Below are positions 1-60,412 of a DNA stretch of 60,412 nt, in pieces (the stretch's first letter is position 1; the number at the start of each line of letters is the position of its first letter). Under the pieces are notes generated by a model. It was not told the DNA's origin. It ran no database searches and saw nothing but the letters and a program-made list of their open reading frames with translations. The stretch is from Leptolyngbyaceae cyanobacterium (GTDB taxonomy: Bacteria; Cyanobacteriota; Cyanobacteriia; Phormidesmidales; Phormidesmidaceae), in contig CBDHHL010000022.1 in the NCBI GenBank assembly GCA_965263355.1, forward strand, positions 1 to 60,412, written 5' to 3'. The translations under genes were made by a program, and so were the position numbers.

Positions 1-122
1 TTTTGAGTGGAGGTTGTGTTGTTAAGATCGTTCCTCTAGAAAATCTCGCAGCTCAACGAGCAATGAGCTACTGGTACGTTAACGGCTCTGATATTGACTG
101 CACCGTAGTGATTTAAAAGCTT

Positions 123-197
123 AAAACCCGACCAGGCTGACGGTTAGTCGAGGCTAGCGGGCCATTATGTCTAACCACCATCTGAAAATCGGGCTTT
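123..197 (+). other. Structured hairpin motif, copy 1 of 4 (GCTAGCGGGCC core)
   Basis: Outer stem AAAACCCGA/TCGGGCTTT, inner stem GGTTAG/CTAACC, core GAGGCTAGCGGGCC, then ATCTGAAA. Related copies at ~1692-1749, 2222-2293 and 3183-3220. Confidence 0.55.
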
Positions 198-321
198 AGT
201 GACTCATGAAAGCGTTAAGTACTTTCAATCGTTATGTAGATTATAGCAGAACAACCAATTTTATGAATCAGTATATTAGAATTAGATAGCTTTATCGGAC
301 ACACCCTAAACTCTTCTAACC

Positions 322-1233
322 ATGGCTCAGTCTTCCACAAAGAGAACTTCTCAGACAAAAACAAAAATGGCTGAAACTCTTTCTAATAAAGAGGTTGGAA
401 GATATATAAGTGTCAAAAGTATAAAGTTACCTAAGAAACAGCCACGCCGTTCTTTTAATCCGACCAAGTTAAAGCAACTTACGGATTCCATTAAGAAACA
501 TGGGGTACTCGAGCCTTTGATCGTCCGTCCTGTGGGCAAGAACTATGAGTTAGTGGCTGGTGAGCGTCGTTTACGTGCCTCTAAGGACGCAGGGTTAACT
601 GAGGTCCCCATCGTCATCCGTGAATTGGACGAACAGCAGGCATTTGAATTAGCACTTTTAGAGAATTTGCAAAGGGATGATCTCAACCCTATTGATGAGA
701 CAGAGGGCATGCTAGAGCTTCTGTGCCAGTCGTTAGAGCTTGATCAAGAGGGTGTAATCAGTTTGTTAAACCAGGCTGCCAATGCAAAGCGCCGTGATCA
801 ACCCCTGACGGATAATGTTACGCGTCAGCTGGCCATTGTGGACGATATCTTTGCCACCGTGGGACGGCAAGGACGGGAAAGCTTTAGGACTAATCGGCTG
901 CCGCTGTTGAATTTGCCTGAGGATGTTCTAGAGATTTTGCGGGATGGTGAGCTGGAATATACCAAAGCCAAAGCCATCGCCAAGCTCGGCAGCAGTGAAG
1001 ACCGGATATCTTTGATGGAGCAAGCAATTGCGGAACGTTGGTCGCTGAGTGAAGTGAAGCGACAAGTGAAAAAGCTAATGCAAGGTGAGCAAACTCCTGC
1101 CCGAGAGTCGAAAGACTTGCAGAATGAGTTTCGGTCGATTGCTAAGGTTAAGTCTAGTGCTTGGACGGATAACGATAAACGTCAAAAGATAGAGTCGCTT
1201 CTGAATGAATTGAAGTTAGTTTTGGATGTTTAG
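322..1233 (+). CDS. parB: ParB/Spo0J-family partition protein
   Basis: N-terminal QPRRSF..L..L.DSIKKHGVLEPLIVRP..YELVAGERRLRA (GERRxRA motif), ALLENLQRDDLNPIDE, HTH-like middle region and C-terminal helix. Confidence 0.95.
   Translation: MAQSSTKRTSQTKTKMAETLSNKEVGRYISVKSIKLPKKQPRRSFNPTKLKQLTDSIKKHGVLEPLIVRPVGKNYELVAGERRLRASKDAGLTEVPIVIRELDEQQAFELALLENLQRDDLNPIDETEGMLELLCQSLELDQEGVISLLNQAANAKRRDQPLTDNVTRQLAIVDDIFATVGRQGRESFRTNRLPLLNLPEDVLEILRDGELEYTKAKAIAKLGSSEDRISLMEQAIAERWSLSEVKRQVKKLMQGEQTPARESKDLQNEFRSIAKVKSSAWTDNDKRQKIESLLNELKLVLDV
806..827. promoter_or_regulatory. Candidate parS palindrome inside parB
   Basis: TGACGGATAATGTTACGCGTCA; 18/22 identical to 2531-2552; both approximate the perfect palindrome TGACGGATAACGTTATCCGTCA. 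Confidence 0.55.
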
Positions 1234-1293
1234 TTTTTTACATGTTCTATATGTGTCACTGTCGAAAACTGTCACAGATTGTCGCAGATTCAT

Positions 1294-1546
1294 ACCTCAT
1301 TTCCTCATTAGGAAATGAGGTGATTGTCAGTTGCCTGATGGTTATCTTTATTTGCATAAGGTGCATTTGATGATAGCTATGGGTAAGAGCTACATGACCT
1401 TGTAGCTGATGATGCTTGATTTACTGCGTATTACATGAAAAAAAGTAGCCTTAGATACGTATCTAAGGTCATACGATACGGTTGTAAAAGAAAGAAGTGA
1501 TTTAATTAGCTTGTCTATATGAGTTCAGTAGTCAACACATATAGAC
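1294..1546. repeat. Cluster of inverted repeats downstream of parB
   Basis: 12-bp IR ACCTCATTTCCT/AGGAAATGAGGT (1294-1321), 7-bp IR at 1388-1407, perfect 20-bp palindrome CCTTAGATACGTATCTAAGG (1449-1468), 9-bp IR GTCTATATG/CATATAGAC (1513-1546). Confidence 0.8.
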
Positions 1547-2221
1547 TGAATTAGGTTGTTTTTTGACTACATTTGGTGTTTGATGACTTTGTCGATATGT
1601 GAGTGCTATGGGGCAAGATGTTAGCTAAGTCTATTTTATTGAATTATATATTTTTTAGAACAAACTAAAAAAACGTTTTGTTAACTATAATAGCGACATT
1701 GGGTTAGTTGAGCGCTAGCGGGCCACTAAACCATGTTGTTTATCTGAAAGCGTCTATGAAACGGCTGAAGCTAATGTTCAATAAGAAGCCATGGGTATTT
1801 GCCTTGGTACTCTTGTCGTCATGTTTTGTGTTTCTTCTGGAGCTGGGCGGGATGTTTGTCCCTGGATTCGTATCGAGTCTGGCGGTCGAATTTTTCTGTA
1901 TCGCCTTGCTTTGTAAGCTGAGCTAGATCTACTTAAAGATCGATCTCATTTAACGGTTAGGGAGTCTCTTGGTTCCTTGGCGAAAATTTTTGGTGCCTTG
2001 CTGTACGGGACTTCCGTGAGGTGAGGGGATAAGTCCTGTCTGCTTTTTTGTTGCGATAGGTCTCTGGAAGAGGCTGTTTTTCGTTACTAAGCAGGCAACA
2101 GTTTTTGCTGCTTAGTTTTAGTGCAAAATTTACTCTGAAAATATGAATATAAGTAATCACTATCAGCTTTTGCTCAGTGAATTATAGCCATCTCTGTAGT
2201 GTTTTCGTTTTCGAATAATGC

Positions 2222-2293
2222 AAAACCCGACTGAGTTGAGGGTGACAGAAGCTTGGCAGGCCGTCTTTCTAACCACTCATCTGGGCCGGGTTT
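2222..2293 (+). other. Structured hairpin motif, copy 3 of 4 (GCTTGGCAGGCC core)
   Basis: AAACCCG/CGGGTTT outer stem, TGAG..AGAA/TTCT..CTCA inner stem, core GAAGCTTGGCAGGCC. Confidence 0.55.
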
Positions 2294-2530
2294 GGAATGT
2301 GGCAAGTGCAGACACTTAAGTCTTACTTGCTCTTATCTAATATAGTCTATCAATCAGTATGAATAACTGATTTGTAAAATTATCAAAGATGGATTACTGG
2401 AATCTACAAGCGTCTGTTTATAGATAGATCAGGTGCTTTCACAAAAACTGTGAACATAACACTAAAAAAGTCTAAGATTACAGTCATCACAATAATCAAT
2501 CTGTAGATTTGGTATGAAGTCATTGATCGT

Positions 2531-2552
2531 TGACGGATGACGTTATACGTCA
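2531..2552. promoter_or_regulatory. Candidate parS palindrome, second copy
   Basis: TGACGGATGACGTTATACGTCA, 2 mismatches from the perfect palindrome; matches 806-827. Confidence 0.55.
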
Positions 2553-3432
2553 GCTTAAACGGATTTATGGCAAAGCTAAGTTTTTTGTGTCAGCTAAAGT
2601 TTCCGGTATTGAGTTCTTAGTGAGTGCTGTGTATTCACAATTTCATTGTGGATATGTACAAAAGTGTAGTGATTTGAAAATAGAGTGCATGCTTTTTTAG
2701 TTAAGTGAACTTAGCTTTGTACAAAAGTGGAAAGGCCTTTAGAGAGAAGATGTAGTAGGTCTGTAGAAAAGCAAATTGTTTTAATCAAAAGCCTTCGATA
2801 TTCTGTGATTGTTCGATAAACATCAGTGATTCGGCTTACTTTTTTCTCTTCTCTGAAGTTTTGATTTCTAAGCCTAAGGAATCTAAAAATAACGCTACCA
2901 AACTGTTAACTGAGTTAAAAATCGCCAATGCAATCTTGATTGACTCAACGTAAATCATCTGAATTGGTTCCTACTATTCTGAGTTGAGAGGGCTACACCA
3001 TACTTGTTCTATATTCGATGACAGCAATGAGAACACAGCGTATGTAGCTGTGTATCGACTAATTGAGGTGATTTTTGGGTTCCCCGGAATAACTTCACGT
3101 CGGTGCCATCTTATTTTTCGACATTCATATGTTTTCAGAGATCGATCTGCTCAGAATCGATTTTCTTTATTATGATGAAAACGAGGTATTGAAGCTTGGC
3201 AGGCCTAATCCTCTCTGAAAACAATTGGAATGTGATGTATGCGACGGTATTCAAAATTTGATAGAAAGAGGACTTTGCTTTTAGTAGGCTTGGGTTCTTT
3301 AGCCTTGATAGTTATGCTTTTAGAGCTTCAAGGCTCTAATATCCCTGGAGTCATTTCGAATCTAGCTGCTGATGTATTCGTAACTACGATTGTGTTTGTT
3401 TTGAGCTAGTAGTTACATTAAGGCGAGCCACA

Positions 3433-4055
3433 ATGCTCAATTGGGCATTCTGCAGGCGATGCATCTGTTTGTCGCCTGTGCGAGGCCTGATTCTTTATGC
3501 GTTAGCACTAGTAGCGATATCTGGTGTGGCAGTGGCCCAGCAGTCTCAATTTTTGCTGTCTACTTCTCCCCCAGAACAAGTATCACTGCCAAAAGAGAAT
3601 GACAGTTCCAGGCGTTTAACCATTAATGTTTCAATCAGTGACCCGGAAGACTTGAAGGTAAAGGAAGGCGACCAAGTAAAACCAGGGCAGCTGCTAGCTG
3701 ATCGGGGGCGAGAACGGAGACGATTAGAGGCCCAGACAAAGCAATTGAATTTAGCCATGCATCGGTTGGAGCAATCCAACATCACACTCGAAACCGGGAC
3801 CAGCTTAGCTATCAAAGTCAGTGGGCACAGTATGAACAGCGTTTGCGGGACCGTGATTATCAACTATCCCAAACGCAGCTGAAACTAGATGAAATCCAGA
3901 ATGCGATCGCAACCCTATCCGTTATCCGCAGTCCTTACGCAGTCCGCATCCGTCGTGTTAAGTGGTTGGGGCAAGGGACTGACAGCTTGCTTAGTGCTGA
4001 AATCACTCTTATGGTGCGGCCCAGCGATGGCAGAGGGTTTACCGTGCCTGAGTAG
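3433..4055 (+). pseudogene. Internally deleted, frameshifted HlyD-like membrane-fusion protein (paralog of 57738-58658)
   Basis: ORF 3433-3882 has ISDPEDLKVKEGDQV..LLADR and ORF 3843-4055 has LSVIRSPY..IRRVKWLGQ; these match the N- and C-termini of the intact paralog, with most of the coiled coil missing. Confidence 0.75.
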
Positions 4056-4683
4056 TCGACCGGCATGTTTGGCGGAGTTAACCGAGCTGGCGCTTGATCA
4101 GTCGTCGGAAGTTGAGGCGATCAGTGAGGAGCTGGTGTTTGCTCACGAGCGGCAGGAGTATGCAGAGGCACGGACCTGGATGCATCTGATGACGTTGGAC
4201 CCGTTGCGGTTGGTGCAAAATATCTTGGACGGTGGCGATGTGCAGCGGGATCGGATTGAGATCGCAACCCTTGAATTAGAAACCGTTCACCTGATCCGCC
4301 GATTAGAGGAGGTTGGTGATGATGTAGCCGGTGAGGTGGTGGACCTGGTGCTGGCGTATGAGCAGATGGTGCGTAGAAGTGAGCCTTTGGCCGCTCAGTT
4401 AGAAACGCAACGACAACGTCAGGCAGTCGAGGAAACGAAGTATCGCACGGGTCAGAGCAGTACGGATGCGATGTTGCGGGCGTGGCAGCGTACTGGGGAT
4501 CTAGAAGCGAGATGCGATGAACACCGGATCAATGGCCAGCAAGTGGTTAGGAAACTTGAGGTAATGACGGGGAGAGGTTCACATGAGTGGTTTATGCAGG
4601 GGCTATGTATAGATCAGTTGATGTTTCTACAGCCACCATCGGGTAGTGCGGTTTGGCTTGAAGACGATGCAGCAGCACAATAA
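3889..4683 (+). CDS. TolC-like coiled-coil protein (paralog of 58525-59610); start uncertain
   Basis: LPCLSSRPACLAELTELA matches LPCLDPTQACIGELQEMA of the paralog; same position downstream of a HlyD-like gene. Confidence 0.6.
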   Translation: MKSRMRSQPYPLSAVLTQSASVVLSGWGKGLTACLVLKSLLWCGPAMAEGLPCLSSRPACLAELTELALDQSSEVEAISEELVFAHERQEYAEARTWMHLMTLDPLRLVQNILDGGDVQRDRIEIATLELETVHLIRRLEEVGDDVAGEVVDLVLAYEQMVRRSEPLAAQLETQRQRQAVEETKYRTGQSSTDAMLRAWQRTGDLEARCDEHRINGQQVVRKLEVMTGRGSHEWFMQGLCIDQLMFLQPPSGSAVWLEDDAAAQ

Positions 4684-4716
4684 CAGGTGAACGAATCGGG
4701 CAATCTCAGGTAGTAC

Positions 4717-5331
4717 GTGCGCTTGAGGTGTTGGTTGGTGGTGAAAATTTGGCAGCGGAGAGGGTTTATTCCAGTAGTAATCGTGCTTGGTGTGGTTGCG
4801 TTGGCAGAGCCTCTCCTGTGGAGATTCGCACCCAAGCTATTCAACCAGCAGATTGAAGCAGCCATTGATTTTGCAACTGGTGCTCAAAACACCGAATGGT
4901 ATCAGGTGGTGGAAGGCTCTATCTACGATGGTGATACGCTGCGGGTTGAGCGTGGTGGTCAGGAGCTGAAAATCAGATTTTGCGGAACGGATTCGCCTGA
5001 GATAGAGCAGCCTGGGGGTGTTGAGGCGAGGGAGCATTTGCGATCGCTAGTCGCTCAAGGGGATGGGTCTATTGGTGTAGTCTCGATTGAGAAGGACCGC
5101 TACGGGCGAACAGTTGCGGATTTGTTTGTCATGGTTGGTGAGGAAGAAGAGATTCATCTGAACTCTCAAATGGTGATGGATGGCATGGCCTATCACTATG
5201 AGAAATATTCGGGCAGTTGCCCACAGCCAGAAGTCCTTGTGAAGGCTGAGGAGATAGCTAAGGAGCAGTCAGCCGGACTATGGCAAGATCCTAATACTGA
5301 GAAGCCTTGGGACTACCGCAAGCGTAACTGA
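4717..5331 (+). CDS. Thermonuclease (staphylococcal nuclease family), N-terminally anchored
   Basis: IYDGDTLRV, IRFCGTDSPE, KDRYGRTVA, LNSQMVMDGMAYHY, AK....GLW....PWDYRK. Confidence 0.92.
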   Translation: MRLRCWLVVKIWQRRGFIPVVIVLGVVALAEPLLWRFAPKLFNQQIEAAIDFATGAQNTEWYQVVEGSIYDGDTLRVERGGQELKIRFCGTDSPEIEQPGGVEAREHLRSLVAQGDGSIGVVSIEKDRYGRTVADLFVMVGEEEEIHLNSQMVMDGMAYHYEKYSGSCPQPEVLVKAEEIAKEQSAGLWQDPNTEKPWDYRKRN

Positions 5332-5411
5332 TATGCCTGAAATTGCCGATTGAGATCGCTTTTGCTTTCTTACGGTTCAGTACTTGCAAAGAATGTGAGC
5401 AATAACATGCA

Positions 5412-5627
5412 CTGGCACTGGTTCCGCGCAATAGGATTTCAGAATGCTTTTATAGAAAGGGATATGAGGATTCTCGACAAAATAAATATGGTGGAAATTT
5501 TGGCTTAAAATCGCTCAATACCCTGTTTTTTGGTTGAGAAGCCGTTTGATTGATCTGATCACCCAAAATCATAAACCCTTTATGTAGCAAGGGATTTCGG
5601 GCTCCCATCCAACGGAACCAGTGCCAG
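5412..5627. mobile_element. MITE/IS remnant with 15-bp terminal inverted repeats
   Basis: CTGGCACTGGTTCCG (5412-5426) and its exact reverse complement (5613-5627); no transposase inside, no clear target duplication. Confidence 0.6.
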
Positions 5628-5872
5628 CGGTTCAATCCACCCAAAAACGACATAGTGCGTTTCGAGTGGGCTTATCGGCATATCGTTGGGTTGGGATTGG
5701 GGATGTTGTTTTACATGAATTAGCCCTTGCTTTAATGAAACTTAGTCCCAATAAGCTTCCCGAATATCAACGTGGTGAAAGAGCTATGAGGCTCGCCATT
5801 TCTGGATTATAGCGGCTATGTTGCCCTCTCAGGAAAAATTGTCAACATGACATTGTAAGACGGCTCATTATC

Positions 5873-6373
5873 TTATTGAACTTGATCGTTTGTCATAGCT
5901 AAGAGTTTACGCAATAGCGCTATTAGCTTTGCAGTTTCAGTTTGCTTCAAACCATCTAACAGGCGATTTTCCTGCTCAAATAATTCCGGCATTACAGCAT
6001 CGACACATTTAAGCCCCTTATCGGTCAGTCGTACAATGACGCTTCGTCGATCATCAGGGTCCCGCAAGCGGGTGACCAAACCGTCCTTCTCCAGCCGATC
6101 AATTCGATTGGTCATCGCTCCTGATGACAGCATCAGTAGACTGTAAAGCTCGCTCGGTTTGAGCTGATATGGCGATCCTTGACGTCGAAGTGTGGCCAGC
6201 ATATCGAAAGACCAAAGATTGAGGTCAAAGCCAGCTAATACCATTTCCCGGTGTCGTTCTAGTAGACGAGCAAGCTGCAAGATACGACCAGTCACCGCTA
6301 AAGACGATAGGTCCAACTGCGGAGACTCATGCTGCCACTGGATCAAAATTTTGTCGATTTGGTCTTTTGTCAT
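5873..6373 (-). CDS. pecS: MarR-family regulator, PecS/UrtR type
   Basis: MTKDQIDKILIQW..PQLDLS...GRI, FDMLATLRRQG, LSSGAMTNRIDRLE..GLV.R..DP.DRRS; divergent from a PecM-like gene; start reassigned to the ATG at 6373. Confidence 0.85.
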   Translation of the reverse strand: MTKDQIDKILIQWQHESPQLDLSSLAVTGRILQLARLLERHREMVLAGFDLNLWSFDMLATLRRQGSPYQLKPSELYSLLMLSSGAMTNRIDRLEKDGLVTRLRDPDDRRSVIVRLTDKGLKCVDAVMPELFEQENRLLDGLKQTETAKLIALLRKLLAMTNDQVQ

Positions 6374-6383
6374 AGGTCTATTA

Positions 6384-6443
6384 TATCTCGACATCAAGAT
6401 ACTTGACAGTTGTCTTTGTGTTAAGTATCTTGATGTAAAGATA
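6384..6443. promoter_or_regulatory. Two PecS-type operator palindromes
   Basis: TATCTCGACATCAAGATA (6384-6401) and TATCTTGATGTAAAGATA (6426-6443) in the divergent intergenic region. Confidence 0.75.
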
Positions 6444-6509
6444 ACTTGTTCGCCCATAGTATCAAGAACTGCGGGTGAACAGCAGAGGCCTATTTGGGCA
6501 AAATACGCT

Positions 6510-6905
6510 ATGAAAATTAAACAACTTGACCACATTGGCATTCGAGTGATGGTTGTGGAACGCTCTTTAGGGTTTTATCAGGCTCTAGGATTCGCGGTCA
6601 TTCGTAAAGATGAAGAGGAACGGGTTTTTGTTGTTAAGCATCCCAGTGGTATTGAAATCAACTTGATTGCTAATGGCGATCTCGAACATCGACAGAAAAA
6701 CATTCTTATGGATGTCGATGAACGCTATGCAGGGTATACCCATTACGCAATTGCCGTGGCATCTGTTGGAGATGCTCAATCCTTTCTAGAGTCTTGCGAT
6801 ATACACATTACCGAAGGCCCTGTCACATTTGGAGATGGGAAAAGGTCAATTTTTGTTCGAGACCCAGACTTGAATGTTATCGAGTTTACTGAATTACCCG
6901 CGTAA
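6510..6905 (+). CDS. VOC/glyoxalase family protein
   Basis: LDHIGIRV....RSLGFYQALGF, YTHYAIAV, SIFVRDPDLNVIEF; start at ATG 6510. Confidence 0.9.
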   Translation: MKIKQLDHIGIRVMVVERSLGFYQALGFAVIRKDEEERVFVVKHPSGIEINLIANGDLEHRQKNILMDVDERYAGYTHYAIAVASVGDAQSFLESCDIHITEGPVTFGDGKRSIFVRDPDLNVIEFTELPA

Positions 6906-6936
6906 ATATCTGTCGTGGAATAATTAGAACATCATC

Positions 6937-7836
6937 ATGAAGACTTCAATTTTTCCCTTAGAAACTATATTCTCAACCGCTTTAGCTCCTGTTGCCTGGG
7001 GGACAACATATATTGTTGCAACAGAATTTTTGCCTCCTGGGCACCCCCTACTGGTTGCTGCCTTAAGATCCCTGCCTATCGGTATCTTGCTTACCCTTGC
7101 GCTAGGAAAATTTCCCCGTGGCATTTGGTGGTGGCGGATGCTGGTTCTAGGGGCGCTAAATATCGGTATTTTCCAAGCGATGTTATTTGTGGCGGCCTAT
7201 CGTTTACCCGGTGGTGTAGCTGCTACTGCTGGCGCGATTCAGCCTGTGTTAGTCGTCTTATTTGCCTGGTTGATTTTGCAAGAAAAACCTGCAAAGGGGA
7301 CTATTTTCATTGCACTTGCTGGGTTTATCGGTATTGGGATGCTGGTGCTCGGTCCATCTGCACGCTTAGATCCACTAGGCATTGTTGCAGCCTTGGCCGG
7401 AGCCGTATGCATGGGCTTGGGCACGGTGCTGGTCAAACGCTGGCGGCCCTCCGTTTCACTACTGGTATTTACGGCTTGGCAACTTACGGTAGGCGGTGCG
7501 TTGTTGCTGCCAATTGCCCTAGTGGTAGAAGGCCCGTTTGATACCTTCACTCCTACCCATCTACAGGGTCTGATATATCTGGGCACAGTAGGTACGGGAT
7601 TTGCCTACCTGCTGTGGTTTCGAGGCATTAGGCACATGTCTGCTACGGCTGTTTCTTACCTGGGGCTGCTCAGTCCGGTGACTGCCACGTTGTTGGGATT
7701 CTTCTGGCTCCATCAATCGCTCACCCCTATTCAAATCGTTGGTATTGCAATTATTTTCTCTAGCGTGTTGATGGGGCAAATGCTTACAAGATCTCAAACG
7801 AGTCAGTCATTTTCCCAAACAGCAAGCCTAAACTAG
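6937..7836 (+). CDS. pecM: EamA/DMT transporter, PecM-like
   Basis: TALAPVAWGTTYIVATEFLPPGHPLL, LFVAAYRLPGGVAAT, about 10 hydrophobic helices. Confidence 0.88.
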   Translation: MKTSIFPLETIFSTALAPVAWGTTYIVATEFLPPGHPLLVAALRSLPIGILLTLALGKFPRGIWWWRMLVLGALNIGIFQAMLFVAAYRLPGGVAATAGAIQPVLVVLFAWLILQEKPAKGTIFIALAGFIGIGMLVLGPSARLDPLGIVAALAGAVCMGLGTVLVKRWRPSVSLLVFTAWQLTVGGALLLPIALVVEGPFDTFTPTHLQGLIYLGTVGTGFAYLLWFRGIRHMSATAVSYLGLLSPVTATLLGFFWLHQSLTPIQIVGIAIIFSSVLMGQMLTRSQTSQSFSQTASLN

Positions 7837-7934
7837 GCGGCGCTCTTCATTGTTGAGTTTAGGCATTTCCGTTTTAGAGCGGTCTTCTCTGTACTTCGAG
7901 TCACAATCACCCTTTAGAAAATCTGGAAAATCCC

Positions 7935-8315
7935 ATGATTAATCAGTTACCGAACCTCAAGCTCAGCGGAACGAAATTTATTACCGAACTATATCAAACT
8001 GTCGATTCCCGAAGTGTTGAAGGACTTTCCCTATTCCTCGCAGATGACGTCAACTTTCAGTTTGCTAATGCGCCATGCCTCCAAGGCAAAGCCGCTGTCT
8101 TAGAGGCCAATGCTTCCTTCTTCAAAACCATTACAGCCATGGCCCACCAGATTGACAATGTCTGGAGTCATGGAGATGACGTCATGTGTAATGGGCAGGT
8201 GCATTACACCCGGTTAGATGGCAGTCACCTGACAGTTCCCTTTGCCACCATTCTCAAACTTCAATGTGAGCAAATTACCGATTATCTGATTTACGTTGAT
8301 ATTTCAGAGTTGTAG
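7935..8315 (+). CDS. SnoaL/NTF2-like protein
   Basis: FLADDVNFQFANAP...GKAAV, GQVHYTRLDG...VPFA, ITDYLIYVD. Confidence 0.85.
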   Translation: MINQLPNLKLSGTKFITELYQTVDSRSVEGLSLFLADDVNFQFANAPCLQGKAAVLEANASFFKTITAMAHQIDNVWSHGDDVMCNGQVHYTRLDGSHLTVPFATILKLQCEQITDYLIYVDISEL

Positions 8316-8473
8316 GAGAGCTGAGGCAAATCACGCCAGCCATGAACTTTTGAAAACGACTCACTCGCCCCCTTGTCTAGTGGCAACTAGGCTGGTGTTG
8401 GCGATTTGCCAAGTTGCAAGGGGACAGCTTGTCCAAAGCTGGGAAGAGATTCAGTCAGACGATTTCAATGTTT

Positions 8474-9064
8474 TCAACTTGACTGGCATAATCCGTCGAT
8501 GTGACGACGTAAAACAGCTTCCTGTTGACCAAAGCTGAGGGAATCAGCCTGAATTAGGCTATCTAGACTGATGCCATTGACCAATGCTAGCAGCACATTT
8601 GCTTCCTGCTCTGGATTAACATCTGAGCTGATTTCTCCTTGATTCTGAAGCGTAATCAGTTCCTGAATAATGACCTGTCGTAGCCCACCAGCACTCTGCC
8701 GATGATCTGCCATCAGCCCTTCACGCCCGACGGCGTAACCCAGGAAAGCGACCCACACGCGCAGGATTTCCTGTCGTTCTGTATCAACAGGCAAAAATGA
8801 GGACAGCATCGCCACTAAGCGATCACGGCCAGAAACATTAGCAACGGCGTGCTCCATCAGTTTTTGAAGTCTCTCCGCTACCTGATGCAGAGCAAATAGA
8901 ATCAACTCCTGCTTATTGCGAAAATAGTGGGTGACCACCCCGGTTGTACAGTCCATTTCATAGGCGATTGCCCGCATGCTGGTGCGATCAATCCCTTCTC
9001 GGACAATCACTCGCCAAGCCGCTTCTGACACTTCAAGACGTCGATCCGTTTGAATCATAGGCAT
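8474..9064 (-). CDS. TetR/BetI-family regulator
   Basis: AAWRVIVREGIDRTSMRAIA.E...TTGVVTHYFRNKQELI. Confidence 0.93.
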   Translation of the reverse strand: MPMIQTDRRLEVSEAAWRVIVREGIDRTSMRAIAYEMDCTTGVVTHYFRNKQELILFALHQVAERLQKLMEHAVANVSGRDRLVAMLSSFLPVDTERQEILRVWVAFLGYAVGREGLMADHRQSAGGLRQVIIQELITLQNQGEISSDVNPEQEANVLLALVNGISLDSLIQADSLSFGQQEAVLRRHIDGLCQSS

Positions 9065-9100
9065 TTACAAATCTCCATCGTAATGTGTTGACAGTATATC

Positions 9101-9138
9101 ATAACAGTTGTTATATTTACTGCATAACAACTGTTATG
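9101..9138. promoter_or_regulatory. Paired TetR operator palindromes
   Basis: ATAACAGTTGTTAT (9101-9114) and CATAACAACTGTTATG (9123-9138) between divergent genes. Confidence 0.75.
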
Positions 9139-9147
9139 AGGTTAATC

Positions 9148-9756
9148 ATGCAGTCTGAAGTATTTTATTCACAAGCCATTCCCCAGCCGCGTTCTGGCTG
9201 GCTGGGGCAATTGGATCGCTTTATTGGGCCGGGGGCGACACCTGCCGAGCTATTCCTACAGCTAGTACCATCCCTCGGCGCTGCAATAGCAGCACCACTC
9301 TATGCTTCTACACTGCCAATTGTCTGGAGCCCATGGCAGTTAGGACTGATCGCTATTTTAGGATTTGACCTAATGGGTGGTGTCTTAACCAACGCTACGG
9401 CAGCCGCTAAGCGCTGGTACCACCGTCCCGGTCAAGGATGGCGACAACATTTGGCTTTTGTGGCTGTGCACTTATTCCACATTGGCTTGGTCTCGATTTT
9501 ATTTCGAGATGGAGATGGTCTCTTTTTTGTGGGCGTCTCTAGTTGTTTGATGCTGGCGTCAGTACTGATTTTGGTAAGCCCGCTGTATCTGCAACGCCCG
9601 GTTGCTCTGGGGCTTTATGGGATGGCACTTTTGGGCAATAGCTATCTGTTTACCCCAACTCCAGGTTTGGAGTGGTTCCTGCCACTGTTTTTCTTGAAGC
9701 TATTGATCAGTCATTTGCTCAAGGAATCTGCCTACTGCCCTGGCGATATTCGATAG
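9148..9756 (+). CDS. Hypothetical integral membrane protein
   Basis: Multiple TM segments, DRFIGPGAT.AE and DL.GGV..NAT.AAKRWYHR; start placed after the operators. Confidence 0.75.
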   Translation: MQSEVFYSQAIPQPRSGWLGQLDRFIGPGATPAELFLQLVPSLGAAIAAPLYASTLPIVWSPWQLGLIAILGFDLMGGVLTNATAAAKRWYHRPGQGWRQHLAFVAVHLFHIGLVSILFRDGDGLFFVGVSSCLMLASVLILVSPLYLQRPVALGLYGMALLGNSYLFTPTPGLEWFLPLFFLKLLISHLLKESAYCPGDIR

Positions 9757-9813
9757 GGCAATGTGTTCATCTTTTCTATACAAAACTGAAATCTTCTTTT
9801 GGAGGTCAAGACC

Positions 9814-10347
9814 ATGACATTGCAAAGCAAAAATTGGGTGGCTGTTTTAGTTGGAGTTTCTGGCATTGCGTTGGGCACATTGGTCCCCGGTGGTCCTATC
9901 GAGACGCGCAGCTTTGCTCACATTGATCCCCTTACATTAGGGGTATTCAACACATTTTTGACAACATTAGTGATGGGCAGTTTGCCCTTAATTTACTTTG
10001 TGTTGCAGTCTAAGCGTTGGGCAATGTTTACAGCAGTGGGCTTTGGGGTGTCCTACCTTGGGGTGTATGGCTTGGATTTGGTCAAGCTCTTTCCTGTCTC
10101 ACCTGATGCCATGCCGCCTGCGTTACTGGCTATTGAGGTGCTGGGGACAATACTGTCGCTTCCTTTAGTAGTGCTATCCATACAAGCCCTGCAAGAAACG
10201 ACTCAGCAAGTTACTGTTGCGACACCGTCCTCTACGACTAGTTACGCTCCGATTGCTCAGATATCACAACTTATCTCGACAATTGGGTTGGTACTCGTGG
10301 CACTAGGCATCATCATCTTTGCTACGAGATCAGCAATGGGGCTCTAA
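9814..10347 (+). CDS. Hypothetical membrane protein
   Basis: GGAGG RBS before ATG 9814; about five hydrophobic segments; VPGGPIETRSF motif. Confidence 0.75.
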   Translation: MTLQSKNWVAVLVGVSGIALGTLVPGGPIETRSFAHIDPLTLGVFNTFLTTLVMGSLPLIYFVLQSKRWAMFTAVGFGVSYLGVYGLDLVKLFPVSPDAMPPALLAIEVLGTILSLPLVVLSIQALQETTQQVTVATPSSTTSYAPIAQISQLISTIGLVLVALGIIIFATRSAMGL

Positions 10348-10432
10348 GGAGACTTCATTGTTTTGGAATAACTCATTGAACAACTGAACTGTCACAAAAT
10401 CATACTCTGAGATTGTTGGAGGGCTGCCTAAC

Positions 10433-12220
10433 ATGACAACTGGTAATGAAATCCTGATTGCTGGAGGCTATGGCGTTGTTGGTAGGCAAGTGGCTACCTT
10501 GCTTCGTCAACGCTATCCCGACCTACCGTTAGTCATTACTGGACGAAATATTGAAAAAGCTAAGGCTCTGGCCAGCGAGCTGGGCCATGCAAGGGGAGCA
10601 CAGCTCGATGTTGAACAACCTAATCCGTTGTTAGGGGAACAACCACGAGCCATTATCGCAGTGGTCAATGATCCCCATGATTATCTGCTGACGTCAGCCG
10701 TACAACGTGGTATTCCTTACCTTGACATTACTCGTTGGACAGATCACTTGCGAGCATCGGTAGCAAAACTGGCTGATAAATCCCTCAAAGCACCGGTATT
10801 GCTATCATCTGGATGGATGGGAGGCGTCGCGTCAGTAGCGGCTGTCGCCGCCGCTCAATCCCTACGAGAACCTGAGAGCATTGACATTAGCGTTCTCTTT
10901 TCAGTTAAGGATAAATCAGGTCCGAACTCCGTTGAATATATGGATCGGCTAGCGACCCCTTTCGAGTCGATGATTGAAGGTAATCCGAAGCAGGTCTTCC
11001 CCTACACTGACCCACGTACAGTTATGTTTCCGAATGGCTACACCACGCCTGTTTACCGCTTTGATACACCAGACCAGCTGACGTTACCACAGACTACAGG
11101 TGCTAAAACTGTTGCTGCTCGCATTGCTTTTGATGATGCGTTTTCAACAAATCTTTTACGGTTCTTGACCCGTTCTGGTATCTGGAAGCTGATTAGCGGA
11201 GAATGGTTGACTCCCCTTCGGAGATCACTCCTTTACAATCCCGGCAGTGGTGCTAGCCATGAAATCCATATCGCCGTTGCTGGCAGTGACACCAACGGTT
11301 TTTCTAAAACCGTCACGACGACAATAGTTGATCCACTAGGACAGACCCATCTCACAGCATTAGGCGCATTAATCCAGCTAGAACGTCTATTGGGGTTAGA
11401 TGGAGCCGATCCCCCTGAATCAGGTATTGTTTATCCAGATACGGCTCCACAAATAGAGCATGCACTGCATCTGTTGGAGCAGTTTGGTGTGACGATCTCA
11501 AAGGAAGATGCTATTCCTCCTCATGGAGGATCTACGCGCACCTCACGTTCACTGCCTCGTCATGTAGCGGTCATCGGAGCTGCTGGTGGGCTTGGCCAAG
11601 CTATCCTGAGCCTGTGCCGAGAAGCAGGAATTGGCTTCACCGCAATCGTCCGTTCGCGCCCAGAACGCATCACTGATATACCTTCCAACTCTCGTGTGGC
11701 AGTAGTGCCTTCCCTTGCTGACCGTTCAGCATTGACGGCAGCTTTTCGTGGAGCAGATGTGGTTCTTACCGCGCTTGGCGTCACAGCTACCAGTCGAGAT
11801 CGCTCAGCCTTACTCTCTGAGAACATGGCAACAGTCGAGCAGGAGATGCTGGCCGCAGGCGTGAAGCGTATCGTTTTAATTAATACACTTCTCAGTTCGT
11901 CACCCGGCAAACCGGCAAACTTTGCGATGCGCTTCTTCTCGTGGCTACCCGGCATCATTGGTCGTGGGGCTAACGAGCAACAGGCAGTAGTAGATGCACT
12001 GAGTCAAGGTGAATTTTCGGCGTTGCAATGGACCCTCGTGCGTGGCGGATTAAACGCACGGGGCAAGGACGAACAACCAGTTGCCTCGGCATCCTGGACT
12101 AGTTCATTGAATTCGTGGCTACCAGTCTCATACCGAGCAATGGGGCAGTGGATGCTAGAGGAGGCTGTCGCTAATGAGTTCATTGGAGAGGCTCCACTCG
12201 TTTCAGGACAACGTCATTGA
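10433..12220 (+). CDS. Saccharopine-dehydrogenase-like oxidoreductase fused to a C-terminal NAD(P)H-binding domain
   Basis: Two Rossmann motifs: ILIAGGYGVVG at the N-terminus and VAVIGAAGGLG near aa 380. Confidence 0.8.
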   Translation: MTTGNEILIAGGYGVVGRQVATLLRQRYPDLPLVITGRNIEKAKALASELGHARGAQLDVEQPNPLLGEQPRAIIAVVNDPHDYLLTSAVQRGIPYLDITRWTDHLRASVAKLADKSLKAPVLLSSGWMGGVASVAAVAAAQSLREPESIDISVLFSVKDKSGPNSVEYMDRLATPFESMIEGNPKQVFPYTDPRTVMFPNGYTTPVYRFDTPDQLTLPQTTGAKTVAARIAFDDAFSTNLLRFLTRSGIWKLISGEWLTPLRRSLLYNPGSGASHEIHIAVAGSDTNGFSKTVTTTIVDPLGQTHLTALGALIQLERLLGLDGADPPESGIVYPDTAPQIEHALHLLEQFGVTISKEDAIPPHGGSTRTSRSLPRHVAVIGAAGGLGQAILSLCREAGIGFTAIVRSRPERITDIPSNSRVAVVPSLADRSALTAAFRGADVVLTALGVTATSRDRSALLSENMATVEQEMLAAGVKRIVLINTLLSSSPGKPANFAMRFFSWLPGIIGRGANEQQAVVDALSQGEFSALQWTLVRGGLNARGKDEQPVASASWTSSLNSWLPVSYRAMGQWMLEEAVANEFIGEAPLVSGQRH

Positions 12221-12264
12221 GTCGTAGCTAAAATCGACAATAACAATGTAGAGGGAACGAGATT

Positions 12265-12558
12265 ATGAGTGCATATGTTGTAGCCCAGATACAAATCAAC
12301 AATCCAGATGAATATCAAAAGTATCTAGCTGGCTTCATGCCAGTTTTTAAGAGACATGGTGGTGAACTTCTTGCGACTCCCAAAAATCAAACCATCGTCG
12401 TCGAAGGAGATTGGGTGTATCCCAGTACCGTGATAATGAAATTTCCTAGCATAGAGTCTGCTCAAGCATGGTGTAATGATCCAGACTATAAAGCTCTTGC
12501 AGAGCATCGAAATCGATCTGCCGACTCAAATCTTGCAATCGTCGAAGGAATTTCGTAA
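12265..12558 (+). CDS. DUF1330 family protein
   Basis: MSAYVVAQI.I..P..Y..Y, HGGELLA, VEGDW....VIMKFPS.E.A.AW....Y. Confidence 0.9.
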   Translation: MSAYVVAQIQINNPDEYQKYLAGFMPVFKRHGGELLATPKNQTIVVEGDWVYPSTVIMKFPSIESAQAWCNDPDYKALAEHRNRSADSNLAIVEGIS

Positions 12559-12690
12559 AGGGCTATCCTAACTTGGCTGTTTGCAAGTACGCATGGCCGA
12601 TGAAAATCGGCCATTTTCTCACTCTGAAAATATTGCACATCAAGGCTTTTAGGAGATGTAGCAGTCCTGTCCAGAATCGTTGCCATACCT

Positions 12691-12843
12691 TACGAAGAAG
12701 TGCAATTAGCTCAAATTAGGAGGCTGAAAGACGGAATCTCGTTGAAATTAGCTCTGATTTTTGGCTATTACTCCAACAAAAAAGTGAAACGCTGAAAGCT
12801 TTGATATGAAAGGCTTTTAAGGTTCTAATCGCACCTGGACGTA
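12691..12843. mobile_element. Degenerate MITE-like remnant
   Basis: Ends TACGAAGAAGTGCAATTAG and (reverse complement) TACGTCCAGGTGCGATTAG, 14/19 matched; core resembles the TIRs at 20789-20970. Confidence 0.35.
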
Positions 12844-12869
12844 GCTAACCCTACACTTAGTCTACTTTT

Positions 12870-13331
12870 TCAGCTTCTGTATGCTTTGGGCGTCACCCCG
12901 ACTACTTTACGAAAATTGCGCAGTAGTTGCACCGCCAGTACGGTTGCCAGTGAGTCTAGATACAGCCTACTGCTAGCCTGTTTTTGCTGTGCCTCTGCCA
13001 TCAAGAGGGTGGAAATCGCTGTCAGCTGCTGCTGGCGACTTTGAAATGTTGGCACTAACCTGAGGCGATTGCCGTCCTTTCCCAGAGTTTCCTCCGCGAC
13101 CCGCTTTAGGACTGTTGCTGACAGTTGAACCTTGAGGCAATTTTTATCTCTCTCCCAGCTCACAAAAAGTGGAGTGTTAGTAGGGATAAGCAACATATCG
13201 CTATAGCGATATAGTTCGGTATGGGTTGTGCCATCTTGGGTCTGCAGATAATGCAGAGACAGATTCACAAACAGTGTGTGGGCTGTCTCAACATGAGAGT
13301 CCAACAATTTCATGACCGTATGAGTTATCAA
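12870..13331 (-). pseudogene. AraC regulator remnant lacking the HTH domain (paralog of 15261-16142)
   Basis: Aligns to the intact AraC up to VLAVQLLRN, then jumps to the terminal FRKVVGVTPKAYRS; the last ~44 nt are near-identical to the intact copy. Confidence 0.85.
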
Positions 13332-13596
13332 TTTGGATTTCTGTTGGGTGTCGACTCACGTGGTTAAGGCTCCAAATGCATAAATCTTGATTCGATCTAC
13401 TTTGGCTATATCTCTCGACTTACGCTAGCGATCTCACCGTCAGCAGAACTTTCTTGAATGAATCCAGCCTGCACTTGATGCAGCGCATGCTTAACTAATC
13501 CTGCCGAGAGGTTGGGAGGGGGCGATAATGACTGGATTACCGCCCTTATCCTTCTATGGTCCAACGTCGTAATTATCAGGACAGCCAGCTAACGGG

Positions 13597-14466
13597 TCAC
13601 GCAACCAAGGCGGGCTGCAGCAAGGACGCATAGTCGCGGATGTACTGCGTAAATTGTCGCGACTCCTGGCCGGTCACCCGTTGGACATCGTTGGTGATGC
13701 GGCTTGCCTGGTCTTCACGATAGTAACGTTCGAGATCGAGCATCCGATCCGCGATCTCATCAGGCAAGCCTTCTGCCAGCATGCCGTGCTTCAAGTCCTC
13801 CGGGGGGAGGCTGATATGGCTAATGGAGCGCCCAAGCACCACCGATAGTTTTTGCGCGAGTTCGTCGTAGGTCAGAGCCTCGGGGCCAGTCAACGTATAG
13901 GCCTGTCCCGCATAGGTCGTCTCCGTCAGGGCTTTTACGGCCACTGCTGCAATGTCACGCACATCGACGTGAGCGATCTTTGCCTCGCCGCTGGCGCTGT
14001 AAAAGGCGGATTCCGCCTTGATGGTTTCGCCCATGAAGGTGACGACATTCTGCATAAAGCTGTTCGGGCGCAGAAATGTCCAGGTCATGCTGCTCGCTTC
14101 AATCGCCTGCTCGACGGGGCGATGAATCAGGGCAAGGCTAAAGGCCTCGTCTTCGGCCCCCATGACAGACTGCTTCACGATGTGCTGCACCCCAACCGCT
14201 TTTGCCGCTTCAACGGCGTTGAGTTCGAGCTGTGTTTGGTTTAAGGCATTTGGCCCCAAGAGAAAGAGCTTGTCACACCCTTGAAACGCTGTACGCAGTG
14301 TTTCAGGGTGGTTGTAGTCAATGATGACGGCATTGAGCCCTTTTGCCAGGGCCGCGTTTACCTTCTCTTTCGAGAAGTAGGCTACACGAAAGGGCACCTT
14401 TGCCAATTCAAGCTGTTTGACAACTTCGCTACCAACAGTTCCACCCGCTCCAGTGATGCAAATCAT
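13597..14466 (-). CDS. NmrA-like/atypical SDR NAD(P)H-binding oxidoreductase
   Basis: ICITGAGGTVG, WTFLRPNSFMQN, HVDVRDIAAVA, YTLTGPEALT. Confidence 0.92.
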   Translation of the reverse strand: MICITGAGGTVGSEVVKQLELAKVPFRVAYFSKEKVNAALAKGLNAVIIDYNHPETLRTAFQGCDKLFLLGPNALNQTQLELNAVEAAKAVGVQHIVKQSVMGAEDEAFSLALIHRPVEQAIEASSMTWTFLRPNSFMQNVVTFMGETIKAESAFYSASGEAKIAHVDVRDIAAVAVKALTETTYAGQAYTLTGPEALTYDELAQKLSVVLGRSISHISLPPEDLKHGMLAEGLPDEIADRMLDLERYYREDQASRITNDVQRVTGQESRQFTQYIRDYASLLQPALVA

Positions 14467-14617
14467 AGGTCATTCCTTCCTTTGAAACTAAAGATTTTGA
14501 GATTACAGATATGGATTGATTGCTGCAGATCGCAGCCCGACTAAACATTGTTCAAGCCCAGAAGTGGAGTTTGGCTTTAGAGAGAACGCCACGGGGCTGG
14601 ACTTGCCGTAGGGCTCA

Positions 14618-15121
14618 TCAAAGCCTGAAGAGGAGAATTATAAACAGAACAGAGGTTAGACCCGCCAGCGGCGTTCTAACCAAGTTCCATCGATTCCAAG
14701 TGGGTTCAAAATTCATTCGAGCCGCCTTCAGAGCCGCCTCATCCATGACCTCAACGTTCAAGGCCTGGAGTCTATTGTTCAATGGGACATTAATCGTGAA
14801 GGTGGATAATTGAACCCCCAGGATGTAAACAAGCGGAGCCGCGAGCAACAGTAGACGCTGATTATCCTCCAGCTGTCCGAAGCCCAGTCCAACCGCTGCC
14901 ACTGATGCCACAACGGACCCCATCCAGACGGCTACCATTAGCGGCTGGTTATTCTGGATCACACCGTCAATGACCTGAAAGGCTCGGATAAATTCACGGT
15001 CGTTCAACGTTTTGATGCCCGGCATAACGACGGTGGCAAAGGCAAACAAGAAACCCGCCACCAGAGAACACAGCAAGGTTGCCAAAATCAGAACAATTTG
15101 AAACGTGGATGCAGTTGACAT
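14618..15121 (-). CDS. DUF1772/anthrone oxygenase family membrane protein
   Basis: LVAGFLFAFATVVMPG, TFTINVPLNNRL, ARMNFEPTWNRWNLVRT. Confidence 0.88.
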   Translation of the reverse strand: MSTASTFQIVLILATLLCSLVAGFLFAFATVVMPGIKTLNDREFIRAFQVIDGVIQNNQPLMVAVWMGSVVASVAAVGLGFGQLEDNQRLLLLAAPLVYILGVQLSTFTINVPLNNRLQALNVEVMDEAALKAARMNFEPTWNRWNLVRTPLAGLTSVLFIILLFRL

Positions 15122-15260
15122 GACTCAATTTCCTTAACCTGCAATGAAGACATCCTCACCTTACGGAGCGTGCTCGATGGGTGCTTGCCCTTTCTTGCGG
15201 GACTGTCACTTTCTTGCGGTGACTTCGCGCCATCCTCTATTGCCTGTAGGAAAAAGAGAC

Positions 15261-16142
15261 TTAACAGCTTCTGTATGCCTTGGGCGTCACCCCGACTACT
15301 TTACGAAACTGCTTGCTAAGGTGACTGTGACTGGTGAATCCACACTCTAGAGCAATATCAATGATGGGTTGATCACTGTGCTTGAGCAGGTGCTTCGCCC
15401 GTTCTAGTCTTTGTTGAATTACGTATTGGTGGGGCGAAATTCCCATGGACTGCTTGAACATGCGTCCAAAATGAAACGGGCTCATATTCAGTAATCCAGC
15501 CAGATCAGCTAGCTTAATATCTCCGGCTAACCCAGCATCAATATAGTCTAAGACACGCTTTAGATGATACGTCGGTAGCCCCCCCTCATAGGTTGGTACC
15601 TGGGCCGACGTCGTACCATAATTGCGTAGCATCTGGACGGCCAGCACATTTGCCAATGAGTCTAAATACAGACCGCTGTTGGGTTGACGTTGCTGTATTT
15701 CTGCCAATAACAGAGTAGAGGTTGCTGCAATCTGCTGCTGGCGACTTTGAAATGTTGGCACTAACGTAAGATGATCTCCGTTCTTTCCCAACGTTTCCTC
15801 GGCAACCTGTTTCAGGAATGATTCGGGTAGCTGAATTTGTAGACAATTTTCATCCCCATCCCATCTTGTGAAGAGCGGTGTGTTAGCAGGCGTAATCAAC
15901 ATATCGCCATGGTGATATAGCCCGCTATGGGTTTTCCCATCCTGAGTGTGCTGGTAATACATCGGGCGTGACTTCAGACTCACATACAGAGTATGAGCGG
16001 CCCCAGCAGGAACGTGTGCTTCACCTGGTGGAAATTTAAGATGCTCAAGCTGAATGGTCTCAGTTCCTAGAACTAAGGCTGACTCGCTTCGATTCGAGTC
16101 CTCAGGCAATGAATCGTCTGACTGGGGGTGAGCAAGAGCCAT
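15261..16142 (-). CDS. AraC-family transcriptional regulator
   Basis: LADLAGLLNMSPFHFGRMFKQSMGISPHQYV..QRLERAK.LL, IALECGFTSHSHLSKQFRK..G.TP. Confidence 0.95.
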   Translation of the reverse strand: MALAHPQSDDSLPEDSNRSESALVLGTETIQLEHLKFPPGEAHVPAGAAHTLYVSLKSRPMYYQHTQDGKTHSGLYHHGDMLITPANTPLFTRWDGDENCLQIQLPESFLKQVAEETLGKNGDHLTLVPTFQSRQQQIAATSTLLLAEIQQRQPNSGLYLDSLANVLAVQMLRNYGTTSAQVPTYEGGLPTYHLKRVLDYIDAGLAGDIKLADLAGLLNMSPFHFGRMFKQSMGISPHQYVIQQRLERAKHLLKHSDQPIIDIALECGFTSHSHLSKQFRKVVGVTPKAYRSC

Positions 16143-16486
16143 GAAGTTAATGTATAGTCAAATTGCTGATATCAAAGCCTTGACCATACATCACAGCCAA
16201 AGTTTTCTTTGTACGTTGAAATTTAATGCAATCGTAGGCGTTATCCCCTAGCCTTTCAAGTCACCGCAAGCAAGGGCCAATCCCGCTTCTCCGGTTATTT
16301 GAACAAATCCATACTTTGAACCACCCAATTCCTCGATAAATGTCCAGGATGCTAAAAGTCTATGTCAGATAATAACTTTTATTTGACTTACACGAAAGCT
16401 TACACGAAAGACTGTAAACCTTGTCCTTAGAAAAACGGGTACTACTATTTTTCCCTGCCCTGCACTTAGCCCTACTACTGCTTGGG

Positions 16487-16699
16487 TCAGACGAGCTGCA
16501 CTAACTTCTTGACCTGTTTTTCTAACGTTGTAAGGCGTCTTGCCATCGATGCAACTCCACTGGGATCTGTTTTCTCCAAGTACAGTCCGATAGCTTCCTT
16601 AATTACCTCGCTAGGAGTGCGACCGGTTTCAGTTGCGATCGCACGTATCTGCTCATCCCAACTATGGGGAATGCGGGCGGCGGCGATGGGCTTGCTCAT
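16487..16699 (-). CDS. CopG/ribbon-helix-helix DNA-binding protein
   Basis: IAAARIP....EQIRAIATETGRTPSEVIKEAIGLYL followed by a short coiled coil. Confidence 0.7.
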   Translation of the reverse strand: MSKPIAAARIPHSWDEQIRAIATETGRTPSEVIKEAIGLYLEKTDPSGVASMARRLTTLEKQVKKLVQLV

Positions 16700-16702
16700 G
16701 GT

Positions 16703-16795
16703 TGTAAACAGTGTAAACAGCGTTAACCCATGGCAGATCGACCATAGGCTTCTTTGTTATGCCCAAAAGCTGTAAACCGCGTTAACCGTGTAAAC
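16703..16795. repeat. TGTAAAC/GTTAAC repeats at 9-bp spacing
   Basis: Two triplets (16703-16727 and 16771-16795) between the RHH gene and the recombinase. Confidence 0.6.
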
Positions 16796-16941
16796 ACTTG
16801 CGGACATTGAGCTAAGCCCTATGTGACAGTAGATTTTTTACTATGGTAATTCTCAATAAGAAACGACGGTTTTTCGACGTTTCAGCCAACGGATTGAAAA
16901 TTGGGTATTCTAAAGTTGCTCTTTTGTTCAAATTAGCAACT

Positions 16942-17481
16942 ATGCCCAAGTGCGATCGCAACGGCAAAGCCGAAGTCTGGACCGACGATCAATTTGAGCA
17001 GGTGGCAGCTGAATTGAATCCCAATATGAGAGCAGTATTCTCAATTTGCTACTACACCGGTTGCCGGATCAGTGAGGCACGACAGCTGAGGGCAGAAAGT
17101 TTAGTTGGCAACACTATCGTCTTTAAGAAGACCACTACGAAAACTAAAAACACTCGGGCGGTGCCCATGCATTCAAAGTTGAAGGTGATTTTGGATGAGG
17201 CAAACTTGCCAACAGAGGGTTATCTGTTTCCTGGTCGCAACAAAGATAAGCCCATTACACGGCAGGCCTGCGATAAAGCGCTGCGCCGAGTGTGTAGTTA
17301 TCTGGGACTTGAAGGATTTAGTACCCATAGCAATCGCCGCACCTGGGCGACTGGGTTGGATCGCGGTGGGGTGCGGATGAAGGCGATTCAGGAATTGGGT
17401 GGGTGGTCGTCGATGGTGTCGTTGCAGCGGTATTTGGATGTGTCAGATGCTGAAAAGGCTGCAGCGATCGAGGTTATTTGA
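16942..17481 (+). CDS. Small tyrosine recombinase/resolvase (catalytic domain only)
   Basis: TGCRISE (R), KTKNTR (K), STHSNRRT (HxxR), LGGW (H/W), LQRYL (Y). Confidence 0.9.
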   Translation: MPKCDRNGKAEVWTDDQFEQVAAELNPNMRAVFSICYYTGCRISEARQLRAESLVGNTIVFKKTTTKTKNTRAVPMHSKLKVILDEANLPTEGYLFPGRNKDKPITRQACDKALRRVCSYLGLEGFSTHSNRRTWATGLDRGGVRMKAIQELGGWSSMVSLQRYLDVSDAEKAAAIEVI

Positions 17482-17676
17482 TGGCCAGAAGCGCTGCCCG
17501 TAAAATCAACATATTTTGATGTAGAAAATAATGACTGACTATTTTGGGACCACGGAGAAAGGGTGACCTTATAGACAGGTGTGAGGTAACTAACGATCAT
17601 TGTTTAGCGTATGTTTTAACTTCATTGCTCGGCGAATCCCATAAATAGTTCAGCAAAAAATCAATGGTTACATCAA

Positions 17677-18210
17677 ATGCGAAAAAATCAGAATTCTTTG
17701 GAATTGGATGATGAGAGCAAGAAAACTCTCAAAGAACTTGAAAAATTAGGCGAGGACGAACAATTAGAACTTCTTCGATTACTGAATGCTGAGCGAATAT
17801 TGGAGTATCAGATTTATGCCACTCGTGAGCAATGGCTATGGGTGCCATTAACCACATGCTTTGGAGCAGCACTTCTCGCACTCACTGCAACACCAATTAT
17901 TAGTATTGGCGTTTGTCTTATTACGGGCATTGTTGCTACATGGATTGCTTATCGACGTCGTCCAGGACTTTTGGCTTCTTACGAAGCATTGAATATGAGA
18001 CATAAGTGGGTTGTTGCTCTCACAAGTTCACTGAATGCCTCGCCACGGATCAAAGTGCTTGGATTTGACGAGCGGTTATACATGTATCAAGGTAAGCCGC
18101 ATGATTCAAAACATGTCAGGAGTTTTCAATATCCACTTGATGCACTTGCGCTAGTTGTTTGGGTTTGGCTTGCGCTGCTTGGCATTGCCTTGGCATCTTC
18201 GTTGATTTAG
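17677..18210 (+). CDS. Hypothetical membrane protein
   Basis: 177-aa ORF with three hydrophobic segments, followed by a hairpin. Confidence 0.6.
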   Translation: MRKNQNSLELDDESKKTLKELEKLGEDEQLELLRLLNAERILEYQIYATREQWLWVPLTTCFGAALLALTATPIISIGVCLITGIVATWIAYRRRPGLLASYEALNMRHKWVVALTSSLNASPRIKVLGFDERLYMYQGKPHDSKHVRSFQYPLDALALVVWVWLALLGIALASSLI

Positions 18211-18224
18211 AGTCCTGTCACGAG

Positions 18225-18268
18225 GAAGCTTGAGTAGCAACAGAGTTATACTCAAGCTTCGACATTTT
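18225..18268 (+). terminator. Intrinsic terminator-like hairpin
   Basis: GAAGCTTGAGTA/TACTCAAGCTTC 12-bp stem followed by a T-run. Confidence 0.6.
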
Positions 18269-18277
18269 TGTGTGCAC

Positions 18278-18301
18278 AATCAAATGATTAATCAAATGAT
18301 T
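18278..18301. repeat. 12-bp direct repeats upstream of parA (candidate centromere/operator)
   Basis: AATCAAATGATT x2; the same AATCATT/AATGATT core recurs at 18987-19010, 20106-20156 and 20400-20445. Confidence 0.7.
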
Positions 18302-18385
18302 ATTGCCATGAACACTTAAATAATTTTTGGTTTATTTCTTTGTGTTTATGGCATAGTTTCAGGTATCGCTTAGTCTTGTTGTCCC

Positions 18386-18988
18386 GTGAGTTTAATTGCG
18401 ATCTCTAATTTCAAAGGTGGTGTTGGTAAGACCACTACAGCGGTTGCGATCGCAACGTTGCTATCCACCGAAGGAAATGTCTTGCTAATTGACGCTGATC
18501 AAAATAAGTCGGCCATTCAATGGGCGAGCTATGGTCACGTTCCATTTGATGTCCGGTTAGAAGCTGAGGCCAGGCCCTTACTAATGTCGGGTAAGTATCA
18601 ACATGTGGTGATCGATTCTCAGGCCGCACCGGATGCGGGTGAAATAGCTGCCCTTTGTAAAGGATCGGATTTGCTGATTGTGCCGACATCACCAGAACCC
18701 CTGGCGATGTCTAGTACGGCTAAGGTGGCGGCAGAGGCAAAGGGCCATGGCCGCATGATGGCTCTGGTTAATATGATTCCGCCGAAACCGCAAACGGATG
18801 GTCTTGATGCGAAAGATGCCTTAGAGCGAGCAGGGATTACCTGTTTTAACCGACTGATCCGTAAGTCAAAGGTTTACATCTACGCCAGTGAGGCGGGGGC
18901 TGATATGAGTCAACTGGGTGGCCGTATGCCTACCTATTGGCGGGATTGGCTAGAAGTGGGTAAAGAACTCTCAAGTGTGATTGAATAA
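18386..18988 (+). CDS. parA: ParA-family ATPase (short type)
   Basis: Deviant Walker A KGGVGKTT, LLIDAD.N, VVIDS, SDLLIVPTSP. Confidence 0.93.
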   Translation: MSLIAISNFKGGVGKTTTAVAIATLLSTEGNVLLIDADQNKSAIQWASYGHVPFDVRLEAEARPLLMSGKYQHVVIDSQAAPDAGEIAALCKGSDLLIVPTSPEPLAMSSTAKVAAEAKGHGRMMALVNMIPPKPQTDGLDAKDALERAGITCFNRLIRKSKVYIYASEAGADMSQLGGRMPTYWRDWLEVGKELSSVIE

Positions 18989-19008
18989 TCATTTGAACAA
19001 TCATTGGT

Positions 19009-19299
19009 TTGATTATGGCTAAACAGACTCGGTTTGATAGTTTGCTTGGGGCAGCTAAAAGCGCTGACGTAAAAGAGGTAAGTGCTAGTGAACCGTCCTT
19101 AGAAAAAGTAGAGGTCAATCATGAGGGGGCGGGTGAATTCTGGGCTCAGTTTGATGATGATGAACCAGAGGCAACTGACCGGCTAAATGTGGAGATCCGG
19201 CGTAGCTTACATAATCGATTGAAGCGTCGGTGTGCGGAAAAGCAGGTAAGTAAGCGGGCTGTGATCGAAGCGTTGATCGAATGGGCGTTGAGCGACTAA
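19009..19299 (+). CDS. ParG-like ribbon-helix-helix partition partner
   Basis: Directly after parA; disordered N-terminus, C-terminal RLNVEIRRSLHNRLKRRC....SKRAVIEALIE. Confidence 0.75.
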   Translation: MIMAKQTRFDSLLGAAKSADVKEVSASEPSLEKVEVNHEGAGEFWAQFDDDEPEATDRLNVEIRRSLHNRLKRRCAEKQVSKRAVIEALIEWALSD

Positions 19300-19303
19300 T
19301 CAG

Positions 19304-20110
19304 ATGTCAAAACCAGAGTTTAGAGCTGGGCAAATTGTGCCCCTACGCTTCAGACATCGGCAACTCTCAGTTGTGGTCATGGATCCTGACGGTCTAGGAC
19401 CTGGAAAACCTACCATAGGTATGGGTTTTAGGGCCATGGAGCGGCATACGAATGTGCCAGCTAAAACGATATCAAGTAGGGTGTTACGAATTGAGGGGGG
19501 TAGCGTACTAGAACTCCCATCAGGCTTAAGGTTTGGGGTGTTACGAATTGAGGCTGAAGATGGCAATACCTACCAGGTGATCGAGGCGAGTGATTGGGTT
19601 GAGCTGGCTAAGGACTGGGCGCAAAATCCAGGCAAGTTACGTAAGCCTGCCCGAGATGGCTTAATCGAATTCCTGGCATGGTTTGCGGCGGAAGGTATCT
19701 ACGCCCAGGCGTACACATTCCTCAAACAGACCTACACCGAAGAGGATAATCAAAGCCTTTACCAATGGCGGGTTTCGCGGGAAGCTGGCAAACCCTACCG
19801 CCAGGATTGGAGCTGGGAAGTTAAGGAAAAGGATACGCGAGGGCGTTACGGATATTGGACCAACTATGTCTACCGTGGGTTATTCGGCATGGATGCGGCG
19901 GAAATGAAGGAGGTCTGGGAAACACCGGTATCGGGCAGTGCAAAAGTTGCTCGTAACTATATTCCTGAATCGATTGGGCTCAAGGCTGTTGCCTATTGCG
20001 AAAATTTGGTTGCAATACTAGATATGGATGACATTGAAGAGGCTCACGATGAGGCTATACGGCTGACGCAAAAGAAATTTAAAAAGCACCTCTTACCTAA
20101 AAAGGAATGA
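19304..20110 (+). CDS. Hypothetical protein (paralog of pseudogene 28073-28879)
   Basis: Long ORF co-oriented with the par genes, alignable along its length with 28073-28879. Confidence 0.8.
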   Translation: MSKPEFRAGQIVPLRFRHRQLSVVVMDPDGLGPGKPTIGMGFRAMERHTNVPAKTISSRVLRIEGGSVLELPSGLRFGVLRIEAEDGNTYQVIEASDWVELAKDWAQNPGKLRKPARDGLIEFLAWFAAEGIYAQAYTFLKQTYTEEDNQSLYQWRVSREAGKPYRQDWSWEVKEKDTRGRYGYWTNYVYRGLFGMDAAEMKEVWETPVSGSAKVARNYIPESIGLKAVAYCENLVAILDMDDIEEAHDEAIRLTQKKFKKHLLPKKE

Positions 20111-20445
20111 TTAAATGTTTAATCATTCCTTTAATCATTTAATTGAATAAATGATTAAAGGAAATCGGTCAACGTGCGATCGCAAGCACCTAAGTCTCTG
20201 TCTGTGGGTCTAAAAACTCGCCTACATTTAGCGTTTCAGCATCTCCCTTCAGAATTTGCTGCCATAGCTCATCCGGTGAAGTACCGCGTTTCATCGCCAA
20301 GTAAGCAACACGTTCCCTAATCACTGGCTCTCTACCCTGCAATTCAGCACACAGTAATGACGTGGCATGGGTGGCAGCGGTGCGGCCTACCCAAAAAGCA
20401 ATGATTAAATGTTTAATCATTGCTTTAATCATTGTTTTAATCATT
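20106..20445. repeat. AATCATT arrays at 12-bp period
   Basis: AATGATTAAATGTTTAATCATT at 20106 and 20400, with further AATCATT at 20133, 20427 and 20439. Confidence 0.75.
20190..20387 (-). pseudogene. 5'-truncated duplicate of the 20496-20771 gene
   Basis: GRTAATHATSLLCAELQ..E..IRERVAYLAMKRG.SPDELWQQILKGDAETLNVGEFLDP shared; the apparent N-terminus is translated repeat DNA. Confidence 0.75.
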
Positions 20446-20495
20446 CAATCCAACTAAAGATTTGGAGGAGCTGGCTAACGTGCGATCGCAAGCAC

Positions 20496-20771
20496 CTAAG
20501 CCTCTGCCTCTGGGTCTAAAAACTCGCCTACATTTAGCGTTTCAGCATCTCCCTTCAGAATTTGCTGCCATAGCTCATCCGGTGAAATACCGCGTTTCAT
20601 CGCCAAGTAAGCGACACGTTCTCTAATTGCTGACTCTCTATCCTGCAATTCAGCACACAGTAATGACGTGGCATGGGTGGCTGCTGTCCGGCCATTAATC
20701 CAGCTATCTATTTCAAGCAAATCTCGATAAAACTCACCGACTGGAGCAATAGAAAAGCGATTGGGAGCCAT
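20496..20771 (-). CDS. Hypothetical small protein
   Basis: 91-aa ORF with a conserved adjacent duplicate. Confidence 0.7.
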   Translation of the reverse strand: MAPNRFSIAPVGEFYRDLLEIDSWINGRTAATHATSLLCAELQDRESAIRERVAYLAMKRGISPDELWQQILKGDAETLNVGEFLDPEAEA

Positions 20772-20788
20772 TGATCGTATTGGGGTGT

Positions 20789-20970
20789 TTGAAGCGAAGC
20801 TGAAACGAAGTGCAATAAGGCTAAAGGTGAAGCCTGAAACCCCGAAACCTCGTTAACTGCTGAGCCAAAATTAGATTTTCCGCTAAATTTACAGTACAAA
20901 ATAACTCACCTAAACCCCTTGCAGAGCAATGTTTTCGAGCTTATTGCACCTGGTTGCAGCTTCGCTTCAA
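20789..20970. mobile_element. 182-bp MITE with 31-bp imperfect terminal inverted repeats
   Basis: TTGAAGCGAAGCTGAAACGAAGTGCAATAAG vs reverse complement of 20940-20970 TTGAAGCGAAGCTGCAACCAGGTGCAATAAG (28/31). Confidence 0.75.
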
Positions 20971-21173
20971 TTAGGCCTTAATCGAACATCAGCTACTAGT
21001 CCTGCTCTTTTCAGTTTTCGAGAACTTAAACCCGCAGCATTCGTAAGGTGTCGTCGATGCTGAAGGGGTTCTCTGGCTCAGTCGATGCGATCGCAAGTGC
21101 CAAAGACTCAAAAAACTATGCGCAGTTAATTGCTATACGCTGTCGATATGGCGGACTCATGCGATCTCAAAAT

Positions 21174-21728
21174 TTAAGCCTTTTCCACCTTCCATGCTGA
21201 TTCCGTTCCATTTTTCCCTTGGCGAATAAATCGGAACCCGTAGCGCTCGAACTCATTGCCAGTAATGCTAGATAGCTCAAGAATCTCACATAGCTGGCTA
21301 GTGCTTGGCCGCCAATCATGATCGGCAATTGCCTGAAGATCCCTAAACATGGCTAGCCGATCTTTAGGAGCCACTGGCTGCTGTACATTAGCTAGCAGCA
21401 ATCCAATCAGATCACGAGTCGATAGGTCTGAACTGTCCTGTCTGGCCAGACTGTCCGGCCAGACGTCTGGTTGAGTAGTGGATTTTGAGTTAGCTCCTAA
21501 CGCCTGTTCAGCGGCTTCTTCAGTGGTAAACCCCTGCTCAAGCAATGCGGCAATGCTGTCTAGATGGCCTAGCAGCTCACTACTAACAAAGGATCTGCGC
21601 CCACGTCTGACAGGAACTAAGGACGGATCGATTTTCTTGATAGCATCCAGCCTTACATAAATTTGAGACCGGTTTACCCCATATCGCTCCATCAAGGATG
21701 CAACCGGTAGCCCATCAAGTTCACTCAT
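21174..21728 (-). CDS. HTH DNA-binding protein, cassette A gene 1 (paralog of 43165-43722)
   Basis: LPVASLMERYGVNRSQIYVRL HTH-like N-terminus; C-terminus FERYGFRF...GKNG...AWKVEK shared with the paralog. Confidence 0.8.
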   Translation of the reverse strand: MSELDGLPVASLMERYGVNRSQIYVRLDAIKKIDPSLVPVRRGRRSFVSSELLGHLDSIAALLEQGFTTEEAAEQALGANSKSTTQPDVWPDSLARQDSSDLSTRDLIGLLLANVQQPVAPKDRLAMFRDLQAIADHDWRPSTSQLCEILELSSITGNEFERYGFRFIRQGKNGTESAWKVEKA

Positions 21729-21966
21729 CGTCCAACCAATGCAACAGGGATAGTTTATCGACTAGGGCAATGAAACGAGATGTCCTTTTTATTGTCTGGC
21801 TTTATAGCTCTTTATATATAGGCGTTGTAGAAATCGTCTTGTGAGGTGTCTGGAGTTTTGCTATAAGATATTTGTGCGTGAGCCGCACACCTATTCGCAC
21901 GGTCAAGCACAGTAGGCGTGCATCTGGCTCACACTCTGAAACCCTTGTAGTCATAGGATTCAACTT

Positions 21967-22539
21967 ATGAATAGCACAAATCCGCGCACGGTTGCGGACA
22001 TACAGTCGCACACGTCCGCACATTACTCCGCACAAACAATCGCACAAACGCACAATGTCTCGGAGTCGACTGTGCGAACTCGCTGGTTTGATTGGTTGGT
22101 TAAGGTAGCTCCGGCTGAATTGTTGAAGGATGATCGGGGGTATACCGAGCTGGCCCGAACTCTATTTAATGAGTTTGCTGAGGTGAAACTTTGCGATCGC
22201 AATCAGTGGGTCACCGATACCAAAGCCCACTATGCCCAAGAATGGAGCAATGCCGGAGTGATTGAAGGCGAGCTGATGCCTGATAGCGTTAGCAGCGCCC
22301 TGGCCCTACGCCAGACCCAGAACGGCATGATGCAGCAGTCTATTGCAGAGGAGCTGGCCGACTTGGAGAACTTTGTGGATCAGCTAGCGGTGACAGAGGC
22401 AGATTTTTCTGATGCAGAGCTGGCGTCATTTAAATCGGCAGGTCAACGTCGAGGCATGATGCGGTACAAGCTGGAACTGCAGGCAGAGATGGACACCTAC
22501 GGTCAGCTGAAGCAGCGACGGATGGGGGGTGGCCAATGA
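21967..22539 (+). CDS. HTH plus helical protein, cassette A gene 2 (paralog of 43980-44564)
   Basis: YSAQTIAQTHNVSESTVRTRW HTH; C-terminal half near-identical to the paralog. Confidence 0.8.
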   Translation: MNSTNPRTVADIQSHTSAHYSAQTIAQTHNVSESTVRTRWFDWLVKVAPAELLKDDRGYTELARTLFNEFAEVKLCDRNQWVTDTKAHYAQEWSNAGVIEGELMPDSVSSALALRQTQNGMMQQSIAEELADLENFVDQLAVTEADFSDAELASFKSAGQRRGMMRYKLELQAEMDTYGQLKQRRMGGGQ

Positions 22540-22888
22540 CGCGAAAAATCTGATCGGGGTGTTGTGGATTGCGATCGCAACCACGAATTGTCCAAACGAC
22601 CTGCAACTATTTCAAACCGCACCAGTTGAAGCGGTCGAGCCCTCCGCAGCGCCGCCGTCCGGTCTGCAACCCTACGGTGTAGACGGTAAGCTGAGCGAGG
22701 CAGATATTAAAGCGTTGCTATATCTTCAGTTCCCTCAGTCCTATGATGCCATCTCGGATCGGTTTGGCTTCCCGGCCTATCGAGATAGCACGTCTGACTA
22801 TTATGGATTGCCCAATGGTCGATGGGTGGCAATTCAGTACTCAGGCAGAACGGCAACCGGCATTAAATTTAGTGATTCTGGAGATTAA
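22529..22888 (+). CDS. Small exported/membrane-anchored protein, cassette A gene 3
   Basis: Paralog of 44561-44908; the ATG homologous to the paralog start is out of frame here, so start is uncertain. Confidence 0.65.
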   Translation: MANDAKNLIGVLWIAIATTNCPNDLQLFQTAPVEAVEPSAAPPSGLQPYGVDGKLSEADIKALLYLQFPQSYDAISDRFGFPAYRDSTSDYYGLPNGRWVAIQYSGRTATGIKFSDSGD

Positions 22889-22902
22889 GACGGAGTACCC
22901 TA

Positions 22903-23394
22903 GTGAGTAACACCACTGCATCAAGCATGATGAAGTTACCCGAGCTAAAAAAGCGCGTTAAACGCACCTGGGATATGTTGCACACAGGCTTTGCCATTCA
23001 GCCTGGGCAATTTGACCAGGACGTTAAAGCCTTTGGCGATCGCAGGTTTAAAAAGACCTGGGTAGCTGCATTATGCAGATTTGAAGCTATGTTCGCCATT
23101 GAAAGCTGCCTAGACTCTTGGATGTTGCTCACTAACACCTTTGCCTTTCGACCCGAGCGCTGGGACTACGAATACCGTCACCAAATCTTTGATGAATTCC
23201 TGATGTATCCCGAGGCTGTAGAGGCGATTAAGACGGGGCTAGAGGACTTGTTTAGCAAGGATTTCAGCAATCAAGAGAGAGAACAAGCAGATGGGTTTTT
23301 TAGATTACTGGAAGAACGAGAAAGATCGGATCGAACCATCGGATTCTCAGCTAGACCTATTGGGGAACTCGCAGAAGCTGGGGCCGCAGCGTAA
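22903..23394 (+). CDS. Hypothetical protein, cassette A gene 4
   Basis: Paralog of 44923-45420 (FGDRR.K.TWV.ALC.FEAM, WDYEYRH.IFDEFL.YPEA); GGAG RBS before the GTG. Confidence 0.78.
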   Translation: MSNTTASSMMKLPELKKRVKRTWDMLHTGFAIQPGQFDQDVKAFGDRRFKKTWVAALCRFEAMFAIESCLDSWMLLTNTFAFRPERWDYEYRHQIFDEFLMYPEAVEAIKTGLEDLFSKDFSNQEREQADGFFRLLEERERSDRTIGFSARPIGELAEAGAAA

Positions 23395-23732
23395 ACGGGT
23401 TGATGGGGTTACCGTCTTTAGACGGTTTACAGACTCTATTAAGGCGAATGGTGGTGATGGAGAGTGTTATAAGCAGGCGGTGGTTACGGAAACTGCTGAG
23501 TTATTGCACTGTCCGTCAGCTCTATCAAGAAACTGGGGCTAAGCGTTTTAAGCGTGACACGCTTCCCCACGAGGTTCAACAGGCCTATATGGCGAATGAA
23601 ACCTTTGCAGCTTATGAGCTAGAGCGAATGGAGGGAACTATTGGTGGAGAGTCTCAGGAAGAAGTAAATGAGCGGATTAATGCCGTGGTTAAGCAGGAGT
23701 CTAAGCAAACTAGAAGGCGACTTCCGTGGTAG
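23291..23732 (+). pseudogene. Frameshifted cassette A gene 5
   Basis: ORFs 23291-23542 and 23400-23732 join to match 45317-45763, with a ~4-nt loss near 23503. Confidence 0.8.
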
Positions 23733-24273
23733 GGCTCGCCTAGCTGGTGGTAACCCATGGCTTGTTTTATCGTCAGAGACTGTCAAACTCCAACAGGCGA
23801 TCTCAATGTTATTTGAGCCTGAAGAGTATGAGTCTGTGGTGTCAATGCTGGATGATTTCCAGATTGATAGGTGTCCAGCCTCGCTTTATCTGAAACTTGC
23901 AGCGGTTCGCTGCAGCGGGGGGGCACTGCAGCGGCTTGAGGATGCGATTGAGGTGGGCAATCGGGATTTCCGTGATTTGCTGATGAATGCTGGATTTGAG
24001 GGTGCTAATGCTCATTTGAGGTGGGTGCCACGCCCTTTTCATCAACGTGATGCAGACCATTGGCTGGCTGGTGGCGAAATAGAAGGCGTCAACTTTGGTC
24101 CCGATGAGAATGCTTGGTATCTGACGACGATACGACGACGAAAAAAGGATGCCAAGGTTATTTCGCTGTATGCGCTGGAACCAGGTGTGATTTATTTGGT
24201 TCGTTATTTGTCAGGTAAGGAGGAACTGGTGGCACAAAGTCATCTCATCAAACGTGAGAGTACAGACGATTAA
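23668..24273 (+). CDS. Hypothetical protein (start uncertain, probably downstream)
   Basis: Open frame with protein-like LKLAAVRCSGG.L..LE.AI.....DFRDLLM.AGF. Confidence 0.55.
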   Translation: MSGLMPWLSRSLSKLEGDFRGRARLAGGNPWLVLSSETVKLQQAISMLFEPEEYESVVSMLDDFQIDRCPASLYLKLAAVRCSGGALQRLEDAIEVGNRDFRDLLMNAGFEGANAHLRWVPRPFHQRDADHWLAGGEIEGVNFGPDENAWYLTTIRRRKKDAKVISLYALEPGVIYLVRYLSGKEELVAQSHLIKRESTDD

Positions 24274-24488
24274 ACCAGAATTACATCTACATCATGCGCA
24301 GGCCTGTACTCACCCAACAGAATTACCACCCCCACAGCACCCAATTCTCCCATCAAAGCATCGCGTCAAGCCAAGCTTGCAGCCTCCGTCATCCAGCGTC
24401 CGCAGCATCGCAACAGCGCTCAAACTCCGGCCACAAGTCCGCTTGACACTGCGTTATCCCAAATAACCAACGTACTGCCATTGGGTAG

Positions 24489-24761
24489 ATGGGGCGCGTT
24501 GCGTTGGTTTTTTCTATGCGTTCTGTCCCTTTTGAGTTTGTGTCTGGTTTAGCCGCTGAGTTTGGCGCAGTCGAGTGCTGCTGGCGCGAGTCTGAGCGCT
24601 CGTTTACTGGCTACGTGGCCGAGTGCTGGTTTGCGCAGCTGCCGTCAGCGTTTGCGACTAAGTGGGCGGCGGTGGTTGGTTACCAGGTGCGGGTGCGTTG
24701 TGTGTCCGCTGGGCCTGCGCGGTTTGCGGTGTCGGTGCCGGTGGTGGTGCCTGAGGGGTAG
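24489..24761 (+). CDS. Hypothetical small protein in G/T-skewed DNA
   Basis: 90-aa ORF; biased composition, weak support. Confidence 0.4.
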   Translation: MGRVALVFSMRSVPFEFVSGLAAEFGAVECCWRESERSFTGYVAECWFAQLPSAFATKWAAVVGYQVRVRCVSAGPARFAVSVPVVVPEG

Positions 24762-24979
24762 GTGTTGCTTAAGGGGGGCAGCGTGGGGGGCGAGTGCGAG
24801 TGCGGTTGGTGCGTTAGTTGGTTGGGGTTGCGGTCTAGAGGGCCTATGCTTAACCTAAGCCAGGGAGTATGGCAATGTTCTGAGTATATAGACTTCTTCT
24901 CAATCTTTGACTAGACTTCAGGGAGGACCGCAGGAAGGCTCTAAGGATATTTTTCCACTAACGAGGAGTTGATGATTCC

Positions 24980-25195
24980 ATGCCCCCAGAACCCCTGCTT
25001 CATTTAAGAGCTGCGATTAAGCGTGGTTGTCACCCTGATGACAGAGATATCATTTGGTTGGCGCAGAATTTGCATTATCTTGAGTCTTTAGAAACGGAAA
25101 TCCAAACAGTTGCACAACATTGGTTAGACGAAAAGAAATCATTGGTGTTGTCATCTCTTACAGTATTGGGGGACAGTCTTAGTCTTTCAGAGTAG
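24980..25195 (+). CDS. Hypothetical protein
   Basis: GAGGAG upstream of the ATG; 71 aa. Confidence 0.4.
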   Translation: MPPEPLLHLRAAIKRGCHPDDRDIIWLAQNLHYLESLETEIQTVAQHWLDEKKSLVLSSLTVLGDSLSLSE

Positions 25196-26185
25196 GTACG
25201 TCTCAGCTGTTCTCAACTGATTGATTTAACGGCTGGTCACTGTGTTGCATTTATGAGAATAGAGATAACAAGCCAGGTCCAATATCGATTGATACAATCA
25301 ACCAAACCCTGTATCCCACTCACTATCATTTTTTAATACGAGGGGCTTCACCCTGCATCCATTTTTAGATTTGAGATATATGAGAGTTTTAAGAATAGGC
25401 AGAAAGCCTGCCAGCAGAAGACTACGTGGGGATAAAGGCAGTTCATTGCATCCTAAAATACGCCATTTATGAGAAAAAGGTGTCGCTACTCAGTATCATT
25501 TTCCCAAAGATTTTTTTTGCTCAAAAGAAAATATCAGAAGCCCTTTTGCAACAAGACATTCAATCGAAATATCCTGAAAATATTTTCTGAAATACTATGA
25601 TCTTTTTAAAGAAATGTGGCCGGTAATGTTTCTAGTTGCTAGGCTGTTGTCCATGAATTGTTTGTGATGCAGTTTGCGATGATTACCTATGCATCATGCC
25701 TAATTCACAATTCACCTGTTCCATCGCTGATTTGGAGAATGATTGTAACTGTTGTTACCGCAGTTTATCAATAGGCCGAAAATACTTCATATCAAGGATC
25801 AGCAACGTTTTATATCCAGAAGATTGCAGCATACCTCAGCAGGGCAAACGCATACTAAATTAAAACTCCCAATCATCCACGTTACAAAGCTTTGAGCCTC
25901 TATCACTCTGTTTGCAAGCATTTGAGTAGTACCCAATCAGAAGGAAAATAGGTACTTACAGCGCTCCATTATTGAGAATTTAGTCAACAGTCATTTTTGG
26001 ATAAACGGCTATAGCATTTTCACCCAGGCAATTGAGACTGATCCAGTGAGTATGCGTGTGCCCTGCATCCCTGAGCGACTGCCTTGACATTTCCACCCTA
26101 ATAATACTTTGACATCAGTACAGTCCTGGGGTTGTTCTGCCTTGTTGCTAAGGCTTGGCCTCAGGTGTCTTTGGAGATTTTCAAC

Positions 26186-26995
26186 ATGAAGAATATGCAA
26201 GGAAAGACAGCTCTGGTCACCGGAGCCTCGCGTGGTATTGGCCGTGCGATCGCAATCGAACTTGCCAAACAGGGGGTTAGCTATATCTTGCTGATCGCCC
26301 GTAATCTTCGAAAACTGAAGGAAGTGGCAACAGAAATTCGCCAGTATGGGGCTCAGGCTATTCCCTTGTCCGTTGACCTCACCGAGTCAACTGCCGTTAA
26401 TATTGTTGTCGCCCAGGCCTGGAAAGATTATGGTCCGTTTGACCTGTTAGTCAACTGTGCCGGTATTGCCTATCAGTCCAATTTTCTCAAAACACCCTTG
26501 GGGCAGGCTAATGCCGAACTATCCACCAATTTGATGGGATTGTACCTTGTTACCTGGCTGGTGGGACGTCGTATGGCTGTTCGCCGTCAGGGGACCATTG
26601 TTAACGTCTCTAGTCTCATGGGTAAAGTTGCTGCTCCTACCATGGCCACCTATTCAGCCACAAAATTTGCCATCGTGGGCTTTACCCAAGCCCTACGCCA
26701 CGAACTAGCCCCCCATAACGTTCGAGTCGTTGTGTTGCTACCATCGCTTACAGACACTGATATGGTACGGGAGTTTAACGCATTCCGCTGGGTGCTACCC
26801 CTTAGCACCGAACAGGTCGCTCAAGGCCTAATGACCGGTCTTAAAGCTCGTAATTCAGAAATTACCGTTGGCTGGCAAAGTCACCTGGTTCTCTGGTTCC
26901 ATCGTTTCTTGCCACAGCTCATGATGGATGCCATCATCCGCCTATCTAATTCTGGCTCGCCCACACCAGCCTATCCCAAACCAAAGGGTATTTAA
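26186..26995 (+). CDS. Classical short-chain dehydrogenase/reductase
   Basis: ALVTGASRGIG, LLVNCAG, IVNVSS, YSATK catalytic motif; GGAG RBS. Confidence 0.95.
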   Translation: MKNMQGKTALVTGASRGIGRAIAIELAKQGVSYILLIARNLRKLKEVATEIRQYGAQAIPLSVDLTESTAVNIVVAQAWKDYGPFDLLVNCAGIAYQSNFLKTPLGQANAELSTNLMGLYLVTWLVGRRMAVRRQGTIVNVSSLMGKVAAPTMATYSATKFAIVGFTQALRHELAPHNVRVVVLLPSLTDTDMVREFNAFRWVLPLSTEQVAQGLMTGLKARNSEITVGWQSHLVLWFHRFLPQLMMDAIIRLSNSGSPTPAYPKPKGI

Positions 26996-27151
26996 TCGAC
27001 TCTCTGCGGAATCGGTGATACTCTAGCACTCCCTAGATTTCCGGCAGGTTATATCTGGTCCCGGAAGTCTAGAGTAATTTACAAAGTCTCCTCTGGTAAT
27101 ACGTCAAGTCACGTTGGGGAAATCCCCGATGTTTTCCCATCACACGCCTAC

Positions 27152-27180
27152 AAAAAGCCCCCACCAGATCGGCAGGGGCT
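27152..27180 (-). terminator. Intrinsic terminator
   Basis: Minus strand AGCCCCTGCC-GATCT-GGTGGGGGCT-TTTT; conserved at 30086-30114. Confidence 0.75.
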
Positions 27181-27304
27181 CTAGAGTGTGTGTAGGGAAA
27201 GTCAGAAGAGAGAAGGGTGCCTCATGAAAGATAATGAAGCTTCACAGATGTACGGAGACGCACTCGGCACCCAAACTTGGTTAGCCTGAATACGCCCCGC
27301 TCTG

Positions 27305-27868
27305 TCAGCGGACGACGGACTTAGTACGAGCGTCTAACGCATCTAGGCGAGCTTCCTGGATGTTGTCGACTGCTTTAGTCCGGGCATCTAATGCGTCTAA
27401 ACGAGCAGCTTGAATATTCTCAACGGCCTTAGTTTGGTTGTTAAGGTGCTCAAGGCGTAGCTTATGAACGCTGTTCTTAGTGCGGGCGTCTAGGGCATCT
27501 AAACGAGTAGCCTGAATATCCTCAACGGCTTTGGTCTGGTTGTTGAGGTGCTCCAGACGTAGTTTGTGGACGGAGTTCTTAGTGCGAGCGTCTAAGGCTT
27601 CTAGACGAGCTTCTTGAATATTATCGACGGCCTTAGTGCGGGCATCTAGCGCTTCTAGGCGAGTGGCTTGGATATCTTCGATGGCCTTGGTCTGGTTATT
27701 GAGGTGCTCAAGGCGTAGTTTGTGGACGGAGTTCTTAGTGCGAGCGTCTAGTTCTTCGAGGCGAGTGGACTGGATGTTGAAGCTAGCGGGCTCAATGGCA
27801 GAGGCAACGGGTGCAATAGCGGCTGTCGCAACGAGAACGGTTAAAGCGGAAAGAAGTGTGCGTTTCAT
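27305..27868 (-). CDS. Secreted protein made of nine 16-21-aa repeats ending in TK
   Basis: Signal peptide MKRTLLSALTVLVATAAIAPVASA, then two unit types, IQ..RL(E/D)ALDARTK and NSVHKLRLEHLNNQTK; GGAG RBS. Confidence 0.88.
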   Translation of the reverse strand: MKRTLLSALTVLVATAAIAPVASAIEPASFNIQSTRLEELDARTKNSVHKLRLEHLNNQTKAIEDIQATRLEALDARTKAVDNIQEARLEALDARTKNSVHKLRLEHLNNQTKAVEDIQATRLDALDARTKNSVHKLRLEHLNNQTKAVENIQAARLDALDARTKAVDNIQEARLDALDARTKSVVR

Positions 27869-28072
27869 GGTTAAAGCTCCTTGTGAATTCGTGAAGTGTG
27901 TTTGTTTGCTTCATTGATTACAAGAATGCCGGGGGTAGCTGAACGCTATCTGACGGGTAACTGAAGGTTGCTTAAGGCGTTTCTGAGATTGGCTGAGGAA
28001 AGTTCGTGATACCCGTCACTGGGCAGTTGCTTGCGATGGTACGCTTGTATTGAAATCAGCGTTGCCCATCAA

Positions 28073-28879
28073 GTGTTAGAAACCGGTCAGATTATCCCCA
28101 TACAGTTCAAAGGCCGTTCGTTCAACGCAATTGTGATCGATCCTGACGGGTTAGGTGCTAATAAACCCACTATCGGCGTGGGGTATCGGGGTATGAGTCG
28201 CCATACAAATGTGCCTCTTTCAACCTTCGTTAAGAGGGTGATTCATAACGAGGGAGGTAGCCATCTCAAACTCCCATCTGGAAAGCTTTTTAGGGTGATT
28301 CAAATTGAGGCTAATGATAATAATGTCTACAATGTCATTGAGGTATCGGACTGGGTTGATTTGGTCTCCGATTGACTTAAGAATCCAGGCAAACTTGGAG
28401 CAAAAGCGAGAAATGGTCTGATTGACTTCCTCGCTTGGTATGCGGCTGAGGGTCTTTATGCGGCGGCCTATACATTCTTAAAGCAGACCTATACCCGTGA
28501 GGATAATGAGGTTGTCCAGCGTTGGCTGGTGGCCCGTGAGGCGGGGAAGCCTGCCCGTCAAGATTGGAGTTATACGATTGCGGAGCAGGGGGGCGGTAGT
28601 CCGTTTAAGTATGGCCAGTGGACAAACTATGTTTATAACGGCCTGTTTGGAATGAATGCGGCGGAGATGAAAAAGCTCTGGGAGGAGCCGGTCTCTGGTA
28701 GTAAAGCAGTGGCTCGTAACTATATTCCTGAGTCTATGGGCCTGGAGATGGTGGCTTATTGTGAAAAGCTGGTTTCGATTTTGGAGTTTGAGGATCTAGA
28801 GCAGGCTCACGATGAGGCGGTTCGGCTAACTCAGATGAAGTATCGAAAGCGGTTGTCTGCGACAGGTGAGGGTGATTGA
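28073..28879 (+). pseudogene. Paralog of 19304-20110 with an in-frame TGA at 28373-28375
   Basis: DWVDLVSD*LKNPGKL vs DWVELAKDWAQNPGKL; the frame continues intact after the stop. Confidence 0.85.
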
Positions 28880-29127
28880 GGGGATGATGGCGGTCTGTAG
28901 TATGTGACAGTGGGCCGCTGCCAGTGGCCGAGATCGGGACAGTGGAATGAGGGTTTGAGGGTGGTTGGTGGTGTGACAGTTGAGTTGCGTATAGTCCACA
29001 GAGCATGTCTTGCGCTAGGGCGAAGCCGCTCCAGCGGAGCATCGCAAATCCAAAGCCACCAAACCTGGCTGTCCCTAAACAAGTTCAAGGAGCTTGCTCA
29101 TAAGCTATACTTGGCCAAGAGAATAAA

Positions 29128-29238
29128 GATCGGTTGGTAACTTTTGTTTCTAGTATTAACGAGTTTTCGCGTTTTTCCATTGACATTCCCCTTCTCGAAA
29201 CTTCCCTCTACATATCCCCTAAGGTTTGGAGAAAATCT
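29128..29238 (+). promoter_or_regulatory. Conserved rbp 5' leader boxes
   Basis: TTTGTTTCTAGT (29143-29154) fits the TTTGTTTNNAGT box I recall from cyanobacterial rbp leaders; TTCTCGAA box and GGAG RBS follow. Confidence 0.55.
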
Positions 29239-29511
29239 ATGTCAATCTATGTAGGCAATCTATCCTACGACGTTAGAGATGATGATCTAACGACTGCATT
29301 CACAGAGTATGGAACGGTTAAGAGTGTTCATCTCCCCACTGATCGTGAAACCGGTCGCATGCGCGGTTTCGCTTTTGTGGAAATGAGTACTGAGTCTGAG
29401 GAAGCGGCTGCCATTGAAGCACTCGATGGTGCCGAGTGGATGGGGCGTGATCTAAAGGTCAATAAAGCTAAGCCCCGTGAAAATCGTGGTGGTGGCCGCA
29501 AAAGTTGGTAG
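29239..29511 (+). CDS. rbp: RRM-type RNA-binding protein (cyanobacterial Rbp)
   Basis: MSIYVGNLSY (RNP2), RGFAFVEM (RNP1), ALDGAEWMGRDLKVNKAKPRE, short Gly-rich tail. Confidence 0.97.
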   Translation: MSIYVGNLSYDVRDDDLTTAFTEYGTVKSVHLPTDRETGRMRGFAFVEMSTESEEAAAIEALDGAEWMGRDLKVNKAKPRENRGGGRKSW

Positions 29512-29583
29512 CAGCTTTGCCCGTGGCTACTAAATCGTGCCGTTAAGTCATTTTTAGTCATTTGGTTGTAGAAGCCAGATCTA

Positions 29584-29623
29584 ACTAAAAGAGTTCAGGT
29601 AGAAATGCCTGAACTCTTTTAGT
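29584..29623. terminator. Bidirectional intrinsic terminator
   Basis: Perfect 16-bp IR ACTAAAAGAGTTCAGG/CCTGAACTCTTTTAGT. Confidence 0.85.
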
Positions 29624-30085
29624 ATCAGCGATAAGACTTAAGTGTCTTTATGTGAATTAGGTTAGCTGCCCATCGCTATGCTGTGGACGGGGCGTCGCTT
29701 ATGGAGCAGGCGACCTCGTCGTCGGTCACTGTCAGCAGCCTGAGTGTCAGTATGAGTGCTGACGGTGGATGAGCAGCGTTTACTGCCGGAAGCGGCGTTT
29801 CGGTTTATTGGGTTGGGGGATGTGGTGGTGCCGTTTTAGGTGTGGGAGTTGCGATCGCATCCTGCTATTTTCTAACCGCTGACTAACGGAGGGTGCAAGC
29901 TTGGCTTGACGCGTTGCCTATTACGGGTAAACTTGAGTGCCTGTTGGTGGTGAATAATTTGTTAGTTGCGAGTGTTCTGGGGGAGATAGGAGAAAGTAAC
30001 TCCGGTGATAGGCATTCAGTGGCTAAGTTGTAATTAAAAAAGGGGTGCGATCGCAAACGCTGATTTGTCAGTTCGCAACCCAATA

Positions 30086-30938
30086 AAAAAGCCCCCACCC
30101 TATCGGCAGAGGCTTGGAGTGTGTGTTCGGAGAGTCTGAGAGGAAAAGGGTGCCCTGAAATAAGTAATGAAGCATTTCACAGATTACGGAGTCTGCACCG
30201 GGCACCCAAGCTTGGCTAACCTGAGTACCGCAACAGCTCAGCAATCTGTTAGCGGATGGACTTAGTACGAGCGTCTAGCGCTTCTAGGCGTGCTTCCTGG
30301 ATGTTATCGACTGCTTTAGTCCGGGCATCTAATGCGTCTAAACGAGCAGCTTGAATATTCTCAACGGCCTTAGTTTGGTTGTTAAGGTGCTCAAGGCGTA
30401 GCTTATGAACGCTGTTCTTAGTGCGGGCGTCTAGGGCATCTAAACGAGTAGCCTGAATATCCTCAACGGCTTTGGTCTGGTTGTTGAGGTGCTCCAGACG
30501 TAGTTTGTGAACGCTGTTCTTAGTGCGAGCGTCTAAGGCTTCTAGACGAGCTTCTTGAATATTATCGACGGCCTTAGTGCGGGCATCTAGCGCTTCTAGG
30601 CGAGTGGCTTGGATATCTTCGATGGCCTTGGTCTGGTTATTGAGGTGCTCAAGGCGTAGCTTATGGACGGAGTTCTTAGTGCGAGCGTCTAGTTCTTCGA
30701 GGCGAGTGGACTGGATGTTGAAGCTAGCGGGCTCAACGGCGGATGCAACGGGTGCGATCGCAGTGGAAGCAACGAGAACAGTTAAGGCGGAAAGAAGTGT
30801 GCGTTTCATGGTTAAAGCTCCTTGTGAATTCGTGAAGTGTGTTTACTTGCTTCATTGATTACAAGAATGCCGGGGGTAGCTGAACGCTATCTGACGGGTA
30901 ACTGAAGGTTGCTTAAGGGGTTTCTGAATTTAGCTGAG
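30086..30938 (-). repeat. ~850-bp direct repeat, copy 2
   Basis: Matches 27152-27997. Confidence 0.92.
30249..30809 (-). CDS. Secreted peptide-repeat protein, second copy
   Basis: Nearly identical to 27305-27868, with the same repeat order. Confidence 0.88.
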   Translation of the reverse strand: MKRTLLSALTVLVASTAIAPVASAVEPASFNIQSTRLEELDARTKNSVHKLRLEHLNNQTKAIEDIQATRLEALDARTKAVDNIQEARLEALDARTKNSVHKLRLEHLNNQTKAVEDIQATRLDALDARTKNSVHKLRLEHLNNQTKAVENIQAARLDALDARTKAVDNIQEARLEALDARTKSIR

Positions 30939-31148
30939 TAATATTGGTGATGGGGGTCACAGGGGTGGTTGTGGGTTGCGATCGCAATCCTGTGTGGGCT
31001 GTTGGATAGTTGCGTCGCGGTGCAGCGGGTCAGACTGAAAAGCCCTTCAGAGAATTAAGATGGCCAACCTTTTGGTAAAAAATCTAGATTTTCGGAAGAA
31101 AGGCAGCAAACCTTGTTGATATATAGATGATGTCTATCTCCGTTTCTG

Positions 31149-31526
31149 ATGTCCCAATCTGTTGGTCTCAGTGAACTCATAAGCCAGGTCAAGAAAGACT
31201 TATTGACCCCTGTATTAGATCGCAAGTCGGACCCCCCTGTGTTATTCGTCGAATCCGTTGAATTAGAGCTGCAAGTGACGGCCAGTCGAGATGGTAATGC
31301 AGGTGTGAAAATCGATGTCTTATCTGTAGGCGGCGTTGAGTTAGGGGGTGGCGGTGGTCAGGAGCGTAGCCATACGGTACGGGTGCAGCTATCACCCCTG
31401 TTTGATAAAGCTCAGATTATAGAGTGGTACAAAGATCTGTACGGCGACGAAGTATTACCTGCGGTGAAGCGTAGTATGGAATCTTTGCTCAAGGGCGATG
31501 ATAGCAATGTAGCCAATGACTTCTAA
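31149..31526 (+). CDS. Trypco2 (trypsin-co-occurring domain 2) protein
   Basis: VGLSELI.QV...L, FVESVELELQV......GVKI.V...GVELGG......HTVRVQLSP; first gene of the conflict operon. Confidence 0.8.
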   Translation: MSQSVGLSELISQVKKDLLTPVLDRKSDPPVLFVESVELELQVTASRDGNAGVKIDVLSVGGVELGGGGGQERSHTVRVQLSPLFDKAQIIEWYKDLYGDEVLPAVKRSMESLLKGDDSNVANDF

Positions 31527-33033
31527 TAGAATGCTGCTATTAGAGTGCGATCTTTCCGCCATTGATGCTCAACGATTTCGTATCATTACAACGGCTTCCC
31601 CGTCAGGAGATGGGCGAGCGGAATCGAGGCTACCCTTTTGGGATGGAGATATTGATCGGCGTACCACCATCATTAAGCTTTTAGAGGTCTCAGGGCAAAT
31701 TAAACCAGATGAGCATTTTCCAGACGATGCAGAACGTCGCTGGTTAGTGCAGCAGCAACTGTTAACAGCCGATGAGGCTAGCCTGACTCCAGATTATTTA
31801 GAGGTGATTGGTCAGGCGCTATATGCCTCATTATTTCCTGCGAACAGTGGGGTTCGTTCCACGTTTGCCTCTGCTCTGCGTATGGCGGAGCAATCGGGGG
31901 AGCTATTACACCTGCGTTTGAAGTATGGGAATGATGCCTCCAGTCGTTCTCGGTTGGCTGACTATCCATGGGAGCTATTGCACGATGGGGACCGGTTCTT
32001 GCTCCACCGTGATGTAGTGCTGTCGCGATATTTAGCCTATGAAGCACTGGCTCCGGCATTACCAGCGCAGCAGCAACTGAATGTTTTACTGCTGTCGTCG
32101 TCTGCAGCCGATGCCAGTCAACGATTAGCTCTATTACCGGATACTGAGCAGCAAGCTGTGCGCGAAGGCCTGGCAAAAGCTGTCGATGCGGGGCTGATTC
32201 AGTTGACTCAACTGAATCAGGTGACGCGTCAGGGGCTGGGTCGCTACAGTACGGACTGTGAGCCAGATGCGTTGCCCCAGGTGGTTCATTTTGATGGCCA
32301 TGGCTTCTATGGTAAACGCTGTAAAAATCCTGACTGTCAGCAAATTCATTCAGGTACTAAGGTGCAGCACTGTACCCGATGTCAGCAAGCGTTACCGGCC
32401 CCCGAAGGATTTGTTTTATTTGAGAAAGCGGGAGGAGGGGCCGATTATGTGAGTGCCCGTGAGTTTGCGTTATTACTGCCGAAGTCGGTGCTAGTTGTCG
32501 TCCTGAGTGCTTGCCGTTCCGGCATGTCAGTCGCTGGAGAATCGCTGTTTAATGGCACAGCACAGCAGCTAATCGATGCGCGTATCCCTGCAGTAGTGGC
32601 CATGCAATATTCAGTGCGTGTGGATGCGGCCAGCCAGTTTGCTGAGCAATTTTACCGGGTGCTAGGCAAGCAAGAACCTTTAATGGCGGCTCTCCAGGAA
32701 GGCCGTAAATGGATGCTTATGACCCAGGAAAATCAGTGGTATCGTCCGGTGTTGTATACCCGCTGGCAGGATAACCAAGGGGGGCAGCTTTTCCAGCCAG
32801 TTGGCGAAGCGGACAGGGTATCGGGGATGAGCCGTTTTAAGCGTTTAGAGTTAGGACGATGGCGTCAAAGCCTGGATGATTTAGAGCAAGACTATGAATC
32901 TGTCAGAATACAGCTAAGGAGTGAACAAGATGGGCCAACACGCAATAAATTAGATCGTCAGTTAGAGCAAATCGGGACGGAAATGGATCAGTGTGAGCAA
33001 AAGATTAATCGGCTAGAGCGGGGCGATGGATAA
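31516..33033 (+). CDS. CHAT (caspase-like) protease with Zn-ribbon insert and C-terminal EAD9-like domain
   Basis: LADYPWELL, VVHFDGHG (catalytic His), VVLSACRSG (catalytic Cys), IPAVVAMQYSV, WYRPVLY; CKNPDC...CTRC insert; helical C-terminus homologous to the N-terminus of the next protein. Confidence 0.9.
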   Translation: MTSNRMLLLECDLSAIDAQRFRIITTASPSGDGRAESRLPFWDGDIDRRTTIIKLLEVSGQIKPDEHFPDDAERRWLVQQQLLTADEASLTPDYLEVIGQALYASLFPANSGVRSTFASALRMAEQSGELLHLRLKYGNDASSRSRLADYPWELLHDGDRFLLHRDVVLSRYLAYEALAPALPAQQQLNVLLLSSSAADASQRLALLPDTEQQAVREGLAKAVDAGLIQLTQLNQVTRQGLGRYSTDCEPDALPQVVHFDGHGFYGKRCKNPDCQQIHSGTKVQHCTRCQQALPAPEGFVLFEKAGGGADYVSAREFALLLPKSVLVVVLSACRSGMSVAGESLFNGTAQQLIDARIPAVVAMQYSVRVDAASQFAEQFYRVLGKQEPLMAALQEGRKWMLMTQENQWYRPVLYTRWQDNQGGQLFQPVGEADRVSGMSRFKRLELGRWRQSLDDLEQDYESVRIQLRSEQDGPTRNKLDRQLEQIGTEMDQCEQKINRLERGDG

Positions 33034-34432
33034 CGATCTTGTATTGAAGTTGTTGAGAGAAAAGCTTGCAGATCTCGAAAAAGACTATGAAACTGTCCAG
33101 CAGCAGTGGCGCAATGAACAGGACGGTCCGGCTCGAAATAAGCAAGAACGCCAACTCGCAGTTATTGGCCAACAGATGGATGAGCAACAGCGCCAGATAC
33201 GCAGTCGTAAAAATGAATTAGAACTGTCAGCGGCAGTTGAATCCGTTCAGAGTTTAATTGACTTACTTAATAACCATGAAGATGATTTAAGAGTTGTATT
33301 CCAGGCATATCGACAGACTCGTAACCACTGGGGAGTTGCCATTCGAGATGATGTGACAACTGCTGAGGGGGCTGTGAAAGAGCTAGGTCGAATTCCGGCG
33401 AGGGGAAGTTATACGGCCCAAGATGAATTTGTTGCGCGCCTGATTCATGATGCCCAGATACCCGCTTTGGTGGAGGGCCTAAAAATATGGGGCGATCAAT
33501 ACCGCTCGGATGTGAACTGGTTAGAGTTGTATGGTCGGCTGGAAGTAGAAACTGAGCAGAGTCGGCAAGATATTCAGCCTGCGATTTTGATGAAAATTAC
33601 TCGTAGCGATGCAGCCTCAACCCAAGCTCAAGATGATCAGAATTATTATGAATTAACCGCCTGGTTAATCGAAGATATTGAGACCTATAAAACCCAGCAA
33701 ACGGGATACCATGCCTTGATATCAACGGGGTCACAAGAGTCAGAGCCCTGTAGGATAGAGGACTTACTGGCGAGAATCCCTCAGGTTCTAGTGCAGTTTA
33801 CAGAAGCGAGAAATGACCTGTGTGCCAATACGACTCATTATCCAGAGGTGCATGTATTTTTACCGCTGGATTTGATGCATTTAGATGTGGATCAGTGGTG
33901 TTTAGGAGCAATGCAACGTCGTGGTCGTGTAAGGTGTCTTGGTCATGATCATGTGGTGGTAGTCCGGTGTGGAGAGCGGTACGAGCGCAACTACACCCAG
34001 CGCCCTGCCTGGTTGAACTATTGGCAACGTCATCAGAGCTTACTGGATAGCGCTGCGGCTTCTGTGTTTACAACGGGTGATGATGCCGATCTAGATGAAT
34101 TGGTAGACATTCTATACGACGCAGAAGAGCCTGATAGTCTTACTGTAGGCTTACAGGTAACGCAAGTACCCAAAGAATTAATCAGTTTATGTGGCGAGTT
34201 ATTAGAGTCCGGGTTGCCGCTCATGGTGTGGCAACGTCAAGCGTTAGCTGGAACCCCACGTGGCCATGATTGGTCCGTAGCATTGCCGGAAGAAACCACA
34301 TTAAGGGCATTGCCCAATGCGGCTAAGCAAGAGCGTCGCAGTGCTAGACGGCATTCTCCAGAGTCACATTATGGTCATCATCTATCCCTTTTATGGGATG
34401 ATCCAAAGCTAATTCCGCCAAAGTCTGCCTAA
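33026..34432 (+). CDS. VMAP (vWA-MoxR-associated protein) with N-terminal EAD9-like domain and VMAP-C
   Basis: EVHVFLPLDLM..DVDQW, LG..H.VVVRC.ER, GLPLMVWQR, HLSLLWDDP; directly upstream of MoxR. Confidence 0.85.
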   Translation: MDNDLVLKLLREKLADLEKDYETVQQQWRNEQDGPARNKQERQLAVIGQQMDEQQRQIRSRKNELELSAAVESVQSLIDLLNNHEDDLRVVFQAYRQTRNHWGVAIRDDVTTAEGAVKELGRIPARGSYTAQDEFVARLIHDAQIPALVEGLKIWGDQYRSDVNWLELYGRLEVETEQSRQDIQPAILMKITRSDAASTQAQDDQNYYELTAWLIEDIETYKTQQTGYHALISTGSQESEPCRIEDLLARIPQVLVQFTEARNDLCANTTHYPEVHVFLPLDLMHLDVDQWCLGAMQRRGRVRCLGHDHVVVVRCGERYERNYTQRPAWLNYWQRHQSLLDSAAASVFTTGDDADLDELVDILYDAEEPDSLTVGLQVTQVPKELISLCGELLESGLPLMVWQRQALAGTPRGHDWSVALPEETTLRALPNAAKQERRSARRHSPESHYGHHLSLLWDDPKLIPPKSA

Positions 34433-34443
34433 ATTGAACAGTT

Positions 34444-35571
34444 ATGCCTAAGTCATCTAGTCAATCAACGTCAGATTGGAAAATATTTAAAGGGGATAGC
34501 CGTGCCCCCCACGGCGATATTGATCAGTTACCTGAAGCGCCCCCGTGGCGTCCCTTTGGTAAAGATGATAATCCGGGGGGGAGTCGTCGGAAGCGTCGGG
34601 GGCAAACTTTTCAGGCCCGTCCCGAAGAAATCGAGATGGTGAATGCGGCGCTGTACCTGCGGCGACCTTTGTTGATTACGGGTAAACCAGGGACGGGAAA
34701 ATCATCGTTGGCCTATGCTGTGGCCCATGAATTGGGCTTGGGTGAGGTGCTGTATTGGCCGATTACTACCCGTACTACATTGAAGGATGGCTTGTATAAT
34801 TACGACGCCATTGGCCGTTTACAAGAAGTTAAGCGATCTAAAGACGATCAAGACGATGACTATGTCGAAGATCCTCAAAAAATTGCAGACTATATTACGC
34901 TAGGCCCCTTAGGAACGGCTCTTTTACCCAATCAGCGACCGCGCATTTTGATCATTGATGAGATTGATAAAAGCGATATTGATCTCCCCAATGACCTATT
35001 GACTATTTTTGAGGAAGGTCGGTTTGAGATTCCAGAATTGGCGAGGCTAGAAAAGGATGACAGTGACGATCCCTCGTCAGTAACGGAGCCAATCTCTGTA
35101 CGGGTTCGGACCGCCTATGCGGATGACGAAGAGACCGTTACCTATGGTGACAAAAAGGTAACGGTAACGGGAGGTCGAATTACCTGTAAGGAATTCCCCC
35201 TGGTGATTCTAACGAGTAACGGTGAGCGGGATTTCCCACCTCCATTTTTACGCCGCTGTCTGCGTTTGAATATGCGAGATCCCAAACGAGAGGAATTAGA
35301 ACGCATTATTAAGGCTCATTTAAAGGATTGCGATTTGACTGAACAGGAGGTTGATGAGCTGATAACCTCCTTTATCAAACGGCGTGATACCGACAGGGAA
35401 CAGTTATCGACCGATCAGTTATTGAATGCCTTGTTCATGATTGTGCGGCAGCGTGGTCGTATGGGAGATAAGAAAGAGATATTGTTAGATCATCTTTTAG
35501 CCCCATTAGATAGGCCGTTAGAAGTCAAGGCTAAGGGGCGTACATCTGAGTCAAAGGGATCTGCTAAGTAA
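34444..35571 (+). CDS. moxR: MoxR-family AAA+ ATPase
   Basis: NAALYLRRPLLITGKPGTGKS (Walker A), ILIIDEIDKSDIDLPNDLL (Walker B), ILTSNGERDFPPPFLRRC. Confidence 0.95.
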   Translation: MPKSSSQSTSDWKIFKGDSRAPHGDIDQLPEAPPWRPFGKDDNPGGSRRKRRGQTFQARPEEIEMVNAALYLRRPLLITGKPGTGKSSLAYAVAHELGLGEVLYWPITTRTTLKDGLYNYDAIGRLQEVKRSKDDQDDDYVEDPQKIADYITLGPLGTALLPNQRPRILIIDEIDKSDIDLPNDLLTIFEEGRFEIPELARLEKDDSDDPSSVTEPISVRVRTAYADDEETVTYGDKKVTVTGGRITCKEFPLVILTSNGERDFPPPFLRRCLRLNMRDPKREELERIIKAHLKDCDLTEQEVDELITSFIKRRDTDREQLSTDQLLNALFMIVRQRGRMGDKKEILLDHLLAPLDRPLEVKAKGRTSESKGSAK

Positions 35572-35573
35572 AA

Positions 35574-38304
35574 ATGATCTCTCGTCTTTTAGAACAACTA
35601 CAAGCAGCTGGCTTATTACTGAGCGATCAGGAGATAGATGCGTTCAGTGAATCGCAGCCGCTTTTAGAAGACGAAGATATTGCGGATGCTCTTTGGTTAG
35701 CGCGTCAAATTGGTGGCAGCTATGAGCGGACGACCGCTGAGGAAAATAGGTCAGCTCAACCAGAGGACTCTAAGCCGATCAATCAAGGCGAGTTACCTGC
35801 ATCACCCCCCTTGCCGTCTCCTTCTGTGTCGGTGACAGTGCCTCAATCTAAGTCTAAGGCACCATCAGAGCCAGAAGAGGTCACTGAGGATGGACTGCCA
35901 GTGCAGGTACAGGCCGCTTCAGCATTGCCGGATGCACGGGGCATTAGCCGTGGTTTGCGGCCCCTCATGCGTAAATATCCATCCCGAACCCAATCGACTC
36001 TCGATGCTGTAGCTACGGTGAATCGAATTGCCGAACGTGATATTTGGCTCCCGATTCTGAAACCTTTGCCAGAGCGTTGGTTTGACTTAGAACTAGTGAT
36101 CGAGTCATCAAAGTTTAGTTTTATATGGCAAGAGACCCTCGCTGAGTTTCAGCATACGTTGGAATGTCAGGGGGCATTTCGTAATGTGCGGGCCTGGTCA
36201 ATTGAGGATGTGGATACGATGACGCCTAAATTGGTGTCCAAAAAGCAAGGGTCCAGTCAGACTCGCCCTAACCGTAGCCCCAAAGAACTGATAGATAGCT
36301 CAGGTCGGCGTTTGGTGCTGTTGGTGAGCGATTGTCGGTCTACCCTATGGCAACAGGGGGTGATCCATGATTGGCTAACTCTGTGGGGTCAGTATGGTCC
36401 CGCTGCAGTGGTTCAACTGCTACCAGAGCGTCTCTGGTCTCAGAGTGAGCTAGATGTGGGGCAAGGGATACAGGTGGGCGCTTTGGTGCCTGGTGTAGCC
36501 AATGAGAAACTTATCCATAAAGCCCAGGCAACCCGCAGCAAAATCGACCCTACCAATAGCCTAACGGTCCCTATAGTTACCTTGACGGCTACTGCCCTGA
36601 AGCAGTGGGCGCTTGTGGTGTCAGCAGCGGGTCGCCAGCGAACACCGGCCCGTTTGTTTGATATGAAGTGGGTTAAGAGTGCTGATCGAGACCGAACGCT
36701 GGACGTGATGCGGCCTGAGTCTGCTGACAGCCGGATTGAATTATTTGAAGCAACAGCGTCACCACTGGCACAGCAATTAGCCTTGCGGATGGCAGCGGTC
36801 CCTGTGGATATGTCGCTGGTCCAGATGATTCAGCAAGAAGTGCTTCCAGAGGTAAGCCCCGTTCATATTGCTGAAGTGTATGCCAGTGAGCTAATCCAGG
36901 AGGTGAATCCAGACCAGTCACCAAGCCGAGACGAGGTGCGCTATGAGTTTGCGCCAGATGTGCGTGAGCGGCTGAATCAACTCACTCCGATTGATGAGAC
37001 CCTACAAGTTTTTGAAGCGCTGTCTAAGCGCATTGCGCGCACATTAGGATTTGAGATTACTAGCTTTACAGCATTGTTATTACCAAAAAGTGATTGGAGT
37101 AAGGATGCTAAAGCCGCGATTCTACCCTTTGCCCAGGTGGCAACAGAGGTGTTGTATAACCTGGGAGGAGACTACGCTGAATTAGCGCGGCAAGTGGAGA
37201 TTGATGCCCAACGCCATGATGATTGGATTCAACCTATTGAACCCAATGACCAGGAGTCTGAGGATGAATTTGAAGGGCTGTTTCCTTCTTTGCAGGAGTT
37301 TGAGTTTATTGATGCTCGGTTTAATGATGAGATTTCTGATCGTATCTTCCCACCGGCTTTGCAATTTGAAGAATTTTTGATTCTGACGTTGGAGACTGGG
37401 GACGAAACCGATACACTCGCAGACTCCGAAGATTTAGAGTCTTTTGACGTAACGGTAGTCACCCTGACAGGCAGTGGCCAGCAGTGGCAGCGCCAGGAGC
37501 ACCAGCAGACAGCCTATCGCTATATTGAGCAGTTGCCCTCAGAGGTGCCCTTAGAGATGGTGGCAATTCCTAGTGGACGTTTTGTGATGGGCTCTCCAGA
37601 GGATGAACCGGAGCGTTATGAGGACGAATCGCCTCAACATGAGGTAACGGTGGAATCGTTCTTTATGGGACGTTACCCGGTGACCCAAGCGCAGTGGAAG
37701 GCGGTCGTTGCGCTACCCCAAGTAGAACGTAAGCTAGAGGCCGATCCGTCTGAATCCAAAGGAGATGATCGACCGGTGGAGCAAGTTTCCTGGCACGATT
37801 CGGTGGAGTTCTGTGCTCGATTGTCGGCTCATACGAGGCGTGAGTATCGCTTACCCAGCGAAGCCGAGTGGGAATATGCCTGTCGAGCAGGAACCACTAC
37901 ACCGTTTCACTTTGGGGACATGATCACTACGGTAGTGGCTAATTACGATGGTGATGAGACCTATGCAGATGGCCCTAGTGGTGAGCGCCGAGGTGAGACG
38001 ACTCCAGTGGGGTACTTTGGTATTGCCAATGGGTTTGGTCTGAGCGATATGCATGGCAATGTGTGGGAATGGTGTCAAGACCATTGGCATGACAATTATG
38101 ATGATGCGCCTACTGATGGAAGTGCTTGGGAAGATAGAGAAAATGAAGATGAGGAAGAAATTAACCGTGTAGTACGCGGGGGCTCCTGGTTCGACTTATC
38201 CGAGGTATTGCCGCTCCGCCGTCCGCAACGACGATCAACCCGACAACCGCAACTACGACTTCGGTTTTCGCGTAGTATGTTCCGCGCCCAGGATTCTCCA
38301 GTAG
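35574..38304 (+). CDS. vWA-like (SAV_2336-type) protein with C-terminal FGE-sulfatase/CLec domain; DGR target 1 (+1 frameshift in VR as assembled)
   Basis: [48 protein letters not shown] motifs [36 protein letters not shown]; corrected frame ends [13 protein letters not shown] at 38304. Confidence 0.9.
38176..38291 (+). repeat. DGR variable repeat VR1
   Basis: Identical to the TR except 10 substitutions at TR adenines plus AAT changed to TTAT (+1 nt) at 38196-38199. Confidence 0.95.
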
Positions 38305-38414
38305 CCCTTTTCTCTCTTTCTCTTCCCTCTTGCAGAATTCCTGCAGAACTCGAAATAACTCACCAAAAGCCAGCTTCTCCTTAACTGAATTTCTATCTGA
38401 ACTCCTGAGAACTC

Positions 38415-39249
38415 TTGACTCCCTTCCCTACTATGACTTTCTCCATCAAAGAACGCCGAGGCCAAAACCAGTATTACGACGAGGCCATCGCCGAAGGCGT
38501 ATGGCCTCTACGAATGATGGAGATACCGGCAGGTAGCTTTGTCATGGGCTCACCAAAGGAGGAGCTAGAGCGATTGGACAGTGAAGGCCCTCAGCACGAA
38601 GTGAGCCTTGGTCGTTTCTTTATGGCCAAGTACCCAGTCACTCAGGCCCAGTGGCGAGCGGTGGCGGCGATGGAGAAGGTGAATCAGAAGTTAAAGCCAG
38701 AGCCTTCTGACTTTAAAGGCGATCTAAACCCAGTGGAGAACGTCTCTTGGCATGATGCGGTGGAGTTCTGTGATCGCTTAACCCTCCATACCAATCGTCA
38801 ATACCGATTGCCTACAGAAGCCGAATGGGAATACGCCTGTCGAGCCGGTACAACCACCCCATTTCACTTTGGTGAAACCATTGACACTCAATTAGCCAAC
38901 TACCATGGCGACCGCACCTATGGCGAGGGCTCCAAAGGAGAATATCGGAAGAAAACGACTCCTGTGAATCAATTCAAGGGCGCAAATGCCTTTGGATTAG
39001 TGGATATGCACGGCAACGTGTGGGAATGGTGCCAGGACCATTGGCATGGCAATTATCAGGATGCACCCACTGATGGAAGCGCTTGGATAGAGGGTGGAAA
39101 TTCTGAGTATCGTGTAGTACGCGGGGGCTCCTGGGACACGATCCGAGGAATTGCCGCTCCGCCGTCCGCATCAACGATCTACCCCCGACTTCCGCAACAA
39201 CGTCAACGGTTTTCGCGTAGTATGTTCCGCGCCCAGGATTCTCCAATAG
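38415..39249 (+). CDS. Stand-alone FGE-sulfatase/CLec protein; DGR target 2 (frameshifted in VR as assembled)
   Basis: [48 protein letters not shown]; corrected frame ends [13 protein letters not shown] at 39249. Confidence 0.9.
39121..39236 (+). repeat. DGR variable repeat VR2
   Basis: About 9 substitutions at TR adenines; -1 nt at 39138 and +2 nt at 39182-39186. Confidence 0.95.
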
Positions 39250-39386
39250 CCCTTTTCTCTCTCTTTCCCTCTTGCCCTATGCAAAACAGAATTTAGAAAA
39301 CAGAAGTCAGGAGTCAGAAGAATATTCTGTAACTCGAAATAACTCACCAATAATTTTCTCAAAACATTCCTGAATCTTCTCTGCTG

Positions 39387-40475
39387 TTAACCGAATTCTC
39401 CACTCCTGACTTCTGACTCCTTTCTCATAAATGTATGCCGCTCAAATACCCGCTGTCTTAGCCGATAGGTATCGCCATGTTTCAGATGGGCTTCCCAGCT
39501 TTGCAAGCGCTGCACCAATGGCTCCAGCTCGATATCACCGGCAGCATACTGCCGCTGGAGTGCCTTGAGACGACGCCTGGCCCGACGCACATTATCATTA
39601 CGCACCCGAATCCGTTCTGGCAGAATGCGAAACCCAACGAAATTGGCCCCATAGCGGGTTTCAAATAACTGACTTTTAATCGGGTGCATCTTGAGCCGTA
39701 GGCTAGCCAGATACTCCTCCATGGCTAGCCGAGCGTCGGCCAGCTCCTGTCGATCATTTGAAAATGCCGCAAAGTCGTCTACATAACGCAGATACTGCTT
39801 GAGGTTGAGCTGACGCTTAACGAAGTGGTCAAAAGGGCTGAGGTATAGATTGGCAAAGAACTGACTGGTGAGGTTGCCAATGGGCAACCCTCGACGACGC
39901 AGTGCCGGTGTGAGCAGATCATCCCCCGGAAAGTATTCGATGACCGGCACCTGATCATTGCTGGCATCGATGATGGTGTCGATCAGCCAGAGGGTGGGTG
40001 GGCATTTAAGATGCTTTCTTAGCAAGACTTTGAGTATTTCATGATCGATGGATGGAAAGTATTTGGAAATGTCGCACTGTAAGCAATAGCGGTACTGTCG
40101 AGCCCAGTCAGTAAAGCGGTGCAGGGCTCGGTGGGTGCCATAACCCAGGCGATTGGCATAGGTATCGTGGATTAGGGTGCGGTCTAGCAGAGGCACGATC
40201 ACATTGCACAGGGCATGATGCACCACCCGGTCTCGATAAGGAGCCGCTGAAATCATGCGCGGTTTTGGATCCCGTATACGGAAGGTGCGATAGCCCCCCG
40301 GTTGATAGTTGAGGGTTTTTAGCTCAGTTTGAAGCTGTTGTAGCGATAGCTCCAGACGATGGTTAAAGTCCAGCACATTGGGCCGGAATCGCTTACCCTT
40401 TTTGGCCAGTCTAGAGGCCCGTAGCAGATTTTCAAAGGCGATCACCTGGGGCCACAGGTTCCCATGCCGTTTCAT
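39387..40475 (-). CDS. DGR reverse transcriptase
   Basis: [25 protein letters not shown]-type [22 protein letters not shown] catalytic motif, FVGFRI; 362 aa with no endonuclease or RNase H tail. Confidence 0.97.
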
Positions 40476-40858
40476 GGTCGAACCATGGGTGGCTTGGGCC
40501 TCGGACGTTCACCGTTTGATTGAGCTTGCTGCTGTTTGATCCAGCCGCCCAGGTCTGTGCCGATGGCATTGATGAGTTGACCGGCGTATTGATATCGCTG
40601 ATGGGAAATCAGGTCAAATTCCAGCAGTAATCGAGTTTGATAGCGAAGAACATCCAGTTTGCCATTGAGCTGCTGAAGCTGAGGCAGTTTCTGTTTTTGA
40701 TAGCGAACGACCACCAGGGTTTCCAGCAGCTCATAGAGTCCAGTGATAATGCGATCTCCCAGATGAAACCGATGTTCACGGGGCAATTTATTGATGATGG
40801 GCACGTACCACTTCACCAGGTCGTAGGTTTTTTGAATAATCGGTAGATCCGTTGACAT
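40472..40858 (-). CDS. avd: DGR accessory variability determinant Avd
   Basis: [12 protein letters not shown]......LPREHRF.LGDRI, LRY..RL, IG..LGGWIK; basic 128-aa helical protein whose stop overlaps the RT start (ATGA). Confidence 0.93.
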
Positions 40859-40979
40859 GAGATGTTTGCCCCTGATGCAGACGCCCTTCAGAATGCCCAG
40901 CGTTGATGTAGCGTTTTATCTCAAGGCCGTTAGGACCAGGACTGATCCGTCTATGCTGAGTAGTGGGGTAGGCCGCGAA

Positions 40980-41094
40980 GCGGGGGCTCCTGGAACAACA
41001 ATCCGAGGAATTGCCGCTCCGCCGTCCGCAACAACAATCAACCCGACAACCGCAACAACAACAACGGTTTTCGCGTAGTATGTTCCGCGCCCAG
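40980..41094 (+). ncRNA. DGR template repeat (TR)
   Basis: 115-nt intergenic copy of the VRs reading [37 protein letters not shown]; 12 AAY codons; diverged IMH*-like 3' end. Confidence 0.96.
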
Positions 41095-41251
41095 CACTCT
41101 TCTATTGCCGAAAGGCTGGCCAGAGTCGTTAGATGGGAATCTATCGAGCGTGCCCCAGGAGAGTCCAGAGCCTATTCCAGCGATGCTCCGGCATCCAAAA
41201 ATAAAACCGGGTCAGTTACTTTGGTAGGGAAACCGACGACTTAACTGACCC
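41095..41251 (+). ncRNA. Structured spacer downstream of the TR (part of the DGR RNA)
   Basis: Hairpins GCC-GAAA-GGC (~41107), GATGC-TCCG-GCATC (41182-41195) and 10-bp stem GGGTCAGTTA/TAACTGACCC (41209-41251). Confidence 0.65.
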
Positions 41252-41264
41252 ACCCCCCTAAGCT

Positions 41265-42088
41265 ATGTCACCCACCCTCCGCCGTACCCCCCGCACCGCT
41301 AAAGGCTATGTAGAGCCAGAGCTATCCCTGCCGTCTGAGGAATTGTCGCTTCATATGGTGCTGGTCCCTGGCGGCACCTTTACCATGGGTTCCCCAGAGG
41401 ATGAATCAGGCCATGAAGATAATGAAGGCCCTCAGCGGGAGGTGACCGTACCCTCGTTTTTTATGGGGCGTTATCCGGTGACCCAGGCCCAGTGGCGAGC
41501 GGTTGTGGCATTGCCCAAAGTAGAGAATGATCTAGAGGAAGACCCATCCAGCTTCAAAGGGGACAACCATCCTGTAGAGACCGTAAGCTGGTACGACGCA
41601 GTGGAGTTTTGCCAGCGCCTGGCGCAGCACACCCAACGCCCCTATCGGCTCCCCAGCGAAGCAGAGTGGGAATATGCCTGTCGAGCGGGCATCCAGACAC
41701 CGTTTTATTTTGGGGATACCATTTCTACCAATGTGGCTAATTATGATGGCAACTATACCTATGGAGAAGGCGAAAAAGGTGAATATCGAGAAACGACTAC
41801 TCCAGTGAATGAGTTTGGCATTGCCAATGGATTTGGACTGAGCGATATGCATGGCAATGTGTGGGAGTGGTGTCAGGATCATTGGCACGGAAATTATCAG
41901 GATGCACCTACCGATGGCAGTGCCTGGATAGAGGGAGGAGATTCTGATCTTCGTGTAGTACGCGGGGGCTCCTGGTTCAACAATCCGAGGTATTGCCGCT
42001 CCGCCGTCCGCTACATCAATCTCCCGACGACCGCAACAACAGCTACGGTTTTCGCGTAGTATGTTCCGCGCCCAGGATTCTCCCATAG
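41265..42088 (+). CDS. Stand-alone FGE-sulfatase/CLec protein; DGR target 3 (-1 frameshift in VR as assembled)
   Basis: [55 protein letters not shown]; corrected frame ends [13 protein letters not shown] at 42088. Confidence 0.9.
41962..42075 (+). repeat. DGR variable repeat VR3
   Basis: About 9 substitutions at TR adenines; 1-nt loss at the CAA codon (42021-42025). Confidence 0.95.
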
Positions 42089-42575
42089 CCCTTTTCTCTC
42101 TCTTGCTCTTTTGCTCTCTTCAAAGAAAAATCAGTAAAGCTTCTGAAGTCAAGCATTGGCCTAACCATGCTTCGGAGTAATGAGCCATAAAGTAAATATC
42201 GACTTCAAAACAGGTAGTGCTCAAAAATAATGACTACCGTTTGCCTGCGTCACTGCGCTGTAGACGCAGCTATTCTAACATGAGAGTTTGACTACAAGGA
42301 CCAGCGGGGGCATTTAAACCAAAACCTACGGTTTCGCCTGAAAAGCTATCAAATTAAAGGTTTCAATGGGTAGTGTTCTATTGACTATTTGCTTGGTAGC
42401 GCAGCGAGTCAAAGACTTCTAAGATTTGCGATCGCAACCACTCTCAACCCACCCAAAACCGCAGCCCGTGGAGTACCACCGGCTGCTACCTCGACATGGC
42501 TTAACCCCTCCCCAAAAAGATGTTGTTAGCTAAAGCTTTCAGCGATCATGTGTGGCCTGAACCATTTGCGCCAAG

Positions 42576-42863
42576 CTATAGATCATCGAATATCTCCTCT
42601 ATTGGTGTTAGCTTTGCGTCGAGAAGGTGGGCATAGATACTTGCATCATCGGCCACCTGTTTCATTCTTTGACTTGCAGGCGTGTCTTGATTAACTTTAT
42701 CCATATAATTTGGATTAGAGAGTAAGCCTTGTAGAGCCGCAGCAGCAAAGTATTCAAGCTTTGATAGACCAGGGTTTCTCTTACAATTGCCAGGACCATT
42801 ATGAGTTTCTTGTTCGAAGCCCGGAAAGGCATAATTGTTGGTTGTCGGTGCGTTTAGCTTCAT
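42576..42863 (-). CDS. Phage-like hypothetical protein
   Basis: AFP....GLSKLEYFAAAALQGLLSNP resembles the common phage G.T.RDYFAA.AMQG motif. Confidence 0.65.
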   Translation of the reverse strand: MKLNAPTTNNYAFPGFEQETHNGPGNCKRNPGLSKLEYFAAAALQGLLSNPNYMDKVNQDTPASQRMKQVADDASIYAHLLDAKLTPIEEIFDDL

Positions 42864-43164
42864 CGTCGATTTCTGTGACCCACATTCCGCCATTAAATTG
42901 GCACATCGGATAATTAATAACGAAGCCAATGGATCACAGCCTCTAAAGAAGCATGAATTCTCAATAAAACCTAACTATTGAGAATAATCTAGAAATAGTT
43001 CAAATGAATTATCTAGGTACTCAAAGTCTCTATGGAAAAGGCTTTCAGATTTAATATTTGATTGTGACAGTTGAGAGTGCGGAATGTCGGATCAAACCAC
43101 CTCACTCTGTAATCTAAGTTATAGGGGAATTGGAGTTAGCTAGGCGGATCACCTCACGATGTCA

Positions 43165-43722
43165 TTACAGCTTCTCTATCTTCCAGGCCGTCTGAGTCCC
43201 ATTCTTGCCAGCTTTCGAGAACTTAAACCCATATCGTTCAAAACTATCCCCACTAGGTAACACCTTCAACTCCAGAGTCTGCGCTATCTGGTCAGAGCTT
43301 AACCGCCAGTCATTATCAGCCAGCTCCTGTAATGCCCGCAGCATATGTAAGGTGTCATCGATACTGAAGGGCTTCTCCAACTCAGGCTTTGCGATAGCGC
43401 CAGCGCTGACTTGGCAGTTCGCCAGCGCTGAATCATCAACATGTCTAATGTCGTGCGAGACGTCCACAGGACTATTCGACAATTTACCTAAGACGGTTTC
43501 GGCTGCTCCATCGGTGGTAGAACCTTGCTGTATCAAAGCTGCCATGCCATCTAATAGGCGGATCAAAGGACCATCAACATAAGACTTCCGCCCACGACGA
43601 TAAGGAATTAAATCAGCTCTACGCTTCTTAATCGCTTCCAAACGGTTATAAACCTGTGACCGATGCACCCCATATCTATTTGCAAGGGAGCTGACCGGTA
43701 GTTCATCAATATGAGCGTCCAT
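43165..43722 (-). CDS. HTH DNA-binding protein, cassette B gene 1
   Basis: Paralog of 21174-21728. Confidence 0.8.
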   Translation of the reverse strand: MDAHIDELPVSSLANRYGVHRSQVYNRLEAIKKRRADLIPYRRGRKSYVDGPLIRLLDGMAALIQQGSTTDGAAETVLGKLSNSPVDVSHDIRHVDDSALANCQVSAGAIAKPELEKPFSIDDTLHMLRALQELADNDWRLSSDQIAQTLELKVLPSGDSFERYGFKFSKAGKNGTQTAWKIEKL

Positions 43723-43979
43723 TGATACCAGGAATAGATCGATATCAACTTTAGTACGACTTTAGCTGAATGTACTGTCCCATCAAAGTCTTACGACTGT
43801 CCTATTCGTACCGTCCAGCCTTAAAAGCATTGAAATTAAAAAGCCTTGTTGACTTGTCCAATGTATTGTCCTATTGTGTTGTCCAGTGTACGGCAGTACA
43901 TCTGAACGCACATTCCACAGCACATCAGATGCACAGATGCCGTACATAGTAAAACCCTTGTACTAAAAGGATTCCATAT

Positions 43980-44564
43980 ATGAATAGCACACCGACGGAC
44001 GTATCACCACACGTTCTGACGGACATCGAGCCGCACACAGGCGGACATTACACCGCACACCAAATCGCTGAGACGCACAACGTTTCAGACTCGACCATCA
44101 GAAATCGGTGGTTTGAGTGGATTTGTAAAGCTGCCCCGGCTGAATTGCTTAAGGATAAGGAAGGCTTTACTGAGCTGGGCCGTACCCTATTTGCTGAGTT
44201 TGCTGAGGTGAAGACTTGCGATCGCGATACCTGGGTAACCGATGCTAAATCTCGCTATGCCCAAGAGTGGAGTAATGCCGGAGTCATTGAAGGCGAGCTG
44301 ATGCCTGATAGCGTCAGTAGTGCCCTGGCCCTACGCCAAACTCAGAACGGCATGATGCAGCAGTCTATTGCAGAGGAGCTGGCCGACCTGGAGAACTTTG
44401 TGGATCAGCTAGCGGTGACAGAGGCAGACTTTTCTGATGCAGAGCTGGCGTCATTTAAATCGGCAGGTCAACGTCGAGGCATGATGCGGTACAAGCTGGA
44501 ACTGCAGGCAGAGATGGACGCTTACGGTCAGTTGAAGCAGCGACGCATGGGGGGCAATCAATGA
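43980..44564 (+). CDS. HTH plus helical protein, cassette B gene 2
   Basis: Paralog of 21967-22539. Confidence 0.8.
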   Translation: MNSTPTDVSPHVLTDIEPHTGGHYTAHQIAETHNVSDSTIRNRWFEWICKAAPAELLKDKEGFTELGRTLFAEFAEVKTCDRDTWVTDAKSRYAQEWSNAGVIEGELMPDSVSSALALRQTQNGMMQQSIAEELADLENFVDQLAVTEADFSDAELASFKSAGQRRGMMRYKLELQAEMDAYGQLKQRRMGGNQ

Positions 44565-44908
44565 CGCGGAATCTGATCGGGGTGTTATGGATTGCTGTTG
44601 CCACTACCAACTGCCCAGACCTACAACTATTTCAAACCGCACCGGTTGAAGCCGTGGAACCTTCCGCCGCACCGCCACCCGGTCTGCAACCCTACGGTGT
44701 GGACGGTGAACTGAGCGAAGCGGATATTAAGGCGTTGCTATATCTGCAGTTCCCGCAGCAATACGAATCCATCACCGATAGGTTTGGCTTCCCCGCTTAC
44801 CGGGATAGCCTCAGCGACTATTACTCGCTGCCTAACGGTCGATGGGTCGCTGTTCAGTACTCAGGAAAGACCGCAACCGGCATTAAATTTAGCGATTCAG
44901 GCGACTGA
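44561..44908 (+). CDS. Small exported/membrane-anchored protein, cassette B gene 3
   Basis: ATGA overlap with gene 2; hydrophobic N-terminus with a Cys; paralog of 22529-22888. Confidence 0.78.
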   Translation: MTRNLIGVLWIAVATTNCPDLQLFQTAPVEAVEPSAAPPPGLQPYGVDGELSEADIKALLYLQFPQQYESITDRFGFPAYRDSLSDYYSLPNGRWVAVQYSGKTATGIKFSDSGD

Positions 44909-44922
44909 GAAGGAGTACCCTA

Positions 44923-45420
44923 GTGAGTAACACCACAGCATCGATCACGATGAAACTGCCAGAGCTAAAAAGAAAGGTTCGATATATCTGGGATTCTGTC
45001 AATGAATGGCATGGGGTTGTGCTGCAGCCCGAGAATTTCGATAAGGAAATGAAGACCTTTGGTGACCGCAGGTATAAGGCAACCTGGGTTAAAGCTCTGT
45101 GTAAGTTTGAAGCCATGCTTGCCATGGAGGGCTGTCTAGACTCTTGGGCGTTACTCACAATTACCTTTAACTTTCAGCCTGACGATTGGGACTACGAATA
45201 TCGTCATGGAATTTTTGATGAGTTCCTTAAGTATCCCGAGGCTATGGAGATTATAAAAACTGGCCTAGAGGATATATTTCACAAGGATTTTGACGTCCAA
45301 GAAAGAGAAAAGGCAGATGGGTTTTTTAGACTTCTGGAAGAACGAGAAGGAGCGGCTGGAACCCTCGGATTCTCAACTAGATTTGCTGGGCAATTCGCAG
45401 GAACTAGGACCGCAGCGTAA
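44923..45420 (+). CDS. Hypothetical protein, cassette B gene 4
   Basis: AAGGAG RBS; paralog of 22903-23394. Confidence 0.78.
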   Translation: MSNTTASITMKLPELKRKVRYIWDSVNEWHGVVLQPENFDKEMKTFGDRRYKATWVKALCKFEAMLAMEGCLDSWALLTITFNFQPDDWDYEYRHGIFDEFLKYPEAMEIIKTGLEDIFHKDFDVQEREKADGFFRLLEEREGAAGTLGFSTRFAGQFAGTRTAA

Positions 45421-45763
45421 ACGTTTTGATGGGGCTATGTCCTTCAGACGGTTTACTGACACGATTAAGGCTAACGGTGGTGATAAGAAGTGTTATTCCA
45501 ATGCTGTGGTTACCGAAACTCAAGAGCTGTTTGACTGTACCGTGCGTGAGCTTTATCAGGCCACTGGCGGCAAGATAAATCGGAGAGACACATTACCCCA
45601 TGAGGCTCAGCAAGCTTACATGGTTAATGAATCGCTTTCAGCCTATGAGCTTGAGCGCATGGAAGGCGCTATTGGCGGTGAAACCCAGGAGGAAGTAAAC
45701 GCCAAAATCAAAGCTGTTGTTAGGGAGCAGTCTAAGCAGACTCGCAAATGGTTACCCTGGTAA
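45317..45763 (+). CDS. Hypothetical protein, cassette B gene 5 (intact)
   Basis: MGFLDFWKNEKERLEPSDSQLDLLGNSQ; conserved with the split copy at 23291-23732. Confidence 0.78.
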   Translation: MGFLDFWKNEKERLEPSDSQLDLLGNSQELGPQRKRFDGAMSFRRFTDTIKANGGDKKCYSNAVVTETQELFDCTVRELYQATGGKINRRDTLPHEAQQAYMVNESLSAYELERMEGAIGGETQEEVNAKIKAVVREQSKQTRKWLPW

Positions 45764-45865
45764 GTTCGACGCGTACTTACCTATAAAGCCAGATTAATCT
45801 GCAATAAAAACCCCCGCAAGCTCGTAACTTCGGGGGTTGTCAAAAAAAATTTCTTTGGTTCAATT

Positions 45866-46948
45866 ATGACACATCAACATCATGGTGCGGTTAAGTCTCA
45901 ACCGCACCCTAAATCCGTACGTCATTATAGACTTACCTGTGATGAATGGTTGCAGGCCTGCACAGAGCTGAAACCTGCTGAAATGAAGGTTTTGTACTAT
46001 CTCCGTACCTTAGACCCCTGGGGAGATAAGAACTTAGATATTAGTGTTACTGACATTGCTGATCGCCTCAAATGTAATAAAGGCACTGTCAGTCGAGCCC
46101 TTAAAGCGCTAGATACTAGCGGCTGGATTGAGCTGGAAATTAATAGTGCCACTGTCAAATTGCATACAAAAAATAGTACGAGTAACCAGGTGTTGTCTAC
46201 AGACAACGGGTTGTCTGAGAGCAACAGCGTTGTCTTAGGATCGCAAGTGTTGTCTACAGACAACGGGTTGTCTGAGAGCAACAGCGTTGTCTTAGGATCG
46301 CAAGTGTTGTCTACAGACAACCTGGATGATCGTCAGACAACACCGATGATCTCTAGACAACACTTGGCTTCTGAAACGGCCTCAGAGCATGACGTTCAGA
46401 TCCCTTTAAACTATTTAAAACTATCTACACCTACCAAACAGAGTGTGTGTGTCGGTGAAGGTGAAAAAATCACCATTAAAGATGCTGCACAATCCATAGA
46501 CACGTCACCATTTTTGTTAAAAGCAACGAAAAAATTTCAGATCAATCTGGCGGACCCCCATCTACGTCGAGCCATTGAGCGTTGGCCAGAGCGGGTGGAG
46601 GTTGCGATCGCATGCCTCCAAGAAAAAGAAGCCACCGTCAAACACCCCACCCGTTTTTTGCAAAAAGCCATCGAGGAACAGTGGCAGCCGGAGAACCTCG
46701 CCAAAGAAAAAGCCCCCGATGACTTCCAAGTCTGGTTTAAAGAAGCCCGTCAGCGGGGCCTTGTGGTCGGCTCCCAGCGCATCGATGGCAAACTGATGGT
46801 CTACACCGTCGATGAACGTTGCGTCCCCTTTACCCAGCTACGACAACAAAGTTGGGCAGCCCTAGAGGCGAAGCTGCAGGCGATGACAGAGGAGTTACCG
46901 CTGTTCGCACCGTCTCCCCCAGAACAAAAGCAGATACTCGTTGCCTAA
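45866..46948 (+). CDS. HTH replication-initiator-like protein with internal iterons
   Basis: LKPAEMKVLYYLRTLDPWG...SVTDIADRLKCNKGTVSRALKAL...GWI winged HTH; repeat linker; C-terminal VKHPTRFL.KAI.E.W. Confidence 0.75.
   Translation: MTHQHHGAVKSQPHPKSVRHYRLTCDEWLQACTELKPAEMKVLYYLRTLDPWGDKNLDISVTDIADRLKCNKGTVSRALKALDTSGWIELEINSATVKLHTKNSTSNQVLSTDNGLSESNSVVLGSQVLSTDNGLSESNSVVLGSQVLSTDNLDDRQTTPMISRQHLASETASEHDVQIPLNYLKLSTPTKQSVCVGEGEKITIKDAAQSIDTSPFLLKATKKFQINLADPHLRRAIERWPERVEVAIACLQEKEATVKHPTRFLQKAIEEQWQPENLAKEKAPDDFQVWFKEARQRGLVVGSQRIDGKLMVYTVDERCVPFTQLRQQSWAALEAKLQAMTEELPLFAPSPPEQKQILVA
46190..46362. repeat. Iteron array (~19-bp GTTGTCT..AGACAAC units; exact 57-bp tandem repeat)
   Basis: 57-bp unit starts at 46190 and 46247, partial at 46304; further GATGATC...AGACAACAC copies follow. 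Confidence 0.88.
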
Positions 46949-47181
46949 GCCGCGCAACCAAACAAACTATCCAGATAGAGTCTATTCACATGGGGCTGAT
47001 TCGCACCATTCTGCATCAAAAAGAGAGAAAGCGCCGCCTGCATTACCCGCTCCTGGCTCCATAGCTCATGGGTATTTAAATAATCCTGGATTGACTGATG
47101 TAGCGTTTCAGGAATCTCGATCATCAAACTGACAGTGACTGGAGCTGTGGTAACGGCTGGAGCTGTAGTCGCTAAAGTCAT
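46945..47181 (-). CDS. DUF2811 family protein
   Basis: VSLMIEIPETLH.....YL..H..W.QERV..AALSLFLMQNG......RLYLDSLF. Confidence 0.85.
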   Translation of the reverse strand: MTLATTAPAVTTAPVTVSLMIEIPETLHQSIQDYLNTHELWSQERVMQAALSLFLMQNGANQPHVNRLYLDSLFGCAA

Positions 47182-47801
47182 AAATCTAAGGCCTCTTAAA
47201 TTAATAATTAATGGGCACAACAAACTCGGGCCTAGTGGATTACCCTTGCCCAAGCGCTGCCGCAATAGGGGCTGACAGCATTGAGGACACAGGGCAAGGA
47301 TGCCTAACTAGGTCGCCTGATTCAGTGGAGCTTCATTGTGCAGGAGCTAGGGGTAATACGCAAGCATTCCTATTCTTTAGATTTTTCTAATGCGATTTTG
47401 GGGGTAACGATACCAAGAGGGTTAAGATATTTTTTTCGTTACATTAATTAATAAATCAAAGCCGCTCCCCATCCTTAACGGTTTTCCCCAGAATCTCTGG
47501 ATGACCTAAGCGGCAGTAACGCCCTGGGGATAACCCTACTCAACCTGGGGAAAAGCCAAGGAAAACCCTGGGGATAACTCCTGTGATTGTTAAGAAATGT
47601 ATCTTGATGAAATTACGCAGATGGGCGAAACTTCATCAAAACAGTCCGGATGCTATAGGCGTTGTCAGCAGACTTTTTCAGAAGATAATTAGCGTTTAAA
47701 CAGGCCTTAATGAGGGTATGAATCTCTGGACGTAGAAATTGAAAACTGACACATCAGTGCTGGTGTAGCTGAGTTTCCACAGGTTTTGAGAGCAGGGGAT
47801 A

Positions 47802-48071
47802 CTAACGGTGTTGATGCAATCGTCTCACCTGTTCTGCAATGGATTCCAGCGTATGGCCTAGCTGAATGCGATCCATCGCCTGAATCGCGTCGCCCACGGT
47901 TGCCCGACTGCTGACCACGACTTTAAGTTCATTTGTACTGATTAAATGCTGAGCCAGGGCAGCCTTTTCCGGTAGCGATAGCTGCTCAATGATTGGATAG
48001 AGATCCGTAACAAAAACTTCGCCGTTTGTCTCAAAAACGACATCTATATCCTGTTTATCTGATTGATTCAT
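47802..48071 (-). CDS. Hypothetical protein
   Basis: 89-aa ORF co-oriented with the XRE gene. Confidence 0.6.
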   Translation of the reverse strand: MNQSDKQDIDVVFETNGEVFVTDLYPIIEQLSLPEKAALAQHLISTNELKVVVSSRATVGDAIQAMDRIQLGHTLESIAEQVRRLHQHR

Positions 48072-48115
48072 GGAAAAACTGACATTTACACCCGAATACG
48101 GTTCAATATGTCGGT

Positions 48116-48442
48116 TTATGCGGACACGGGCGATTGAGGAATTACGGATTTCTCCGTGTAATCTGGATTACCTTGAGATTCTTTTAGACGTCCAGCTAAT
48201 AACCCCAGCATGGTAGCGATGCCTTGGGGATTTAAATCGTCAACAAAGACTTTAAGAAATAAGAACTGCTTTGCGTCGGGTGGCAGTGCTTTTATCATCT
48301 TTTCCAGACTATCGGTTCGAATCTCGCTTCCGTTTCGAAAGTTACTAACCGTGGCTTCTCGAAGACCAGCATTGATCGCCACGGCCTTACCAGTTAAGCC
48401 GAATTCTTTCAACGTCAGATCAAATGCTTTCGAAAAATCCAT
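48116..48442 (-). CDS. XRE-family HTH regulator
   Basis: AFDLTLKEFGLTGKAVA..AGLREATVSNFRNGSEIRTDSLEKMIKALP. Confidence 0.85.
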   Translation of the reverse strand: MDFSKAFDLTLKEFGLTGKAVAINAGLREATVSNFRNGSEIRTDSLEKMIKALPPDAKQFLFLKVFVDDLNPQGIATMLGLLAGRLKESQGNPDYTEKSVIPQSPVSA

Positions 48443-48680
48443 ACCCTTACGCTTTAAAGTAATCGACTAATGTATGATTACTATCAACTTTGATTGTGGA
48501 ATTATAAATTACTTTCGAAGGTAATTTATGGCTCTATTATGCCACCTTTGTCAAACGGGCTCCCTCGGTTTTCAAGGATCTTGGCTAAAAAGTTAAAAAC
48601 CCACCTCCTGCAAGAGATGGGCCAAGAGCTTGGTTGCATTACTGCGGTCAAGCAAATTTGAAAATAACTGTTTCAAGTAT

Positions 48681-49796
48681 ATGACGAAAATACGTAATTC
48701 TTCCAGCCCCCTGGAAGAAAGTTCGCGCTACGTGCTTTTAGATGAAGCGACGGTTAACCGCTTAATCGATGCAAAGTTAACCGCTGCTCAGTACCGTACA
48801 GCTCTCTATTTCTCACTGGTAGACCCTTTCGGCAATCGGTTTGTAAATACTGGGGGCCAGATGGCGAGGCAACGACTGGGAATTAGTAAGTCAACGTACT
48901 ATGACGCCTTAGCAGCCCTAGAGCGTGAGGAATTGTTTGAGTTTGAGGATGTATCTCTACGGGTTAGAAGCCGAGTAGGAAGTAAATCCCCCGAAAAATA
49001 CTCTGACAAAAAAATAGTCCGAAAAACTGAACCTAAGTCTGAAATTTCGGAAAGTCGTCTGAAAAATCGAACCCAAGTCCAAGAAATCGGAATACAGTCC
49101 GAAATTTCGGAATCTAAATCGCTGAAATCTTTTGATATCAAGACTTCTGAGTTTCCTCAATATGATCCAATAGATCTCAATCAAGATCAGAATGATCCAT
49201 TAAGAGAGAGAAACATTCAAATTCCAATCTTTGAAATAGAAACAGAGTACAGAGATTGGCTACTTGCTAAAGCCAGCCGATTACCGGAGCCGCCAACACT
49301 CCGGGAACTGTGGCTAGAAAAACAGAGCGTCAATCCTGCCAATTTGCGTGAATACGATGCATGGCGTTCCGTCCAAAAGCAAGTAACTCCCCTGCCGCCG
49401 CCGTCTCCCCCAGAACAGCCGGAACCAGAAGCCGTTGAAATTGCAGATCGCCTAGTCCGCTATCAACACCAGTGGCCCGTAATCGCTATGCGTAAAGGGA
49501 TTCAGCGTTCAATTGCCACCCACCCAGAATGGGGCATCGACATCGGTCCTGACGGACCCCGCTGGCAACCCACTCCCCCAGAACACAGGTCTGAACAACC
49601 ACCTGAGCCAGACCCCGATGCATCGACGGTGCTGCATCGCATTAAGAACGCTATTGCAACCCACAGCCCGATTAGTCCGCAGCTGCAGGCCGATGCTGAC
49701 CGCTGTCATATCGATATCCCGCTACTCCAGGCAGAATGGGAGTTAGCGGCCAGCCCACCGGGCGACGCTGTAGATGATATGCGCCAGGCGGGGTGA
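48681..49796 (+). CDS. Second HTH replication-initiator-like protein with internal iterons
   Basis: KLTAAQYRTALYF..VDPFG.....RLGISKSTYYDALAAL...LF; same architecture as 45866-46948. Confidence 0.72.
   Translation: MTKIRNSSSPLEESSRYVLLDEATVNRLIDAKLTAAQYRTALYFSLVDPFGNRFVNTGGQMARQRLGISKSTYYDALAALEREELFEFEDVSLRVRSRVGSKSPEKYSDKKIVRKTEPKSEISESRLKNRTQVQEIGIQSEISESKSLKSFDIKTSEFPQYDPIDLNQDQNDPLRERNIQIPIFEIETEYRDWLLAKASRLPEPPTLRELWLEKQSVNPANLREYDAWRSVQKQVTPLPPPSPPEQPEPEAVEIADRLVRYQHQWPVIAMRKGIQRSIATHPEWGIDIGPDGPRWQPTPPEHRSEQPPEPDPDASTVLHRIKNAIATHSPISPQLQADADRCHIDIPLLQAEWELAASPPGDAVDDMRQAG
49016..49115. repeat. Five 20-bp iterons
   Basis: GTC(C/T)GAAA(A/T)(A/T)TCG(G/A)A-like units at an exact 20-bp period (49016, 49036, 49056, 49076, 49096). 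Confidence 0.85.
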
Positions 49797-50563
49797 TTGT
49801 TATGCCAATGGATCGAAGTCTCTATCCTGACAATTGGAATGAGTTGGCGTTCGCGATTAAAACTGAGGCTAACTGGCAGTGTCAGGCCTGCGGTCGGCTA
49901 TGTCGCAAGTCGGGGGAAACGTTGGCGGACTTTGCTACTCGCATTGAGGGGCAGAATACTGAGTTTCTAGACTGGGTGAATCAGAGTGCGATCGCAGATA
50001 TCTATCAGCATCCCCAACGATTTACCCTGACGGTGGCCCATTTGGATCATGTACCGCAGAATTGCGATCGCACCAACCTAAAAGCGCTCTGTGCTCCTTG
50101 CCATGGCACCTATGACCTGAAGCAAATGGGCCGTAAGCGTGTGCTCAAAGCAGAACGCCATGGGCAGCTGCGCATCGATGATGTTTTGAACGGTATGCAG
50201 CTGGCGCTATTGTCGGAGGTATCGCCCTATCAGATCGTAAATCCGCGTTCTGGGGGAAAGGTGGCTGTGCGGCGTAAGCCTTGCGCTGCGGTGGAGAGTC
50301 GGCGGCAGCATCGGGAGAAAGGTAATGCGTCTGGCTGGATTGAGGAGCGGATGGGGAACCGGAAGCGGGCGAATCCTAGTGTGAGTTATTACTATCGGTG
50401 GGATAGCCCTAAGGGGCGGGTAAGCGAATATATACGGGCGAGTCAGGTGACGCGGGTGGCAGGGCTGATAGAAGCAAAGCGGCCTGCGTTGGAAATTTTG
50501 AGGGTGGTGGTGGACGGAAAACGAAAAGTTTCAGCGGTTTCGGCTGAATTGCTGGGTCAATAA
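49793..50563 (+). CDS. HNH endonuclease-domain protein with basic C-terminal domain
   Basis: YP.NW, CQACG, LTVAHLDH...NC...NL.ALCAPCH..YD. Confidence 0.85.
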   Translation: MIVMPMDRSLYPDNWNELAFAIKTEANWQCQACGRLCRKSGETLADFATRIEGQNTEFLDWVNQSAIADIYQHPQRFTLTVAHLDHVPQNCDRTNLKALCAPCHGTYDLKQMGRKRVLKAERHGQLRIDDVLNGMQLALLSEVSPYQIVNPRSGGKVAVRRKPCAAVESRRQHREKGNASGWIEERMGNRKRANPSVSYYYRWDSPKGRVSEYIRASQVTRVAGLIEAKRPALEILRVVVDGKRKVSAVSAELLGQ

Positions 50564-50638
50564 AAGCAATGTAAAAATACCTGGAAACCTATCAAGTATC
50601 GTTGATTATCTAGGATGTAGCCCTATTTTCTACGTGAA

Positions 50639-53028
50639 ATGCCCTCTTGGAAGGCTCTGCTATCACCCCTGGTGTTGTCTGTAAGTATTGTGGTGCCAGT
50701 TGCCATCAATTCAAAAGCGCTAGCATCCGATTGTCAATCTCTGGATGTGGTTCGTACTCAGTTGCTTTCTGGGGTAGGTCATCGTCCGTACAATGCCCTG
50801 ATGCGATGTAGCACCCAGGCTGTTCCTACTCTTGTCAGGGCGCTCAAAACAGATGAGAGTTCAGATGTCCGAGGGAGAGCCGCTTCGGCCTTGGTGAGTA
50901 TCGAGGGAGATGCGAGTCAGATTGCTCCGGCCCTAATGGAGGCGCTCAAAACAGATGAGAGTTCATCTGTCCGATGGAGAGCCGCTGAGGCCTTGGGGAG
51001 TATCGAGGGAGATGCGAGTCAGATTGCTCCGGCCCTAATGGAGGCGCTCAAAACAGATGAGAGTTCATGGAGGCGCTCAAAACAGTCCGATGGAGAGCCG
51101 CTTCGGCCAGATGTCCGAGGGAGAGCCGCTGAGGCCTTGGTGAGTATCGAGGGAGATGCGAGTCAGATTGCTCCGGCCCTAATGGAGGCGCTCAAAACAG
51201 ATGCGAGAGAGGCGCTCAAAACAGATGAGAGTTCAGAGGTCCGATTGAGGCCTTGGGGAGTATCGAGGGAGATCCAGATTGCTCCGGCCCTAATGGAGGC
51301 GCTCAAAACAGATGAGAGTTCATCTGTCCGATGGAGAGGCCTTGGGGAGGATCAGCTTCAATGCCCAAAGCTCGCTCAAAAGAATGTCAGATACCGAGTT
51401 AAATCAGATCGTTAACAGCTTAAAAACGGCGGTCACTATTGCTAAGGAAAAAGAAGATATCTCAAGCCAACGGGTTGAAGCGATTCAGGTTCCCCTTCAA
51501 GCCCTGATCCGAGAACAGGAATCCCGTCGCTTTAAACGCATTGCTAAACCCACTGTCTCGCTAGTCGGTACCCATCTCCTTTTCTGGCTTGCTAGTCGGT
51601 ACCCATCTCCTTTTCTGGCTTGCCCTCATCGCCCTTTACCCCAGATACCCCTGGGTTCAGGCGATGTTTTTCTGGAATCCTTGGGTGCGTCGTATTGCTG
51701 GAGCTGGTTACGTGGGTCCTGCCCTGGCGTGGATTCCGTTTCTGCGGGCTAAACTCTTTTCTCCTTTCAAAGCGTCTCTTCTAGCTGATGCTGAATTAGA
51801 AAACTTCTCCCCTGGTGCTTACTTTGCTGCTTCAGAAGTTATGCCCAAGGGCACTGAATCTTCCCAACCCTTGGCCACGGCCATCCCAGACATTCGTGGT
51901 CAAATCATTTTAGAAGGGGCCTCTGGCTTAGGTAAATCCATGGCCCTGCGCCAACGGGTACGTAAGTCTCGCCGCCTTGTGGTGTATCTTCCGGCCCAAA
52001 AGTGTAGCCAGGGGGTGATCGAGGCCATCCAGGCGAAACTCCACGGTCCCGCCCAAGACCCAGACTTCCTTCGTAACCTCATCTACAGCGGTGCCCTAGA
52101 TATCTGCATCGATGGCCTCAACGAAGTCACCGCCGACACCCGCGCCAAAATCACCGGTTTTGTTGAAAGCTACTTCAAGGGCAACATCATCATGGCTACC
52201 CAACCCTTAGAATGGCTGCCCCCATCCACCAGCAAAACCTTTGTGCTGCAGCCCCTTAAACAAAGTCAAATTGCTGAATTTCTCATTAGCCGCCAAGACT
52301 ACTTACCTCCCCAAAACAAAGACCAGGCCCCTTACCCAGATCTATGCAAAGCCTACCTAGAAAGAACCTTTGACCCAGCCCAGCCCGCTGACGAACGCTT
52401 GGCTGTACGTAGCATTCTGTCTAACCCCATGGACCTCACGCTGGTGGCCCAAATGCTGGCCCACGGCCAGGAACCCAATTTGCTCGGCCTGCAACAACAG
52501 CAATACGAAATCATGGCAGAGGACTACCAGAAAGCTCACCTCCATCGATTTCCCCTAGCCGCCTTTTCCGAAGCCGTCTACCAAATGCGCCTTAACGACG
52601 AAGAAACCATTCCCCCCGCCCAATTTCTAGATGAACTGCGCTGCCTGGAACGCTACAAAATGGTCCTCAGCCGTCAGTCCGTTGACCTAGAGGGGAACCC
52701 CACCCAGTCCTGGTTCTTCCGCCACGACAAAATCATGGAATTTTTTATCGTCCAAACTTTCCTCGGCCCAGACAATACCCGTCCCCAGGAGCACATGGGC
52801 GATGCCCGCTTCCGAGGCGTCTACTTCCTGCTGGCCAACCTACTCCCCTTCAACGCCGCCATGCAGCTACGAGAATCCCTCATTCGTTATGCCGCCGATA
52901 GCCAAGACCATAACGTCAGTGATGGCTTCATCAAACTCCTCATCTCCAGAGAAGCCACCACAAAAACGACTGTCCCTCTTCAACAGGACACACAACCCAA
53001 CCAGACACCACCGTCCAACACCCCATAA
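50639..53028 (+). pseudogene. HEAT-repeat, TM and NACHT-like NTPase gene, broken into three ORFs as assembled
   Basis: 31-aa HEAT repeats ALKTDESS.VR.RAA.AL.SI; GASGLGKS Walker A; LDICIDGLNE Walker B; scrambled repeats at 51060-51350 and a 31-bp duplication at 51560-51621. Confidence 0.8.
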
Positions 53029-53315
53029 GTTGCCACAGCAACCATCGCCAGCTATCACCCATCAACCATTTCATCGGGCATTAGCTAGCAGTAAACCCTC
53101 TGTACTAATGCCCTAAATTTTTAATTTCCCCCAGAACAAACCGACAGCATTTTATTTATTTGCTGCAAATTTGTAGTGCCTAACAATGGATATTGTAAAT
53201 CAACTTGTTTCTTTGTTTTTTACAGGATCTTCACCAGAATTCTGGTGGATCACTGAAAACTTTTTTTAAAAACGATTTCCATAATATGGGTGCTGGAAAT
53301 AAAAAAATATTTCGT

Positions 53316-53951
53316 ATGACCGACCAGAATTCTACCGTTGAGCACCAGATTCGCCCGAGTGTCCTGCAGGACCAATTAGGTATTAAAAAGGATGCTTACT
53401 ACACTTATCTAAAGCACTTAGGAATTAAGGCTCAGAAGGATTCAAAGAATAAAGCCTATCTGACTGAAGCTCAAGCAAAATTAATCCGAGAGCTACGTAA
53501 GTATGTGGTTGATGGTGGCAAAATTGAGGACTTCCAAGTACCTGAAAAAATTGTGGAAGAACCTATCAAGAAAGTTGAGGCAGTAGAAGAGGTTTCCCAG
53601 CCTGAGGAGGTTCCCCAGCCGGAAGCCGTTGCATTAGCAGTCGCGGACCCGAGTGAGCTTGGTAGCCTTAATGACCAGCCTGACCCGGAAGCGGAAGCGG
53701 TTGATCCATCTGAGGGGTTGGATATGCAGGTGTTGTATCGTGAGGCATCTGCGATCGCAGCCCAACGGTTAACGACCAGTGAACAGCTAGTGCTGGCGAT
53801 GGCTAGCCAGATGGGATACGAAGACCTACATCCAGAGGCAAAGACCCAGGTAGATCGCCTCCGGAGTGCAGCGGCCCCAAAGTTCAACGCTCAGAAAGTA
53901 GCGGCCAACCTCCTGAGCAAGTGCAAACAGCAGGTCCAAGCCGTAGCGTAG
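53316..53951 (+). CDS. N-terminal HTH protein with acidic linker
   Basis: LQDQLGIKKDAYYTYLKHLGI; start at ATG 53316, next to ACCAGAATTCT repeats. Confidence 0.7.
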   Translation: MTDQNSTVEHQIRPSVLQDQLGIKKDAYYTYLKHLGIKAQKDSKNKAYLTEAQAKLIRELRKYVVDGGKIEDFQVPEKIVEEPIKKVEAVEEVSQPEEVPQPEAVALAVADPSELGSLNDQPDPEAEAVDPSEGLDMQVLYREASAIAAQRLTTSEQLVLAMASQMGYEDLHPEAKTQVDRLRSAAAPKFNAQKVAANLLSKCKQQVQAVA

Positions 53952-54781
53952 ACCCCAATTATCCTGAGGGCTTTAAGCGTGTGTGTGCTGCTATCGATTC
54001 GGGTAGCAGCGTTCTTGTTGTGGCTGAACTAGGGATGCTCGGTACGATGCCCGAGGACTTGGCCAAACATTACGGGGCTGAGTATGCGGTTGCCTTGGCT
54101 ATCTACAAGGGCAGTGGCAAAAAGTTCTTTACGGCAATTGCTGAACAGCTGGATATACCGACATCTGAGGATAAGTACAACAAGGACGGTGAGGTGGTCG
54201 GTGAGAAGCCGATGACCATGGATGCCTTGAAGGATGAAATTGCTGAAAATATTGGTCCCCAGACGTTGTTGATTTTCCCTGAGGCGAAACGGCTAACGAC
54301 GGGGGTGAGGTATTGGGTGGAGGATGCGATCGCAAACGGGGTAAAAGTAGTTTGCTTTGCAGCGGCAAACCCTCAGCGGGATATTTTCCTAGAAATGCTG
54401 GAGGTGGAGTTAGAGCTACCCACTGACCGCGCAATCAGAGAAGTGATGCAGGCTGAGGCGGATCGGCTGGGGTTGAAGTTAGACCGTTCGCGCCTGGCGG
54501 AGCTGCAGCCGCTAGCGGGGCGTAACCCGATGTTGGCTAAGAAGGTGATTAGGAATGAGCGGTTAGGGCTGAACCGGGAAGCAAGTCCCCAACATACTCA
54601 GTACGTGGTGATAATGCCGATTTTGATCGCCTGTCTGATGGCGTTTGGGGTGGTGCGATTTATTGGGATGGGTACGCGGAACAAGAGTCTGTATATCTTT
54701 GGTGGTGTGGCGTTGATAGCGGGGATGACGTTGAAGCAGGTGGGGCAGGTGCGAGGTGCGCGGAAGCGGTTGGGGGGGTGA
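53921..54781 (+). CDS. Degenerate AAA/P-loop-like protein with two C-terminal TM helices
   Basis: SVLVVAELGM (degenerate Walker A position), LAGRNPMLA, C-terminal hydrophobic pair. Confidence 0.55.
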   Translation: MQTAGPSRSVDPNYPEGFKRVCAAIDSGSSVLVVAELGMLGTMPEDLAKHYGAEYAVALAIYKGSGKKFFTAIAEQLDIPTSEDKYNKDGEVVGEKPMTMDALKDEIAENIGPQTLLIFPEAKRLTTGVRYWVEDAIANGVKVVCFAAANPQRDIFLEMLEVELELPTDRAIREVMQAEADRLGLKLDRSRLAELQPLAGRNPMLAKKVIRNERLGLNREASPQHTQYVVIMPILIACLMAFGVVRFIGMGTRNKSLYIFGGVALIAGMTLKQVGQVRGARKRLGG

Positions 54782-54949
54782 ACGTAAGCTGTGAATGAAG
54801 AAGCCTTTTTACAGACGAGAATTGGTCTTAAAAAGACGTGTATTGCTTTATGCTACTTTATGTATTAAAAGTACTCTCATGGGTACCTCCCTAATCTAAA
54901 GGAAAGAATCTAAGTTATAAGTGTTCTTCACTTCTAGGAACTTTCCATC

Positions 54950-55387
54950 ATGGGTGAAAAGTTTGATTCCCGTCGTTTTCTTTCATTTGAACAAGGTGCT
55001 GGCCGTGTACGCAAGGCTCTTGCAGAAGTAGGTATTGAGAGTATTGATCAATCAATTTTTACCTCAAAAGACTCTAAATCATTAGGGTTGGATAGAACTC
55101 TGCAGGTTGATAATATCCCTGGTGGGTTTAAGAAATGGCAATTGCCTGTTGTATTAGATCGGGCTCAAATGTTTATCTCGTCCGCTGCTCCTGGAGCTAA
55201 AGTTCCAGCCCATATTCATAAAGAAGGTGCTGGTGTGAGATTTATTATGAGTGGTTCTATTGTCTATGAAGGCAATGAACTGACAGCTGGTGACTGGATG
55301 TATATTCCTGAGGGAATGCCTTATTCGTTTGAGGTTGGTGAGTTAGGAGCTACGATGTGTTACTGCTACGCATGCTGTTGTGCATAA
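54950..55387 (+). CDS. Cupin-domain protein with Cys-rich C-terminus
   Basis: PGAKVPAHIH..G..RFIMSGS, LTAGDWMYIPEG..YSF; ends MCYCYACCCA. Confidence 0.85.
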   Translation: MGEKFDSRRFLSFEQGAGRVRKALAEVGIESIDQSIFTSKDSKSLGLDRTLQVDNIPGGFKKWQLPVVLDRAQMFISSAAPGAKVPAHIHKEGAGVRFIMSGSIVYEGNELTAGDWMYIPEGMPYSFEVGELGATMCYCYACCCA

Positions 55388-55419
55388 TTTGATAATTATT
55401 CACGAGACCTAGATTGATC

Positions 55420-55450
55420 AAGAGGCGTTGCAATATGTAGCGCCTCTTTG
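55420..55450 (+). terminator. Intrinsic terminator
   Basis: AAGAGGCGTTGCA/TGTAGCGCCTCTT stem followed by T-rich sequence. Confidence 0.7.
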
Positions 55451-55703
55451 CTTTGTATTTATCGTGCAGTATTACTTGCGATCTCAACTTCCCCTATCCC
55501 TGGGCAACTTAGACCTGTCCCACATTGGCAGCGACGATGGAGCCCACGACAATTAAACTCGACTATCCCGAGGGGATGAGCGACGAGGACAAGCAGGCGT
55601 TAGACGATCAGCTCAATGCTTTGTTTGAGCATCGTCCAATATCGACTGGCGCTATGGTTTGGGCCAATGATGGCAATTACCCACGCCGCGATTTCTACCT
55701 CTC

Positions 55704-55970
55704 TCAATCAGCCTGTTTTCTCCACCAGCTAGCCGCGACAGCAAAATCAACTGTATCAGTAATACAAGTAACGCCTGGGCGGGTACCATCCAAATGCTCA
55801 TAGTCCGCAGCGGTGGCGGTAGCAAGTTCTTCAAACTCGGTGGTAGCGACTCGGGCTACTTTGCCATCTCTGAAACGCACCACAATTGTCTGAGTGTCTA
55901 CTTCGTAACGGGCTGATATTAAATCTGAAGGCATTGTTTCAGGGGCTGAGACAATGATGTTATCACTCAT
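55704..55970 (-). CDS. DUF2442-like small protein
   Basis: IVVRFRDG......F..LA.AT..D. Confidence 0.6.
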   Translation of the reverse strand: MSDNIIVSAPETMPSDLISARYEVDTQTIVVRFRDGKVARVATTEFEELATATAADYEHLDGTRPGVTCITDTVDFAVAASWWRKQAD

Positions 55971-56045
55971 GGAGTTATCAGAAAGTCGAAAGGCCTAATC
56001 AGTCGGTATGGTTGAGTTAAGCGTGATTATTGCTAAGAGGATTCT

Positions 56046-56276
56046 ATGCGTAAACAGACGATTGAATATACGTCACCGCTTGACGCCCTGGTTGCAGTTG
56101 CCAAGCGTCTGAGCCTCTATGAGTCGAACCAGGGTATGGAGTCTGAGGAGTTCTTTAACCAGTACCAGCAGGGTCAGCTATCGGATGACATTACCCTGGT
56201 GGAATGGGCCAATGACTACCGTCACTATATAGAGATTCGCAAGACCCTAGAGGCTCAGCTGTATCGTGCGGCATAG
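56046..56276 (+). CDS. TumA-like antitoxin
   Basis: L..YE...GMESEEFF..YQ.G.L.DD....EW; overlaps the next gene. Confidence 0.75.
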   Translation: MRKQTIEYTSPLDALVAVAKRLSLYESNQGMESEEFFNQYQQGQLSDDITLVEWANDYRHYIEIRKTLEAQLYRAA

Positions 56277-56649
56277 GCTGCTGGCGGACTACCTGGACCG
56301 GGTAGAGCAGGCCGTTGCTAGCTGTGAAGGGGCTTACGTTGAGCGCTATGTTGAAGAAATTTTGACGCCAGAGCGGGCTAACCTGCGAATTCGTATTCGC
56401 TTTGAGCGTGGGCATTTGCTGGAGATCAATGAGGCCATCGTCATCTCAGCGGACGAACTGACCTGGCTGGACTATCGATATCACTGTCAAGATCTTCAAA
56501 ATCGGCTGATTTTTCGCTATGACAGTACGCCTCATTTTCCTGATTTGCCAGGGTTTCCCCATCATAAGCATTTACCAGATGTGGTGATGGGCGGTGAGAG
56601 ACCGGACCTGATAGCCGTGCTCGAAGAGGCTAAGACAGCCCTGGGCTAA
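56266..56649 (+). CDS. DUF6516/TumE-like toxin
   Basis: YRYHCQD....LIFRYDSTPHF......PHHKH. Confidence 0.8.
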   Translation: MRHRLLADYLDRVEQAVASCEGAYVERYVEEILTPERANLRIRIRFERGHLLEINEAIVISADELTWLDYRYHCQDLQNRLIFRYDSTPHFPDLPGFPHHKHLPDVVMGGERPDLIAVLEEAKTALG

Positions 56650-56706
56650 TGGATTTGTGCTCCTGTTGGTAAGGGAATTCTGGTCTCAGTATCTGGTTTA
56701 TCTACC

Positions 56707-57735
56707 ATGATGGCGATTACCCACGCTTGCATCGCAACCGCAGGCGCATCCCTCCTCCTCGGCACCGCCCACCCCCTCCCGTTAGCGCTCGCCGTCCTGG
56801 GTAGCCAGCTCCCCGACATCGACACCACCACCAGCATCATCGGCCAGATCCTGTATCCCATCAGCACCTGGCTCGAAGACCGCTTTCCCCACCGCAGCGT
56901 CACCCATTCCCTGCTAGCCACAGCGGTTCTGGGCAGCATCGCCGTAGTCATTGGCATTGTTCTGGGGGACATCAAACCATACCTGGCCTTGCCCCTGGGC
57001 CATGGGTTAGCCTGCTTTAGCGACTGCTTTACCCGTCAGGGTGTGCAGCTATTCTGGCCAGACCCGGCCTGGGCCATTAGTGTGTCAAACCCCAAACGAC
57101 GACTACGAACCGGTGGCCCAGCAGAATATTGGGTGCTGGCGGCGGCGGTGGCGGTGCTGCTGCTGGCGCTGTGGATGGCCGGTGCCGGTGGTCCCCAGGC
57201 GCAGATGTCCCGTGGTTTGGGGTTACGGGAGAGTGCGATCGCAACCTATAACCGCAATGCCGCTACTTCTGAAGTCTATGCAGAGATTAACGGTGTCTGG
57301 GCCGATGACCGCACCGATGCCAGTGGCAGCTACCTGATTCTCGATACCCAGGGCTCTGAATTTATCGTCACCGATGGTCGCAGCCTGTATAAAACTGGCA
57401 CTCATCTGATCATTGAAAGGCTCAACACTAAGGTCGGCAACGCGTTACAGCGCACAACCGCTACCCTGCAGCTGACTGAGCAACCCCTGGTGCCCCAACT
57501 CCAGCAGCTGCAGCTGAGCCATCCGGGTAAGAGCATTTACCTCAGCGGCACCCTGGCGGTGGACTTTCCTGAGGATGTCCAAATTAACGAAAATGCCCGA
57601 CAGCTGCAGACGCTGAGCGTGGGTGACGCATCGATCACCCTGGACTATCACCCCCTTGACCTGGCCATGACACAGCTGGGGGACCAGTGGGCGACGGGAA
57701 CCCTAACGGTGTTGATGATTCAGTTGCGTTGGTGA
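56707..57735 (+). CDS. Membrane metal-dependent hydrolase (YdjM-like) with C-terminal extension
   Basis: TH, GSQLPDIDT, HRSVTHS, DCFTRQGVQLFWP. Confidence 0.85.
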   Translation: MMAITHACIATAGASLLLGTAHPLPLALAVLGSQLPDIDTTTSIIGQILYPISTWLEDRFPHRSVTHSLLATAVLGSIAVVIGIVLGDIKPYLALPLGHGLACFSDCFTRQGVQLFWPDPAWAISVSNPKRRLRTGGPAEYWVLAAAVAVLLLALWMAGAGGPQAQMSRGLGLRESAIATYNRNAATSEVYAEINGVWADDRTDASGSYLILDTQGSEFIVTDGRSLYKTGTHLIIERLNTKVGNALQRTTATLQLTEQPLVPQLQQLQLSHPGKSIYLSGTLAVDFPEDVQINENARQLQTLSVGDASITLDYHPLDLAMTQLGDQWATGTLTVLMIQLRW

Positions 57736-57737
57736 CG

Positions 57738-58658
57738 ATGGATAGGTTTAAGTGGATAGCCTTGAGCGTGGCGACCGCGATGGGGGTTGGGTTTCTCTAT
57801 AGACCGCTACCGTCGGGCGGTCAGCCGCTATCTCAGGTGTCAGCACCGCTGCCGCTGCCGACGACCAGCCATACTAACAACCGTACTGACCCGCGTACGC
57901 TCACCTTTACCCTCACCCTGAGTGACCCGGAGGATCTAAAGGTGCGCCAGGGCGATAGCGTCAGCGTCGGTGACACCCTGGCCGACCGCACCCGGCACCG
58001 GCAGCGATTGCAGGACCAGCACCAACGCACGCAGCTGTCATTAAAACGCATCCAACAACAACAGATTGTTGAACCACCCCTACCGCAGCCGGTGCCACCC
58101 GTCGCTGTGCTGCCATCGGTCAGCTACGCCACTGAGGAAACAGCCATTGAGGAAATTCAGGGTGATATTGACCTGCAAACCCGCAAGATAGATCTGTTGG
58201 GTACCCTGCCACCGGACCAGGTGACACCAGCCCTGAGAGAACATGAAGACCGGGTGCTAGAACGGCTATACCGTGACCTGGAGACCGCCGAAGCTGGCCT
58301 AAAAGAAGCCCAAGAAGCCCGTCGCTATCAAGAATATGAGTACAGTCTGGCCCTGGCCAACCGGGCGGAACGAGAAAATCAACAGCGGTTATCTTATTCA
58401 GAACAGCTGCAGCGGACAGAACAACAAAAACGCGACAAAGTATTTCAAATCGCCCAGTTAGAAGCCCAGCTGCAAAGTCTAGATAACCAACTGTCAGACC
58501 TATCAACCGTAAGGAGTCCCTATAGTGGCACGATTCGCCGGATCAAATGGCTGGGTCAAGAAGACACCCGCCTTACTGTGGAAATTACCCTGGCTGTGGC
58601 TGGTGGCGGGTCTGCTACTGTTTCCCCTGCCGATAATGGCTCAGCCCCTGGTGGATGA
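57738..58658 (+). CDS. HlyD-like membrane-fusion protein
   Basis: N-terminal TM, LKVRQGDSVSVGDTLA half-lipoyl motif, long coiled coil, VRSPYSGTIRRI. Confidence 0.75.
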   Translation: MDRFKWIALSVATAMGVGFLYRPLPSGGQPLSQVSAPLPLPTTSHTNNRTDPRTLTFTLTLSDPEDLKVRQGDSVSVGDTLADRTRHRQRLQDQHQRTQLSLKRIQQQQIVEPPLPQPVPPVAVLPSVSYATEETAIEEIQGDIDLQTRKIDLLGTLPPDQVTPALREHEDRVLERLYRDLETAEAGLKEAQEARRYQEYEYSLALANRAERENQQRLSYSEQLQRTEQQKRDKVFQIAQLEAQLQSLDNQLSDLSTVRSPYSGTIRRIKWLGQEDTRLTVEITLAVAGGGSATVSPADNGSAPGG

Positions 58659-59610
58659 GCAAAGTGAAGCAGCGTTTGAAGACGACGAATTTGAAGAAGA
58701 CTTTTCAGACGATGATTCTGTAGACGAGTTTGAAGACGACAACTTTGAGGAAGACTTTCTAGAGGCCGAAACCGAATTACCTGTTGGCCCACCCAGAAAC
58801 GTACTCACTGATCCAGATGAGCTGTATGAAACCGGGTTTGAGGATAACCCTTTGAATCCAGTGGGTGATTCACTCGAAAGGCTCATTGAATCTCAACTAA
58901 ACGAAGACCTCTGGATTGCGATGATGGGCGATTTACCTTGCCTGGACCCAACCCAGGCCTGCATTGGTGAACTGCAAGAGATGGCGGTAGAAAACAACCT
59001 GACGCTGCAGATCATCGATGAGCGCATTGCCATGATAGAAGAACGCATTGATGAAGCCAGGGCCCGGAATGTACGCACGGTGCAGCTAGGCGTGTGGGAA
59101 CCGGCCTTGACCCGCTATTTAGAGTATGACGCATTTGAAGAAACCGGCTTTTTTGAGAACGTGGGCGCTGCTCTTGCCAGGCCCATCACCGCCATTAACG
59201 AGTTGTTATCCCTGGTCGGCATCCCCCTATTTCGCGGCATTACCCGCACCAACCAAGACGCCCAGGCCCGAGCCATCGCCATTGGTGACCTGCAGATACA
59301 AGTCGCCCAAATCGAGCAAGAATCTCGCAAAGCCGCTGAAGCCATTCGAGAACAGGTGTTGTTAGCCATGCTAGATTTCGACCTGGAGCGGCGCGAGTTT
59401 CAGATCGCCCAGGAAATTGCCCGACGGGGGACGACCCAGCACCGGCTATTAGAAATCGAATATCGCTTTAGCGACCAGATTGGCACGACTACGTATCTCG
59501 GCAGTCTTTCCCAATTAGACCAACAAAAAGCCCAGACCTATCGGGCCTGGGCGGGACTACGATCTCAGTTAGAGAAGATAAAAATATTAGTATTGGGCTT
59601 TGAAAACTAA
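58525..59610 (+). CDS. TolC-like helical exported protein (start uncertain)
   Basis: Signal-like hydrophobic stretch, acidic tract, helical repeats; follows the HlyD-like gene; paralog at 3889-4683. Confidence 0.6.
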   Translation: MARFAGSNGWVKKTPALLWKLPWLWLVAGLLLFPLPIMAQPLVDEQSEAAFEDDEFEEDFSDDDSVDEFEDDNFEEDFLEAETELPVGPPRNVLTDPDELYETGFEDNPLNPVGDSLERLIESQLNEDLWIAMMGDLPCLDPTQACIGELQEMAVENNLTLQIIDERIAMIEERIDEARARNVRTVQLGVWEPALTRYLEYDAFEETGFFENVGAALARPITAINELLSLVGIPLFRGITRTNQDAQARAIAIGDLQIQVAQIEQESRKAAEAIREQVLLAMLDFDLERREFQIAQEIARRGTTQHRLLEIEYRFSDQIGTTTYLGSLSQLDQQKAQTYRAWAGLRSQLEKIKILVLGFEN

Positions 59611-59619
59611 TAAAACCGA

Positions 59620-60303
59620 CTACTGCCAATCATCTGGCGTATATAGATTTCCAGAGCGGCAGAGCGGCGCAGGCGAGGCTTCTGGTAACGTATTTAAGTC
59701 GTAAGCGGTGCCACCGATTTCAAAGGCTTGAAATTCCGTGGCCGTTAGGTCGTACGTACTCGTCGTCGTAATTTGACCATACCCACAGGCATTAACCGTC
59801 ACATTGCGATTGCGACCGCCTGAGTAAACCGCCTGATAAACCGTATTCGGCGTTTTTACTAAAACAACTTCGCCAGCCCCTGTCTTAAAGTGAGCTGTCC
59901 GTGATTCTTCCAGGTTGCCATTCACACAGCGAGGTAGCAGCTGCTGGGGTAGCGTTGCCTGGTTAATGGCTTCACCATCGACGCTCACCAGGTTAGCGAT
60001 GGGACGAGACGACGTATTCCGTAAGGTAATCAACCCACATTCATTGGCGGTGACCCGTCGCGTTGATGTGGCATTTGGGAACGCCACGGTGATGCGGTTA
60101 CCAGCGGTTTGATTCGCAACGATCACCGCTGGGGTGCCATTGGAACGCGTGATTTTGTAGATCTGGTTACCGTTGTAGGTTTGTGCCTGGACCAGTGGCG
60201 TAAAGATAGCAGCGGCTACACCCAGGATGCTCCCCATCAATAGGGGTTTCTTGATTCGTCTCATACGGAATGGATATAAAGTCTCAATACAGCAATTGCG
60301 CAA
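59620..60303 (-). CDS. Secreted hypothetical protein with two internal repeats
   Basis: Signal peptide ending VQA; repeated R.VT.N.CG...(P.C..GNL) units. Confidence 0.75.
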   Translation of the reverse strand: MRNCCIETLYPFRMRRIKKPLLMGSILGVAAAIFTPLVQAQTYNGNQIYKITRSNGTPAVIVANQTAGNRITVAFPNATSTRRVTANECGLITLRNTSSRPIANLVSVDGEAINQATLPQQLLPRCVNGNLEESRTAHFKTGAGEVVLVKTPNTVYQAVYSGGRNRNVTVNACGYGQITTTSTYDLTATEFQAFEIGGTAYDLNTLPEASPAPLCRSGNLYTPDDWQ

Positions 60304-60412
60304 ACGTACCGAGGCGTTACTATGACCTCGTCCGTTTGTGCGAATGTTTTATAGGCTAGGCGAGATGATGGAAGCGTGACGTCCCAGAATTTACGGGGAT
60401 TCTGGATTTTTT

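Follow-up and report, generated by a model that had tools for sequence, protein, structure and literature searches.

Why should all three VRs of a cyanobacterial DGR be out of frame when the other genes of its island are open? This question is raised by a stretch of 60,412 nucleotides from a Leptolyngbyaceae cyanobacterium (contig CBDHHL010000022.1 of assembly GCA_965263355.1), which is referred to as a whole as the window. A first-pass annotation had placed four indels in these repeats, all of them at TR-adenine codons, and it had preferred a consensus artefact of an actively diversifying population over an RT that makes real indels. The positions proved exact in the assembled window, and the VR frameshifts are most likely an assembly artefact and not new biology. 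We assign a probability of roughly 60% to the reading that they are consensus errors, which arose from merging several in-frame VR alleles of a working DGR.

The element is an ordinary cyanobacterial DGR, consisting of an RT, Avd, a TR and three FGE/C-type-lectin targets, in a VMAP/MoxR conflict island. On the forward strand the island encodes the conflict-system adaptor Trypco2 (31149..31526; PF19631, E 9.5e-16), a CHAT (caspase-like) peptidase with EAD9 (31516..33033; PF12770, PF19962), a VMAP protein with EAD9, VMAP-M1 and VMAP-C (33026..34432; PF19962, PF19963, PF20028 with E 1e-31) and an AAA+ ATPase (34444..35571; PF07728 AAA_5, E 4.8e-10), which we call MoxR-like from its gene context. 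Target 1 (35574..38304, forward) is an FGS fusion that joins a SAV_2336-type N-terminal region (NF041121, E 3.4e-121; SAV_2336_NTERM matched above cut-off at the N-terminus) to an FGE/C-type-lectin domain. A Pfam profile search returned no match of the vWA model on this protein; SAV_2336-N is a region that we take to be vWA. Targets 2 (38415..39249, with a start at 38415 or 38433) and 3 (41265..42088) are stand-alone FGE/C-type-lectin proteins on the same strand. PF03781 is present in all three targets, and each VR spans the last codons of its gene. The RT (39387..40475; 362 aa, PF00078, YVDD active-site motif) and Avd (40472..40858; PF22296, NF033474 with 135.7 bits against a cut-off of 80) lie on the reverse strand, opposite to the 115-nt template repeat (TR) core (40980..41094, forward), which contains 28 mutable adenines and no indel. 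The genes at 31149-35571, RT and Avd are all open, as had been stated at first pass. The RT shares 88% identity with an RT of Leptolyngbya sp. PCC 7375. Across five relatives, of which two come from loci with TR/VR, identity is 81-92% and the core motifs are unchanged; the nearest RTs are cyanobacterial as judged by record title. In a cluster look-up the three target proteins were singletons from this contig only, with no other allele there, and the best match to target 3 was 85% identical. TR and VR sequences part ways after 41094, which would fit an IMH*/IMH arrangement, and the sequence 3' of the VRs did not fold into a hairpin beyond shuffled controls (z 0.43, -0.45 and -0.30).

VR1 (38176..38291, 116 nt) carries +1 at an AAT codon (38196-38199), VR2 (39121..39236, 116 nt) -1 at about 39138 and +2 at 39179-39186, and VR3 (41962..42075, 114 nt) -1 at 42021-42025, all on the forward strand. 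Every shift throws the conserved GFRVV end, presumably a strand of the lectin fold core, out of the reading frame. The conserved stops are at 38302-38304, 39247-39249 and 42086-42088; as assembled, the ORFs of targets 1 and 2 extend to 38384 and 39296, and that of target 3 ends early at 42059, where its seven closest homologues (273-276 aa) are in frame. Ungapped substitutions relative to TR (11, 9 and 9 for VR1, VR2 and VR3) fall without exception on TR adenines, and the TR codons hit by the four indels each contain two adenines (AAT, AAC and CAA twice). AA occurs in 13 of the 37 TR codons, which for four of four gives p of about 0.015 given an indel within the repeat, while the confinement of all four to 345 of 12,001 nt has p of about 7e-7.

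The independent evidence consists of contigs only, and the two public runs X1 and X2 come from one sample. Both VR2 indels are absent from an X1 contig (38814-39215; depth 12.7 of 12.7) and from an X2 contig (38874-39215; depth 2.4 of 2.4), which differ from the window by a G behind 39138, two letters fewer at 39182 and one other letter. The resulting allele is in frame and, at 115 nt, as long as TR, from which it differs at 10 positions, all of them adenines; it gives a target 2 of 271 aa counted from 38433. In 40,000 simulations of independent alleles, none matched it to within one difference, so it represents the same allele as the window's, and since it is in frame, RT slippage cannot explain the VR2 indels. 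The suggestion that they are true sequence, and with it that of real indels made by the RT, is thereby refuted for VR2. Outside the VRs, 10,412 nt of the window, TR among them, are covered without gap by the listed main-strain pieces, and an X2 contig (39460-41094, again including TR) shows neither a difference nor a gap; that both indel events should fall by chance within the 95 nt covered of VR2 has p of about 8e-5. Outside the island other genes of the contig are broken, with breaks at about 23500 and in a garbled, repeat-rich HEAT gene (50639-53028). None of the listed contigs spans VR1 or VR3, and neither is among the 12 listed of 37 indel rows, which fits the lack of a spanning contig or agreement with the window. 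One X2 contig ends at 41975, the last invariant base before the first variable site of VR3, which weakly hints at an allele mixture. No second allele was seen for any VR in the contigs, which drop rare variants and show VR2 as one allele. The window differs at 35067 from all three runs X1-X3, so these runs may not be its source sample; methylation-related read errors as the origin of the substitutions at 34003 and 35067 were unsupported. A T behind 39137 in X3 (24 of 29.5 depth, two contigs) was considered and rejected as a second VR2 allele, because all contigs of X3 in this neighborhood are divergent and add up to a similar depth (24.6 at 38905-38934); it probably derives from paralogues or another strain. 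Run X4 (share 0.10) contained relatives only.

A toy consensus simulation with 40 runs per setting links such errors to allele mixtures. A single allele gave frameshifting indels in 0/40 runs, five alleles gave adenine-site frameshifts in 16/40 and 24/40, and 20 alleles in 19/40 and 32/40, with -1 as the commonest size followed by +1 and +/-2. As judged from general DGR biology, RT-Avd would copy TR RNA, misincorporating bases at adenines, and the VRs would be replaced by the cDNA, so that cells come to differ at AAC, AAT and CAA codons. Within-sample VR variation is common, with SNVs at 70.1% of VR loci in the available part of one survey (PMC8144416). As the simulation suggests, alleles differing at two adjacent bases may align as an insertion plus a deletion, of which a heaviest-path consensus would keep one and drop the other, leaving indels of 1-2 nt only at adenine codons; the contig would then have been built or polished by such a method. 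The in-frame VR2 of X1 and X2, the gap-free flanks and the mixed-allele simulation together support the consensus artefact that the first-pass annotation had favored. Consensus error is likely for all three repeats, by direct absence of the indels from independent contigs for VR2 and by extension for VR1 and VR3, and the source population was probably mixed and diversifying at the VR sites. The toy model fits one detail poorly: VR2 combines two indels with at most one substitution, and a main allele at 30-50% mixed with independent new alleles gave a frameshift with no more than one substitution in only 1/40 runs at each of three frequencies.

A mixture could also have arisen without allelic diversity, if reads from TR, the sister VRs or homologous DGRs of related strains of the same metagenome were cross-mapped and conflicted at TR-adenine codons during polishing, each VR being one in-frame allele. 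We regard this as unlikely, although X1 contains another DGR, 12-14% divergent (records 3, 6 and 7; depth 7-8), together with many FGE paralogues, and the garbled HEAT gene would fit too. Mixing the own allele with TR and two paralogues produced non-triplet indels in 5/40 (50% own) and 10/40 runs (40% own), but in 0/120 runs was a frameshift combined with at most one substitution. Moreover, next to the -1 site of VR2 the window retains VR2's own codon where TR and VR3 read AAT, TR is equally exposed yet clean, and long reads would hardly cross-map over 115-nt repeats.

Real frameshifts, in which the RT slips at AAC/CAA codons and some targets (VR1, VR3) are switched off or re-tailed, are improbable. 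Such events beside AAC are already published: the accessible text of one study lists frameshifting TR/VR indels in 11 of 372 DGRs, 74% of the indels adjoining AAC (PMC5758913), and slippage is discussed for bRT in the accessible part of another (PMC12875486). The contig evidence against the indels is, furthermore, limited to VR2. Among relatives, 2 of 100 VR-TR pairs are frameshifted (0/25 in loci L001-L014, which have the closest RTs), and 380 pattern matches included three frameshifted FGE ends. Seven gapped pairs were left out of the former count, namely those with triplet indels (L031, L058, L065), a compensated +2/-2 (L010) or a 22-nt insert in TR with VRs in frame (L008, L167, L168), and four off-frame matches of the pattern (L206, L207, L210, L211) were set aside as chance occurrences outside FGE. 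Real VR frameshifts do exist, also in fragmented assemblies of short-read type (three cases: L055, judged by its contig name, and G070 and G299, judged by contig number); with two further cases from megabase-scale or complete MAG assemblies (G001, G003), the numbers are too small to call a link with long-read assembly. Against this background of 1-3%, three of three shifted VRs are very unlikely (Fisher p 5.7e-5, the three VRs not being independent). The same VR2 allele exists in frame, so that a slippage product would need two reversions, the RT resembles its relatives as given above, and the shifts forfeit the GFRVV strand. Shifted C-terminal tails were found in none of 119 homologous proteins, and a programmed new C-terminus was rejected on this ground.

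Plain sequencing error of homopolymer type, which a low-depth assembly would have failed to correct in repeats, is very doubtful. For three of the four indels, which touch runs of T or C, a homopolymer-length error is a possible reading, the window departs from all runs at 35067, and a single allele at about 8% error and depth 6 was frameshifted in 10/40 runs. The same simulation, however, yielded 25 indels over about 130 nt of flank and 11 over 75 nt of VR; at that rate dozens would be expected in the 10.4 kb flank, where none was seen. TR is clean, although it shares the C run and has even more AAC repeats. Least credible is a scenario in which VR1 and VR3 are truly out of frame by frequent AAC/CAA slippage of this RT lineage and retrohoming acts as a reversible on/off switch for VMAP lectin sensors, VR2 alone being misassembled.

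In method the case is a caution: VR frameshifts known from a single assembly should be compared with reads before they are called pseudogenes or products of RT slippage, and some published cases may call for such a comparison too. Should mixed alleles be confirmed, a clean contig whose indels are all at TR-adenine codons would be an inexpensive marker of currently active DGRs; were VR1 and VR3 truly shifted, a DGR would serve in addition as an on/off switch for conflict sensors.

As biology the element adds little to the cyanobacterial DGR/VMAP type to which it belongs, and which is already well described. By sequence, its candidate kin are the cyanobacterial CLec/FGE DGRs (Vallota-Eastman et al., 2020, PMC7517822; subclade 5E, Dore et al., bioRxiv 10.1101/2023.09.22.558884), with which it has in common RT, Avd, an AAC-rich TR, adenine-only substitutions and several targets with a 3' VR in the FGE/C-type-lectin domain; unlike them, its three VRs are all out of frame as assembled. 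The orientation of avd-RT opposite to TR and targets recurs in 7 of 58 related loci with TR. The island resembles the cyanobacterial FGS subtype of the VMAP ternary conflict systems (Kaur et al., 2020, PMC7159879, as far as its text was available), which shares Trypco2, the EAD9 peptidase, VMAP, the AAA ATPase and a large protein with a C-terminal FGS domain that carries a VR; as in VMAP ternary systems, the AAA+ ATPase, of the MoxR subfamily by context, sits between VMAP and the FGS-bearing gene. In the same portion of that study about 80% of the VMAP systems of cyanobacteria and gammaproteobacteria have a linked DGR, and Trypco is paired with trypsin and caspase with an alpha/beta hydrolase, whereas here Trypco2 stands beside the CHAT/caspase-like peptidase, and target 1 has SAV_2336_NTERM instead of a vWA Pfam match. 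The frameshifting indels of 1-2 nt opposite AAC-type codons are like those that Wu et al. (2018, PMC5758913), in the accessible text, interpreted as RT slippage, for which the indel is present in the DNA itself; in the X1 and X2 contigs those of VR2 are not. With all three targets hit and VR2 contradicted by the contigs, assembly and not slippage is to be suspected here.

The frameshifts reported in the three variable repeats (VR1–VR3) of this DGR are most likely not biological. With repeat limits set by anchoring on the ends common to the template repeat (TR; 40980–41094, 115 nt) and the VRs, alignment to the TR recovers all four indels that the first-pass annotation had placed there, namely +1 at 38196–38199 in VR1 (38176–38291, 116 nt), −1 at about 39138 and +2 at 39179–39186 in VR2 (39121–39236, 116 nt), and −1 at 42021–42025 in VR3 (41962–42075, 114 nt). 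Every substitution relative to the TR (11 in VR1, 9 in VR2, 9 in VR3) is at a TR adenine, and the claimed restriction of the indels to TR-adenine codons was likewise borne out, all four falling at codons with two TR adenines. AA-containing codons account for 13 of the 37 in the TR (p about 0.015); for all four indels to lie by chance within 345 of the 12,001 nt has a probability of about 7e-7. After the shift, the conserved GFRVV end is no longer read in frame in any of the three VRs.

Eleven public sequencing runs matched, three of them containing 72–85% of the sampled words, and four (X1–X4) were compared with window 31000–43000 as contigs rather than raw reads; this comparison covers the longest pieces only, with 12 indels (25 more exist) and 40 substitutions (816 more). 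In X1 and X2, two independent runs of the same sample, the VR2 frameshifts are absent: the X1 contig (38814–39215, depth 12.7 of 12.7) and the X2 contig (38874–39215, depth 2.4 of 2.4) both show an extra G after 39138 and are two letters shorter at 39182, each with one further letter, of unlisted position, differing from the window. Corrected accordingly, VR2 is 115 nt long and differs from the TR at 10 positions, all of them TR adenines, and target 2 becomes a 271-aa protein that ends normally. Even the closest of 40,000 simulated products of independent retrohoming was 5 differences away from this X1 allele, with none at one or fewer, and VR2 in X1 and X2 is therefore the window's own allele minus the indels. 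Outside the VRs no gap was found in the 10,412 nt, TR included, covered by the listed main-strain pieces, so that the error is not region-wide; the similar indel density across the contig that the first-pass annotation had named as counting against its reading is absent from this covered sequence. VR1 and VR3 are spanned by none of the longest pieces listed, and their frameshifts would by extension be artefacts too. One X2 piece ends at 41975, the final invariant base ahead of the first variable site of VR3, and the next resumes at 42075, at a depth under 3 a weak hint of mixed alleles. Runs X1–X3 are possibly not the window's source, because the window has C at 35067 and 34003 where T is found in X1, X2 and X3 and in X2 and X3, respectively, differences that are either strain variation or consensus errors. 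A second DGR, 12–14% divergent, is present in X1 (depth 7–8) and X3 over window 39432–41483.

An artefact of some kind is thus very probable, and we favour, at roughly 0.6, that a consensus drawn over mixed VR alleles introduced the frameshifting indels into the assembly. This was also the preferred reading of the first-pass annotation, which had proposed an actively diversifying DGR; for VR2 its artefact part stands on two in-frame runs and gap-free flanks, and for VR1 and VR3 it is carried over from there. We wrote a small partial-order consensus with scores of 3, −5 and −4, presumably the defaults of a common polisher, and ran it at depth 20, 40 times per condition. A single allele gave no frameshifting VR indels at 0.2% or 3% error (0/40 each), while mixtures of 2, 3, 5 and 20 alleles gave frameshifts in 5, 8, 16 and 19 of 40 runs at low error and in 4, 12, 24 and 32 at 3%. 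The indels were most commonly −1, then +1 and ±2, with 0–1 in the flanks per condition; a tally by distance to the nearest TR adenine (2 nt or less) is weak, as this zone takes in much of the VR. When the X1 allele made up 50, 40 and 30% of a mixture with new alleles, 1, 3 and 13 of 40 runs yielded non-triplet indels, 4–10 indels fell outside the VR, and an indel with at most one substitution relative to the X1 allele was seen in only 1/40 at each frequency. The window's VR2 differs from that allele by two indels with no more than one substitution, a poor fit, and the real mixture or polisher therefore differs from the model; real alleles could, for example, differ at only a few codons. PMC8144416 describes local aligners as mishandling VRs with many variants, and our literature search of listings and abstract openings, with most subscription papers outside its scope, found no description of consensus-made VR indels.

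Corruption of the consensus by cross-mapped TR or paralogue reads is an unlikely alternative source: it frameshifted 1, 5 and 10 of 40 simulated runs at 70, 50 and 40%, but none of the products came within one substitution. Rather less likely still, the VR frameshifts may be real. Slippage at VR2 would need two reversions to yield the in-frame X1 allele, and, retrohoming being a 3'-anchored mechanism, a new event extending as far as 39138 should re-randomise the codons that lie downstream. In relatives (three sets, of 80 loci, 30 loci and 95 stretches) 100 distinct VR-TR pairs were alignable in 62 loci; nine were gapped and two truly frameshifted (L025, L055), the other seven being dropped from the count (three with triplet indels, L031, L058 and L065; three gapped through a 22-nt TR insert, L008, L167 and L168; and one compensated by +2/−2, L010), and none of 25 pairs was frameshifted in L001–L014, whose RTs are 67–88% identical. 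By a frame test 3/139 FGE ends are out of frame (L025, L055, L091), and the pattern RGGSW...GFR gave 380 matches in 122 of 401 genomes sampled from the phylum, a denominator in which TRs and paralogues that are not targets are counted too and compensated indels go unseen; seven matches were out of frame, three of them genuine FGE ends. Among 119 homologues of target 3, 112 have an RGGSW-type motif, GFR is in frame in 110 with in-frame variants in 2, and none has a shifted tail like the window's. The background VR frameshift rate is thus about 1–2%, close to the 11/372 DGRs with frameshifting indels given in PMC5758913, where 74% of indels adjoin AAC. The window's 3/3 compared with 2/100 in relatives gives p 5.7e-5, although the VRs of one assembly are not independent. 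Plain sequencing error is very improbable: at a high rate and depth 6 it did frameshift 10/40 runs, but it strewed 25 indels through the flanks, a scatter that the real data lack.

Frameshifted FGE variable ends were also seen at L025:8411 (G001), L091 (G003), L055:6886, L208 (G299) and L209 (G070), and L091 matches an in-frame copy of the same genome (L104) over the compared stretch apart from the frameshift. Two separate TRs, in L008 (− strand, about 2641) and L168 (+ strand, about 1450; also L167), share at one position a 22-nt insert forming a small hairpin, and the corresponding VRs are in frame without it; the insert is possibly a mobile repeat of small size that froze the element, or else a loop skipped by the RT.

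On the same contig, a HEAT-repeat/NTPase-like gene (50639–53028) is spread over frames; its 102-nt repeats are scrambled and 31 nt are tandemly duplicated at 51553–51614, and its homologue on Calothrix plasmid AP025021 is a single 1,065-aa ORF. The scrambling suggests a consensus method that has difficulty where reads disagree. Further breaks lie near 3780, 12870–13331, 23500 and 28375; these and the HEAT-repeat gene, all outside the compared 31000–43000, may be pseudogenes or errors. A four-gene module occurs twice (21939–23711 and 43952–45742, 78% identity), the first copy frameshifted near 23500 relative to the second, and a gene for a small signal-peptide-like protein of internal repeats (e.g., RLEALDARTK) is duplicated at 27152–28023 and 30086–30964 (91%). 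There are also a 294-nt tandem duplication (87%) at 20094–20693, a 57-nt repeat within a putative replication gene (46187–46321) and short inverted heptamer-like repeats flanking the RT 3' end (39300–39420). The 60,412-nt contig encodes ParB, ParA and a tyrosine recombinase and is probably a plasmid.

Annotated by Pfam and NCBIfam, the island encodes Trypco2, CHAT-EAD9, EAD9-VMAP-M1-VMAP-C, an AAA ATPase, SAV_2336-N with FGE (VR1), FGE (VR2), RT/Avd on the − strand, the TR and FGE (VR3), and the locus is thus a DGR joined to a VMAP ternary conflict system. Within 39387–41094, avd-RT is opposite in strand to the TR and targets, an inversion shared by 7 of 58 related TR-bearing loci (L001–L003, L008, L010, L013, L014), all among the closest RT relatives; this architecture marks one lineage. 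According to Kaur et al. (PMC7159879), a DGR accompanies about 80% of the VMAP systems of cyanobacteria and gammaproteobacteria and Trypco is paired with trypsin, whereas the partner of Trypco2 here (31149–33033) is a CHAT/caspase-like peptidase. Cyanobacterial DGRs with several targets are known from PMC7517822 and bioRxiv 10.1101/2023.09.22.558884, and PMC12875486 discusses slippage for bRT. The nearest named RT is that of Leptolyngbya sp. PCC 7375 (88% identity), the core residues of the window's RT show nothing unusual in comparison with five relatives, and the element is an ordinary further example of a known DGR type.
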